Of a stretch of 64,000 nt of DNA, positions 1 to 64,000 are shown piece after piece. This DNA comes from Selaginella moellendorffii (taxonomy: Eukaryota > Plantae > Lycopodiophyta), in assembly GCF_000143415.4 (NCBI RefSeq), contig NW_003314340.1:379951-443950 (forward strand). Reading direction: 5' to 3'. The position numbers and the translations under genes are program-made. The notes below the pieces were generated by a model that saw nothing but the letters and a program-made list of their open reading frames with translations, did no database searches and was not told the DNA's origin. Numbering within the stretch: the stretch's first letter is position 1; each line of letters opens with the position of its first letter.

Positions 1-1240
1 AACTATTTCCAAGTCGGCCATTGGGATATCTTTGAAGTGTCTAACGTGAATGCCATATGTGTACTCTTGCTTTCTCAATCTAAAATATTTTTGAATCTAA
101 ATATAAATGTTTCATAAATTTTTACCTGTACACAACCACAACTTGGCTAAATGTTGGTTCTTGTAGCTGCACTTTCTGGAAGAAATTCCTTATCCTGTTT
201 ATAATCCATTATTAGCTTAAGACAAAGCTAGAGAGCGTAGGAATTGAAGACCCACTTAATATCCTCAATGTGGATTCTCTCAACGTACTGTATTTTGTAT
301 TCTCCTTCTTCAATGTCCCCTGGCGCCAATTCCATTGGCGAGCTTTTGCTCCATTTCGATGTCCAACTGATTCACCAATGTATCATAAGTTTAATTGGAA
401 CTTAAAATATCTTACAATGATTCCAGTAGAGTTCTCCACAAGCTCCACCATAACACGCTAAGCTTTGGCATAAAATAGAATCCTTTCGAGGTGTCGATCC
501 CAACACCCCGGTGGTAAATCAAAAACTGCGATATTATTAGCATCGATGAAGTAGTGGTTAATAGTGACAAACTTACTAAGTTCTCAAACACGTTGTTTCC
601 CCCAGGAGCATTTTGTAGCAACTGGTTGTCTAGCTTTGATAGTTTGATAGAAATAATTGATCAAACTAGAAAGAAAAAAACTCACAAGATCACATTTTTA
701 GTACCTTGGATTTGTTGTAACCGATTTTAAACCGGAGGAGATACTTGCTGTGCTTGGCCTCACTCCACTCCTTCTCGGTTAGCTGCTGGAAATTGCATCT
801 CTCCAAAACCTGTCCATAAAATCGATTAAAAACCCAATCGATTTGGTAGTTGGTGTGTGCATAGATCTTGATCATACGCTGTGGAAGCTCTCGAGGAACT
901 TCTTCTCTAAATCCCTCACACCAGGCTCCGAGTCCTTGAGCTTGTTGGTTGCGTCCGTGGGATGGAAGCGTGTCTTGTGAAGTTCCTATCATGGTAACTC
1001 AGACCAATTCATGATAATGGATCGCAAGCTCACCAAAAGATCCCTTGAAGTTTTTTCATTCATCTTGGTGATGTCGTCTCTCATCACGGAGCACACATCT
1101 ATGAAAAATTGTGGCTCCTCGAGTCGATCTGTTCGTGGAGATCATGATCATGTCACACAAACTATAGCAAAACCGACTGATACCAGCTAGTTTTTGCACC
1201 AAAGTGGTGGTGTCGATCATAATCGCTGGTCCTCGCCGGA
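1..1240 (-). pseudogene. DUF3754-family gene, multi-exon, probably pseudogenised; runs off the left edge
   Basis: Minus-strand exons translate to KKFLESFHS|VLERCNFQQLTEKEWSEAKHSKYLL, IYHRGVGIDTSKGFYFMPKL, FFQKVQLQEPTFSQVVVVYR and YGIHVRHFKDIPMADLEIV, matching plant DUF3754 motifs (QEPTF..IIVVYR, HFKNIPMADLEIV). In-frame TGA TAG near 986-991. 5' boundary approximate. Confidence 0.65.
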
Positions 1241-1448
1241 CTCGCACCAATCTAGAAGACATTACACAAGATAGAAATCGTGAGTTCTCAAGTAAGTACA
1301 ACCAGATCTATACTACAAGGATCGGAGCTTTCGCTACTACAAGCAAAACTTTTCAGTAGATTAATTCCTACTTAATCTCAAAGCTAGCTGAATATTCCAG
1401 TGCTAGTATTAGATTAGAAGTAAAGATTCCAGTCGATTCTCCCACAAA

Positions 1449-1561
1449 CCGCGCTAAAACTGACGGCTCAGATCCGCCAAGTTAAACAAAGATTCCCGCG
1501 CTAAATCCGACGGCTCAGATCCATAGAGCCTTTAACGCCCGCTAAAACCGAGGGCTCAGAT
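1449..1561 (+). repeat. Three spaced copies of a ~25-bp motif CGCTAAA.C.GA(C/G)GGCTCAGAT in the HSP70 promoter
   Basis: Copies at 1449-1475, 1496-1522 and about 1539-1561. Confidence 0.75.
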
Positions 1562-1604
1562 GGGCCAGATCGATGGCCATCTATCCAACGGCTGGGCGCT
1601 GCTT

Positions 1605-1619
1605 TTTCTAGAATGTTCC
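1605..1619 (+). promoter_or_regulatory. Heat-shock element (nTTCnnGAAnnTTCn)
   Basis: tTTCtaGAAtgTTCc, three alternating pentamer units, 70 bp upstream of the HSP70 ATG; TTTAAAA follows at about 1638. Confidence 0.85.
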
Positions 1620-1688
1620 TAAGAACCAAGCCGGCCGTTTAAAAGTTCTTGTGTAGGGCTAGGGAAGAAGAGAGAGAGAGCTTTAGCT

Positions 1689-2672
1689 ATGGCAAAGGAA
1701 GGTCCGGCTGTCGGCATTGATCTGGGAACGACGTATTCTTGCGTCGGTGTGTGGCAGCATGATCGAGTGGAGATCATCGCGAATGATCAGGGTAACAGGA
1801 CGACGCCATCGTATGTGGCCTTCACCGACACGGAGCGGCTCATCGGCGATGCCGCGAAGAACCAGGTCGCCATGAATCCCATCAACACTGTCTTCGGTGA
1901 GTTCCTAGTAGATCTAGCTCTCGAAAATCGCGGCTCTAGGATCTAGTTTCATGTTTCCTTCGAAATCTTAGATCTAGGATCTAGCTTGCATCTAACTTGC
2001 CCGAGATAGCTGAAAGTTGAGCTTTTTCTTCCAGATGCCAAGCGTTTGATCGGGCGGCGATTCTCGGACTCTTCAGTCCAGAGCGACATCAAGCTATGGC
2101 CTTTCAAGGTTACTCCTGGCGCTGCCGAGAAGCCGATGATCACTGTCCACTACAAGGGCGAGGAGAAGACGTTCGCGGCCGAGGAGATCTCTTCCATGGT
2201 GCTGACCAAGATGAAGGAGATTGCCGAGGCCTTTTTGGGCGCCACTGTGAAGAACGCGGTCATCACGGTGCCCGCCTACTTCAATGACTCGCAGAGGCAG
2301 GCTACCAAGGACGCTGGTGTCATCTCGGGCATGAACATCATGCGGATCATCAACGAGCCCACCGCCGCGGCCATCGCTTATGGTCTAGACAAGAAGGCGA
2401 CGAGCGCCGGTGAGAAGAACGTCCTCATCTTCGATCTGGGTGGTGGAACGTTCGACGTGTCGCTGCTAACGATCGAGGAGGGGATCTTCGAGGTGAAGGC
2501 CACGGCCGGAGATACTCACTTGGGTGGCGAGGACTTCGACAACCGGATGGTGAACCACTTCGTCCAGGAGTTCAAGCGCAAGTATAAGAAAGATATCAGC
2601 GGCAATCCCCGGGCACTGAGGAGGCTGAGGACTGCTTGCGAGCGCGCGAAGAGGACGCTCTCGTCCACTGCC

Positions 2673-2704
<32 letters not shown>

Positions 2705-3794
2705 CGGCATCGACTTCAACACCACCATCACCCGGGCCAGGTTCGAGGAGCTCAACATGGATTTGTTCCGCAAGTGCATGGAGCCAGTGGAGAAATGCCT
2801 GAGGGACGCGAAGATGGACAAGAGCAGTATCCACGACGTTGTGCTCGTTGGCGGCTCCACCCGGATCCCGAAAGTCCAGCAGCTTCTCCAGGACTTTTTC
2901 AACGGCAAGGAGCTGTGCAAGAGCATCAACCCCGACGAGGCAGTGGCGTATGGAGCGGCCGTCCAGGCGGCGATCCTCAGCGGCGAGGGCAACGAGAAGG
3001 TCCAAGACCTCCTTTTGCTGGACGTGACGCCGCTCTCGCTGGGGCTGGAGACCGCCGGAGGAGTGATGACGGTGCTCATCCCGCGGAACACCACCATCCC
3101 GACGAAGAAGGAACAGGTGTTCTCGACGTACTCGGACAACCAGCCTGGAGTGTTGATCCAGGTGTACGAGGGCGAGCGGACGAGGACCCGGGACAACAAT
3201 CTCCTTGGCAAGTTCGAGCTCTCCGGGATCCCTCCGGCTCCCAGGGGTGTCCCGCAGATCACGGTGTGCTTCGACATCGACGCAAACGGCATTCTCAACG
3301 TCTCGGCCGAGGACAAGACGACTGGGCAGAAGAACAAGATCACCATCACCAACGACAAGGGCCGGCTGAGCAAGGACGAGATCGAGAAGATGGTGTCCGA
3401 GGCCGAGAAGTATAAGTCCGAGGACGAGGAGCACAAGAAGAAAGTGGAGGCGAAGAACGCGCTGGAGAACTACGCCTACAACATGAGGAACACGATCAAG
3501 GATGACAAGATCGCCGGGAAGTTGGAGGCTGATGACAAGAAGAAGATCGAGGAGGCGGTGGAGCAGGCGATCCAGTGGCTGGATCAGAACCAGCTGGGCG
3601 AGGCGGATGAGTTTGAGGACAAGATGAAGGAGCTGGAGAGTATCTGCAACCCGATCATTGCGCGGATGTACCAGGGCGCTGGCGGAGCTCCGGGTGATAT
3701 GCCCATGCCGGGCGCTGGAGCGTATCCGGGCGGAGGTGGCGGTGGCGGCGCTGGGGCTGGTGGCGCTGGGCCCAAGATTGAGGAGGTTGATTAA
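1689..3794 (+). CDS. HSP70: Cytosolic heat shock protein 70; exons 1689-1896 and 2035-3794, about 655 aa
   Basis: [17 protein letters not shown] and C-terminal GPKIEEVD motifs. One GT-AG intron (1897-2034) at the conserved plant position (NTVF/DAKR). Confidence 0.98.
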
Positions 3795-4415
3795 AGCCAC
3801 ACGAGGTTTTTTTTTTTTCTCTTGTTGTGGCAAACTTTGATTGGATCGATTCTATAATGCTATGATGGCAATCCATTTTTCTTTCCATGGGAGGTGGTCG
3901 CTCATTGGCTGCTCGAGCAAGTGTTTCACAGATAAAACAACGTCGTGTTGGACGCAGGGCATGGTAGGGTGGCTGCTCTCTCGCTTGCACCAGAGATATC
4001 TTCGCTGCAAATGTGGGAGGATTGAACGATGCATAGCTGGTCTTAAACTTGATTGGTCCACCTGCCATACGATGATGCTGGTATAACGAGCACAGCAGCA
4101 ACTGGACCTCTTGGAGGAGATGTTGGCACTGGCTCACCATTGTTGCTGCTGTCAGGATTCACAATTCCAACATCCAAGTGGGAATGCCAAAGAGATCATT
4201 GAAATCCATGGAGCAAACAACGCTTTGGAACGAAGCGAAGAATTTAAAGCCACACACCACACATGCATCGATTGGAATAAAGTAAACATTATAAATTGAA
4301 ATTTTTAAAAACCGTTTTAGCAAATTGATTTTTGTTGTTATTATCTTTTCCATACAATTCACAAAAAATCTTAGAATTCACAATAAATGAAATTTAAATG
4401 AAATGTTGGTGGATT

Positions 4416-4589
4416 TGTGAGTGCATGGAATATAGAAAGGGAATACAGAAATGTGCATATCAATTAACCCAAAAACCCTAGCTTATATACAGGAGCGAGT
4501 GGTCCAGATTGAAACCAATCCGACGGCTACCAAAATCCACTACGCTAATATTAGTATACGGCATCGTAGCCGTACACTTGGCCCTCACA
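4416..4589 (-). repeat. 3' LTR of gypsy copy 1
   Basis: Direct repeat of 9244-9417; preceded on the element strand by [18 protein letters not shown]. Confidence 0.95.
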
Positions 4590-4621
4590 TCATCCCCTCC
4601 TCTCGGAATAATGGAAGGCCG

Positions 4622-7600
4622 TCAGGGTTCTCTTGTAGATGGGCCGGGATCTGGAGGAACGTCAGGAGGAGGCATCGGTGGATCTGTAGACGGTATTAAT
4701 TGCTCCTGATCCCTCTGTATGAAGCGTTTTAACCGCTGCACATGCACAATCTCCGGAGGATTAGCCTGCTGAACGTCATGCCGAACCTCATAAACTTGTG
4801 GTCCAACTTGCCGCAACACCCGATACGGTCCTTTCCACTGCACAAGGAGCCCCTTAGATAAACCACGTACCGTAAGATGGGGAAAACGGACTAACACCAA
4901 ATCATCCACTTTGTACTCCGCTGGTGGACGATGATGGGAATTGTAGCGCCGTTGTTGTCCCACTTGTACGCGGCCTAAGTGTTCAGCAGACTCTGCTCGG
5001 ACAAGTGGAAGAATGCTTGTCAAATATTGATCCCATGACCTAGCATCAGGAGCTCGTGGCAATTGCGAAGGTAAACCTAGCTCTGTTGGTAATATTGGAT
5101 CATGACTATATAGAAGTTTATATGGTGAAGCACCAACAGAACTCTGCACCCCTATGACACCGAAGAGACGGCAAATAACCATCCCAATCCGAATGTTGAA
5201 AGTTCACATACTTCGCAATCATCCCTTTGAATGTTCGAACGAGCCGTTCCACCAGATCGTCTGATTGTGGATGATAAGCACTCGTAAAAGTGTGGCGTAT
5301 CCCCAACCGAGATGTCAAAACATGAAATACCTCAGCCATAAATGCAGGACCATTATCCGAAAGAATCCGTTCTGGACAAGAATGCTGGAACACCACTCGA
5401 TTGAGGAGGAAGTATCCAACAGCAGTTGCAGAGGCACTAGCAAGAGCACCAACTTCCACCCAACGAGTCAAGTAGTCAGAAGCAATAATAACATACTCAT
5501 TGCCAGTAGTCGATCGCAGAAAAGGTCCTATAAGATCAAATGCCACCAACTCAAACGGACGAGAAACTGCAATTGACTCCAACCGTCCTTCCGCAGCACA
5601 AGGGAGAGTATTACGAGCTTGGCACCAAACGCAGCTACGCACATACCGGATAATATCACGTTGCATCTCTGGCCAATAGAAAGATCTGCGCAACTTCTCG
5701 GTGACACGACGGTGTCCCATATGCCCACCTAGAATAGGAGAATCATGGTAGGCATGGAGAAACCGCGGAATAAACACCGAAGGCACCACCAGCCGTAAAT
5801 GAGCATCAGGATCCGTCCCCACAAAATAAAGAAGGCCATCTTCAAGGCGATATTGAGAATGTAAATGCCAAAAAGGCAAGTCATCAGCAAGTGATGCAGG
5901 ATTCTCAAACCCATCTCGAAGCCTTCGAATCCACGGCTCAATCTTTTGAGCCTCGCGAACCTCATCCAGAGAAGGTAGATCTTGCTCTACACCCTGTGGA
6001 CACTGAACGTCAAGGACAGCAACCGCCGACGGCACAGAATCCTCATCTAGAAAATCCACAGATGCTGGAACAACAGGTTTGTCAGAAACATGAGAAGTGA
6101 GTGGAGAAGGAAGAGGAGCTCGAGAAAGGGCATTAGCATCAGCCATAGAACTCCCTGGGCGATGAACAACATCGAAATCATATATCTGAAGCTTCAAAGC
6201 CCATCGAGCCGTACGACCAACCAGGTTCTTCCGCTTCAATAATGAAGTAACAGCAGCATGGTCACCTTCAAGTAACGTCCGAGAACCATGTAGATAGGCA
6301 TGAAGTTTCTCGAAACCCCAGACTGCTGCTAAACACTCCTTCTCCGTCGTGGAGTAGTTCATCTCCGCTGGTTGTAATGTACGGCTTATGTATGCAATGG
6401 GATGGCGCTGACCAGGCACACTCGAGCTCTCTTGCATCAACACACCTCCAAGACCAATGTCAGAAGCATCCACGCGCAAAATAAAAGGTCGAGTGTAGTC
6501 AGGATATGCCAAAACCGGAGGAGTCGTCAATAGCTCTTTGAGATTCACGAACGCCCGCTCACAATCGGGAGACCAGATGACAGATGACGTTGATGACTTC
6601 AGCAACGCTCGCAATGGTAAAGTGCGATCGGAAAGATGATCCACAAAACGACCGAGATACTGCACCTTACCCAAAAAGCGCTGCACATCATTCACACACT
6701 TCGGAGTAGGGAACTTTAGAACAGCCACAAGTTTGTCAGGATCAACTTGCAAACCCTCACGAGAAATACGGTACTCAAGATAAGTTGTGTCCTTGGACCC
6801 AAACACGCACTTCGACCACTTCAGCTTTAAACCAACGTCGCGTAGCCGATCCAACACTTTACAAACATCAAGAACATGCTCCTCCCACGTCCCCTCCGAG
6901 TGGATCAAGACATCATCAATGAAGTCAGCCGTCACCTCCGGCATATCGCAAAGAACCTCGTCCATCATTCGCTGAAAAGTTGCTGGAGCATTGTTCAAAC
7001 CAAACGGCATCACCAAAAACTCGTACAAACCAAATGGTGTACGAAAAGCAGTCTTAGGAATATCGTCTTCAGCCATCGGTACTTGCCAATACCCAGAAGC
7101 AAGATCTAGCTTGGTGAACCAACAACTTCGCCCCAGACGATCCAAGAGATCAGCAGTGTGAGGAAGAGGGTACACGTCCGGGATCATCACTTCATTTAAC
7201 GGACGATAGTCGATGCAGAAACGAATACTCCCATCAGGCTTCGTCACAAGATGAGGTTCACATGCCCAAGGACTCCGCGACTTCCGAATAACACCCTTCT
7301 CCAACATCTCCTTGACGTTTGCACGTAAAATCTTGATCTCCTTGGGTGACCGACGACGAACAGGAACCTTGATTGGACGAGCATCCCCGGTTGGAATGGG
7401 ATGACGTGTGGCAATCTTGGCCCCAGACGATAGGTCAAATTCAAAGAGATCAGAATACTCCTTCATGAGTTGGTCAACAGCTGCAACACAAAGATCATCG
7501 GAGGGATCGGAAAAGGGAAGAGCAGAACAAGATGGAAACACAAGAGGAAATAATGGGGGAACAAAAGTAATGGAAGCAGAGGTAGAAGTAGAGGGACGAA

Positions 7601-8102
7601 GAGGTACAGAAGTGAGAGGAATGGATGAAACATAAGGAAGTATGAGACAAGGGGGAAAAGCCTCAAAGTCACACTTGGCATGATTGTGCTGCAACCAATC
7701 CATACCAAGAATGAGGTCAAAAGCTTGACTCGGCACCACCCGCAACGACTGCAACTCAAGCTCGAGATCGCCCACACGCACAACCAGGTCCGCCTCATCT
7801 CGTGCACATGCATGTGTACGGCCGTTGCCATAAAGAATGAAAACTGGATCCGCCGCACGACGCAAGTGTAGACGACAATGTGTGGCAACAGGTCGAGCAA
7901 TAGAAGATAAACTCGAACCTGTATCAACCAACACGGAGAGAAGAATATGAGACCTCTTGTTATAAAAACGAGCTTGGAAAGTAAACACTGGATGAACCGG
8001 TGCCGAGTGAACCCCTTGATGATACTCCCGAAAGAAAGATGGAGGGGTCACTAACTTATTCGCGCAAGGTCCCTCCATTACTCGCGCGACTCCTCGTTTC
8101 CC
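4622..8102 (-). CDS. pol: pol (PR-RT-RNaseH-INT) of gypsy copy 1, in the -1 frame to gag; 8-nt deletion near 5160 breaks the integrase C-terminus
   Basis: LVDTGSS protease, KLDLASGYWQ and FIDDVLI RT, VDASDIGLG RNase H, HHCC zinc finger, SDNG integrase core, WKGPY motif in the shifted frame 4622-5182. Deletion seen against copy 2 (cggTATGCTTAtgtca). Confidence 0.93.
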
Positions 8103-9010
8103 GAATGCACCTTGGTATCCAAACCTTCCACCGCAGCAGCACCAACGGGACGTTGCTGACGCCAAGGTCTCCACCCAGGAAATGGAGGTCGCCAATCCGG
8201 AAAGCGCCGACAACGCCGATAAGTATGACCAACTTCATCACACGCCCAGCAACGAATGTCACGGCCACGACCACGTCCTTGCCCTTGTCCTTGGACTCGA
8301 GTAGCAGCAGCATCAACCTCCATGGGAACAGGACTATCACTCATAGGAAGTGGAGCTGAAGGACGTGTAGCAAGAAGTGGAAGAGGCGACGTCTCATAAC
8401 GTTGTGCCAAGCGAAGAGCATCGTCAAGAGTGGCAGGAGCAAGTGCATGCACAAGTCCGACAAGATCTTGACGAAGTGCTGGCCACAGCATTCCTAGCTT
8501 GATCCGCTCCGACATATTTGGCTCCGCACGAAGCAAAAGACTTCGGAAACAAACGCCAAATTGCATCACCGACTCAGATGGCCCTTGGCGAAGACGATGC
8601 AATTGTTGGAAGGCATCATCACAATTGTCGGCGTGTCCGAAGGCGCGTTTGAAGACGCCCGGAAGAACACTCCAATCGCCACGAGTAGCTGCGCTCAATC
8701 CATTGTACCACTGCAATGCCGTCCCTTGAAGACATGTGGGGAACTCACGCAAACGTCGAGCATCATCCCAAGAATGATATGTGGCAATCACCGTGAAGTG
8801 ATCGAACCAATGGTACACATCATCCCCAGGATTCCCACGAAAGAACTCCGGCCGAACGAGAGGATTGGCACCAAAAGCAGGAGGAGTTGTACCATGTGCC
8901 GTGAACGCCGCCATCAACTGAGTTTGGTTGTTCAATTGCAGGCACATAGCATCAAGCAATTGAACCAACTGCTGCTCTAGAGTCAAAGGAGGAGATTGCG
9001 GATCGGCCAT
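8078..9010 (-). CDS. gag: gag of gypsy copy 1, 310 aa, intact
   Basis: Capsid-like LQGTALQWY and LRQGPSESV, PVPMEVD motif, CCHC knuckle CWACDEVGHTYRRC. Confidence 0.93.
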   Translation of the reverse strand: MADPQSPPLTLEQQLVQLLDAMCLQLNNQTQLMAAFTAHGTTPPAFGANPLVRPEFFRGNPGDDVYHWFDHFTVIATYHSWDDARRLREFPTCLQGTALQWYNGLSAATRGDWSVLPGVFKRAFGHADNCDDAFQQLHRLRQGPSESVMQFGVCFRSLLLRAEPNMSERIKLGMLWPALRQDLVGLVHALAPATLDDALRLAQRYETSPLPLLATRPSAPLPMSDSPVPMEVDAAATRVQGQGQGRGRGRDIRCWACDEVGHTYRRCRRFPDWRPPFPGWRPWRQQRPVGAAAVEGLDTKVHSGNEESRE

Positions 9011-9226
9011 GAAAATGAATGAGAAAGAAAGAGCAAAAGAAGAGAAATGACAAAAAGCTGGAAAGAAATGGTAGATCTAGACAATGCAAAAAGCTAGATA
9101 TAAACCAAAATCCTGAAAGGAAAGAACAAAAGAAAGGAAATGGAAAAAGCTAGATCTAGACAATGCAAAAGCTAGATCTAAACCGAAATCCCAAATCCAA
9201 GCACTCCCCAGGGACAATCAAAGTTG

Positions 9227-9242
9227 CCCCTCACCTCCACCA
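9227..9242 (-). promoter_or_regulatory. Primer-binding site complementary to the tRNA-Ala 3' end
   Basis: TGGTGGAGGTGAGGGG (copy 2: TGGTGGAGATGAGGGG) one base after the 5' LTR. Plant tRNA-Ala ends ...CCCCGCATCTCCACCA. Confidence 0.8.
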
Positions 9243-9243
9243 A

Positions 9244-9417
9244 TGTGAGTGCATGGAATATGGAAAGGGAATACAAAAATGTGCATATCAATTAACCCAA
9301 AAACCCTAGCTTATATACAGGAGCGAGTGGTCCGGATTGAAACCAATCCGACGGCTACCAAAATCCACTACGCTAATATTAGTATACGGCATCGTAGCCG
9401 TACACTTGGCCCTCACA
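9244..9417 (-). repeat. 5' LTR of gypsy copy 1
   Basis: TG..CA termini, TATATAA box, followed by the PBS. Confidence 0.95.
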
Positions 9418-9659
9418 GATTGAAATTTTTTTAAAAAATTAAAACTTAAATTTTAAGGCCTTAGGCCATTGAACAAAAGAATAAACTTAAACTTTTAAAT
9501 ATAAAACCTCTCGCAGTAGAGCGGCAGTGATTTCTCGGAAGGGAGCTCCAGCTGCTACTTCTTGACGATCTTCTTTTGCGACTGTGAGCACCAGCTAAAG
9601 GAGGTGAACGTCATGAGAACGATCTGCTCATCAGTGAAGGACATAGGAGTGGATGAGAG

Positions 9660-9990
9660 GAACTTATGGCGGTGACTTTGAAGCTCCTGGATCACTGTTG
9701 AGGGGACACTTGCAGGAGATGGTCACGTCTTTGACACACCGGTTTGATTCGCTTCTCGAAAGGACCCCGCCGAGCGCTGTGTCCGGTGAAACTTGAAATG
9801 GCCGCCAGCCTCGTAAAACAGCAGCTTGACGTCGAGCTCCAGAGCAGTGGAATCCAGCCCGAGTCCAGCAGTCGCGAGCGACGGACGAGAATAAGTTTGG
9901 CACCTCTGGGCCGGGATTGATCTGCCAACCTCATCCGTGACTCTCTCCAAGGCCGTGTGGAGCTCGGACAGATCGCCATTGGAAACACAC
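9660..9990 (-). pseudogene. Fragment of a 2OG-Fe(II) oxygenase-like gene
   Basis: KLLFYEAGGHFKFHR resembles the KLLLYxxGGHFxxHRD motif. No intact long ORF; boundaries approximate. Confidence 0.45.
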
Positions 9991-10204
9991 TACAAACTTT
10001 CTAGGGTTTATCAGCAATTCAACGGTCAGATTTTAGTATATTCTAACGCACTAAATTCTTAGAATATTCTTATTTAAAGAATATACTTTAGTGCAGATTG
10101 CTATCAGTAGTATCCTTCTTCCAGATTGATTCAATGCGGCCTTATTGAATGAAGTTTATACTTACATGTGGCGCACCGAGACTACCAGATAGAATGCCAA
10201 TGCG

Positions 10205-12004
10205 TCATTCCCACTCCCCCCAATCCTGAGATATAGAAAACACACACAAAAAAAAACTAGAGCTTTGACGATGGCAAAAGCTAAAACGATGTGTACCTCG
10301 TCTGTAGTTTCTCCAGTCTTGCGTTTCGCAGCATCCTGAGGATGATCCTCGTTCTTTGCGTCCTTCTTCTCACTGCGAAGTAACGAAAGGTTTTGCCAGA
10401 TTCGATCGATACACGCGAATGGAGGGTCGTCCTTTACCTGTGAAGTGAGGATTGTGGAGTATCAGAGGCCAAAGTTTCCCTGTCTTCTTGAACGACAAGC
10501 CACTCGCTGCTTGTGCTGTTGTCACTCCTGACTTCATCCTCTGTGACGCTCTCTGCAAATGCGAAATCAACGGGAGTAAAAGGCGGAGATGTTGCTTGCA
10601 CCTCTTGGAAGCGCTGGAGTGTTGGGACTGAGGTCATCCTCTGGAACACGCTGGCTCTGATCATTTTCTTCGTCAACTTCCCAGCTCAGATCTTCCTCCA
10701 CGGCATTTGCTCCTGCGCAACGAGTGAGTATCATATGAAAAACTCCTACGCTTACTCTTAACAAGGTCTGCTCTAGCATCCTCCGCTTGCTGTAGCTTAT
10801 TCACGCGATAGAAATAACGGGTCCAGAATGTCTCGTGGTCGACGCTCGTCGGAACTGGCAGAAAGCATCGTCAGGTCGTGTGTCAAAGGCATAGCAAGCC
10901 CACCTATTCTCGCATGAATCTCTTGAATAAAAGGATTCTCTTCCATTAGAAGTTCTACTTCACCTTTCCTGCCATTAAGACTCAGTCGATCCGTCGCTCA
11001 ATTGCTTAAGAAAAACTCACCTGTTATCGAGATCGAAGGTTGATTTCCAAACGGCATAGTCCTCTCGATCCTCTGGTTCCTCGCAGTACGTGCTGTTGTC
11101 ACACTGCAGTGCATGAAGCTGGAAGGAAGAAAAGCGTCAGAATTGGAATCTTACGGAAAAAGCAACTTACTTGAGCCTCGTATCTTCTGTACATCCCCTT
11201 CCTTGAAAAAAAGACAGTGATTGTTTAACATACGAAACAGCGAAACGTACCCGCTGGAAAGAGGGGTGGAGCTAGCCTCTGAATTTTCAGTAACATCCTC
11301 GTCCACTTTTTTCACAGCTTCCTTCACTTGGCCGATAAGGTCCGCTGTTCTGCCAGGAAATAGTGTCAGGGCAATCTTAGAAACAAGCAGCGCTTACCCT
11401 CGCCAAACCGAGCTTCCAAAATCTTCTAGTTTCTGGCCAACAGCTTCAAGTGATTCCTGAGCAGCCAAGCTCCATCAAAAATCGTTTTGGTAGAAAGCTT
11501 TTCGATTTTACCTGAGCAACAGCAGCAGTGCTTTCCAAGGAAATTGGGAGATCCTTCACGGCATGAGCTGTGACCTCCGCAGCAACAGTTGTCTCGCGCT
11601 TTAATCCGATGCCAAACTCTTGCAAGTCACGCTGATACGCTTGCAAGACTTCCTCCGACTGAAAGACAAAGACAAAGGAACAAGGAAAAGCTTTTAAGTT
11701 CACGCGAAACTTGCGAGAGCCTTACCTTGGACGTCAAAGACTTCACCAAGCTTCCAAAGCTCCAAGCGCTGCAGAGAATGGAACGACACAGCCATTAAGC
11801 TGGATAAAATCGCTGGATCGCGGCTCAAATTTACCTCGACTGCCACGAGTTAGTTCCTCCCTCCGATTGCTCCTGAGAAGAACGAGAAAACGAGGATCAA
11901 GCAGCTGGAAATCCCAAATGTAGACTGATTTGGCACGCGCCAGGTCGGATTTCTCCGGCAATTCGCATGCATGGGAGGCAGAATCGCGCGAGGCTACTCA
12001 CCAT
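10205..12004 (-). CDS. BSD-domain-containing protein, multi-exon
   Basis: Spliced exons give M|EQSEGGTNSWQS|SAWSFGSLVKSLTSK|SEEVLQAYQRDLQEFGIGLKRET, FWTRYFYRVNKLQQAEDARADLVK, EEDLSWEVD and terminal DWGEWE*, all typical of plant BSD proteins. Confidence 0.88.
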
Positions 12005-12704
12005 TGTGGCGGGCGATGGATGGATCGCGCTCGAGCATGTCCCGCCCTCACAGGCGCTGCCCTAAAACCCCAACTTTGATAGAAGGACGCGCCGTGCACA
12101 CTTCGATGGGCCAGAGGTCACAATCTTCCGTACAATAAATAGTTCCTCTAGGGCAAGTTTGTGGAGGCGAGGCAATCGATCGACCTAGGTATGAGAATGC
12201 AGCGCCAGATCTCGAGATAGATCGCGATCGCCGCATTGTAGAAGGATCAAGCAAGTCTTAGTTCTTTAGAGAGAATTCCAGGGGATTTCAACCATTTCTC
12301 GATCGTGCCGGCGACAGGAACTTTAGCTTTGAAGGATAGTGGCCTTCTGGGACGATCGAGAAGGAAGGAGGGAAAAAGGAAGCTTTGGACGGATCGATCT
12401 GGAAGAAAAGGAGAAGAATTAGAGTCTTCTTTGGAAGATAACTTTTTGCTTGAACGCGGTGCTTTGGGACGCGACAACGATATTGCTTTGCTGCCGCTCG
12501 CTTTTCCAAGGCCCTGCGTTTTTTGACACGGTGGTCCTCGTCCACGCAGCTCCACGTCAAAGGTAATCGCTGGTCAGCTTTTTCGCCGTGGAAACTTGAG
12601 AACTTGCAGCTCGAGGTAGAGTTTATCTTGTTCGTGCTCACTGAGTTCGCCGTCCACACAGGAAGTATCAAGTTAAAATACGAGAAAGGAGGATTTTTGG
12701 CTCG

Positions 12705-13432
12705 ATGGCAATGCGAGGAGCAGCTGGTTCTTCGTTTTTCCAGAGCAGTAGCATAAGATTAGTCCAGCAGCAGCAGCGGCAGTGTCACAGGGATAGAAGC
12801 AGCGGCAAAGTTCTGCCTGTTAGAAGAGCAGCGACGATTAGAAGCAGTGGCAGCAGCGCGGAGAGCGTCCAAGCAAGAGATTTTGTGGCTTTGCCAAGAC
12901 CGAATTTGGAGGAGAGGCCTCCGAGGCTTTGCACTCTCAGAGCTTTCAGCCAAGATGGGGGCGACTCGGTGGCTATGGGGAGTGCGTGGGACTCGGCGAC
13001 TATCACCTCTTCCTCAGCTTTTCTCAAGCAACTGGCGGCGAGTGTCCAAGCCACAGCTCAAGCGCAGGACTTTGAAACGCTCTCGGGTCGCTTTGCAATG
13101 GTGAGATCTTTGATCTGTTCTCTTGTTTTTTGATTTCCCATTCATTCGCGGTGTTTGTTTTGATACAGGTTGCTTTCGCTGTGGCTTTAGGACTAGAGTT
13201 TGTGACAGGCAACAACGTGTTCAAGGGAATAGAAGTGAAAGAACTGGGTGAGACTTTAGGCTTCTCTGCAGCGTGTGTCATTTCCATGGCGGCTTTCAGT
13301 GCTGCTTGGGGGGCAAAGAAGCGAATCGGGCTCTACATGACAAAAGGCTGCCAAGATCTTGTCGAGTTCATCCTCACCGACACAATCGACGCCATTTTCT
13401 ACGACCAAGACGATGACCCCATGAAGTTGTGA
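12705..13432 (+). CDS. SEP2: Stress-enhanced protein 2, two-helix LHC-like, plastid; exons 12705-13100 and 13169-13432
   Basis: Transit-peptide-like N-terminus; DFETLSGRFAM|VAFAVALGLEFVTGNNVF chlorophyll-binding helix; second helix and acidic DAIFYD tail. Confidence 0.88.
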
Positions 13433-14883
13433 GTTAAAAATCTTACATTTAAAAAGCAAGCTAGCAGACACAACGGTCCTTTGACGCTTCCATCGAGTGA
13501 CTAAAGCTTGGGCTTGGCGAGACTCTTCCCTCTAAATCCTGTGTGAGGGGATTTGAGCGCTTGCTCCTGGGCTTGCAACTTCCAAGATCATCACTAAGCA
13601 CCTCCTTGCACATGGACTGTATCACAGTGCTTCCTTCGAAAGCTTTGGTGATCAGTTTGGTATTGGAGGTTGGTTGTGATGGTTGACCAAGCTGAATGCT
13701 GGAATCTTATTATTGATGGTGGTGTTGATAATGGTGCCGACGGAATTGTAGAAATTTGGATTATTCAAGATGTTATTCATGAGTTGCAAGCCTTTAATCT
13801 AAATCAATGGCATGATAGATACTGTGTTAAGGCACTTGAGGCTGGACATGGTAGCGCTTCAAGTAAACTTTCTTTGGTAGATTTTTAACTTGCACATCTT
13901 CCTCTGTGGATCTAGCAAAGAACAAGTGCCAGTTTTCGCCTTTTTTTGTTCTGTCGAAATACTTCTGGAGGAGTCTGGAATGATTTCTCCGAGAGCCCAG
14001 AGTGCCATCATGACGAGCTCAAGTAGTGATTTACAGCCACACTAATTATCACCACCAGTATCACCTTGATCACTCTCATGTGCTTCTCGTTTCTCATCCA
14101 CTTAAGCTTTGGCTCAGAAGCCCCAGCTTCTCCCCTTCTATTTGTCAAGAACCAATGGTGCAAGAACGAAAGCTTGGAATAGATGGGGAGATAACTCTAG
14201 GTACCTTTTCTTTCTCGTTCTTCCTCACATATCCTTCGCCTCAGAGCGTTTAGCAGCGAGCCAAAGTATAGTGAAAGAACCGTGCACGTCAGGTGATCAC
14301 ATTGTAAATCCGCTGTGGCCAGTTGCGTCAATGAAACTTCACTATATATTTGCATTGGACATTGTCTCTGTAAGAGGAGAGCAAAGACAAAAGCCAGACT
14401 GGAAAAAAAAAACAATCGACTACCTGAATAACAGCTAAAATGTGCGAGTGACTGTATCACTTTGGAATTGTTTGAACACACAGCACAGTTGAATGTGATG
14501 TGAAGAATGGTTGAATGGGATGTGAAGAATCCCTGCATGAATGTAATAGCATCATCAAGATCTCTTCCAAACAACCAGCAATATCACAAACCTTGCCATA
14601 TTGGATCTTCAGAGTTACGGCCTAGGTTGCAATAGAAACTCGCAAGCAATCTCCACAGCAGCAGGAGCTTTGCGATCTTCTACTGATGTGAATCTCATCA
14701 GTCTAACCACGGACCAAAACTCCACGGCCATCCAACAAAACCTGTAGCGTGTGGCCATACAAATGATCATACCATGGTATCATCTGGAGGATCATAATGT
14801 CGACGTACTCGACTGCCTCAATACCTGGAGAGTAACAGTCCCAAGCAGAACCATTATTAAACGAAATGACGATGGATCCCCTT

Positions 14884-15782
14884 AAGTTAAACCTTTTATT
14901 TGTAATATTTGACACACAAGTGGATCTCATAACGCTCATTGGTGAAATATAACTCTACTCCCAATATCAAATTATGCATTTTCATAGGCAATCCATTTAA
15001 TAATTGTTTTTAGATTATAATTAATTTAAAAGTTAGAGGATTAGCACTTTAAAAAAAAAGGCAGAAAATTTTAGGAATTTGGCACAATCCTTGATATGGA
15101 ATCACTAACAACACCTGGTTTTTGTAATACAAACATAGAAATGTACAACAAATGCAATAAAGATTTTATATGTGCTACAATGACACAAGATATAATTCTT
15201 CTCTTTTCCTTTGAGACCATTGCTATTAAGTTCTTTCTCAAATAAGCAAGAACAACAACATACTTAAAATTTTCAAAATTTCTCCTTCTGTTAGTTATTT
15301 TGATTTTAGTGCTGCCATAGATGGATGTACTAGTTATTAATTTACAAGGATTAAGTTAAAGGCTAAGGGAGTCTTTGAAAATGTGCAAAGACTTGCAATC
15401 TTAAAGTAGTGGCATAAATTCAATTATAAGGAATCCTAATGAAACTCCTGCAAATTATACTTTTTGTACCAACCAACAAAGAATAATACATAATAAGCAA
15501 ATGTATCTACCACTTTGTTAATAAAGATCAAATGGAACTAGGCAACCAGGAAAAGTGATTCCATATCAAGGATTGTACCAAATTCCTAAAATTTTCTGCC
15601 TTTGTTTTTAAAGTACTAATTCTTTGTTCTAAAATTTTAAATTAATTAAAATATATAAAAAATTATTAAATGGATTGCCTATGAAAATGCATAATTTGAA
15701 ATTGGGACACCAATGAGCGTGATGAGATCCAAATTACAATATCCTTTGTGTATAGAAAATTACAAATAAAAGGTTTAACTTT
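14884..15782. repeat. Foldback / long inverted repeat, ~235-bp arms (14884-15120 and 15544-15782); possible non-autonomous DNA transposon
   Basis: Arms are reverse complements, e.g. caaattatgcattttcataggcaatccatttaataatt versus aattattaaatggattgcctatgaaaatgcataatttg. No TSD identified. Confidence 0.8.
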
Positions 15783-17411
15783 GCTAGTTTAAACTAGCAA
15801 GGACCTGAGCTCTACTAAAAAAATTAGAATTGCAAAAGTTTTATATGATATTAATACTATTGAAAGTTAAATAGTAAATAGAAACTGTAAGTAAGTTTTT
15901 ATGAATATGGGAGGAATACATAATTGAATTTTATCATAGAAAATATCTGTAAGAGAATAAAATTCCCCAATTGTGAATATGGAGTCTATTGGTAAAAAAG
16001 TCAACTTATGCAACAGTAAAAAGCTCCTGTTATTATTACTACATGTTTTATAGTATTCATTGCAATGACAAAATTCCATAGTTCATAAGTATTAGCTATG
16101 ATTAGTATTTGATTAAATTTTTTCAAAAATAGCATCTTATAAGTATTTATCATTTATACATTTTTTTTTAACAATGTAGATATCTAATATAGTTAAATTA
16201 TCCTATATTTATACCCTCCAACCTTGCAAAGATTTCTTGTTAGGTGGATACTCCAAAAAAAAAATTGTGCTAGACACTTCTCCACACATCTAAAGATGTG
16301 TGTTAATCCTTGCCAGGACTCCTTAACTCTTAAGAGAAATTAAATACCAAGCTAACCAGTTACAACTTTTCAGGAAAAATACATACACCAAAGATGGGTC
16401 ACAAGAAGAAGAACCAACAGCTATGAGAGCAAACGCTATGAGATTAAAAGTCATTTCAAGATTAAACACAATCTGAAAATTTCCAGCGCATAAATAAAAA
16501 ATTGAGAAACATCTTGGTGGTGCAACCAAATACCTCTCTAAATCAAGAGTAGCACTAGACTATGGTGTTCCACAGCAAGAGATACTGGGGCTGTATGTCA
16601 CTGGACATAACTTATATTTGCTTTCAAGTTAAGAATTTATCAACATTAAATCATTACAAAAGAATTAAAAAAAGTTTTAAATTGATATAGAATATACCTG
16701 AATATTCTAGGTATATCCTTACACCCACTATGGTTTTAATCTTAAAATATTTTCATAAACTTTAATTCTAAATTTAAGGTATTAATTTAAATTTTAAGTT
16801 TACAGGCTCAATCCAAAGGCTCTGATTATTAATATTTTTATAATTAGTATTACAAAGTAGAATTTAAACTATTTATTCTAGAATTTAATTATCAGAGACT
16901 ACCATAAATTTCACCAACTTAAAACCAAAGATGATCCAACATTAAAAAATTACATATCTTATAAACATATATATAGATAAGGAATTAACATATTACTAAA
17001 GCTTTAAATAATAAATTCTTCTATAACCATTACTAGTAAATTATATAAGTTGAATAGTTGTTAATATTGAAATTATTTTGGTGCTCTTAAATTGTATATA
17101 AATTCTTATATTAATTAGTAATGAAATATAATAATAACTTTTTAAGCCCATGAAATTTAAGTAATCTTTCTCACATCATAAAAAATTAAAATAAATTCTT
17201 CTAGTCTAAATAAATTTGAATATGTAAACAAAAAAGTATATTAATGATAAAAATAAGATTTTTCTTCTAAAAACTGCTTCATTTTTCTGATCATACCCAA
17301 GTGTGAAATAAGAACAATTAATCCCCAAGTCGCACTACCGAGACAAAGCTCTTTTATATTCCTATCGAGCCCATAGAAACAATTCGACTTGCAGAATATG
17401 TGCAAGGACAG

Positions 17412-18816
17412 CTACCTCAAGGTGAGAAAAACGAGAAAAAAGACTACAACAAAGACCAGTATTGACATTGAAGGCGTGACCTTAAAAGTACTCTCCGTCC
17501 GCTCCGAGACCCTCAAACCTCCGCTCAAGGAAGTCGACAGAAAATACCTGAAAGAACCGCTTGCACAATTTTAAAGCTTTGAACAGAACCAAACTTTCTA
17601 CCTGTTGTCCTTGGAGAACTCGACGGCGGTAATAGCAAACGAGTGCGCGGATTTGACCCGTTGGACAACCTTGAGCGTCGCGGCCTCGACAACGAGAACA
17701 TCACCCTCCGAGCAGCCCCTGCTCAATCACACAGCTCACCAAGTTACTTCATCTCCGACCAAATGAATCAATCACCTACATTGCCAAGAGCTTGCCATCC
17801 GAGCTGACACTGAAGGCTGAGAAAGGATGCGTGCAAAACCTCTCCTTGCGTGTCTCTTTGGTTCTCCAGTCCTCACTCCAGTTGGTAATATGGCCTGCGC
17901 AGAGTAAGAACTACAACCGTCGAGAAAACATAGAGATTTAAACCTTTGCTTGATGCTACATGGAGTTGCGGCGTTGAACTCCTTGAGAACCAGCAGTAGC
18001 GTCCTTCCTCGGAAGGAATGACACGCAGATGATTGTCTCCATGGAGCTCCCACACGTAAGTTTTTCCACCACTTGTGGACGCAGCCAAGAGCGTTCCTTC
18101 CTCACTAACAAAGTCTGGTTATCAGCAACATCACTGAGAGCAAAACACGCCACCATACCTGAATTCGAGAGACTTAAACTCTGCCGATCCAATCTCACAC
18201 TGCTCGTCCACGAGAAGCTCCAACGAAGGCCATTTGTATACACGCAAGTGTCCATTCTAGTATAGAGAAAAGCACAAAGTGTTTGAGGTAGAAGTAGTAG
18301 CAAGCAAAAGAGGAAAACCAAACCATTCCCGCGGTTGCAAACATGGTGCCGTCCATGCTGAAGGCCATGGCAGTCTGCTCCTTCGCTATGACGATTTCGC
18401 GATGGGCGCTCTCTATACTCAAGTCCTCAGCCAAGCGAAAGAATTCCAGTTTCCCGTCGTGCCTAAACGAGTGTAAGTAGAAGAAAAAGGGAGGAAGAAA
18501 AAAACTGGAGCTTACCACTCATTGGCGATGAAGGAGCAAACAAAGTCCGTTCCATTGGGGTGGATCGCCAGATGATAAGGAGCGTCGAGGCCTGTGCTCC
18601 GTGTATACAGCTACAACCACATCGATCGATCGATTCAAAGCTCTACAATCTCCGCTAGGAATTTACCTGTTCCATCGCGGAGCCGGTCCATCGCGCGAGG
18701 ATGAGCATGTTGCCACGCCCGCTGCGCGTTGCCCCGCCTCCACCGCCACACACGACATAGCCATCCTTCGCCCACGCAGCACAAAACACGGGAACGCTCA
18801 AGGTGCTTCTCGCCAT
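17412..18816 (-). CDS. SEC12/PREB-like WD40 GEF for Sar1, multi-exon, C-terminal membrane anchor
   Basis: N-terminal VCGGGGGATRSGRGN K-loop-like motif; WD segments AMAFSMDGTMFATAG and SAHSFAITAVEFSKDNR; hydrophobic tail ILVFVVVFFLVFLTLR*. Confidence 0.82.
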
Positions 18817-19599
18817 TGCAAAAAGGAATTAGGGCTTTTGCGCCTATTATATGCGCGTTGAGATCCAACGGTGGTGATTGAGAACGAGGAAAGTGGCGGG
18901 AAAGGCATGTCGTAATGGAACAGGTCCGATCGATCTGGTAGCTTTTCAAGGTTTTGCTGCAATGGATGCGATTAAATAGAGCCACATCAAGTTCACACGC
19001 CCGGTATCAGAACCGTCGATCTCAAATCGTGACGTTAGTTGAGGAAGCTCATCTGAAAATGGGATATTGAAATTATAGAGCCTATCTTTATCTGTAATAA
19101 TATTTGAAGCTACATTGATGTAGATTCTTTCATTATCAAGATCTCAAACTACATATTTATAATACTTCTCTGATTATTTCTAAATTTGAGAGAATACATG
19201 GCTGATAATAATATTCTTGAGAATACACTGATCTTGAAAGTGTTTTCACGAACAAAATCATTGAAATGGAGAGCAGCAATCCAAAGAAAACGTTGATTTA
19301 GAGATTGTTCCAGTGGCATTAAAATTCATTTCTTACTAATATGTTTAAATAAATAATATTCTCACAGATTAATAATTTAATATGCAACCTACCAAAAAAT
19401 CCAGGAGTCTCGTTCCCCTGTCGTAGAGGACTTTTCATTGTAGTTTTTCTTACGTCGCATGTTTTTGGTTTGCTTAATTACGGGATTTTGAGCAGCTCGA
19501 AAACAGGAGAGAGGGACGCACAATGACAGTTCTACTCTGAATCGATCGTTAATAAGCACAATGTTCCACCTTCCAATTCTCGGCTGCTCAGACACATCC

Positions 19600-21752
19600 T
19601 TGCCCACAAGCAAAACTAATCTCCGAGCTTGGAAACAGGCGCAATGGCCTCTTCTCGCTATGGCTACATGCCGAGTCTTTCTTCTCGGCCTCGTCAATGT
19701 TGTGAAGAACGCTGGAAGATCCAGATCCTTGAGCTTGGTCACCATCTCTCGGACCTTTGCTAGGATCTCCCGGCTCTGGGGGTGGCGGCCAGCGTCTCCA
19801 GCCACGAAGCTATGCACGAGGCCGGAGTTATCATCCGACCACCATCTTCCATGCTCGGGCCTCGCCTCTCATCATCTCCACCTCGTTTTGCTCCTCCCAC
19901 ATCTCCAAGCTCGCGTAGATGTTCGCCATGAGAGTGTAGTGCGAGGCGTTTCTCCTGTCCAGCAGCATCAATGCGTTGAAAGCTCGTCTCCCGATCGCAG
20001 CGTTCTTCCACTTCCGGCTGGCCGCCAAGACTGTTCTCCAGGCCAGCACGTTGGCCTCGAAAGGCATCGTCTCCGTCACTCTCACTGCCGCCTCGAGCTC
20101 GCCTCCACGACCAAGTATGTCGATCAGGCAAATGTAGTGCTCCATCGCTGGAGCAACGCCGAATCTCGACTGCATGGACGCTAAGTAGCTCTTCCCCCGA
20201 TCGGTGAGACCTGCGTGGCTGCAAGCCGTGAGGATGGAGACGAAGGTGACGCCGTCGGGACGCAAGCCATCGTCGTGGATCATCCTCCAGACGCTCTGGA
20301 ACACGCTATCAGTGTCACCTTGGCGGCTGTATCCGGCGATGAGAGCGCTCCAGGTGACGAGCGTCCTGGCGGGGAGTGCGTCGAAGAGCTGCTCGGCCTC
20401 GACGATGCTGCCGCATTTGCAGTAGAGATCCACCAAGCAGTTTGCAAGGAGCTCCTGGCACTCGAGGCCACACTGAGAGGCGAGACCGTGGAGCTTCTTC
20501 CCGGACTTTAGCGAGCCGGAGCTTCCACAGGCCCTGAGCAGCGCGGAGAAGAACGGAGGATCGAGCAGAAGGAGCGTTTGATCCGAGGAGTGGATCATCC
20601 TGCCGAAGAATATCTCGAGTGCAACGTCCGCCTCGCCACTCTCAGCGTAGCCTTGCATGAGAGCCGTCCACGAGACCACGTCTGGAGGCTGCTTCATGCT
20701 CTCAAACGCTCGTCTGGCGTCCTCCATGCTTCCACACTTGGAGTACATGTCCACGAGCGAGCTGGCGACGAAGCTATCGTTGCAAAACCCAGCCTTGATC
20801 GCTCCAGCGTGAATTCTCATCCCCTTCTCCAGGTGGTCGATCTTCACAAGCTTCCCACCGATGTGATCTGTGGCCTCGTCTTTCGTGGCAAGAAGGCTGC
20901 AAGCTTTGAGAGCCGCCATGAAAACTCTCCCATCTGGGGAGCAGTGGCTTTCCTCGTCGCCGTCTTGGATCATCCGGAAGAAGAGATCCATCGCTAGCTT
21001 TGCGTCGCCACACTCGACGTAGCCGAGCAGCAGGGAAGTCCACGAAACCACGTCTCGAGCGGCCATCCTATCGAAAACCATCCGAGCGTCCAAGGAGCTG
21101 CCACACTTCGTATAGATGTCCACGAGAGCGTTGGTGATGAAAGCGTTGGAGTAGCAGCAGCGAAGCGTGGACACTGCCCGAGAGTGGATCTCCATCGCCG
21201 TGCTAAGCGCCCGGACCTTGACGAGCTTGCCATGGATTCCTTCCGGAGCTTCCCTCGCTGCCAAGCTCGAGCAGGCCTTGAGAGCCGCCACGAAAGCTCT
21301 CGAGTCCGGCGATGGTGTTGCGGAGCTCTCATCCTCCTCACTTCCATCGTCTTTTCTCATCCGGTGGAAGAGCTCCAGCGCGATCTCTCCCCGCCCAGCC
21401 TCGGCGTAGCCCAGCATGAGATTGACGAAGGAGGCGGCGTCGCGGCGGGGCATGGCGTCGAAAACCCTGTGAGCGTCGACGAGGCTGCCGCATTTGGCAT
21501 ACATGTAGATGAGAGCTCCGCCCACGCGAGTGGTGGAGCTGAAGAGCGCGCTGGCGATGGCGTCGCTGTGGAGCCTCTTGCCCCGCTCCAAATCCCTCGA
21601 CGCCGCGCAAGCCTTGAGCGCCGTGAGGAGCTCGCGAGCCGCGGGCCTGTAGCTGGCGATGGCATCGCTGTGGAAATCTCTCGCGAGTGAGCGCTCGGCG
21701 CGAGGGAATGCGGCAGAGAACTCAACTCCCAATCGTTTGGCCCAAAAATCAT
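19600..21752 (-). CDS. PLS-class PPR protein (main ORF 19831-21732) with E domain; E+ and DYW remnants out of frame; start context frameshifted
   Basis: Repeated MYAKCGS..DA..VFD.M..RDVVSW motifs and E-domain MPFEANVLAWRTVL. HSFVAGD..HPQSREI and SHSEK appear downstream in other frames. ATG at 21752 is out of frame by one T compared with the paralogue ATG at 45726. Confidence 0.88.
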
Positions 21753-21889
21753 AACCTAAGAGAAAGTCGAATCTTTAAACGTCCAAGAGCATATTCGTAT
21801 AGACATCGTAGAATATCCTTATATTCCACGAATAACGAATATCCATATTTAGTGCCGGTCCGTCAAACTTTGACGATGACTTGAAGTCC

Positions 21890-22770
21890 TTATCGAACAA
21901 GGCTAGAAAATGCGCTGCCAATAGAGCCCTGGTACATCTCTGGACCCGTTCAGAGGCTTTGGTCGAGGCTCCAAAGTCCTCAGAATTCCCACTGGTACAT
22001 AAAATTTCTTGCAAGGCTCTTTTGATTGTTTGTTTTTTCCCATGTTGCAAATCTCCAGACTAGAGCATTCTCAAAGCACCTGGCAGAGAAAGTTTGCAGG
22101 ATTTCTCTCATCGGTCGAGGCTGGTGACGAGTATCTGCTGGAATCTATACTTTTGACAATGTAGAAAAACAGTGGTAAGTCAAGTCTTATGTTTGCTAGG
22201 AAGAAAGCTTAATTGGTGTTACTACAAGATCCCTGGCTACTGCAAAGAAGATTTCTATGGAGAGGAAGGTTGTTGTTGGCTACATTAGTGTCGAAGTACC
22301 TAGTTCATGATTTTAAATGGAAGTAACAGTTCCTTTGACAAACTTGGGCCAAAGGAAGAAGAAATTAAACACACTTAACATTTTCCCAGTGTTTTTTACT
22401 ACTCCTTAAGATCTAAGTGTTTCAAGTTGTAGAAGGACAAATCTTTCCAAGGATCTCCTCCAAATCATTTTAACGAATTGCTGGAAAGAGTAGTCATTAC
22501 AAATTTGAGCTCACAAGCTCAAAAGTCAGCAAAAGTCCATATACGGTGGCGCTAGCGAGTGAAGAGATCAAGATCATCAAGAGAGTGCTGCCACGATCCA
22601 TGGCTGGAATTGGAGATGCAAAACACCGGTGGTAAATTGGTTTAAAAGCTCTAGAAAAAGTTGACCTCGTGCATGCGGAGTTAGACTTTTCAAGATCGAA
22701 CTCAACCATGACTTTGAGACTTAAGATAGAATCTTGCAAGCACAGGTGTTCTTATGTTTCCATTCGAGGA
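21890..22770 (+). pseudogene. Duplicated fragment of the FHY/RFK 3' exons, introns and 3' flank
   Basis: aatgcgctgccaatagagccctggtacatctctggacccgt and following sequence match 50667 onward, with deletions; cacaggtgttcttatgtttccat matches 51628-51650. Confidence 0.85.
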
Positions 22771-23744
22771 ATCTTGGACAGGCTGCATGTGACTCCTTGG
22801 CATCTACACTCTTAAAGGATGAGGTTGTGGTTCTTTTGCAGTTTCGATCCAATCTGAAGAGCAATATAACCTGAATTTTAAACACCATCCAATGTAGATA
22901 TACCCGTATATTTACTGCATAAAAAATCAAGCTAGAATTTTTTTACTGAAGGTTGTAAAAGGCAGGAAGGCACTACATAGAAACCATGTGGGCATAATTA
23001 CATACCACATTGTCTCTACCACTTCCACTCATGATTAACGCCTGATCCAAGCTTGAATCTAAGCCTATATCATGTCTAGTTAGTCTAAATGAAGAGTTGA
23101 TGAGAAAAATATACAAAAAATTCATCAATTAAGTACCCAAAATGTTATTCTTGGTTTTGGCCTTACTTGCACACACTCTTCCTCATTGCTATGGCTTCAA
23201 TCTTGCCACTAACATGTGGTTTTAGTGATGAACTACTAGGCTCCCACTTCTGGTACTACTAGGCACTTGATTCTCCATAAACACTCTAACTTTAGGATTG
23301 AAGTGGTTAATATTGAAATAAGATCGCTTTCAGAATCTGATTTCTAATACTTATGTGAATAATTCATGCAAAATCTGATATTTCTTCTGCCAACCCGCCC
23401 ACCATTAGTGTCACAAGGTAATCTTAATTATCATTTCCATGAAACTTCAAAACTATGAGCACAAAGTTAATATTTCTTTCATTAAGAGTTTTAGTTAAAT
23501 GGCTTGATCACGACTCTAAGTATTAGATAAAGTATTGTAATCAAGAGGCTCATCCTCCCATTTGTCACTAGCCTTCTAGCCAACAAGTGCTATACTCCTT
23601 TCAACTTCAATCATCATAAGATTGCCAAGATTGCCTATAATTAAAGAGTCAATTGCTTTGATACTATGAAAATATTGGAGAGATGCATATAAAGAGGAAA
23701 AACTATGTATCTCAATTGTATATGGATGGGTATATAATGACCAT

Positions 23745-24758
23745 ATGGGCCTCTAAAAATCATTATGGAAATCTTTTATGAATGAGCATTTGATGCAAAA
23801 AAAAGTTTTAGTGCAAAAAATCATAACTTAAGAGAAAAGTAAATCTTTAATGTCCCATTAACATATTTGTATAGGCACATATTTATTCTCCACAAATAAA
23901 GAATATCTAAATTTCAAGTGGGCTTTATTCTTACTTTGCTATCAGCTGCCACAACTCTTCTCTCCTCCCACTTGGCACAATAATGAGAAAATTGTTATAT
24001 CATTCATTAAAATGAAATTCATAGCAATAGTGTTATAAAATCATAATGTAAAGCTTGATAAGTGGGATATAAACCAAAATTGCATGATTCCAGTGTTTAG
24101 AGGCTACATTTTTCAAGTTTTTAGTATACATTGTTTTATTCTTGTAATGGTTGAACTTGGAATGCCTCTCATAAGCCTAGTAAACACATTTTTGCTAATA
24201 AAGGAAATATACTTGCAAAAGTTATTTTTAACAAATATGTAGAAGAATTTGGCCTCTTAGACATTGTGGAATGTAAATAAAAAATTCTTCTAATTTATAG
24301 TTTTTATTGGTTATTAAGCCAATGCTCTAACACCATTTTCTTTGTAGAGAAAATTGTGGATAGAATTTGCAAAAAGTTTATGTTAGCTAAATATAAGAAA
24401 TAGTGGGATAGAAGGAATCTAGAAAAGTAGTTTAACAAGAAACCTTTCTAAGTTGCAATGGCAATTGTGAAGGATTATGATTTAGAGCAATTTTTGTGGA
24501 TGTAATGCTAGTAAAACTTTTTATAGCTTTATTTTTTCTAAATTTTCTTATAGAAAAGCTTATTGCATATTCAAAGCATTTATTTACATATTAAAATCTT
24601 TTATGCTTGACTAAAACTCTTTTAATGATTGTGGCTAGGAAGAATCTAAGCATTCTCCACAAATATAAGTGTTCCATTTTGGATTGTACTTTCGAAATAA
24701 AAATAATTTTCTTATTCTTGTATGATTTAATGGCCCCCTTTGTCATGAAAGACTCTTC
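23745..24758 (+). pseudogene. Hypermutated AT-rich relic of PPR 5' end, promoter, LMW-PTP and FHY/RFK 5' half
   Basis: 24014-24118 aligns without gaps to 48205-48309. 24205-24290 matches 48417-48500, 24320-24760 matches 49740-50385, and 23745-23880 matches the PPR start region 21640-21805. Confidence 0.85.
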
Positions 24759-24844
24759 TGTAAGGAACTAACTCCCCAAGGTGTCGTACGCTAAAGGATC
24801 CTCGAAAGCATGACTGAAATGATAAAGAGTTCATCGGATGGGAC

Positions 24845-25103
24845 CAAGTCCGAGATCGTGTCCAAGACTGACTCTGAGACCGAGTTTAAGATAGAGTCCG
24901 AGATTGAGTCCGAGGCCGACTCCGAGACCAAGTTCGAAACTGAGTTTGAGACCGAGTCCGAGATCTGAGAATGGGTCTGAGACCGAGTTTGAGTTCGAGT
25001 TTGAGGTCGAGTCTAAGATTGGGTCCGAGGTCGGGTCCAAGACTAAGTCCGAAGTCAGGTCCGAGATCGAGTCCAAGATTGAGTTCGAGATCGAGTCCAA
25101 GTA
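24845..25103 (+). repeat. Degenerate hexamer array (TCCGAG/CCGAGT-like) inside the chromovirus 5' LTR
   Basis: Roughly 40 six-bp units such as gtccgagatcgagtccaagattgagttcgag; equivalent array at about 30163-30416 in the 3' LTR. Confidence 0.85.
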
Positions 25104-25272
25104 CTAATATGTGTCAAGGGGTGAAAGCCCAAAGCGTGCGTCTCCCAAGGGCGGGGGGGGGGGGGGGGGGGGGTTTAAATAATTTTCCCAAGTCATTTAG
25201 GCTTTTAGTTTGGTTCCGGGGGCCCAAAAAACCGGCTTGAACGAAAGTTTCCGGGTTGGCTCCCCACTTAAT

Positions 25273-25904
25273 NNNNNNNNNNNNNNNNNNNNNNNNNNNN
25301 NNNNNNNNNNNNNNNNNNNNNNNNNNNNNNNNNNNNNNNNNNNNNNNNNNNNNNNNNNNNNNNNNNNNNNNNNNNNNNNNNNNNNNNNNNNNNNNNNNNN
25401 NNNNNNNNNNNNNNNNNNNNNNNNNNNNNNNNNNNNNNNNNNNNNNNNNNNNNNNNNNNNNNNNNNNNNNNNNNNNNNNNNNNNNNNNNNNNNNNNNNNN
25501 NNNNNNNNNNNNNNNNNNNNNNNNNNNNNNNNNNNNNNNNNNNNNNNNNNNNNNNNNNNNNNNNNNNNNNNNNNNNNNNNNNNNNNNNNNNNNNNNNNNN
25601 NNNNNNNNNNNNNNNNNNNNNNNNNNNNNNNNNNNNNNNNNNNNNNNNNNNNNNNNNNNNNNNNNNNNNNNNNNNNNNNNNNNNNNNNNNNNNNNNNNNN
25701 NNNNNNNNNNNNNNNNNNNNNNNNNNNNNNNNNNNNNNNNNNNNNNNNNNNNNNNNNNNNNNNNNNNNNNNNNNNNNNNNNNNNNNNNNNNNNNNNNNNN
25801 NNNNNNNNNNNNNNNNNNNNNNNNNNNNNNNNNNNNNNNNNNNNNNNNNNNNNNNNNNNNNNNNNNNNNNNNNNNNNNNNNNNNNNNNNNNNNNNNNNNN
25901 NNNN
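25273..25904. other. Assembly gap (632 N)
   Basis: Run of n; the sequence just before it, including a poly-G run, may be low quality. Confidence 1.
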
Positions 25905-28900
25905 AAAGAGGAGTCTGGTGGTGAGGTTTGGTCGTCCAAGGCTCGATTGGATGTTCTAGAAAAGCAGACTATAACCATTTAAGAATATGTTAATGGATTT
26001 ATGGCAAAGAGGATACTTATCACAGACATAGGGGATACAGATGCGTTCCATGCCTTCATATCAGGCTTGCAAACTTGGGCTCGCGGTGAGGTGATGTGTT
26101 GGATCCCGACCAACTACAAGGAAGCATTGGATGCGGCCATCAAAGTGCATTTCAACGATAACCTGCAAAAGGGGAATACGACGAGGTCGAGGTCTACGTT
26201 TAGCAAAGGGGCCAAACCAAGAGGAACATATAGCAAAGGGAAATTCAAGAAGAGTTTCTCTAAGAATGAGTCCTTAGGGTTCCGGAAAGGTAGATCCAGT
26301 GGCTAGCAATCAAGTATGTGGGGGAGTTAAGCAAAAAGAGACAAACCCAGGGAATGTCCCTACCCGAAAAAGGCCAGAGCCAATATGGCCATTAAGTCGA
26401 GTGAAATCCAAACTAAGGTATGTGATCCAATCCTTAGCTCAAAGTTACTCATTACATGAGCAACTTTGGTAGAGAGTCGTTCACGACATTTACTAACCCT
26501 TCGAGGGAAGTTCAAAGGTAGCTTTGTTAAGATGCTTATTGACATAGGTGCTTTGGATAATTTTGTGGCTATAGACATAGTCTAGCAAGCCAAACTAACG
26601 ATGTAGCGGCTGGAACCAAGGACGATAGAGTTTGTTCAAGGTAGCCAAAGCACCGATGAGATACTTCGACAAACAAAAGTTGAAGTAGGGACATGGAAAG
26701 TAGACATGGATTTCACTGTGTTGGACATAACGGGATTTAACGTAATCTTTGGAATAGACTGGTTCAATCAGTTCGTAATAGCCCTGCATGGACAAGGGAG
26801 GAACCTTGTGGTACTAGTGAATGCCTGGGGAGAACGATCTAGGGTGGAGGCCTAAGATCTAAAGGTAGGGCAATGTAAGGCCAAAGACTCTTACTTAAAC
26901 TTAGTGTCCACGAGAGGAAAACTCACTAAAGGAACCAAGGCAACATTTTTATGCTTACTCTCGGTGAAGAGTGACAAAAAGACAGGAACGAAAGAAGTAC
27001 CTTTAGTGATCCAGCGGATGTTAGCCCAATTCTAGGATACCATGCCAGAGGAGCCACCGACAGAGTTGCCCCCCACCCGACCGATAAAACACAAGATTGA
27101 GCTGGTCGAGGGTGCTAAGGTGGTGGTTCGTCCCCCCTATCATTTGAGAGAAAAATAACTCAAGGAGCTCAAGTGCCAACTAGAAGAGTTAGTTGACAAA
27201 GGGTATGTTAGGTTGAGCGAGTCGTTGTATGGGGTGCCAGTGTTATTTGTGAAAAAGAAAGATAAATCTATGCGCATGTGCATAGACTACCAGTTGCTTA
27301 ACAAGTATACAAAGAAGAACAAGTACCCTTTGCCAAGGATTGAGGACCTGTTCAATAGGTTGGGAAAGGCAAAATATTTCTCGAGGATTGACCTAAGGTC
27401 AGGATACTACCAGATCAGGGTAGCAGAGGAAGATATCAAGAAGACAACCTGTCAAACAAAGTATGGGAGCTTTGAGTTTCTAGTGATGCCCTTTGGGTTG
27501 TGCAATGCGTCAGTAACGTTTTCGGCACTGATGAACCATATCTTTATACCCTATCTGGATCAATTCATTGTCGTTTATATTGATGACATCCTGATCTATA
27601 ACAAGATGCTAGAGGAACATGTCAAACACTTGACAAAGGTGTTTGAGAAACTAAGGGAACACAAACTATATGCTAAAGAGAGCAAATGCGACTTTGCTCA
27701 ACAATAGGTAAAGTTTCTTGGGCATGTGGTGGGCCAAGACGGGCTCAAAGTGGACCCTAAGAAGGTCCAAGCGATCCAAGAATGGGAGCGACCATCGAAT
27801 GTACATGAGTTGAGGGCATTCATGGGGCTATGCAACTACTACCGAAAGTTTATCAGACACTATTCGAGAGTACCCTTACCCTTAACGAACCAAATGGGTA
27901 AAGGGAAGATGGTATGAACAGCAGAATGCGAGGCGGCATTTGTCCACCTCAAAGGGAAGTTGAGGAAGACACTTATGTTAGTGTTATTTGACTTTGGTAA
28001 GGACTTTGAGGTAGAAATGGATGCTTCAGACTTTGCATTGGGCTCAGTTTTGAAGCAAGACAACCATCCAGTGGTGTTCTTTTTGAAGAAGTTGAACAAG
28101 GCTCAGCAAAAATGGCCTGCCCACGAGAAGGAATTATTTGCGGTGGTCAAGGCACTCAAGGAGTGGCGACACTACCTTGGGAGGCACTTTAAAGTTTACA
28201 CAGATAATGTGGCAACAAAACACTTCTTGTCACAACCTGATCTAAGAGGGAAATAAAGTCGGTGGGCCAATGCTTTGGTTGAGTTTGATTGTAAGATTCT
28301 GTATAAACCTAAGAAGAGCAATATCGTGGCAAATGCTCTAAGTCAAAAAACAAGCTTGAAGTTAGCGATATCTAGCGTGATAGCAACCTTTTGGTCTAGC
28401 ACAAGAAGTGTTGTTGAAGAACCAAGAGGCGCGAGAAGCTCACCAGAGAGGTGAGTTGCCAACATAAGAGAAAACAGGTTATGTGGAACGCAATGGACTT
28501 ATCTATTATAAATAAACGAAAGTGTATATTCCTAAAGGGGAATTAAGGAAGGTAGCCTTAGAAGAGTGTTATGATGGACCTCTTGCGGGATACGGCAGAG
28601 TGCTCAAGATGATGGGCTTACTCAAGTGGAAGTATCACTGGCCAGATATGGCTAATGACGTCCAAGACTTTGTAAAGTCATGTCCAACATGTCAGCAAGT
28701 CAAAGCCATGACTAAGGCTAGTGGGGGCTTGTTACAAAGCATCCCAATTCCAGATCAGCCATGGAAATGTCTTACAATGGACTTCATCACGGGACTCCCC
28801 CCAAGCGAGGGTTCGATGCGATATTCGTGGTGGTGGACCGATTTTCAAAGATGGCACATTTCATACCCACCACCACGGAAGTGGATGCGGAAGGTGTAGC

Positions 28901-30506
28901 AAAGCTATTCTTCGAACAAGTGGTTCGAGTGCGGGGAAGGCCAGAAGAGATCATCTCAGACCGAGATAAGATCCTCAAGGATGAGTCTATGGGAAGTCAT
29001 CAATGGGTGAGCTATTGAAGGTCCTGTGGAACTCGGCGTGGCCGAGTATCATGGAGAGTTACCTACAGTGGAGGCATTCACGGCAGAAAGACTCAACATT
29101 TGGAATCTGGGCTCAACAAAAGCAAACCAAGTACGCGAACCAGAAGCGTCGGGATGTAGAGTTCCAAGCTAGGGAGAAGGTGTGGCTGAACACCAAGAAC
29201 CTCAGGCTACCAAGTGGGATCAGTCAGAAGTTGACCCAAAGGTAAAAATGCATGTATTCTTGTAAATGAATTGATCTTGAGTTCCTTAAGCAAGTTCGCA
29301 GGGCCTTACAAGATTGAGGTATGAATCGGTAAAGTGGCTTACTGTCTTCGACTTCCTCGAGAGATGGGGAAGATGCACCTAGTGTTCCACGTGAACTTAC
29401 TTAAGCTGTACTTTGAGGATCTGCTTCGCAAGGACTAAGTAAGACCTTTACATGAGGTTATCCAAGGGGAAGAGGAATACGAAGTCGAGGCCATCCTCAA
29501 TGCGCACAAGAGCAAGCGACAAGGACGTGAGGTGAGAGAGTTCCATATGAAGTGGAAAGGATTTCCACACTGCGAAGCAACATGGGAACCGGAGGAGAAC
29601 CTAGTGAACGCATAAGATCTAATGGAGGAATTTCTGCAAGACAAAACTTTATGTACTTATACAAAGTTTAATTAAAGTATCAATTTGTGAAGTTGAGCAA
29701 TGGCATATGTTGGGACTCGAAGGCATGCCGAAGGTAAGCTAATTAGCATGGGTTAGCTAGGTCGACCAGGTGTAAGCACTATGCCCGACTCCCCACGGGG
29801 ATGTCCAATCCGTAGACGTATTCTACGGAGGTTGGGTTCGAGTCCCAACCCCCTAGTAAAGCAAGGCTGGGTTCAAGTCCCGACCCCATACTAGGGCATG
29901 GTGAGGTGAGGGGTATAGGGACATCTATATTCCATTGTCATGGGCTCTTGGCCGGGGAGGCTAACATAGGCACACTGCTAAGTGGGGGGATGCCCCCAGA
30001 GACATGGTCAACAAGTTGTAGGGTTTAAAAAGAGACGTTCGATGTCGGCATCGAACTTCTTCTATGGGTGGTGGAGTTGTAAAGAACCAACTCCCTGAGG
30101 TGTTATAGGCTAAAGGATCCCCGAAAGCATGACCAAAATAATAAAGAGTTCATCAGATGGGACTGAGTCCGAGATCGAATCCAAGACCGACTTTGAGACC
30201 GAGTTCGAAATAGAGTCCGAGATCAAGTCCGAAGTTCGAGACCGAGTTCGAAACCGAGTTCAAGACTGAGTCCGAGATCCGAGAATGGGTTCAAGACCGA
30301 GTCCGAGTTCGAGTCCGAGGTCGAGTCCGAGATCGGGTCCGAGGTCGAGTCCGAGATTTATTTCGAGACCAAGTCCGAAGTCAGGTCCAAAATCGAGTCT
30401 GAGACTGAGTCTGAGTACTAATACAGGTCAAGGGGTGAAAGCCCAAAGTGTGCGTCTCCCCGGGGGGGCTGCAGGGGTTCCAAAAGTATAGTAGGGATAG
30501 TGAAGT

Positions 30507-31130
30507 AATTTTTGTAGATGTAGTGCTAGTAAAACTTTTTATAGCTTTATTTTTTATAAATTTTCTTATAGAAAAGCTTATTGCATATTCAAATCATTTA
30601 TTTATATATTAAAATCTTTTACGCTTGACTGAAACTCTTTTAATGATTGTGGGGGATGAGATCCAAAAACCTAAGCATTCTCCACAAATATAAGTGCTCC
30701 ATTTTTTATTGTACTTTCAAAATAAAAATAATTTTCTTATTCTTTTATGATTTAATGGCCCACTTTGTCATCAAAGACTCTCCCTAAGTTTAAACTTCCA
30801 AGTTAATCCTTAACATTTTACATTGATAATTCGATATTATAAAATAATATTTTATCTTTATTAGCTTTCAAACCAATATTATAAGATGGGGACTTAACCG
30901 TCTCAACTAAGTCACTGTAAGTCATGTCATCAAATAGACTTATGTTTGTTAAAAAGAATGCTCAGTTAAACATTGATTATTGCATAAATCTTAAAAAGAG
31001 TAATTATGGGTTTTTTTTTTGTCTAGGCTAATTTCTAAGAGGATAAAATTCTATATTAATAAATCACAATCATCAACAAATGTGAATTACTTAGGAAAGA
31101 AAATAAACACTCTTGCCATTTTCTTTCTAG
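30507..31130 (+). pseudogene. Continuation of the hypermutated FHY/RFK relic; the first ~275 bp duplicate 24489-24758
   Basis: gtcatcaaagactctccctaagtttaaacttccaagttaatcc matches 50368-50410; ctgtaagtcatgtcatca matches about 50604; gtctaggctaatttct matches about 51153; aaacactcttgccattttct matches 51361. Confidence 0.8.
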
Positions 31131-32894
31131 AATTAAGTGAAGGTCTAGAATAATTATATATTGTTGTTTTAGGACTAGAAACTATAACAACTTTTTGTAA
31201 ATATTGTAGGATGGTTTTTGTTGCTTCTCTTTTTTTTAGTGTCATTATTTTATGAGGATGTGGTTCTTTTAATCCAATTTGAAAAACAATATGACATGGA
31301 AAACTTATCCCAGTTTTACATGCTTATATTACAGTTATATATTTTCTTTTATATGGAAAATTGGAGTGTAAAATATACCCTTTATGGCCACTGTCAAGAT
31401 CACCATACCTATGATTGCATCTGCAGCCATGATTTATATTACCATGCCTCCCATAATGATTGCAACCATCACAAATTGGAACTATATACTAACTCGAGTG
31501 GGATTTACTTCTTTATCATTTTAAAAATTGTAACTTACGGCTATAAGCAAATGCATAATTTTCATTGTGGAAATGATTTTGGCAAGATTATAACTCAAGG
31601 TAAATGTAAATATGGCAAAGGTTAGTGTAATAAAATTATAACTCAAGGTTATGGGGTAGGGCATTAAATTAGCCATCATCCTAAATTCATAATGTTCAAA
31701 AATGGATCTTCTCAAGTTTGTGAGAACCTAGTCATTGATTATATATAGGAAAAAAATATCTAACTCAGTGAGGGAAGTTTATGTTAAATGATAGGATGCT
31801 AAAAAAATTTATACTAGGAAGTTTAATAGATCTTTTCTATGTAGTGATAATGTAAAAAATAAATATCTCCTCAAACAAAATACTTCCTCCAACTTATCAA
31901 GAATTGTAAAATCCATACCCATCTCCACAAAATTTTAAATGAAATTGAAAAGTTGGTGAGTGCAACATATAAGGATGAAACATGTTTCATTTCCTTTGAA
32001 GACATTATTGACAAAGTGGTAAAACTTCATCTAGTGCTAAAGTGATTTTAGTTATTGATTTTGAATGTCTACTTTAATACCTTTAATTAGAATTTGAATA
32101 ATATATGGGGTTGTTACAACAAACTTTATTTTGCATAGACAATGGTAAATCGAGCTCACTTAAAAGTAAAGGAGTTAGAATCAAATTAAGAGTTTTACAT
32201 AAAAGTGTTAGCTTTTATAAAAGATATTAAGTTATACAGTTAAAATAAAGGTTTAAAAGAAAGGATTAACATCCATTTATCAAAGGTTGTAATTACTTAT
32301 TTACTTTTCTAAGTTAGAGTCAAAAACATTAAATACCATAGTGGGATTATTAAATCAATTAAAGTTGTAAAAAAGGTTTAGCTCATCTCTAAACCTTTTA
32401 AACTTTCACCTACATTCCACAATTATGCTTATGCTCAAGAGGCACTTCTCGATCTCAAGAGAGGTGATGGAGAGCAAAATAACCAAAGACTTCCATACAA
32501 GCTTTCAAAGTTTATACTTTGGAAGTAGCAAATGATTTAAATGTTTTCTTCTCTAATACTTTACTTCTTATATCACAGTAGTTAAATAAATGATAATGGT
32601 AAAAATGTATGTCACTATTCATAGTAAATTCCTTTTTGACTTCTTCTTTCATTTATCATTTTGAGATAACACTTTAAGATTGTTTGTGCAACTGAAATGA
32701 ATCTTAGCTTTATTTATGGATGTAAGGATAATTTTTGCTATGGTAATGATTTTCGTAACTAGTGTGACAAGATTGCAACTAAGGGTAGATATGAGTGTGG
32801 CAAAGGTTGGTGGGGTAGGATTATAGCTCAAGGTGGTGCGGAAGGGCATGAAGTTGACCACCATCATAATTTTTTTATGTTCAAGGATAGATTT

Positions 32895-33018
32895 TTCAAT
32901 TTTGGAATTCCAAATATATAATAGAGATATATCATATATCATTTACACAAACTGGCATTCAATTTTGGAATTCCAAATATATAATAGAGATATATTATAT
33001 ATCATTTACACAAACTGG
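32895..33018. repeat. 63-bp tandem duplication, two copies
   Basis: ttcaattttggaattccaaatatataatagagatatat.atatatcatttacacaaactgg at 32895 and 32958. Confidence 0.9.
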
Positions 33019-33284
33019 GGAATGCCATGTTGAGTGAAGTCAAAAAATAACTCAATACCATGCCTTAAAGCCTTTTGCTTTCTCATGACTCTACCGTTCA
33101 AATATACAAGAAAAACTACCAATTACACATTATGTTATTGTAAAAGAAACAAAAGGGAATTTTTGTGTATTATGAAATTTTCAAGTCATTTTCAAATTCG
33201 ATTAAAGACATTAATGCAGTTCAAAAAAATTTCAATCCATTTTTTTTTCTTTCCAATTATTTATTTCTCTCCTCAAATGATTCG

Positions 33285-33650
33285 TAGATGATAGAAATAG
33301 AGTTTTAATCAAGCTAAAAATATAAGATTTCTCTGAAGTTCTTTAATTTTATTTTTGATTTATAAATCTACTCCACATGGTATTCTTTGAGGAATGTACA
33401 AAACATTGTCAAACATTATGAAAATCTAAAGGTTATGCTTTCAAATAATTTTTTTTCCAACTATTATTTTTATCATGCTAATGGTATTTTTCAAGAAATG
33501 GGTGATCTTGCAAATCTTACACTATTTTAATTGTTGCATAATACAATTTGCATTAATTTTAGATTGAAAATTTATGATCAAATATTCTTCTCTCAAAATC
33601 TTTCAAGGATGGAGCTAACATTCATGGATACTATGAATGGCTTTCAAGGC
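33285..33650 (+). pseudogene. AT-decayed relic of a glycoside hydrolase family 1 (beta-glucosidase/mannosidase) gene, C-terminal exons
   Basis: Colinear fragments DRNRVLI, *GMYK, KHYENLKVMLSNN, MGDLANLTL and DGANIHGYYEW parallel GH1 ERNGVPI..WGMYK..KERYGNPTMILSENG..MDDPGNVTL..DGANVxGYFAW. Confidence 0.55.
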
Positions 33651-33843
33651 ATGATTTAGTCTCATTTACATTGACTTAAAATTAATAAAAATGGGATTAA
33701 GATAAGCTATTAAAAGTAAATTAAAAGAGATTATTGTTTTTATGATTGCTAAGATATAATCATTACTTTATTTGTATCATAAATAAAACAACTAGCATAC
33801 ATGTGAAATATACTTTGCAAGGTGGTTAGTTTTACATATGTCT

Positions 33844-33846
<3 letters not shown>

Positions 33847-33902
<56 letters not shown>
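33847..33902. repeat. Compound (AT)n(GT)n microsatellite abutting gypsy copy 2
   Basis: Directly visible; the GT run merges into the LTR's initial TGTG. Confidence 0.95.
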
Positions 33903-33903
<1 letters not shown>

Positions 33904-36900
33904 AGGGCCAAGTGTACGGCTACGATGCCGTATACTAATATTAGCGTAGTGGATTTTGGTAGCCGTCGGATTGGTTTCAATCCGGACCACTCGCTCCTGT
34001 ATATAAGCTAGGGTTTTTGAATTAATTGATATGCACATTTCTGTATTCCCTTTCCATATTCCATGCATTCACATTGGTGGAGATGAGGGGCACCTTTGAT
34101 TGTCCCTGGGGAGTGCTTGGATTTGGGATTTCGGTTTAGATCTAGCTTTTGCATTGTCTAGATCTAGCTTTTTCCATTTCCTTTCTTTTGTTCTTTCCTT
34201 TCAGGATTTTGGTTTAGATCTAGCTTTTTGCATTGTCTAGATCTACCATTTCTTTCTAGCTTTTTGTCATTTCTCTTCTTTTGCTCTTTCTTTCTCATTC
34301 ATTTTCATGGCCGATCCGCAATCTCCTCCTTTGACTCTAGAGCAGCAGTTGGTTCAATTGCTTGATGCTATGCACCTGCAATTGAACAACCAAACTCAGT
34401 TGATGGCGGCGTTCACGGCACATGGTACAACTCCTCCTGATTTTGGTGCCAATCCTCGCGTTCGGCCGGAGTTCTTTCGTGGGAATCCTGGGGATGATGT
34501 GTACCATTGGTTCGATCACTTTACGGTGATTGCCACATATCATTCTTGGGATGATGCTCGGCGTTTGCATGAGTTCCCCACATGTCTTCAAGGGACGGCA
34601 TTGCAGTGGTACAATGGATTGAGCGCAGCTACTCGTGGCGATTGGAGTGTTCTTCCGGACGTCTTCAAACGCGCCTTCGGACACGCCGACGATTGTGATG
34701 ATGCATTCCAACAATTGCATCGTCTTCGCCAAGGGCCATCTGAGTCGGTGATGCAATTTGGCATTCGTTTCTGAAGTCTTTTGCTTCGTGCGGAGCCAAA
34801 TATGTCGGAGCGGATCAAGCTAGGAATGCTGTGGCCAGCACTTCGTCAAGATCTTGTCGGACTTGTGCATGCACTTGCTCCTGCCACTCTTGACGATGCT
34901 CTTTGCTTGGCACAACGTTATGAGACGTCGCCTCTTCCACTTCTTGCTACACGTCCTTCAGCTCCAGTTCCTATGAGTGATGGTCCTGTTCCCATGGAGG
35001 TTGATGCTGCTGCTACTCGAGTCCAAGGACAAGGGCGAGGACGTGGTCGTGGCCGTGACATTCGTTGCTGGGCGTGTGATGAAGTTGGTCATACTTATCG
35101 GCGTTGTCGGCGCTTTCCGGATTGGCGACCTCCATTTCCTGGGTGGAGACCTTGGCGTCAGCAACGTCCCGTTGGTGCTGCTGCGGTGGAAGGTTTGGAT
35201 ACCGAGGTGCATTTGGGAAACGAGGAGTCGCGCGAGTAATGGAGGGACCTTGCGCGAATAAGTTAGTGACCCCTCCATCTTTCTTTCGGGAGTATCATCA
35301 AGGGGTTCACTCGGCACCGGTTCATCCAGTGTTTACTTTCCAAGCTCGTTTTTATAACAAGAGGTCTCCTATTCTTCTCTCCGTGTTGGTTGATACAGGT
35401 TCGAGTTTATCTTCTATTGCTCGACCTGTTGCCACACGTTGTCGTCTACACTTGCGTCGTGCGGCGGATCCAGTTTTCATTCTTTATGGCAACGGCCGTA
35501 CACATGCATGTGCACAAGATGAGGCGGACCTGGTTGTGCGTGTGGGTGATCTCGAGCTTGAGTTGCAGTCGTTGCGGGTGGTGCCGAGTCAAGCTTTTGA
35601 CCTCATTCTTGGTATGGATTGGTTGCAGCACAATCATGCCAAGTGTGACTTTGAGGCTTTTCCCCCTTGTCTCATACTTCCTTATGTTTCATCCATTCCT
35701 CTCACTTCTGTACCTCTTCGTCCCTCTACTTCTACCTCTGCTTCCATTACTTTTGTTCCCCCATTATTTCCTCTTGTGTTTCCATCTTGTTCTGCTCTTC
35801 CCTTTTCCGATCCCTCCGATGATCTTTGTGTTGCAGCTGTTGACCAGCTCATGAAGGAGTATTCTGATCTCTTTGAATTTGACCTATCGTCTGGGGCCAA
35901 GATTGCCACACGTTATCCCATTCCAACCGGGGATGCTCGTCCAATCAAGGTTCCTATTCGTCGTCGGTCACCCAAGGAGATCAAGATTTTACGTGCAAAC
36001 GTCAAGGAGATGTTGGAGAAGGGTGTTATTCGGAAGTCGCGGAGTCCTTGGGCATGTGAACCTCATCTTGTGACGAAGCTTGATGGGAGTATTCGTTTCT
36101 GCATCGACTATCGTCCGTTAAATGAAGTGACGATCCCGGACGTGTACCCTCTTCCTCACACTGCTGATCTCTTGGATCGTCTGGGGCGAAGTCGTTGGTT
36201 CACCAAGCTAGATCTTGCTTCTGGGTATTGGCAAGTACCGATGGCTGAAGACGATATTCCTAAGACTGCTTTTCGTACACCATTTGGTTTGTACGAGTTT
36301 TTGGTGATGCCGTTTGGTTTGAACAATGCTCCAGCAACTTTTCAGCGAATGATGGACGAGGTTCTTTGCGATATGCCGGAGGTGACGGCTGACTTCATTG
36401 ATGATGTCTTGATCCACTCGGAGGGGACATGGGAGGAGCATGTTCGTGATGTTTGTAAAGTGTTGGATCGGCTACGCGACGTTGGTTTAAAGCTGAAGCG
36501 GTCGAAGTGCGTGTTTGGGTGCAAGGACACAACTTATCTTGGGTACCGTATTTCTCGTGAGGGTTTGCAAGTTGATCCTGACAAACTTGTGGCTGTTCTA
36601 AAGTTCCCTACTCCGAAGTGTGTGAATGATGTGCAACGCTTTTTGGGTAAGGTGCAGTATCTCGGTCGTTTTGTGGATCATCTTTCCGATTGCACTTTAC
36701 CATTGCGAGCGTTGCTGAAGTCATCAACGTCATCTTTCATCTGGTCTCCCGATTGTGAGCGGGCGTTCGTGAATCTCAAAGAGCTATTGACGACTCTTCC
36801 GGTTTTGGCATATCCTGACTACACTCGACCTTTTATTTTGCGCGTGGATGCTTCTGACATTGGTCTTGGAGGTGTGTTGATGCAAGAGAGCTCGAGTGTG

Positions 36901-38907
36901 CCTGGTCAGCGCCATCCTATTGCATATATAAGCCGTACATTACAACCAGCGGAGATGAACTACTCCACGACGGAGAAGGAGTGTTTAGCAGCAGTCTGGG
37001 GTTTCGAGAAACTTCATGCCTATCTACATGGTTCTCGGACGTTACTTGAAGGTGACCATGCTGCTGTTACTTCATTATTGAAGCGGAAGAACCTGGTTGG
37101 TCGTACGGCTCGATGGGCTTTGAAGCTTCAGATATATGATTTCGATGTTGTTCATCGCCCAGGGAGTTCTATGGCTGATGCTGATGCCCTTTCTCGAGCT
37201 CCTCTTCCTTCTCCACTCACTTCTCATGTTTCTGACGAACCTGTTGTTCCAGCATCTGTGGATTTTCTAGATGAGGATTCTGTGCCGTCGGCGGTTGCTG
37301 TCCTTGACGTTCAGTGTCCACAGGGCGTAGAGCAAGATCTACCTTCTCTGGATGAGGTTCGCGAGGCTCAAAAGATTGAGCCGTGGATTCGAAGGCTTCG
37401 AGATGGGTTTGAGAATCCTGCATCACTTGCTGATGACTTGCCTTTTCGGCATTTACATTCTCAATATCGCCTTGAAGATGGCCTTCTTTATTTTGTGGGG
37501 ACGGATCCTGATGCTCATTTACGGCTGGTGGTGCCTTCGGTTTATTCCGCGGTTTTTCCATGCCTACCATGATTCTCCTATTCTAGGTGGGCATATGGGA
37601 CACCGTCGTGTCACCGAGAAGTTGCGCAGATCTTTCTATTGGCCAGAGATGCAACGTGATATTATCCGGTATGTGCGTAGCTGCGTTTGGTGCCAAGCTC
37701 GTAATACTCCCCCTTGTGCTGCGGAAGGACGGTTGGAGTCAATTGCAGTTTCTCGTCCGTTTGAGTTGGTGGCGTTTGATCTTATGGGACCTTTTCCGCG
37801 ATCGACTACTGGCAATGAGTATGTTATTATTGCTTCTGACTACTTGACTCGTTGGGTGGAAGTTGGTGCTCTTGCCAGTGCCTCTGCAACTGCTGTTGGA
37901 TACTTCCTCCTCAATCGAGTGGTGTTCCAGCATTCTTGTCCAGAACGGATTCTTTCGGATAATGGTCCTGCATTTATGGCTGAGGTATTTCATGTTTTGA
38001 CATCTCGGTTGGGGATACGCCACACTTTTATGAGTGCTTATCATCCACAATCAGACGGTCTGGTGGAACGGCTCGTTCGGACATTCAAAGGGATGATTGC
38101 GAAGTATGTGAACTTTCAACATTCGGATTGGGATGGTTATTTGCCGTCTCTTCGGTATGCTTATGTCACAGGGGTGCAGAGTTCTGTTGGTTCTTCACCA
38201 TATAAACTTCTATATGGTCATGATCCAATATTACCAACAGAGCTAGGTTTACCTTCGCGATTGCCACGAGCTCTTAATGCTAGGTCATGGGATCAATATT
38301 TGACAAGCATTCTTCCACTTGTCCGAGCAGAGTCTGCTGAACACTTAGGCCGCGTACAAGTGGGACAACAACGGCGCTACAATTCCCATCATCGTCCACC
38401 AGCGGAGTACAAAGTGGATGATTTGGTGTTAGTCCGTTTTCCCCATCTTACGGTACGTGGTTTATCTAAGGGGCTCCTTGCGTAGTGGAAAGGACCGTAT
38501 CGGGTGTTGCGGCAAGTTGGACCACAAGTTTATGAGGTTCGGCATGACGTTCAGCAGGCTGATCCTCCGGAGATTGTGCATGTGCAACGGTTAAAACGCT
38601 TCATACAGAGGGATCAGGAGCAGTTAATACCGTCTACAGATCCACCGATGCCTCCTCCTGACGTTCCTCCAGATCCCGGCCCATCTACAAGAGAACCCTG
38701 ACGGCCTTCCATTATTCCGAGAGGAGGGGATGATGTGAGGGCCAAGTGTACGGCTACGATGCCGTATACTAATATTAGCATAGTGGATTTTGGTAGCCGT
38801 CGGATTGGTTTCAATCCGGACCACTCGCTCCTATATATAAGCTAGGGTTTTTGGGTTAATTGATATGCACATTTCTGTATTCCCTTTCCATATTCCATGC
38901 ACTCACA
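33900..38907 (+). mobile_element. Ty3/gypsy LTR retrotransposon, copy 2 (same family as 4416-9417, opposite orientation), defective
   Basis: 174-bp LTRs at 33900-34073 and 38734-38907 with 5 differences. PBS 34075-34090, PPT 38719-38733. gag 34307-35239 has a premature TGA at 34772; pol has a 2-nt deletion near 37540 and a TAG at 38483. No clear TSD. Confidence 0.97.
35215..35278 (+). promoter_or_regulatory. Predicted -1 programmed ribosomal frameshift signal (slippery heptamer plus H-type pseudoknot); identical copy at 8039-8102 on the minus strand
   Basis: G GGA AAC in the gag frame, 6-nt spacer, S1 TCGCGCGAG/CTTGCGCGA, S2 ATGGAGGG/CCCTCCAT; pol is in the -1 frame. Confidence 0.85.
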
Positions 38908-38989
38908 TTGTATGTATATCTATTTTAATAATAATCAAATCAAATAAAAAACATTTAAGACAAAGTTACAGTTAGAGATTTCCACTCCT

Positions 38990-40268
38990 CTAGCATATTT
39001 CAACGCTACCATCGTTAAACTTTCGAGTGGCCTCAAGCGCACACCTTCTCTGGTTCATGAGCTGGGTCTTCATTTTACTCGCCATGCAGTTCTGATGCTT
39101 TTGCTGTTTTGCAGTCCCCTTGGAAACCACGGCGTTGCTTGGAGCAAAGTTGAACACTTGGTGCAGGAGATCGTTTTCCTGCAAGTGCCTCTGAAAGCCT
39201 TCGCCCAGGAGCCTTCGGAAGGCATTGAGCTGCACGGTTTGGCTCCACGTACCGATCTTGAGCGAGTCACCATGCTTGAGCTTGACACAAAGTCTCATGA
39301 CACGCACCACCTTGGAGAGTCGCCACCATGTCCCTGAAGCTGCTCCTCTGCTCGGATCTTTCTTTCTTCGTCTGGCCCTTCCGGCTGGAAGAGGCAGCCA
39401 GCGCTTTCATCTGATCCACCACCTGCAGCTCCATTGCCGTTGCTCCACCTTCGCCAAGAGCTTGCTCCTCCAACAGGTGGATGCTGCCAACTTCGAAGAG
39501 AAGAGCAATGGCTTCCCCGGCAGCCTTGCAAACACCTACATCTGGATCCTCGAGCAAACAGGACAGAGCTCCCAACACACTAGGGAGCTGGAGGGCCATG
39601 ACTCTCTTGGAACTCAACGTAGAAAGCAGCAAACTCCAGGCCGTGATGGCGGCCGCCTTGACTGGAGGTGTGGGTTTGCTCGTACCAAGAGTTTGATCTG
39701 CGTGAGCACTGCCTTTGTGGATGACAATCTGCCACAGGACCTCCATCGCGCTTGCCTCCTCCAAGTCCACGCCACCAACGAAAGCCAACATCCCGAGAGC
39801 CTCAATCGCTGAAACCCTCGCGGCAGAATCGCGTCCGAGCTTGGAAATCTTGGAGAGATGAGGGAAGCTAGCCTCGAATACGTGCTCGGCCACTTTCCCT
39901 GCCCCCGCGGTGATGGAAACCATGGCCAGAGCACGCCCCGCAAGAGCAGCCTCTGTCGAAGAACTCTGCTTGATTGACGACAGGATTTGATGAGTCAACG
40001 TTTCATACTTGTCGTCGACGAAGTGGGTCATCACCCTCGCCACGAAAGCGTCGATCATGCCCTTCAAGCCGGCCTCTCGGGTGCTGGATCGCTTCTCGTA
40101 CAAACAATCCAAGCTTGCCTCCAAGTCCAAGAGTGTGGACGAAGAGTCGTCGTCCATATGCTCCGTGTCACACTCGTGGTGTTGTTTGAGTTTGTTCTCC
40201 TTGTCTTCGGCATGCCTCTTGCACTTCTTGGACAATCTCTTTGACGATCGCACCTTAACGCACTCCAT
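38990..40268 (-). pseudogene. Interferon-related developmental regulator (IFRD) family, intronless, frameshifted duplicate
   Basis: Near-identical to 41594-42871; an extra A at 39289-39291 splits the ORF. Confidence 0.85.
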
Positions 40269-40487
40269 CGCCCGTTTGCTGACTGGGAGAATGAGAAAGC
40301 CCTAGTTCTTTGCGATCTTTTATACTCGCAGAGGGCGAGGCTTAATATTACTTTTGAACTTCACCTGGAGAAAGATAGCAAAGATGAGAAAAAACGAAAG
40401 AGTTGCTGATCACACGTTAAACAAGGGCAATCTTGCTAGACAAGGGGAAAACTAGGTTAACCATCTGGCCATGAATATTCCTTACTT

Positions 40488-40751
40488 TATTCTATCTATA
40501 AAGAGGAATCGAACCCGAGAGCTGTGGTTTGGGAAACCAAATCCTCAACCGATTGGTCTAAGCTTTTTTAGTGAGCTAGCAAACCAGAACTAGGGCTACT
40601 TATTGAGCAAAAAACTTTAGCATAAAGTCCTTGTTGGTTGGACTCTTCGGCATCGAACCCGGGTCTTCTACAACGGTTTAGATAGCCTTGATCTCAGCAA
40701 CCGGGCTCCGATAATAAAATAACGTACCATGTACTTAAACCATATTGGCAG
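40488..40751 (-). mobile_element. Dispersed ~270-bp repeat with two tRNA-like Pol III modules (candidate dimeric SINE), copy A
   Basis: Minus-strand B-boxes GGTTCGATGCC (40649-40659) and GGTTCGATTCC (40505-40515), each with an upstream A-box-like tract; second copy at 44183-44468. Confidence 0.55.
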
Positions 40752-41593
40752 GGTGTGTTTACGTTTTGGTCGATTGCCTCATTACTCTCAAAAGCTTACC
40801 ACTATGTTCACGCGGTCAATCATGTGACATTTACGTTCCTTTATCACATCTTCTTGCATCTTCTCTTGGTGGAGGCAAAGCAAGACGAACTTGCCAAAAA
40901 TCGGTCCAATCGACAATGAATGTCTCGAAATCTAGTGATCTTTTGGATCGTTTTGATACAAAATAGAAGCAAGATCTTGGTTACCACCCGAAAGCTTAAA
41001 GGTGCAATTAAAACCAAGATGGGGGCTTTTTTGGGAGAGGACGACATCTTGAAATTGTTCACAGTCCACGCCTGCCTGCCATTCTTCTGCCAATCACCTT
41101 CAAGACCCCCACACTTGTGCACAACTTTCTCGCTTGCTCACTTTAATTCTGAGCATGTTTTTGGTTTGGGAAGTCAAGATTGGGGGCTCTGTTTTGCTCT
41201 TATGTCGCTGCCATACAGAGCTGAAAGAAGAGGCGGGAAAACCTGGTGAAACTCAAGGAGATGAAACGCGCTGAGAAGATGAAAGACAGGTATAACACGC
41301 AGTCACTACAAAGTCTGCTCGTTTTCCTCTCACTTGCGCTGCAGAATGAGGAGCAGAAAGTTTCTCCCCTGGAGGGTACGAAGCTAGAGAGAAGTTGTAA
41401 ACATGCTAACGAGGCACTCAATGTTCAGCGCTCAAGAAAGGCCAAGCTGAAAAGTAAACCGCTTGAAGAGGTCGAGTAGAATTCTCGACATTTTTTCAGC
41501 TTGAGATCTTTGTAGTATACACAAGTCGTTTTAGTTCTCTCTCTTAAGTGATCTTAAGTTTGATACATTTGAATAGTAGAGATTTCCACTCCT

Positions 41594-42871
41594 CTAGCAT
41601 ATTTCAACGCTACCATCGTTAAACTTTCGAGTGGCCTCAAGCGCACACCTTCTCTGGTTCATGAGCTGGGTCTTCATTTTACTCGCCATGCAGTTCTGAT
41701 GCTTTTGCTGTTTTGCAGTCCCCTTGGAAACCACGGCGTTGCTTGGAGCAAAGTTGAACACTTGGTGCAGGAGATCGTTTTCCTGCAAGTGCCTCTGAAA
41801 GCCTTCGCCCAGGAGCCTTCGGAAGGCATTGAGCTGCACGGTTTGGCTCCACGTACTGATCTTGAGCGAGTCACCGTGCTTGAGCTTGACACAAGTCTCA
41901 TGACACGCACCACCTTGGAGAGTCGCCACCATGTCCCTGAAGCTGCTCCTCTGCTCGGATCTTTCTTTCTTCGTCTGGCCCTTCCGGCTGGAAGAGGCAG
42001 CCAGCGCTTTCATCTGATCCACCACCTGCAGCTCCATTGCCGTTGCTTCACCTTCGCCAAGAGCTTGCTCCTCCAACAGGTGGATGCCGCCAACTTCGCA
42101 GAGAAGAGCAATGGCTTCCCCGGCAGCCTTGCAAACACCTACATCTGGATCCTCGAGCAAACAGGACAGAGCTCCCAACACACTAGGGAGCTGGAGGGCC
42201 ATGACTCTCTTGGAACTCAACGTAGAAAGCAGCAAACTCCAGGCCGTGATGGCGGCCGCCTTGACTGGAGGTGTGGGTTTGCTCGTACCAAGGGTTTGAT
42301 CTGCGTGAGCACTGCCTTTGTGGATGACAATCTGCCACAGGACCTCCATCGCGCTTGCCTCCTCCAAGTCCACGCCACCAACGAAAGCCAACATCCCGAG
42401 AGCCTCAATCGCTGAAACCCTCGCGGCAGAATTGCGTCCGAGCTTGGAAATCTTGGAGAGATGAGGGAAGCTAGCCTCGAATACGTGCTCGGCCACTTTC
42501 CCTGCTCCCGCGGTGATGGAAACCATGGCCAGAGCACGCCCCGCAAGAGCAGCCTCTGTCGAAGAACTCCGCTTGATTGACGACAGGATTTGATGAGTCA
42601 ACGTTTCATACTTGTCCTCCACGAAGTGGGTCATCACCCTTGCCACCAAAGCGTCGATCATGCCCTTCAAGCCGGCCTCTCGGGTGCTGGATCGCTTCTC
42701 GTACAAACAATCCAAGATTGCCTCCAAGTCCAAGAGTGTGGACGAAGAGTCGTCGTCCATATGCTCCGTGTCACACTCGTGGTGTTGTTTGAGTTTGTTT
42801 TCCTTGTCTTCGGCATGCCTCTTGCACTTCTTGGACAATCTCTTTGACGATCGCACCTTAACGCACTCCAT
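41594..42871 (-). CDS. IFRD family protein, 425 aa, single exon
   Basis: LYEKRSSTREAGL, AAITAWSLLLST, AAGEAIALL and GFQRHLQENDLLHQVFNF motifs typical of IFRD proteins. Confidence 0.88.
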   Translation of the reverse strand: MECVKVRSSKRLSKKCKRHAEDKENKLKQHHECDTEHMDDDSSSTLLDLEAILDCLYEKRSSTREAGLKGMIDALVARVMTHFVEDKYETLTHQILSSIKRSSSTEAALAGRALAMVSITAGAGKVAEHVFEASFPHLSKISKLGRNSAARVSAIEALGMLAFVGGVDLEEASAMEVLWQIVIHKGSAHADQTLGTSKPTPPVKAAAITAWSLLLSTLSSKRVMALQLPSVLGALSCLLEDPDVGVCKAAGEAIALLCEVGGIHLLEEQALGEGEATAMELQVVDQMKALAASSSRKGQTKKERSEQRSSFRDMVATLQGGACHETCVKLKHGDSLKISTWSQTVQLNAFRRLLGEGFQRHLQENDLLHQVFNFAPSNAVVSKGTAKQQKHQNCMASKMKTQLMNQRRCALEATRKFNDGSVEIC

Positions 42872-43019
42872 CGCCCGTTTGCTGACTGGAAGAATGAGAA
42901 AGCCCTAGTTCTTTGCGATCTTTTATACTCGCGGAGGGCAAGGCTTAATAAAAATGTAATTTACTTTTGAACTTCACCTGGAGAAAGATAGCGAAGGTGA
43001 GAAGTAAAAACTCTGCTAG

Positions 43020-43256
43020 GATGTCTTTGGAAAATACATGACGTTTTGGTACCATCCCCCGCATTCTCGGCGCTTCGTCCTTGGAAGAACCCATTTGGTC
43101 GATAGATTGCGCTTGATCGTTGTGTTGAGCTGAGAGAAAGAGGAGAGAGGCGTCACCAAAGTTCTCCATTGTCATTTCATAAACTTGGTGTAACTTACCT
43201 GTTGACGAATTGGAAGTGATCATCAGGCAACCGATCCTTGGTAACTCTGAAAAGCT
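43020..43256. repeat. Local duplication of 43020-43256 at about 44470-44812
   Basis: tgtctttggaaaatacatgacgttttgg..ggcgcttcgtccttggaagaacccatt..gtaactctgaaaagct occurs at both sites; the second copy is fused directly to the truncated PPR. Confidence 0.8.
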
Positions 43257-44182
43257 TACCACTACCAACGTTTCTGGGCCTCCTGTTGTATCTAAACTAA
43301 TAGGCACGAGCTGTTACAACGAGTCAAACGAATGTCAAGAAAGACAAACCTGGACGAGCTCTCATTCGATTCCCCTTCGACAGGACCAGCCACTGCCAGC
43401 TTTTTTGGCACTTGGCATCTACTAGCTCATCGGAGAACTTCACAAACCGTCGCTTGTTTTCTCCTTGGTTGTCAAACTGCATCAGCTTCTTGGCTTAGCG
43501 TGACGAGGCATTGCTTGCGAGGTCATACTCCAGCCTACACAACGGCAGCTCGCTCAACACAAAACCTCTTTGAAATGTAAGTGACAAAGCCACCCTCGGA
43601 GTGCCAGGCAGATGTAAAGCTTCAAGTAGCATAGCCCATGCCTAGCATAAACTGAGCAAGGTCGTCATGGTGCTCTCGTCCAAGCCTGAAAGCCCTGCAA
43701 AACAAGGACTACTAGTAAAGCAAGTACTACCAATCAGTAAAGCATACCATTTCACAGCGCTAGCAGCGTAACGCCTCCGTGAGCAGCAAGACATCGGTGG
43801 ATAAACCATGAACCTGTCATATACAAAGTGCACGTCCACAAATGATCATGCTCTGTTAAAATGAATGCAATCCAGTTACCTGTCAACAATCCAAAGGACG
43901 CCGTCTCAGACTCCAGGACGCTTGTGCCCCATAGGTAATCTGGATACTGCTACAGCAACGCCGCCTCCCCCATCGCAACGCCACGCCTGCAACCTTCTGG
44001 TGTCTTCCACATCCATTTGGCTGGCGGAGGCCGTGCAGTTGAAGGAGCAGTGTGGAATGGAGCGAGCCGGACAACCTGTGACCAAAACAAATTTACCAAA
44101 CTTCTCAGCGTATAACCAACGTACCTCTAACGTCTAACGTGGTCGAAGTGTCCACAGTCAACAAAGCAATCTGCCAACTCTC

Positions 44183-44468
44183 TATTCTATCTATAGGCAC
44201 AATAGAAGAGTCGAACCCCAGACCAAAGGTCTGGGAGACCAGGGTCCTAAGCGACTGGTCTAAGCTTTTTTAGTGAGCTAGCAAACCAGAACTAGGGGTA
44301 CTTATTGACCAAATTTTTTTTTCATAAAGTCCTTGTTGGTTGGACTCTTCGGCATCGAACCCGGGTCTTCTACAGCGGTTTACCTCTACACTTACCTGAT
44401 AGCCATCATCTCGGCAACCGGGCTCCGATAATAAAATAACAATACCATGTAGTTAAACCATATGGCAG
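44183..44468 (-). mobile_element. Candidate dimeric tRNA-derived SINE, copy B
   Basis: Shares tattctatctata, ggtctaagcttttttagtgagctagcaaaccagaactaggg, ggactcttcggcatcgaacccgggtcttctaca and gcaaccgggctccgataataaaataac with 40488-40751. Confidence 0.55.
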
Positions 44469-44811
44469 ATTGTCTTTGGAAAATACATGACGTTTTGGGC
44501 GATCGCCCACCATCCCCCCACCATCCCCAGCATTCTCAATGCTCCAGGCCGGCGCTTCGTCCTTGGAAGAACCCATTCGCGGATTTTGGAGTTCGGAGGA
44601 GGACGGAATCTATCGAGATTGGTCGATCTTTGCGCTTGATCGTTGTGTGTGAGCTGAAAAAAAGAGAAGAGAGGCATCGCCCAAGGTCTCCATTGTCACT
44701 TCATACACTTGCCTAAACTTCCTTTGTTACGGTTTCTCCGCTTGAGGCCACCTCTGTAACTTACTTGTTGACGAACTGGTCAGGCAACCGATCCTTCGTA
44801 ACTCTGAAAAG

Positions 44812-45726
44812 CTCTTCTCCAGGTGGTCGATCTTCACAAGCTTCCCACCGATGTGATCTGTGGCCTCTTCTTTCGTGGCAAGAAGGCTGCAAGCTCTGAG
44901 AGCCGCCATGAAAACTCTCCCATCTGGGGAGATGTGGCTTTCCTCGTCGTCTTCTTGGATCATCCGGAAGAAGAGATCCATCGCCAGCTTTGCGTCGCCA
45001 CACTCGACGTAGCCGAGCAGCAGGGAAGTCCACGAAACCACATCTCGAGCGGCCATCCTATCGAAAACCATCCGAGCGTCCCACACTTCGTATAGATGTC
45101 CGCGAGAGCGTTGGTGATGAAAGCGTTGGAGTAGCAGCAGCGAAGCGTGGACACTGCCCGAGAGTGGATCTCCATCGCCGTGCTAAGCGCCCGGACCTTG
45201 ACGAGCTTATTCCTTCCGGAGCTTCCCTCGCTGCCAAGCTCGAGCAGGCCCTGAGAGCCGCCACGAAAGCTCTCGAGTCCGGCGATGGTGTTGCGGAGCT
45301 CTCATCCTCCTCACTTCCATCGTTTCTTCTCAGCCGGTGGAAGAGCTCCAGCGCGATCTCTCCCCGCCCAGCCTCGGCGTAGCCCAGCATGAGATTGACG
45401 AAGGAGGCGGCGTCGCGCCGGGGCATGGCGTCGAAAACCCTGTGAGCGTCGACGAGGCTGCCGCATTTGGCATACATGTAGATGAGAGCTCCGCCCACGC
45501 GAGTGGTGGAGCTGAAGAGCGCGCTGGCGATGGCGTCGCTGTGGAGCCTCTTGCCCCGCTCCAAATCCCTCGACGCCGCGCAAGCCTTGAGCGCCGTGAG
45601 GAGCTCGCGAGCCGCGGGCTTGTAGCTGGCGATGGCATCGCTGTGGAAATCTCTCGCGAGTGAGCGCTCGGCGCGAAGGAATGCGGCAGAGAACTCACCT
45701 CCCAGTCGCTTGGCCCAAAAAAGCAT
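44812..45726 (-). pseudogene. 3'-truncated, frameshifted duplicate of the PLS-PPR gene
   Basis: Near-identical to 20824-21752, with short deletions near 45080 and 45208; homology ends abruptly at HLEK (about 44812). Confidence 0.9.
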
Positions 45727-45825
45727 AACCTAAGAGAGAGGCGAATCTTTTAAGGTCCAAGAGCATATTCGTATAAATCGTAGAATATCCTTATTCTCCA
45801 CTCGTCAAACTTTTCCAAGTCCTTA

Positions 45826-46420
45826 TCGAATGGATTCTAAACAGGGATAGAAATTCTTGGAAGGCGCTCTAATCTAATCATCTGTTTCCTCCCATGCAGC
45901 GAATCTCCCGACTGGAGCATTCTCTAAGCAGCTGGCAGAGAAAGTTTGCGGGATTTCCCTAGGGCTGGGCCGAGGCTTGTTTGGGATGGTGACGAACGTC
46001 GGCTGGAATCCATACTTTTGACAATGCAGAGAAAACAGTGGTAGGTCGACTCTTGTGTTTGCTAGGAAGAAAGCTCAATTAGTACCACTACAGGAACCCT
46101 GGGCATTGCAAGGAAGATTTCTATGGAGAGGAACTCTAGTGCCGAAAGTACCTAGTTCACGATGAAATGATTTTAAATGGAAATAACGGTTGTTTTGACG
46201 AATCACACACTCTTAGCATTTTCTTGCGTGTTTTTTACTGCTCCTTAAGATCCACAAGTTTAAAGCTCTAGCAGAACAAAGCGACCTCCTCCAATCGTTT
46301 CAACGAATCGCTGGAAAGAGTAGTCGCTGAGCTTTTCCAACGAAAGTCAATACAAAGTCAAACATGACAATGACTTTGAGACTTAACGTAGAATTTCGCG
46401 ATTCTTATGTTTCCATTCGA
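45826..46420 (+). pseudogene. Another duplicated fragment of the FHY/RFK 3' region
   Basis: tcgaatggattct..aacagggatag, gcagcgaatctcccgactggagcattct and gacaatgcagagaaaacagtggta match 50640-51450 with deletions. Confidence 0.85.
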
Positions 46421-46645
46421 GGGAGAGCAACACGGCCTGGATCTTAAATACGAGCCGAGATCCAAATCCATGCCTGCCAGTGTAGCCCCTTCCCTCCTCC
46501 TACAACCTTCAGCGAAAAAATTCCAGCTCGATTTCTTTGGCAAGAGTATCGATCGCCTGCTCTTCCACGGAGCATAGCTCCGCACACACAATAAGAACAA
46601 GATGTCTGAAATAATCTTGAAAAGGTTTCAATTTCAATTTCAATT

Positions 46646-47914
46646 TCATCTGGTATAAATGGTAACCGGAATGTTGGCCACACATGTTGCTAGCTCTTGG
46701 AGCTCACTACGGTTGGCCTCATTCCCAAACAAGACAATACTTTGCAAAGCTGGGCAGGATTGCACAAACTTATCCAGCAAGACACGGAATTGTAATGGTT
46801 TGCCGCAGGATACGTCTAAACACACCTTCCTTAGCCTCGGAAGTTCTTGAATCTCACTTGGAAAACCCCTGCTGCATTGGCATCTGCTTCCAAAACAGCT
46901 GAGGATCAACTCCTGGCACTCCTTAAACTGTTCCAACACAAACACCGCCCATGCGACCTCATGAGGACAAGATCGTCGACAGAATGGTCCATTGCACTCC
47001 AACCTCATAGCTTTGAAATGCATCCTTTCCATAGCGGCAACTGTCGTCTCCAGCGCACCCAATCTAAACGCAAGAGTTTCCAATGCGTTACATACAAGCT
47101 TAAGCACCCCGGGTACCTTCTCCGACTCCACAAATGTCTCACAGTAGCCAAGCGACAGCTTCTTCAGGCGCGGAGCTCTCATCTTGAGCCTCTCGCAGTC
47201 ACCAATGCAAGCGGTCTCTAGATTGGGAAGGTCCAACTCGATCAGGCCGCCCGCGCTGCCTGGCGTTTGAAGGCTCAACACTCTCAGGCTTGATGACGAT
47301 AGGGAGCCCCAGAAGCCCCACACGTTTGCCGATAGCTCTTCAAGCGCTGGGCATGCAGGCAGGAGCTCCGTCACGAGGTCTAGACCAAGCACATTGTCAA
47401 AGCTGCAACGCGCGAGAGCTGGAAATGTGAGGCTTAGCGGAGCCTTTCTGCGGTACATGAGCTCCTTGCCCATGGGCACAAAGCAAAGCCTGTAAAACCT
47501 CACGAACTTGAGCTTGGGACACGACTTGGAGACCAGCTCTAGATCAAAGCAGCTGTACGGCGTGTACTCGTCGTTCTCAATCGTGAGCTCCTCCAGAGTG
47601 GCTGCAATGCTTGTGATCCATGAGTAGTTCATGTGTAGAGAGGAATTGTATCTGTGAATGACGAGCTTTCGGATGGATTGATGCACCAGCTTGAGACCCA
47701 TGCCTCGTGGCTTGAGATTGATTGATACGAGACCAACCTCCTCCTTGGCAATTCTGTGCCACCTCTTGCTCACCAGAGCGTACATGATGTTGTGACGCGC
47801 GCCAGGAAACCTGGTATGGGGTACCTTGTCCAGGATGAGCGCAAGAACAGCGTCCGGTAGGCTGTCAATGGTGGTGCCCTGATCGCCAGGAAGATCTGGA
47901 CCTTGGACGTCCAT
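46646..47914 (-). CDS. F-box/LRR (RNI-like) protein, 422 aa, single exon
   Basis: N-terminal F-box IDSLPDAVLALIL..ALVSKRW; repeated CPxLxxL leucine-rich motifs. Confidence 0.88.
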   Translation of the reverse strand: MDVQGPDLPGDQGTTIDSLPDAVLALILDKVPHTRFPGARHNIMYALVSKRWHRIAKEEVGLVSINLKPRGMGLKLVHQSIRKLVIHRYNSSLHMNYSWITSIAATLEELTIENDEYTPYSCFDLELVSKSCPKLKFVRFYRLCFVPMGKELMYRRKAPLSLTFPALARCSFDNVLGLDLVTELLPACPALEELSANVWGFWGSLSSSSLRVLSLQTPGSAGGLIELDLPNLETACIGDCERLKMRAPRLKKLSLGYCETFVESEKVPGVLKLVCNALETLAFRLGALETTVAAMERMHFKAMRLECNGPFCRRSCPHEVAWAVFVLEQFKECQELILSCFGSRCQCSRGFPSEIQELPRLRKVCLDVSCGKPLQFRVLLDKFVQSCPALQSIVLFGNEANRSELQELATCVANIPVTIYTR

Positions 47915-48088
47915 CCGGTTAGAATTTCCCTAGCCACGATCCTTTATCCTTTATCCTTTATAGCGTCGCTAAATACACAGTTGTAACCTAAAGGAGCCAA
48001 TAATAGCATAACTCATACTCGTAGAATATTCTTATTCTCCACGAATAAAGAATATCCATATTTCAAGCATAGCTAGGGCTTTGCTGCG

Positions 48089-49322
48089 ATGTCTCTCGCT
48101 CAGCTGCCTCCTGCGCGGCTCTTCTCTCCTCCTCCATCGGCGCAGCAGCGCGAGAATCGCTGCGGCGTTCATCGAAATCTCCATCGCCGCGGGTGTGCGC
48201 CTGCGAAATTCGTAGCGGCGGCGGCGCAGGATCAGAACGCGGAGCCGGATGAGTGGGATGTGAGCCGGAGCTGCGTGAATCCGGTGTTTAGAGGCCCCAT
48301 TTTCCAGGTACGCCGCCTGCATTGTCTTGTTCTTGTGATGATCGAAGCTCTCAGGAGCCTAGCAAGGGCGAGCGGCTCTATGTTGTGTTTGCCAGCGAAG
48401 GGAATGTGTGCCGGTCTATACTTGCGGAGGCCATTTTCAACAAGCTCGCGGAAGAATCCGGCCTCTCGGACCTTGTGGAATGCAAATCAAAGGTTCTCTT
48501 TTCTCTTCTTCCTTTTCATAGTTTTCTTTTCCTCGTTCTCAAGCTTTGTGTTGGTGGTTTGTTCTTCGTTTTCATGGCCAGGCTACAAAGGAGTACAATG
48601 TTGGTGAATCTCCGGAGCCTCAGGCTATCCAAGTCGCGGAGGAACGCGGGCTAAAGCTCCCGGATGGAGCAGTGTCTAAGATGTTTGAGAACCCCACAGA
48701 CATCGTAGAGGCGGATTTGATCATTGTCATGGACAAGGTAAGACAGAACTTTGTTTTTTTCTTTGATTACTGGAGTAGGATGCAGGGCTGCGGCCGGATA
48801 TTGGATTCGGCAGTTCAATGCGTCGGACTTGCTGAAGCAAATAGTTTTGCAAGAGGTTGTTGACAAGAGGACTTCTTACTCGCACAAAGTACGTCGGCTT
48901 GGAGACTTTTGTAAATCGCGACTGGTAACTACAGCTTGCATCTTTTGCTGCTTCTTACCTTCTGATTTGCATTGAATGACAGATAGAAGATATAGATGAT
49001 CCTCTTTACGGCAATATGGGAGGCCCGGAAGAACTTGTGAGTTTTTTTGCCATTCGGGTGTCTCCTCCTAAGTTTTTTGTTCCTGCAGAACCTTGTAAGA
49101 CAAGTGTATAATGATATTTTGGAGTCCTGCGAGGGATTGGTACATTATCTGTTGCAAGTGAAACGAAATTTACAAGGTTTGCTACTTTACTACCGGAAAT
49201 TTTGACTCACCAGATATAACACCCGAACAGGAACTCAAACTATGAAAGAGGGAGTGTCCAAGTTAGTCACTGAGCTAGGAACTATTGACTGGGTGGCACC
49301 ACCTATGCTGCAACGCTCGTGA
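48089..49322 (+). CDS. Low-molecular-weight protein tyrosine phosphatase-like protein, plastid-type presequence, 7 exons, catalytic Cys replaced by Ser
   Basis: Spliced product contains VVFASEGNVCRSILAEAIF, ADLIIVMDK and IEDIDDPLYG, and ends WVAPPMLQRS*. Confidence 0.85.
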
Positions 49323-49653
49323 TAAACCCAGAACCTTGCAGATTTTGAGAAACGCGTCTTACTTTGCAACAGGAGAGCTTGTAACTTGTAAGTGAAGTGG
49401 TGTCAGTGCTTGCTACTAAGAGTTTTCTTTTTCCAGAACTGTGATACTGTAATCCAATACCTAGGAAGAGCATATGTTTTGCAAGTTAAAAAAAGGTTTG
49501 CTGCCGCATTCCAGTGAGCTTTTGTTGACCACGATCTGTATTCAAGCAGGACTGAAAGAGCTAGGAACCAAGATTCTCTCGCAATATGCTTCCACTAGAG
49601 AGTTGGGATTTAGGAATTTAACCTTTTTTGTGCGCAAGGGTAGCAATCTGGCA

Positions 49654-51281
49654 ATGGAGGAGCCAATGTCGAATGTGATTTTCGATTTGGACGGGACATT
49701 GTTAGACACAGGTGGGTGGGTTTGCTTTGCTTTGCGTCGCTGCTCCGACACCATCGGCCTTGCCTTGCAGAGAGAATTGTGGACGAAGTGTGTGAGGAGT
49801 TTTTGGTAGCTAAATACGGCAAACAGTGGGATGGGAGGAACCTGGAGAAGCGGCTTGGCAAGAAGCCTCTTCAAGCTGCAGCCGCGATTGTGGAGGATTA
49901 CGAGCTTCCTTGCACTCCGGAGCAGTTTTTGGCTGAAACCGTGGATCTAGTACGTGGAAGGTAGTAAATCTTTTACAGCTTCCTTTTTTCTGAGGTCATT
50001 TACAGGTTCCGAAACGCTAAAGCGCTCCCAGGTGCTAATCGTCTTCTCAAACATTTAGTTGCGCACAAGATACCAATTGCGATCGGCTCGAACAGTTATC
50101 GGAGTTTTATTGCAGAAAAACTCGCTCCACATTCAGGTAACTCGGTCTGGGTAGAAGCGTTCGTTTACATATTACGATTTTTCTCAGGCTGGACTGAAAA
50201 TTTTCCGGTGATTGTGGCTGGGGATGAGGTCCAAGAACCCAAGCCTTCTCCACAAATGTAACTGGCACATTTATTTATTTATTTTTCCTGGCTTTTGTAA
50301 GAAAAAATATGTTCCCAGATTCTTGGAGGCCGCTAAACGACTCAATGCCACTCCAAGCTGCTGCCTTGTCATCGAAGACTCTCCGTAAGTTCAAAACCTC
50401 CACGTTAGTTCTTGGCATTTTGTGCTAACTATCCGACATTATAGAACTGGTATCACAGCAGGCAAAGCAGCAGGAATGAAAGTAGTGGCTGTTCCGTCTC
50501 TGCCATCCAAGGCCTCACGTCATTTGTACGCATCTGCTGACCAAATTCTTTCGTCCTTGCTGGATTTCAAACCAGAGCTATGGGGACTTCCTCCATTTCA
50601 AGACTGTAAGTCATCTCATCACACTTTTCTCAGTCCTGATCGAATGGATTCTCAACAGGGATAGCAAATGCGCTGCCAATAGAGCCCTGGTACATCTCTG
50701 GACCCGTGATCAGAGGCTTTGGTCGAGGCTCCAAAGTCCTCGGAATTCCCACTGGTACGTAAAACTTCTTGCAAGGCGGTCTTGATCATTTGTTTCCTTC
50801 CGTGCAGCGAATCTCCCGACTGGAGCATTCTCCAAGCAACTAGCAGAGCAAGTTTGCGGGATTTATCTAGGCTGGGCGAGGCTTTCGGACAAGGGAGTGT
50901 TTAAGATGGTGATGAGCGTCGGCTGGAATCCATATTTCGACAATGCAGAGAAAACAGTGGTAAGTGCAAGTTTTACGTTTGTTAGGAAGAAGCTCAGTTG
51001 CTGCTACTACAGGAACCCTGGTTATTGCACGAATTCCCGGAAGATTTCTATGGAGAGGAGCTCCGGCTCATTGTTGTTGGCTACATTCGTCCCGAGGTAA
51101 ACAATCTTTATCCATTTCGTTTCAGAAACATCTGTCGACAATGGTTGTATCTGTCCAGGCCAATTTCTCGTCGCTAGAGGATCTGATTAACAAGATCCAC
51201 GAAGATGGACGTATTGCCAAGGCGGCTCTTGACGTGCCACCTTATTCGGCTTTTCAGGAGGACAAATTCTTGCAACAGTAA
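49654..51281 (+). CDS. FHY: Bifunctional FMN phosphatase (HAD) / riboflavin kinase, multi-exon
   Basis: HAD motifs FDLDGTLLDT, KPSP and LVIEDS; kinase motifs GFGRGSKVLGIPT, MSVGWNPYFDN and DFYGEELRL..VGYIRPE. Confidence 0.95.
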
Positions 51282-52253
51282 GTGTTAGTGTTCACGATCA
51301 TCGAATCAAAATGGAAATAACAGTTCCTTTGGCGAACTTGGGCCAAAGGAAGAAGAAACCAAACACTCTTGGCATTTTCTCGCGTGTTTTTCACTGCTCC
51401 TTAAGATCCACGCGTTTAAAGCTGTAGCAGAACAAGGATGTTTCAACGAATCGCTGATAGAACCAAAAAGAAAATCTAGAGCCGTCATTGTAGAGTTTTT
51501 GAGCTCACAAAAGCTCGAAATGTCAACGACAGTCACTACATAGTCAATATTAGTCAAAACAAATCTTCAAAGACTATGTGGACTTTCATTGACTTAAACG
51601 TAGAATCTACGGCAACTTCTCGCGGGCACAGGTGTTCTTATGTTTCCATGTGAGTCTCATGGAAAATGCGTCTCAATTTCTCAAAGATGAATACTGCAAG
51701 ATGGTTTGAGTAAACGAGTAGAAGCTTGCCTTCATAACAAGAACCGAGATACCATTTTTGGCGAAATGATTGTGCTGCCCTTGGCATGGACGGCAGTAAG
51801 GATTTCTGACGAAGACGGAGGAAACAATATCAAAAACTCGTTTTGTTCCAGATTTCAGTTTTGGCACAGCTCTTCGATTGTCGGTGATATTTGATTATTA
51901 TTTGAAGTTGTAACTTTAGGAAAATACGATCCTTCCGCTATAAAGACATCCTTCCCATTGACATCGAGAATTCACAAGAAACCAACCATCCGCCACTCCA
52001 ATGTCATCCCTCACGCATTCGACTTGTACCTCTCCAGGCGTGGGTGCTCCCCTACGGTCGCATCCTTTCCTTCTGAATCAAAGCTTGTTCCTGTGCAAAA
52101 GGAGAATTGGTAGCTGCTTAATCCAGTGCTGCATCCTGCTGTTCATGACAAGAGCTCTTTGAATGCAACCTTACAAACACAAACACAACACTTGCTAAAA
52201 ACAATTCTATGCAATCCGGTTTTCGTCATGAAGTCAAAAGCTAGAACACGAGG

Positions 52254-52315
52254 TGAAGATGCGGGATATCTATCCCAGTGCCTAAGCGAGCGCTCTACCA
52301 TCTGAGCTACATCCC
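52254..52315 (-). pseudogene. tRNA-Ala(AGC) pseudogene with a 10-nt deletion across the anticodon arm
   Basis: GGGATGTAGCTCAGATGGTAGAGCGCTCGCTTAG^GCACTGGGATAGATATCCCGCATCTTCA; lacks CATGCGAGAG and has T-stem mismatches. Confidence 0.85.
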
Positions 52316-53028
52316 AAAATTTGCAAGCTTCTCTTTTATGTTCTGTTAACTAGGAAATCCAAGTAACCTTCTTGACGATGAGCAATCTGGACAGACCTAG
52401 CTCTATACTACTCTCGGCTTCTAGAAGGCATAGTTTGGAATATCATTTGTTTTAAGCAATATTGGAGATGATGATTGATTTTATTCCTTCAAAGTTCTAC
52501 TACATTTTCTACCTAGGGAAACGTTTTTTTCTCGTCCTTGTCTTCTCCCTTCTCACGCTTCTCTTGATTGTCTCTCAGTTCCTTGTCTTCGGCCTTGTGC
52601 TTTTCTTCTCTCTGGTCATCCTTTTCCTTGTGAATGTCATCCTTTAAATCAGCACGATCACACCTATTTTTGAAGTTGATGTTGATGTTGATATTGTTGT
52701 TGTTGTTCATGTGCTTGCGCACACCTTGCCCAATATCATCACTGTCTTCCACAGAGTGCAAAAGAAATTTAGGAACTGATTGAGCTTGATGTGAATCTTG
52801 CTATTCATGAACTTCGACAGAGAAGAGCTCCCTCTTTGAAGAAGACAATGCAACCTTCACAAACACAAGCACAAGAAACACTAGAGCAGCCTGAGAAGAG
52901 ACAACCTTCAAACAAGTATTGCTTGCTTGGTGAAGCAGGTTTATGGTCTAGCATGCATTTCATACATTGCCAAGTGTGTCTTCATGCAATTACATCTTTT
53001 GCTATACAAGATTTGCAAAATTAAGAAA

Positions 53029-53066
53029 TGGAGATGTCGGGTATCGATCCCGATGCCTCTCGCATG
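53029..53066 (-). pseudogene. Isolated 3' half of tRNA-Ala
   Basis: CATGCGAGAGGCATCGGGATCGATACCCGACATCTCCA with a perfect T-stem TCGGG/CCCGA, followed by a T-rich tract. Confidence 0.8.
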
Positions 53067-53091
53067 AAGATTCTCCAATATCGAGAAACCT

Positions 53092-54344
53092 TTAAATGGA
53101 TCTCTGATTCCATAGCAAAACCTCGTCGCTCCCCAACACCTCTACGATTTTGATGTCTCTAATGAGCCCATAGAGCTCTCCAAAAACTGTAGAATTTGGA
53201 TAGAGCATGATCCACTCGTCCCAAACTCGAGCCCACGAAAATCTCTCCTCCGACCACAGCATCTTGGAATTGAATGCCAATCCAGTCCACTCGTGAGCGG
53301 GGACACTTTGAACAAAAGCGATGCTGGTGTTGGAGGAATTGGACGAAAGCTCCCAGCCGCTGACTAGCTTCCCCGCAGAGCCAAAGGTTGTTCTTTGAGT
53401 GAAAACTCCATGTAAAGATGGTGAGGTCCTTGCGAGACCTGCTGGGAATGCCGCTACCCTCGCCACCTTTTGGAGTTCGTCAAAGAGATGGAGGCTGGCG
53501 GTGCTGTGCTCGTCGATGAAGACGATGATGCCTTCCATCTTATTTTCTCGTATGAAACTGGCCAAAAAGATTGATCTAGTTTGTAGAAAAGATAAGTCTA
53601 GAGAACTTACCTGAGACTTTGGATCCTTCTCGACAACGCCATGGAAGAAGCCAGATCATCCATCCGCGGCTCCAGCAGCGCAAACTTCGTAGCGCGGCTC
53701 CTCGAGAGAACCTCTCTCGTGGTGTCTCTTTGGTGATCATTCGTGAAATTGGAGCATTCCATGACGATCCACGAGATGGAGGCCCGCGAGGCAGCGCAAG
53801 CCAGAGTGTTTGCCATGGCCCCCAATCTGAGCAACACTTGCATTCTTCGCTCTCGCTGCTGGCCACCTTTGCAATCTCCCAGCGTGGTCACCACGATCAC
53901 CTCTTGCTTCTTGTTCATGAGCTCTTCCTCCTCAAACGCCCTTCTCTGCTCGAGCTGGACGCGATCCATGATCGCCTGTGCGGCGGCAAGTTCGCGCGGA
54001 TTTGGGTGAGGCCAGGGGCGGACGATGATCGGGTGGCGACCCGGATGGACGCAACTCGAGGGGGAGGAGCTCGCCATCGTCTTGGGTGGACTGGCCGCGC
54101 TCATAGCCATCCTTGGAGCTCCTCCGGTTCCATGGCTAGCTATCGTGGACTCGAGCAACAGGGGTTGACCACGATTGGCGCGGTGGTAATCGCTGGAAGA
54201 AGAGAAGAGGATCAAGGAGAGCTCCATCCCCAGCATCAAGCTCGCGATGCAAGCCACTAGATGGACCGACACGCCCAACGCCGCGATCGACGAGAATCCA
54301 CTGCTCCATCCACTCCAAATCATCAGAGAAGAGCCACTGCTCAT
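53092..54344 (-). CDS. GT43 glycosyltransferase, IRX14-like, divergent; intron 53558-53610
   Basis: N-terminal membrane segment; GRHPIIVRPWPHPNP..IMDRVQLEQ (IRX14 signature); GIIVFIDE..LFDELQKV; EWTGLAFNSKMLW. Confidence 0.82.
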
Positions 54345-54721
54345 TGATTGCTAGCATTATCCTCCTCGAGAAAGAATCGATAGAAGAGAGAAAGGAGCTG
54401 GAGAAGTCGATCGATCGATGGAGGAGAAACGCTGTGGAGGGCGTGAACTCACTCCTGGGGCGTGCTATGCCAGTGGCAGTGTTTCCTCTGTACTAAAGTC
54501 ACGGGCTTCATGGCATGGCCAACTTTCTTCCATTCTTTTTAATTAAATTTCCCTGCTTTGCAGGTCTTTTTTCTTGTTTTTCTTTTTAATTTCTGCAAAT
54601 GCCAGCAAAGGTGGCATAGCCCATCATTCTCTCCAAAGTGTTTGCCAACTCACACTAGCTATGGGGTTTTATTCATTCCACTGCCGTATGGACCACCTGG
54701 CTGATACTATACGATCGTATA

Positions 54722-56927
54722 CTAAAAGTTGGCAGACTTCCCCGTGGAGACCAAAAGGTTCCTTCTCGCGAGAGGTGGCTTGCCTGGAGCTTTGACAAGC
54801 TTCTCCCTGAGCCACGATTCAGAGGGTCCTCTTGGAACCGGAAGAGCAATGCTAGCACCATCGATCTCCTCCCGAAGATCACGACTATCATCGCTCTCTC
54901 CCCAGTAGATCCTCGCGTTTGATGGAGATTTGTCGTGATCCTCGCGATCTTCGGCTTCTCCGAAGGGGTTGTTCTTCGATGATCTCGGTGTGACTGTAGA
55001 ACTGGCTGTGATCTTGGTCTTGGAAGGCACGTAGATGAACAGCCGATCTTCCTCCACACGCTGCTTGGATCCCATCGACGAGAAGCTCTCGTCTGGGATC
55101 ACCACGCCTGGATGAATGCCTCTCTCGTCCAGAGCGTTCGCGCTCTTATTCCTGGACGACTTGATCATCGTCTTGACGGGCTTGGCTGGATCGAAAGTTT
55201 CCGTGAGAACTCCCTGCCGCATCTGATCGAGCGTGTCGAGGCAGAAAACTTTCTCCGTGGCCAGGCCGCCACTGTAGGAGTTCTGCCTCGAAGCTCGTCT
55301 CGAAAGTTGGATCGACGTGAGTGACTCGCTCGAATCGCTCTCGTTTCCATTCGCTGGATTGCTGGTAGCGTTCCTGCTGTTTGTCTGGAACTTTGCGGCT
55401 GTTTTGCTGTCCGACTTGACGATGGGATACATTCGCTTGATGAACGTGGATCCAACTCGTCGGTCTCTCGGCATTCCCAGGAAGCCTTTGCTCTCCACCA
55501 TGGCCGGAGATTTGAGACCGCCGCGGGATGGAGTGTAGCGGCAAGCCAAGTAACTGGTGTTCTTCCGAAACTCGCTCGATTCGTCCTCGAGATCATTCTC
55601 GTCGCGACCACCATCGCCACCCTGAAGGAAGCTCAAACTTGTGTCAAGAGTTTGGAATGAAAATGAAAAAACGTAAAAGAATTTGCTACTCACCTCGTCA
55701 CTCCACCACTCCGTGCTGCAGCTTTCATCGCCGTCATCTTCGCAATCAAGACTTTCTCGTTCCACCTCCAACTTTTTCTTTGAAGCTCTCGCTCGTCGAG
55801 GAGAAGAAGAAGATCCCCTGCCTTCATTGCCGCTGGCTTGGATCATCCTGAGCAGCGGGAAGAAACCACAAACGCTGCCAACAATGGTGGTGTAGCGCTG
55901 GCTGGAGAGATCCCCGTCGCCACCCTCCGAGTCACGAAGACCACCACTCCTCCTCGGCTCACTCCGAGAGTTTCCAGCATCGTCATGCATCTTGATCAGC
56001 TCTGCAAAGCTTTTCTTCTCCGGCCTTGGCGGTGGATGGTGGTGTTGTTCTTTGCGATACTGGTGGCCTTGCGGAGAAGGATGAGCGATCAAAGGCCTCC
56101 TCCACGCCAACTCTGTTTGCTGCGCCATCTCGCGAGCCACAGCCTTGGCCGCCGGCAAGAACCTTTGCATGATCATATCTCGATCGCTCGAGTTATACTC
56201 CACCATAGCCATAGCCTCCTCTTCGTTGCAATCCCACTCGCCACCATCTTCTCGATCTTCTCCCTCTTCCTCTCCTCCTCCAAGCTCACTCACCATATAA
56301 GTTGGAGCAATCGACAGCGTCTCGGTGTGAGCAAAGTCCGACCTCGCGTCCGCGAACTCCAAGAAGCTCGTCGTCTCTTTCCTTCCTTTCTTCTTGCTCG
56401 TTGTCTCTGGAGGTGGAGCGAGCACCAGGGCAGTAGCAGTAGTAGCATCTGATTGGTCTCCACCATAGCCAGTCACAGCGCGATCGTCTCCCTCGCGAAG
56501 AGCGATGGATTCGATGGGTGGCCGCGGCGGTGGCAGCTCCCAAGTGAAGAATGGAACCAAAGGCCGCTGGCTGAAGCTACTGCTGCGCCGGGAAGTCCTG
56601 GCGGAACTGCGAGGATTGGGATCGCCGCGAGAGCCACATTCCCCGGGCGCTCCATCTCGATTCCTTCGCACCGACAGCAATGGCGCATTCAAATCCAGCT
56701 GCTTCTTACCGACATTGCTCGCGGGCGCGGGCGCCCTCTTTGCGTCCTCGACGCCGCGGAATTCCTCGCCCCAGATCCATGGCTTGAGCAGCCGCGCGTC
56801 GCCCGCCTCGACCTCTTCCTTGCACCCCCTGCCCTGGATTGGATAGAGTAAAAAAGGAAGAAAGAGCGAATTTTAGATAGATTCCTTCTTCTTCCAAGAC
56901 GAGATTTTGGCCAACCTTGTGAAGCAT
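54722..56927 (-). CDS. DUF688-family protein; probable introns 56834-56915 and 55622-55693
   Basis: KQLDLNAPLLSVRR, VPFFTWE, IMQRFLPAAKAVA and PRGPSESWL motifs. Start codon at 56927 is tentative. Confidence 0.78.
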
Positions 56928-57667
56928 TCTTCCAATCCAAGCGATTGCATTGACGAGGAATGGATTGCGCGCGGCGCTGCTAGAGCTCGTCCTCCATGAA
57001 TCATAGAGGAAGAAAGGTTTGCTAGAAGATAGAAGAAGATAGAAGAAGCGAGGTAATGTTCTTGGGAGTATGTGGTAAAAATTGCAAAGCTTTGGTACTA
57101 GCACGCGCGATAAATGCCGGCTCCAAAGCTTGGTTTTCACAACACACCACGACGAAAACACGATATGCCCAAGTCTGGTATCCGCTGGCTACTTCCCACC
57201 AAATCTCCTTCAAGGCCAATCTTTCTCCTTCCTCCACGGAAAACTTTTCCTCCTCTCATTTTTTCTTGCTTGGACTCTCACGGGGGTTCGAATCTCACTT
57301 CCATACCGCTTAGCTTAGTTCGTTGCCACATCCTTTTCCTTGCCAAGCGATGGAGATTTCGCGAAACTCTCGTCGCTTTGATCGTCGCTTTTCTCTTACG
57401 TTGATCCACACAGAGATTGCTCGAGGAAAGCTGCCGCGCAGCGAATCTCTGCCGACATCTCACCAAACACACACGATGGACGAGAAAGTGAGACAAAAAA
57501 AGAACCAAAGAAAGCGTACGAAGCACAGACAATCGAACCAACCTGGTTTTAAGGCATTCGTACGAAAGAATGGAGAACTTAGCTACGTGCCTGGAACTAT
57601 ATCTCTAGCTCTAGCTCGGTGGAATGCAAATGAATGAAGGAGAGCCCAAGTACCTTGCTCCGAGAGC

Positions 57668-58987
57668 TCACACCTTGGTGGCTGGGAGGATTTCCTCCGG
57701 CTGCTGGATCTGCTGTGTGGACGACGAGGAGACTTTGTGGCTCACGTATCCATAGAACGTACATCCCAGCAGCGTTATCGTGCAGCCGATCCCGTTCATG
57801 ACAGAGATTGGATTCCGGAACACAAACCACGACACCGCAATTGCCACCGCAACCTGCAAAGATAGTAGTAGAAATGGAGAGGTTAGAACGCAGCTCGAGA
57901 CAGCTGACGAGCCAACGACCGGAGCTTTCTCTCTTTCTTTTTGAATTGAAATGTCTATAGCATACCTTTAAGTTGCCGGCGACATTGAATGTTAAAGCTG
58001 TCGTGGACTGGATCACGTAGAAAATAGAGAAGTTGAGACAAAAGGCCACAACGCCAGAGCCGACGAGGACGAGAAGCGGCATGCCGAGAGACTCCTGCTC
58101 CTGGATCCATCTTAGAACGCCGCCGCCTTCTACGAACGGTGCCACCAGACAAAGAACTGCTGCGGCGTTTGGAGCCATGTAGTAGACAGTGTTGATGCTG
58201 TGCAAAACCAAAACAGAGAAAAGAAGGCATCAGCTACAAACTTAAAACTCCGACGACGTTTCAACAATACCTGTCGAAGTTGAAGCCGTGTAGAAGCCTT
58301 TCTGCTAGGATTGTCTTCGTGGACGTAACCAGGCAGCCGAAGAAGGCAGCGAAGAAGCCAATTGTGTTGAAGCTAAGCTCCGTGAGCGAGGCCAGTAATA
58401 TGCCACCCACAACAGGCAGCAGCGAGAGCCAGACTTTTCGATCGAACACCTTCCCCCAGACCAGCCACTGCAAGATCACTAATCCAAGTCCAGGTACAAG
58501 TAAACAAACGGAAAAAAAAAACCAGAAAACTTACGAGTTGTGGCTGGAGTGAGGGACTTGACCGTCTGCATGAAGGAAACCGGGATGTATTTCAGGCTCA
58601 CATTACCCAGCACGATGTTGAGACAAAAGACAAGTGACATAGGGAGTATCCTCTGAGCGCGATCTACAGAATTTACATGGATCAGAGGTTTCAATCTCAA
58701 CAAGCTTATACTGATGAAGGCTCCTACTGAAGAAACAACCAGGTGAATGATTGTTACTGTTAGAGGGAACTTAAACTCGAGAATCTGTCAAGCGGCATGC
58801 AAAGTCAGTGGAAGTACACTTTTTTTCTTGTCTCTCGTATTTGTTCTTGACTCTCTCTGTGTCTATCTCTTTCACAAGCCAAACTTACCTGAAAGATCCA
58901 CTTATTTGAGACCACCGTCATAACGTTGAAACACCACCACAGAAGTATAGCACCAACACCCATGCTCAAGCTCCTCTTGCCTTCCAT
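57668..58987 (-). CDS. Nucleotide-sugar transporter (TPT family, UDP-galactose transporter 1 / GONST5-like), multi-exon
   Basis: AILLWWCFNVMTVVSNKWIFQ, NIVLGNVSLKYIPVSFMQTVKSLTPATT and TFNVAGNLK. Confidence 0.93.
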
Positions 58988-59644
58988 CTTGGAGCTCCTA
59001 GTCCCTCCTTTATCCTGCACAGCAAGAGCAAAGGCATTAGAAAACCACTTCCTTCTCTCCAAACTTTTCTTTTGCTACACTTCTGACGGAGCCCATCTTT
59101 CCAATTCAGAGAAACGCTTCACAGATCTGCACCTGGAGCGAGCCAGCCGTTTTGCTCATCTCTCCTTGCGATAGCCCAAGCGAGCAACACTTTGCTCCAC
59201 ACAGCCGAAACAAGAAATGGTATACCTAGAAAAAGGAAAGGAAGAAAATGTTTGTACCTTGAAGCGGGACCGAAATGCTGGAAGGATCGACCTTCCCGAT
59301 CTTCCTGTAAGCTTGAAAAGTGAGTGATACAAGGAAGAAGCGAGAGAGAAGTAAAGAGAAAAGGTCTCGTACAACAATAGGAAATACATGACAACCCACC
59401 AGAAGCTTACATCACTTTTATAGTCACACTCTCTTGCTTACTCGCTAAGGAGCAATGAACAGCTTTTTAGCTCGCTCACAGTTCGTTCTTTATTCTCGCT
59501 GCTAGTACCTATGGAGAAAAATATAAAAACCCGTTATCATCATCTAAAGCCGAGAGAAGAATAGCAGACTACCACCACCATCGCATTGGCGCTTCTCCGC
59601 TTCTTTGCGCAGCGTGTGCGAATGCCAGCCTTCGCTTCGGTCAC

Positions 59645-61296
59645 TCACAGCTTGTGATAGTTCTTCTCGATTTTCTCAATCTGTACCAGGCGCTTCAAAA
59701 ATTGCTGAACCTGCGAGCCCGCCAAGCTCAGCTTTTGAGAACCTTCCTTCCTCGGAAGTTGGATGTGATAGATCAACGTACCTCAGATGTGTCCCGTAAC
59801 GAGTAAGTCGCTCCTGTTGTTTTTGGAACGTTGGAAACTAGGATCCCGTAGCCATTAAACTTGTTATTTAGTATCTGCACATGCGCTGGAGTTTTAGACT
59901 GGAAAACCATGAGCTTGTACTTACCTCAAACGCATCTTCGTCCGTTCGATCATCCCCAATATAGACCGGCAGAACATCTCGGCTGTCGCCTAGGCCTTCA
60001 ACCAAAGAAGTTTAAAGATCGCACCTTCAACAAAAAAATAGCAAACACTTACCAAGAGCTTCTAGAAGATATTCGACTGCTTTTCCTTTGTCCCATTTTA
60101 TGGATGGACGGATTTCGAGTACCTAAAAGTTTGAAACCAAGTCACGCAATGTCTAAAACAAAAAAGATAGACAAAATCACACGCGGCACAAACCTTTCGG
60201 CCGTGCGTTATGGATAATTCAGGATATCTCTTCAAAACGCTCTGAACTTCCTGAGCTAGAAATTGCCAATCCTGTAACGGCTTCCGGTTGTAGACAAAAG
60301 AAAAAGACAAGACAACTCCCACCTGTTCTCTGACTTGGCGGAAATGTACGCTAAGACAAAACTTGTTGTCCTCAACGCGGGCTCCCTCAATGAAACTCAT
60401 CTGCCTTTCCAAAATGTCGAAAACCTCCCTCATTGTGGTAAGAAATCTACTGGCCGGCTGAAAGAAAACCACGTCTTCTCCCTGCACAGTTTTACGTGAA
60501 AATACTGGCACACGGAAAAATATCAAACCTCTTGATTTTTTGTCAGTGTTCCAGAAACAGTGACACCATGAGAACCTTTGGCAGGTCCCATAATATCCAT
60601 CCCGTGGCTGCCTGCGTAGTAAAGTTCTGGCAGCTGAACAAATTCATACACCTGTAACATCAAAATCAGAAGATTAGGAGTTGCAAATATATATATGATT
60701 CACCTTCTCTCTGGATCTTCCAGTAATTATCGATGTCGGGTACAGCTTAGCCACGCTCTTCACTGCCGATCGCATCTGAAACCGAAGAATTACTTCACAA
60801 CCAGGAAGCAAAACACATGTATTTTATTTTACCTCCGTTGACATGAATGCCCGCGCAGGATCTTCAACAATGGGTGACAAAGTTCCATCGTAATCGAGGA
60901 ACAACGCAAGTTGCCTTCCTTTCAGAGCATCGACAATTTCTTCGAATGAGTCCAAAGCCGATGGATGTTCCACCTGCGCAATCAGATTCGAAGTAGTACC
61001 TTGCAAATCATAAACAGAACAGAGCACTCAGCACTCACGACCCAGTCCAAGTAGTCAGGATTTCCAGGAAGTCGATGCCCCTCCTTAAGCGCGTCTATGT
61101 GAGCCTCTTCCTTAGAACGTGGAGGCGAGCTAGCTCTCATGACAGTAAGGCAGCCGTTGACAGAATCGCTTTGCACAGAAGTTTTCTTCCAGGCTGCAGA
61201 AAAATGAGCAAACAAAGGGCCCGATGGAGGTGAACATTTCGATGGGAAAGTTGCAGCTTCTGTGAAGAGAATTGCCTGCTCGGAACTCAAAGGCAT
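59645..61296 (-). CDS. TPP: Trehalose-6-phosphate phosphatase (class III TPP), multi-exon
   Basis: [52 protein letters not shown] and [12 protein letters not shown]. Start may lie slightly upstream. Confidence 0.94.
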
Positions 61297-62230
61297 GGCT
61301 GCAAGCGGCAGTCAAGCTGTACGAAGGATCCCCTGCGACCTTAGATACTTCGTGCAGCTTGTTTCCTAGGAGGAAGAACAGAGAACTGGTTCAAAACCAA
61401 AGCAATTTATCGCCACCACACAGCAACAAACAAGACTTGTCGAAATAATGGACTACAATGTAGGAGCGAAAGCTACACTGCCAAAGTGGACCAGTAGACA
61501 GGCAACAGCGCAACTAGGAAAAAAACCGAAGATAATAAAATTTACCTCCTGCTTGAGATACGACGATCCTTTAATACTGTACTATCTTTGATACGTAACT
61601 ATAGCTTAAAAGTCTGAAGTATGATCCAAACAAAATTGCACTTCCGAATCTGCGATGACAACATGAGCTCCCCGTAAGCAACAACAATAATGCACGCTAC
61701 GAATCACTTAAAAACTCCCAGACGCAGACGCGGGAGCTAGAACAAAAGAAAAGAAAGAAAAAGAGTTGCCACAGTTCCATAACTCACATAAAAACAGGAC
61801 CAAGTCGACGTAGCGTATATATGCCAAGAAATCCACACACACAGACAGTAAAAATTTAGGGATCCCATCACACAGGGAGGGAAATGCAGCTGGCTCTCAC
61901 CAGAAATTCAAGCAGCCAGCCAAACTCTGGAAAAGCGAGAGACGAAAAGAAAGAACGCCCATCCTAGTCGAGGACAATGACAATGAATGCCGACCAGACC
62001 TGACCTGACCTCACCCCGCCTTGCCTGCTCTGGCCCGCGCGTCCAACAAATCCTGGAAATATCAGCCTGGCGCCAGGATCAAGTCACGCAATTCGAGCAA
62101 TTCGTGGCCAGATCGACGAAATCTTTCACGAAGGACGAAGAACCCTAGAAATCCTCGCCCGAGGGAGGCGGAGGCGGAGGACTCCGAGAATGCCAAAGAG
62201 AAGAAAGAGGGGGAAAACCAAACGAAATAC

Positions 62231-62455
62231 TATATTTATAAGCAAAGGGAATTGAAGCACGTGGCACAACGTGAGTCGTTAATCCGTTGGCGGCCGATGG
62301 CCTCCATTCCCTCTCACACTCGTGCGCGCTTTACACTGTTGGATTAAGACAAATCCGACGGCTGGCCGATGCACTTTTGCCAGTTAGGCGGATATTCTGT
62401 CTCCAAGTGGCACCTTTTAAACCTTGCGTCGGGCATATTATATATAGCCACGTGG
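62231..62455. promoter_or_regulatory. TPP promoter region: TATA box (TATAAATATA on minus strand) and G-box/ABRE motifs
   Basis: tatatttata at 62231-62240, CACGTGGC at 62258-62265, GCCACGTGG at 62447-62455. Confidence 0.6.
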
Positions 62456-62835
62456 GCCCAAGCGCAATATTCTTTACAGATTATTAGAAAGAACGCGAGT
62501 GGAGTTGGCACAATGTGAATGGGCCAGATAATCAATAGAAAATTCCTAATTATTGGCGGGAATAGAAGCATCGCATTGTAGAAGAATCATAGCGATTTTA
62601 ATAATCCAAAGAATCAGGTAAAGGACCAAAGAAAAAAACAGTGAAGATTCTTGGGATATCTTGACCTTCCGTGTCGTTTGGTATTTCGTACGGGGAGGCT
62701 ACCTTTAAACTTGTTAAGTCAAAATGTTTAATAGAAGTGGTATAATAGAATATTCCCTTCATTGTATTTTCGTGAGAACTTGGCTAGGGTTTAAGCGCGT
62801 CGCCTAGGTCGCGGAGGAAGGGATGAGCTGATCCA

Positions 62836-64000
62836 ATGCGTCTCCAGGTAACGATAGCGCGCTTTGTGTAAGCTCGATTTGCTCTCGCGCAGGGATTTCT
62901 TTCCGAGATGATCGTCTCAGGCCGGGCTTCTCATCGAATCTCTAAAAGAAGCCTCTACGCTGGATTATGGAAGTCCTTCGCTCGCATCAATGAGGTATTT
63001 TGATAGGTTTGAAACTTACATTGCCTTGCGATCGTTTCTCTTTTCTCTCTTTTCTAGAACGAGTCGCGAAGGTGTTTCTCGAGTCCTGCAAAGGCTCCAA
63101 CACCGGATGAGGCCGGGCAGCAAAAATCCGAGGCTACGAATAAAGCTACTCCCGCTGGATCGCCGAAAGTCCAGCCAGCAGCTGGAGCGCCGCCAAAGAC
63201 CTCGAATCCACAACAGGCTGTGCAAAAGCCTCCAGTAAAGCCCGCTCAAGTTCCAGTCGCCGGCGCAGCAAAGCCTATCGTTTCTGCTTTCAAACCTCAG
63301 GTAGCTCAAGCTGCTGGATCTGCTAGCCAGAAACCACAAGCTCCACCTTCCACCGTCCACAAAACTCAAGCTTCTCCTCCTCCACCAGGTCAGAAAGCTC
63401 AGGTTTCTCCAGGTGGTGGTGTGAAGACGGTGCCTCCTCCAGTGACCAGAACTGTTCCTCCAGCCGGACAGAAAGTATCTCAAGCAACTTCTAGCGTGAG
63501 TCAGAAACCAAGTACGTGGAAGGTGTTAATGGCCTCCGGGGCTGTCGGAAGCGTGGTGCTGGGATTGTTCTACTGGCAGTTCCCCAGAATTCACGACGGA
63601 TCGACAGATGCTGGAGATAAAGGGAAGGATGCCGGTGATGCTGGCTTTCTTCCTGATCAGCAGAACGCGGATGAGAAGTCAGCTGCGGAGGTTGGGAGTT
63701 CCGTGGCAACTGATTCTGGTGATACAGAGAAGAAAGAAGAAGAAGCTGTTGTGAACGTCGTGGTGGAGCCTGATAGCATCACAGTGGAAACTGTGCCGGT
63801 GGAGTCATTAGCTTCTGATCACGCTGAAAAGGACGAAACCGAGACTGGGAAAAGTAATGAGGTAGTAGAAGTTATCGAGGCAGAGGTCCCCTCGGAAGAA
63901 ATCGTCGTGGAGATCGAACCAGATTCGCATGAAGATGTTTCTATTATCGTCAGCAAATCGGAGGATGAAGAAGCTCAGATAACTGTATCTGACGATAATC
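62836..64000 (+). CDS. 5' part of a mitochondrial inner-membrane protein, probably MIC60/mitofilin; runs off the right edge
   Basis: Exons 62836-62847, 62893-62994 and 63058 onward give a basic presequence ending RRCFSS, a Pro/Ala/Gln-rich linker, one membrane segment (VLMASGAVGSVVLGLFYW) and an acidic region. The diagnostic domain is outside the window. Confidence 0.6.

Follow-up and report, generated by a model that had tools for sequence, protein, structure and literature searches.

Introduction

RIP is a premeiotic process that needs a methyltransferase of the RID/Masc1 type, targets linked, highly identical duplicates of several hundred base pairs and mutates every copy of a duplication, leaving a CpA bias and a composite RIP index above zero. 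Mutagenesis by APOBEC/AID deaminases or UV light shows a 5′ base preference (TC/CC/WRC), and the deaminases also leave strand-coordinated clusters.

Methylated plant DNA is known to decay toward AT, with Welwitschia as the plant precedent for GC loss through deamination (PMC8275611) and with further evidence from Arabidopsis mutation-accumulation and NanoSeq data (PMC8145854, PMC12262721). In Neurospora crassa, RID-dependent RIP leaves AT-rich relics with stop codons and densely packed C:G>T:A changes in one direction (PMC4165359). MIP-type decay, as in Tuber melanosporum, consists of methylation followed by uncoupled spontaneous deamination, so that heavily methylated repeats have too many C>T changes but no RIP signature (PMC4165359).

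Here we analyse a 64,000-nucleotide stretch of the Selaginella moellendorffii genome (GL377644.1; hereafter the window) that contains a decayed gene block. The relic is like those of N. crassa in the features just named, like the T. melanosporum repeats in its C>T excess and lack of a RIP signature, and like APOBEC/AID and UV dipyrimidine mutagenesis in that C>T extends beyond CpG. It resembles plant methylated-DNA decay in that both strands are hit, CG and CHG sites are affected about equally and more than CHH sites, the change is limited to TE-type DNA and cumulative with age, and the endpoint lies near 28% GC. What distinguishes the Selaginella relic from the Welwitschia and Arabidopsis cases is that intact genes of 47–55% GC allow a base-by-base measurement. 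Welwitschia has high CHH methylation, whereas in Selaginella such methylation has been reported missing from shoots and CHH sites are nevertheless hit. A literature search, with most subscription journals outside its coverage, found no paper on such decay in Selaginella.

Results and discussion

A decayed duplicate of four genes

At 23.76–32.9 kb of the window, which corresponds to about 403.7–412.9 kb of GL377644.1, we identified the relic of a block of four genes (PPR 5′ end, LMW-PTP, FHY and a 358-aa gene; Table 1). Transition-tolerant tiles of the core relic score 100–380, against 31–54 for shuffled sequence. The initial annotation had placed a PPR, LMW-PTP and FHY copy here, ending at 31.1 kb. 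The homology of these three parts could be mapped, but 24759–30472 is an old Gypsy LTR element outside the duplicate, and the relic continues to about 32,900 with two relics of the 358-aa gene. This fourth gene is intact on haplotype 2. Its longer relic shows C>T at 266 of 580 G/C sites and T>C at 16 of 507 sites, with 15 new stops in 306 codons. Neither the 358-aa protein nor a 272-aa protein has a Pfam match, their Atlas matches are below 0.9 and uninformative, and a search of the Atlas collection for identical sequences found neither.

The first ~280 nt of the second FHY piece duplicate 24483–24758 at 90% identity. These two pieces flank the Gypsy element, and they have 24 C>T changes in common and 8 that are private; the 280-nt piece was duplicated late, after most of the C>T damage. 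Five of six further loci are gene-dense, and no relic pairs were found there. Beside the PPR gene on haplotype 2 the relic is absent, and its coverage by another accession is very thin. It may be hemizygous.

Table 1. Relic, retroelement and reference features in the window.
Feature	Position	Strand	Details
Young Gypsy copy 1 (TE control)	4416–9417	-	98.3% to copy 2
Intact PPR (E-motif) ORF	19831–21732	-	beside the domain, unmutated; 97.6% to haplotype 2
FHY 3′ sister fragment, domain edge	21896–22495	+	18% C>T at 6.4% transversions; polarised 16 C>T vs 2 T>C
PPR 5′ end and promoter relic	23759–23860	-	aligned to 45637–45800 and 21664–21850
LMW-PTP promoter and first exons relic	23862–24291	+	aligned to 48014–48500; 94/217 G/C sites C>T
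FHY (HAD + riboflavin kinase) 5′ half relic	24314–24758	+	aligned to 49732–50384; numerous deletions
Old high-copy Gypsy, left LTR	24759–25160	+	80% identical to 30078–30472, 63 transitions vs 6 transversions; thousands of contigs map
Assembly gap, unbridged	25273–25904		no bridging contig among those listed
Old Gypsy internal domain	25905–30077	+	pol remnant 27093–28854; purine tract before right LTR
Old Gypsy right LTR (TG...CA)	30078–30472	+	no target-site duplication with left flank
FHY relic, second piece	30501–30844	+	FHY match; both FHY pieces together cover 49732–50446
Relic of DNA downstream of FHY	31198–31300	+	aligned to haplotype 2, L003 6088–6205; 18/43 C>T
Relic of intronless 358-aa gene, family unassigned	31555–32686	+	intact on haplotype 2, L004 8645–9754
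Partial second relic of 358-aa gene 5′ end	32688–32904	+	51/125 C>T
Young Gypsy copy 2 (TE control)	33900–38907	+	inserted in TA/TG microsatellite, right edge of AT-rich domain
FHY 3′ sister fragment between genes (control)	45801–46325	+	polarised 4 C>T vs 8 T>C
Intact LMW-PTP, reference copy as annotated	48089–48863	+	PF01451 (Pfam LMWPc); L001 9052–9826
Intact FHY, reference copy as annotated	49474–51281	+	PF00702/PF13419/PF01687 (HAD + Flavokinase); L001 6634–8441

Directional loss of cytosine on both strands

The change is directional and cytosine-specific, affects both strands of a single copy and lies partly outside CpG, as the initial annotation had described. Repeating its 105-nt alignment (24014–24118 against 48205–48309) reproduced all 34 differences exactly: 19 are G>A and 10 are C>T, and the other five comprise 3 G>T, 1 C>A and 1 A>T. 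GC falls from 61% to 30% and CpG from 11 to 0. The 29 transitions comprise 14 in CG, 7 in CHG and 8 in CHH contexts.

In the pooled alignment of 2,049 bases, C>T or G>A has altered 45% of G/C sites, while T>C amounts to 3.4% and transversions to 5.4%; C:G>T:A accounts for 471 of the 616 differences. C>T depends on context (CG 132/218, 61%; CHG 125/216, 58%; CHH 214/623, 34%; p=1e-14). Only 2 of 106 CpGs and 4 of 81 CWGs survive in the relic, and the fates of its CpGs (35 TA, 28 TG and 27 CA) indicate successive hits. The damage is accompanied by 36 alignment gaps and ~5% transversions, among which C>A (5.7%) is far above T>G (0.7%) in all contexts.

Three-way polarisation at the PPR 5′ end, a check on the direction of change, places the loss on the relic, whose branch carries 24 C>T changes where each of the two intact copies has 1. 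Transition-neutral scoring and use of the haplotype-2 reference leave the spectrum unchanged (CG 0.61, CHG 0.57, CHH 0.32).

The relic has the spectrum of transposable elements in the same genome

For comparison we counted differences between retroelement copies, without a consensus. The young Gypsy pair differs by 65 transitions and 11 transversions (CG 5.2%, CHG 5.0%, CHH 1.2%; a ratio of ~4:4:1), and all 8 polarised LTR changes are C>T or G>A. An older Gypsy copy on GL377702.1 (locus L008) shows rates of 0.25 in CG, 0.25 in CHG and 0.12 in CHH. Its CHH C>T per transversion of 7.3 is close to the 7.8 of the relic (p=0.67), which is likewise indistinguishable from the young pair (p=0.84).

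When the rates of the young pair were simulated for 35–40 time units, with time as the sole fitted parameter and an assumed T>C rate, the result was CG 0.58–0.60, CHG 0.57–0.58, CHH 0.32–0.36 and transversions 0.07–0.08, beside observed relic values of 0.61, 0.58, 0.34 and 0.054. Context decay alone was rejected as the source of the CHH changes: a simulation with a low CHH rate gives 8–13%, not 34%. Allowing for age, the relic has the TE spectrum of its own genome. The initial annotation had proposed setting the ratio beside that of ordinary old methylated repeats in other plants, with agreement counting against its reading. Within this genome the ratios largely agree; for other plants the comparison is approximate (Arabidopsis, ~5.5). 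We found no cross-species LTR Ts/Tv table in the literature searched, and Jedlicka 2020 gives no transversion data.

The Gypsy element within the relic retains a pol remnant (34% identity to the window's intact pol by tblastn, E 2e-74), while a search for a gag homologue gave no match. The element is unlikely to have been the initial trigger of silencing, because 24 of the 32 C>T changes are common to the pieces that flank it and because it still has 45% GC.

Decay depends on position in the window

C>T stands at 10% at 45.8 kb and climbs from 18% at 21.9 kb through 28% at 22.7 kb to 36–48% at 23.76–32.9 kb. The sister fragments at 21.9 and 45.8 kb had both been described as mildly changed. 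The first has a directional C>T bias and the second has none (Table 1). Linked IFRD duplicates (97.8% identical over 1.4 kb, 2.6 kb apart) show ~1% symmetric change, as does a truncated PPR copy at 44.8 kb (95% over 1 kb), which is spared. Decay thus depends on position in the window.

We consider slow decay by 5mC deamination of an old duplicate in a TE-type silenced domain to be the probable explanation; 5mC deamination had been the alternative in the initial annotation and is the best fit. An old segmental duplicate (PPR 5′ end, LMW-PTP, FHY, downstream DNA and the 358-aa gene) would have joined a ~10-kb TE-type domain that is silenced and is, or formerly was, methylated. Free of selection, it would have undergone long C>T decay on both strands together with small deletions. 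CG and CHG sites, the symmetric targets of MET1- and CMT-type enzymes, would have been lost first and would now be saturated, the remaining cytosines following at about one-quarter of the CG/CHG rate. The Gypsy insertion would have come late, with most of the damage already done.

The trigger would be chromatin position and not sequence homology, because duplicates of similar age or higher identity are spared among the genes, with intermediate decay in the copy at the edge of the domain. The C>T changes are scattered over both strands without a neighbour motif. Selaginella carries methylation on TEs and lacks it on genes (PMC6073778), and the species has a CMT (PMC5410703). Most likely the mechanism is an already known one, the drift of methylated, silenced plant DNA to AT.

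Excess change at CHH sites

Per transversion, the relic has 7.8 C>T changes at CHH sites and euchromatic duplicates have 1.3 (~6x, p=5e-10); this euchromatic control is small, with 27 CHH changes, and in part coding. Measured over GC-neutral transversions, CHH C>T is 19.6 in the relic and 2.1 in euchromatin (~9-fold), and C>A is raised ~3-fold. There is no neighbour effect, CHH C>T being 35, 34 and 33% with distance to a CG or CHG site, and the effect of subcontext is weak (CWA 41%, CHC 29%, p=0.12). Both CHH methylation and 24-nt siRNAs have been reported missing from aerial tissue of S. moellendorffii (PMC5569507). The CHH class mutates more than this published methylation map explains.

One tentative explanation, compatible with 5mC decay, is that TE domains undergo strong CHH methylation in an unprofiled stage (meristem, sporangium, gametophyte or sperm), which the relic would record. 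It would account for a greater rise of CHH C>T than of C>A and for the CHH excess shared by the Gypsy copies; the weak subcontext preference speaks against it. A parallel may exist in Marchantia sperm, where non-CG methylation by DNMT3b/CMTa is up and TE methylation rises from 27% to 72% (bioRxiv 2021.02.12.428880), but methylation in Marchantia sperm reaches genes, and Selaginella genes are spared.

Slightly less likely is that the CHH part reflects plain AT-biased plant mutation (unmethylated C>U, and G>T), unopposed in heterochromatin that does not recombine or is poorly repaired. Euchromatin would then be the unusual compartment, kept GC-rich through gene conversion, repair and selection. 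The excess of C>A over T>G in every context of the relic is consistent with this, as are the equality of CHH C>T and T>C in euchromatic duplicates and the possible hemizygosity of the relic. The genome-wide C>T per transversion of Arabidopsis, ~5.5 (1.01e-8 / ~1.85e-9, computed from PMC8145854), is near the 7.8 of the relic, but it takes in methylated CG and CHG sites. Moreover, CHH C>T rises ~3x as much as C>A, unlike the effect of a uniform GC-conversion bias, and the euchromatic side of the contrast is the small, partly coding control.

Directed mutagenesis and artefact

An enzyme that mutates silenced chromatin, either by methyltransferase-coupled deamination or as a DNA cytidine deaminase, would be an analogue of RIP directed by chromatin and not by homology. 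CHH C>T is strong, almost independent of context and limited to TE-type domains, and no CHH methylation has been reported from shoots of the species; this fits such an activity, which would produce C>T in all contexts of silenced domains independently of CHH methylation. It would complete the destruction of TEs and of silenced gene copies, and might partly account for the small, compartmentalised genome. We regard it as improbable: within CHH there is no preference for the 5′ base (A 35%, C 34%, G 36%, T 33%; p=0.91) or the 3′ base (CA 34%, CC 31%, CT 38%; p=0.28), strand-coordinated tracts are lacking (same-strand successive hits 0.446, expected 0.457), the damage built up gradually alongside gaps and transversions, and the CG/CHG ranking matches the known plant methyltransferases. 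APOBEC/AID-type and UV mutagenesis are rejected by the same 5′ base result and lack of strand-coordinated clusters. Capture by a Pack-MULE or other TIR element was also rejected, as no flanking inverted repeat was found; around the gene fragments there are only short, chance-level arms, and heavy decay could have erased TIRs.

The initial annotation had favoured RIP-like, repeat-triggered destruction of selected duplicates, a reading that our data do not support. True RIP, in which C>T mutagenesis is set off by the homology of linked duplicates, is highly improbable. The direction and density of the changes resemble RIP relics, and the relic lies ~24 kb from its intact partner. However, there is no CpA preference, and the RIP indices (substrate 1.30–1.65, product 0.88–0.92) give a negative composite. 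Only one copy is hit: the partner is untouched, and while selection could mask hits in functional copies, the truncated PPR is spared too. The near-identical linked IFRD and PPR duplicates changed little and symmetrically, and TEs of different ages carry graded amounts of damage, unlike in Neurospora. As for MIP-type decay, we saw no sign of methylation triggered by homology, and plant CHG and CHH contexts contribute here, which sets the relic apart from T. melanosporum.

Scarcely credible, finally, is a gain of GC by the intact copies or an alignment or assembly artefact: the unbridged gap and the 280-nt duplication without a TSD at the element make a scaffold mis-join possible, but the polarisation, the new stops in the relic ORF, the equal results with neutral scoring and the haplotype-2 reference, and the equal C>T spectrum on each side of the gap alone (left 36–48%, right 41–46%) all stand against it. 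No contig bridging the gap was found among the public contigs listed. The bin with the ~110 nt before the gap has zero depth in all runs, and these bases look like low-quality read-through after poly-G.

Implications

The value of this locus is that it offers a clean measurement of decay. Since genes in Selaginella are rich in GC and lack methylation, the relic yields context-resolved rates relative to intact references. It also shows that some of the AT-rich DNA between genes consists of unrecognised dead genes, and that ages of LTRs and pseudogenes derived from total divergence will be inflated in the Selaginella genome. The CHH excess predicts either CHH methylation in reproductive tissue or meristems that is unseen in shoots, or a strong difference in repair or conversion between compartments.

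Extent of the decayed gene block

Proteins from the window have exact matches in Selaginella moellendorffii. We placed the window on GL377644.1 and haplotype 2 on GL377595.1. With a matrix that tolerates transitions and is neutral to their direction, relic tiles reach scores well above those of shuffled sequence. Because the haplotype-2 loci add FHY-downstream DNA and copies of a 358-aa gene, the relic is a four-gene block spanning 23.76-32.9 kb. The initial annotation correctly recognized a decayed duplicate but drew it too small, as haplotype 2 adds 31198-32904; its 105-nt hand alignment holds exactly, with 29 C>T/G>A among 34 differences (GC 61% to 30%; CpGs 11 to 0).

Features of the relic and its surroundings (window coordinates unless stated)
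Feature	Position	Basis
PPR 5' end relic	23759-23860	tile homology map
LMW-PTP 5' part relic	23862-24291	tile homology map
FHY relic, two pieces	24314-24758, 30501-30844	tile homology map
FHY-downstream DNA relic	31198-31300	match to haplotype-2 loci
Relic copies of intronless 358-aa gene	31555-32686, 32688-32904	gene intact in L004 (haplotype 2)
LMW-PTP (PF01451)	48089-48863	annotation agrees
FHY (HAD + flavokinase)	49474-51281	annotation agrees
Old Gypsy element	24759-30472	
Old Gypsy LTR repeat array	24830-25110, 30150-30420	
Assembly gap	25273-25904	
Duplicated FHY piece	24483-24758, 30501-30783	
Low-copy repeat	22979-23600	
Shared promoter motif	21740-21860, 45700-45800, 48014-48067	
AT-rich inverted repeat	14884-15106, 15554-15781	
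Young Gypsy pair	4416-9417, 33900-38907	
Intronless genes, 272 and 358 aa	L004 7409-8227, 8645-9754	

The haplotypes are structurally very different (window 19.7-52 kb versus loci L002-L004 on GL377595.1), with unlike PPR/F-box/IFRD order, two IFRD copies in the window versus three in L002, and a haplotype-2 PPR without an adjoining relic. The two L004 intronless genes are GC-rich and have no Pfam match and no convincing Atlas match; the 358-aa gene is present within the window as relic only. A short AT-rich promoter motif occurs both upstream of PPR and between the F-box and LMW-PTP genes. The inverted repeat, with arms of about 225 nt at 80% identity, may be what is left of a MITE or DNA transposon.

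Mutation spectrum and direction

Across 2,049 pooled aligned bases, C>T/G>A changes occur at 471/1057 G/C sites (44.6%) and T>C/A>G at 34/992 (3.4%). Transversions reach 5.4%, with C>A at 5.7% and T>G at 0.7%. C>T frequency depends on context (CG 132/218, CHG 125/216, CHH 214/623; p=1e-14), values unchanged under transition-neutral scoring with haplotype-2 references, and 2/106 CpGs and 4/81 CWGs survive. One third of CpGs are now TA, so hits were successive. At CHH sites, base preference is not significant at +1 (p=0.28), -1 (p=0.91) or +2 (p=0.12); changes are not coordinated by strand, and their frequency does not vary with distance to CG/CHG sites. Three-copy polarisation assigns 24 changes to the relic branch versus 1 and 1 to the partner copies, and the 358-aa gene relic carries 15 new stops across 306 codons; judged from these comparisons, the cytosine loss is settled as having occurred on the relic, where it had originally been placed.

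The relic is interrupted by an old Gypsy element, whose family has a very high copy number and whose LTRs are just 80% alike. None of the public contigs listed bridges its assembly gap, and the letters directly before the gap resemble low-quality read-through. Since the two LTRs match and the right one is contiguous with the internal domain, both sides plausibly belong to one element. The flanking 280-nt FHY piece is duplicated at 90% with no TSD, so a mis-join or recombinant origin is possible. Such a duplication is consistent with two insertions at separate positions having recombined, or with a scaffold that joins two copies over the gap. Conclusions on relic decay are independent of this join. 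The flanking pieces have 24 C>T changes in common and 8 private, so most damage is older than the present insertion. Within the LTR lies an array of short degenerate GC-rich repeats; it keeps many CpGs and varies in repeat number among contigs.

Comparison with transposons and RIP

The relic is under the same mutation regime as TEs. Ts/Tv is 1.2-1.5 in gene alleles, 5.9 in the young Gypsy pair and 10.5 in the old LTR pair. C>T in the young pair reaches 5.2% at CG, 5.0% at CHG and 1.2% at CHH, and its LTR singletons are 8/8 C>T/G>A. We simulated decay of the intact references at these rates over 35-40 units, fitting time, assuming a T>C rate and taking the transversion rate from 11 events. The outcome, CG 0.58-0.60, CHG 0.57-0.58, CHH 0.32-0.36 and transversions 0.07-0.08, is close to the 0.61, 0.58, 0.34 and 0.054 observed. 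An older family member on GL377702.1 stands at CG 0.25, CHG 0.25 and CHH 0.12, with CHH changes per transversion at 7.3 versus 7.8 in the relic (p=0.67). On the evidence of these TE controls, the process is general to TE domains rather than peculiar to duplicated genes. A 4-nt direct repeat, GATT, bounds the first young element, and the second lies inside a TA/TG microsatellite.

RIP-like mutagenesis, as initially proposed, is rejected. Fungal RIP mutates repeats in CpA context (PMC4165359), whereas the relic lacks a significant +1 preference within CHH. The RIP indices give a negative composite (substrate 1.30-1.65, product about 0.9), partner copies are unmutated, and linked near-identical duplicates (IFRD 97.8%, truncated PPR 95%) show about 1% change, symmetrically. 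Damage tracks position: C>T stands at 10% (45.8 kb), 18% (21.9 kb) and 28% (22.7 kb), with 36-48% throughout the domain. The 21.9-kb sister equals the relic in transversion distance (6.4%) with far fewer C>T changes, so relic cytosines mutate faster and greater age alone is not enough. The low-copy repeat at the domain's left edge, at 3-4x single-copy depth in another accession, is a candidate original silencing trigger.

Proposed mechanism and the CHH excess

The relic is probably a duplicate that entered a TE-type silenced domain, where methylated cytosines would have slowly deaminated, beginning with CG and CHG. Sequence comparison shows the sequence side of this decay; methylation of the locus is inferred, because Selaginella methylates TEs but not genes (PMC6073778) and has a CMT (PMC5410703). 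In Arabidopsis, methylated cytosines outside genes have a raised mutation rate whatever their context (PMC8145854), and the route proposed here resembles the published GC loss via deamination of methylated cytosines in Welwitschia (PMC8275611).

The ratio of CHH C>T to transversions is 7.8 for the relic and 1.3 for polarised duplicates in euchromatin (p=5e-10), or 19.6 and 2.1 when only GC-neutral transversions are counted; the euchromatic control is small and partly coding. The relic rate is at odds with the reported lack of CHH methylation and 24-nt siRNAs in S. moellendorffii shoots (PMC5569507), and exceeds what published methylation data account for. Stage-specific CHH methylation, with Marchantia sperm as precedent (bioRxiv 2021.02.12.428880), is a tentative explanation. 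An ordinary AT-biased spectrum without opposing conversion or repair is an almost equally tentative alternative: genome-wide C>T/Tv in Arabidopsis is already about 5.5 (computed from PMC8145854), and C>A in the relic greatly exceeds T>G. Active deamination by a chromatin-directed enzyme is improbable, as relic changes lack motif or clustering. Within the euchromatic duplicates (window 38.9-47.9 kb, L002-L004), C>G is the commonest transversion (27/65) and CG transitions run at 4.7x the transversion rate, though genes are reported unmethylated.

The relic most likely adds a further case of a known process, methylation-linked decay, and is not RIP. Its decay is real and cleanly measurable, and its main interest lies in the CHH discrepancy.
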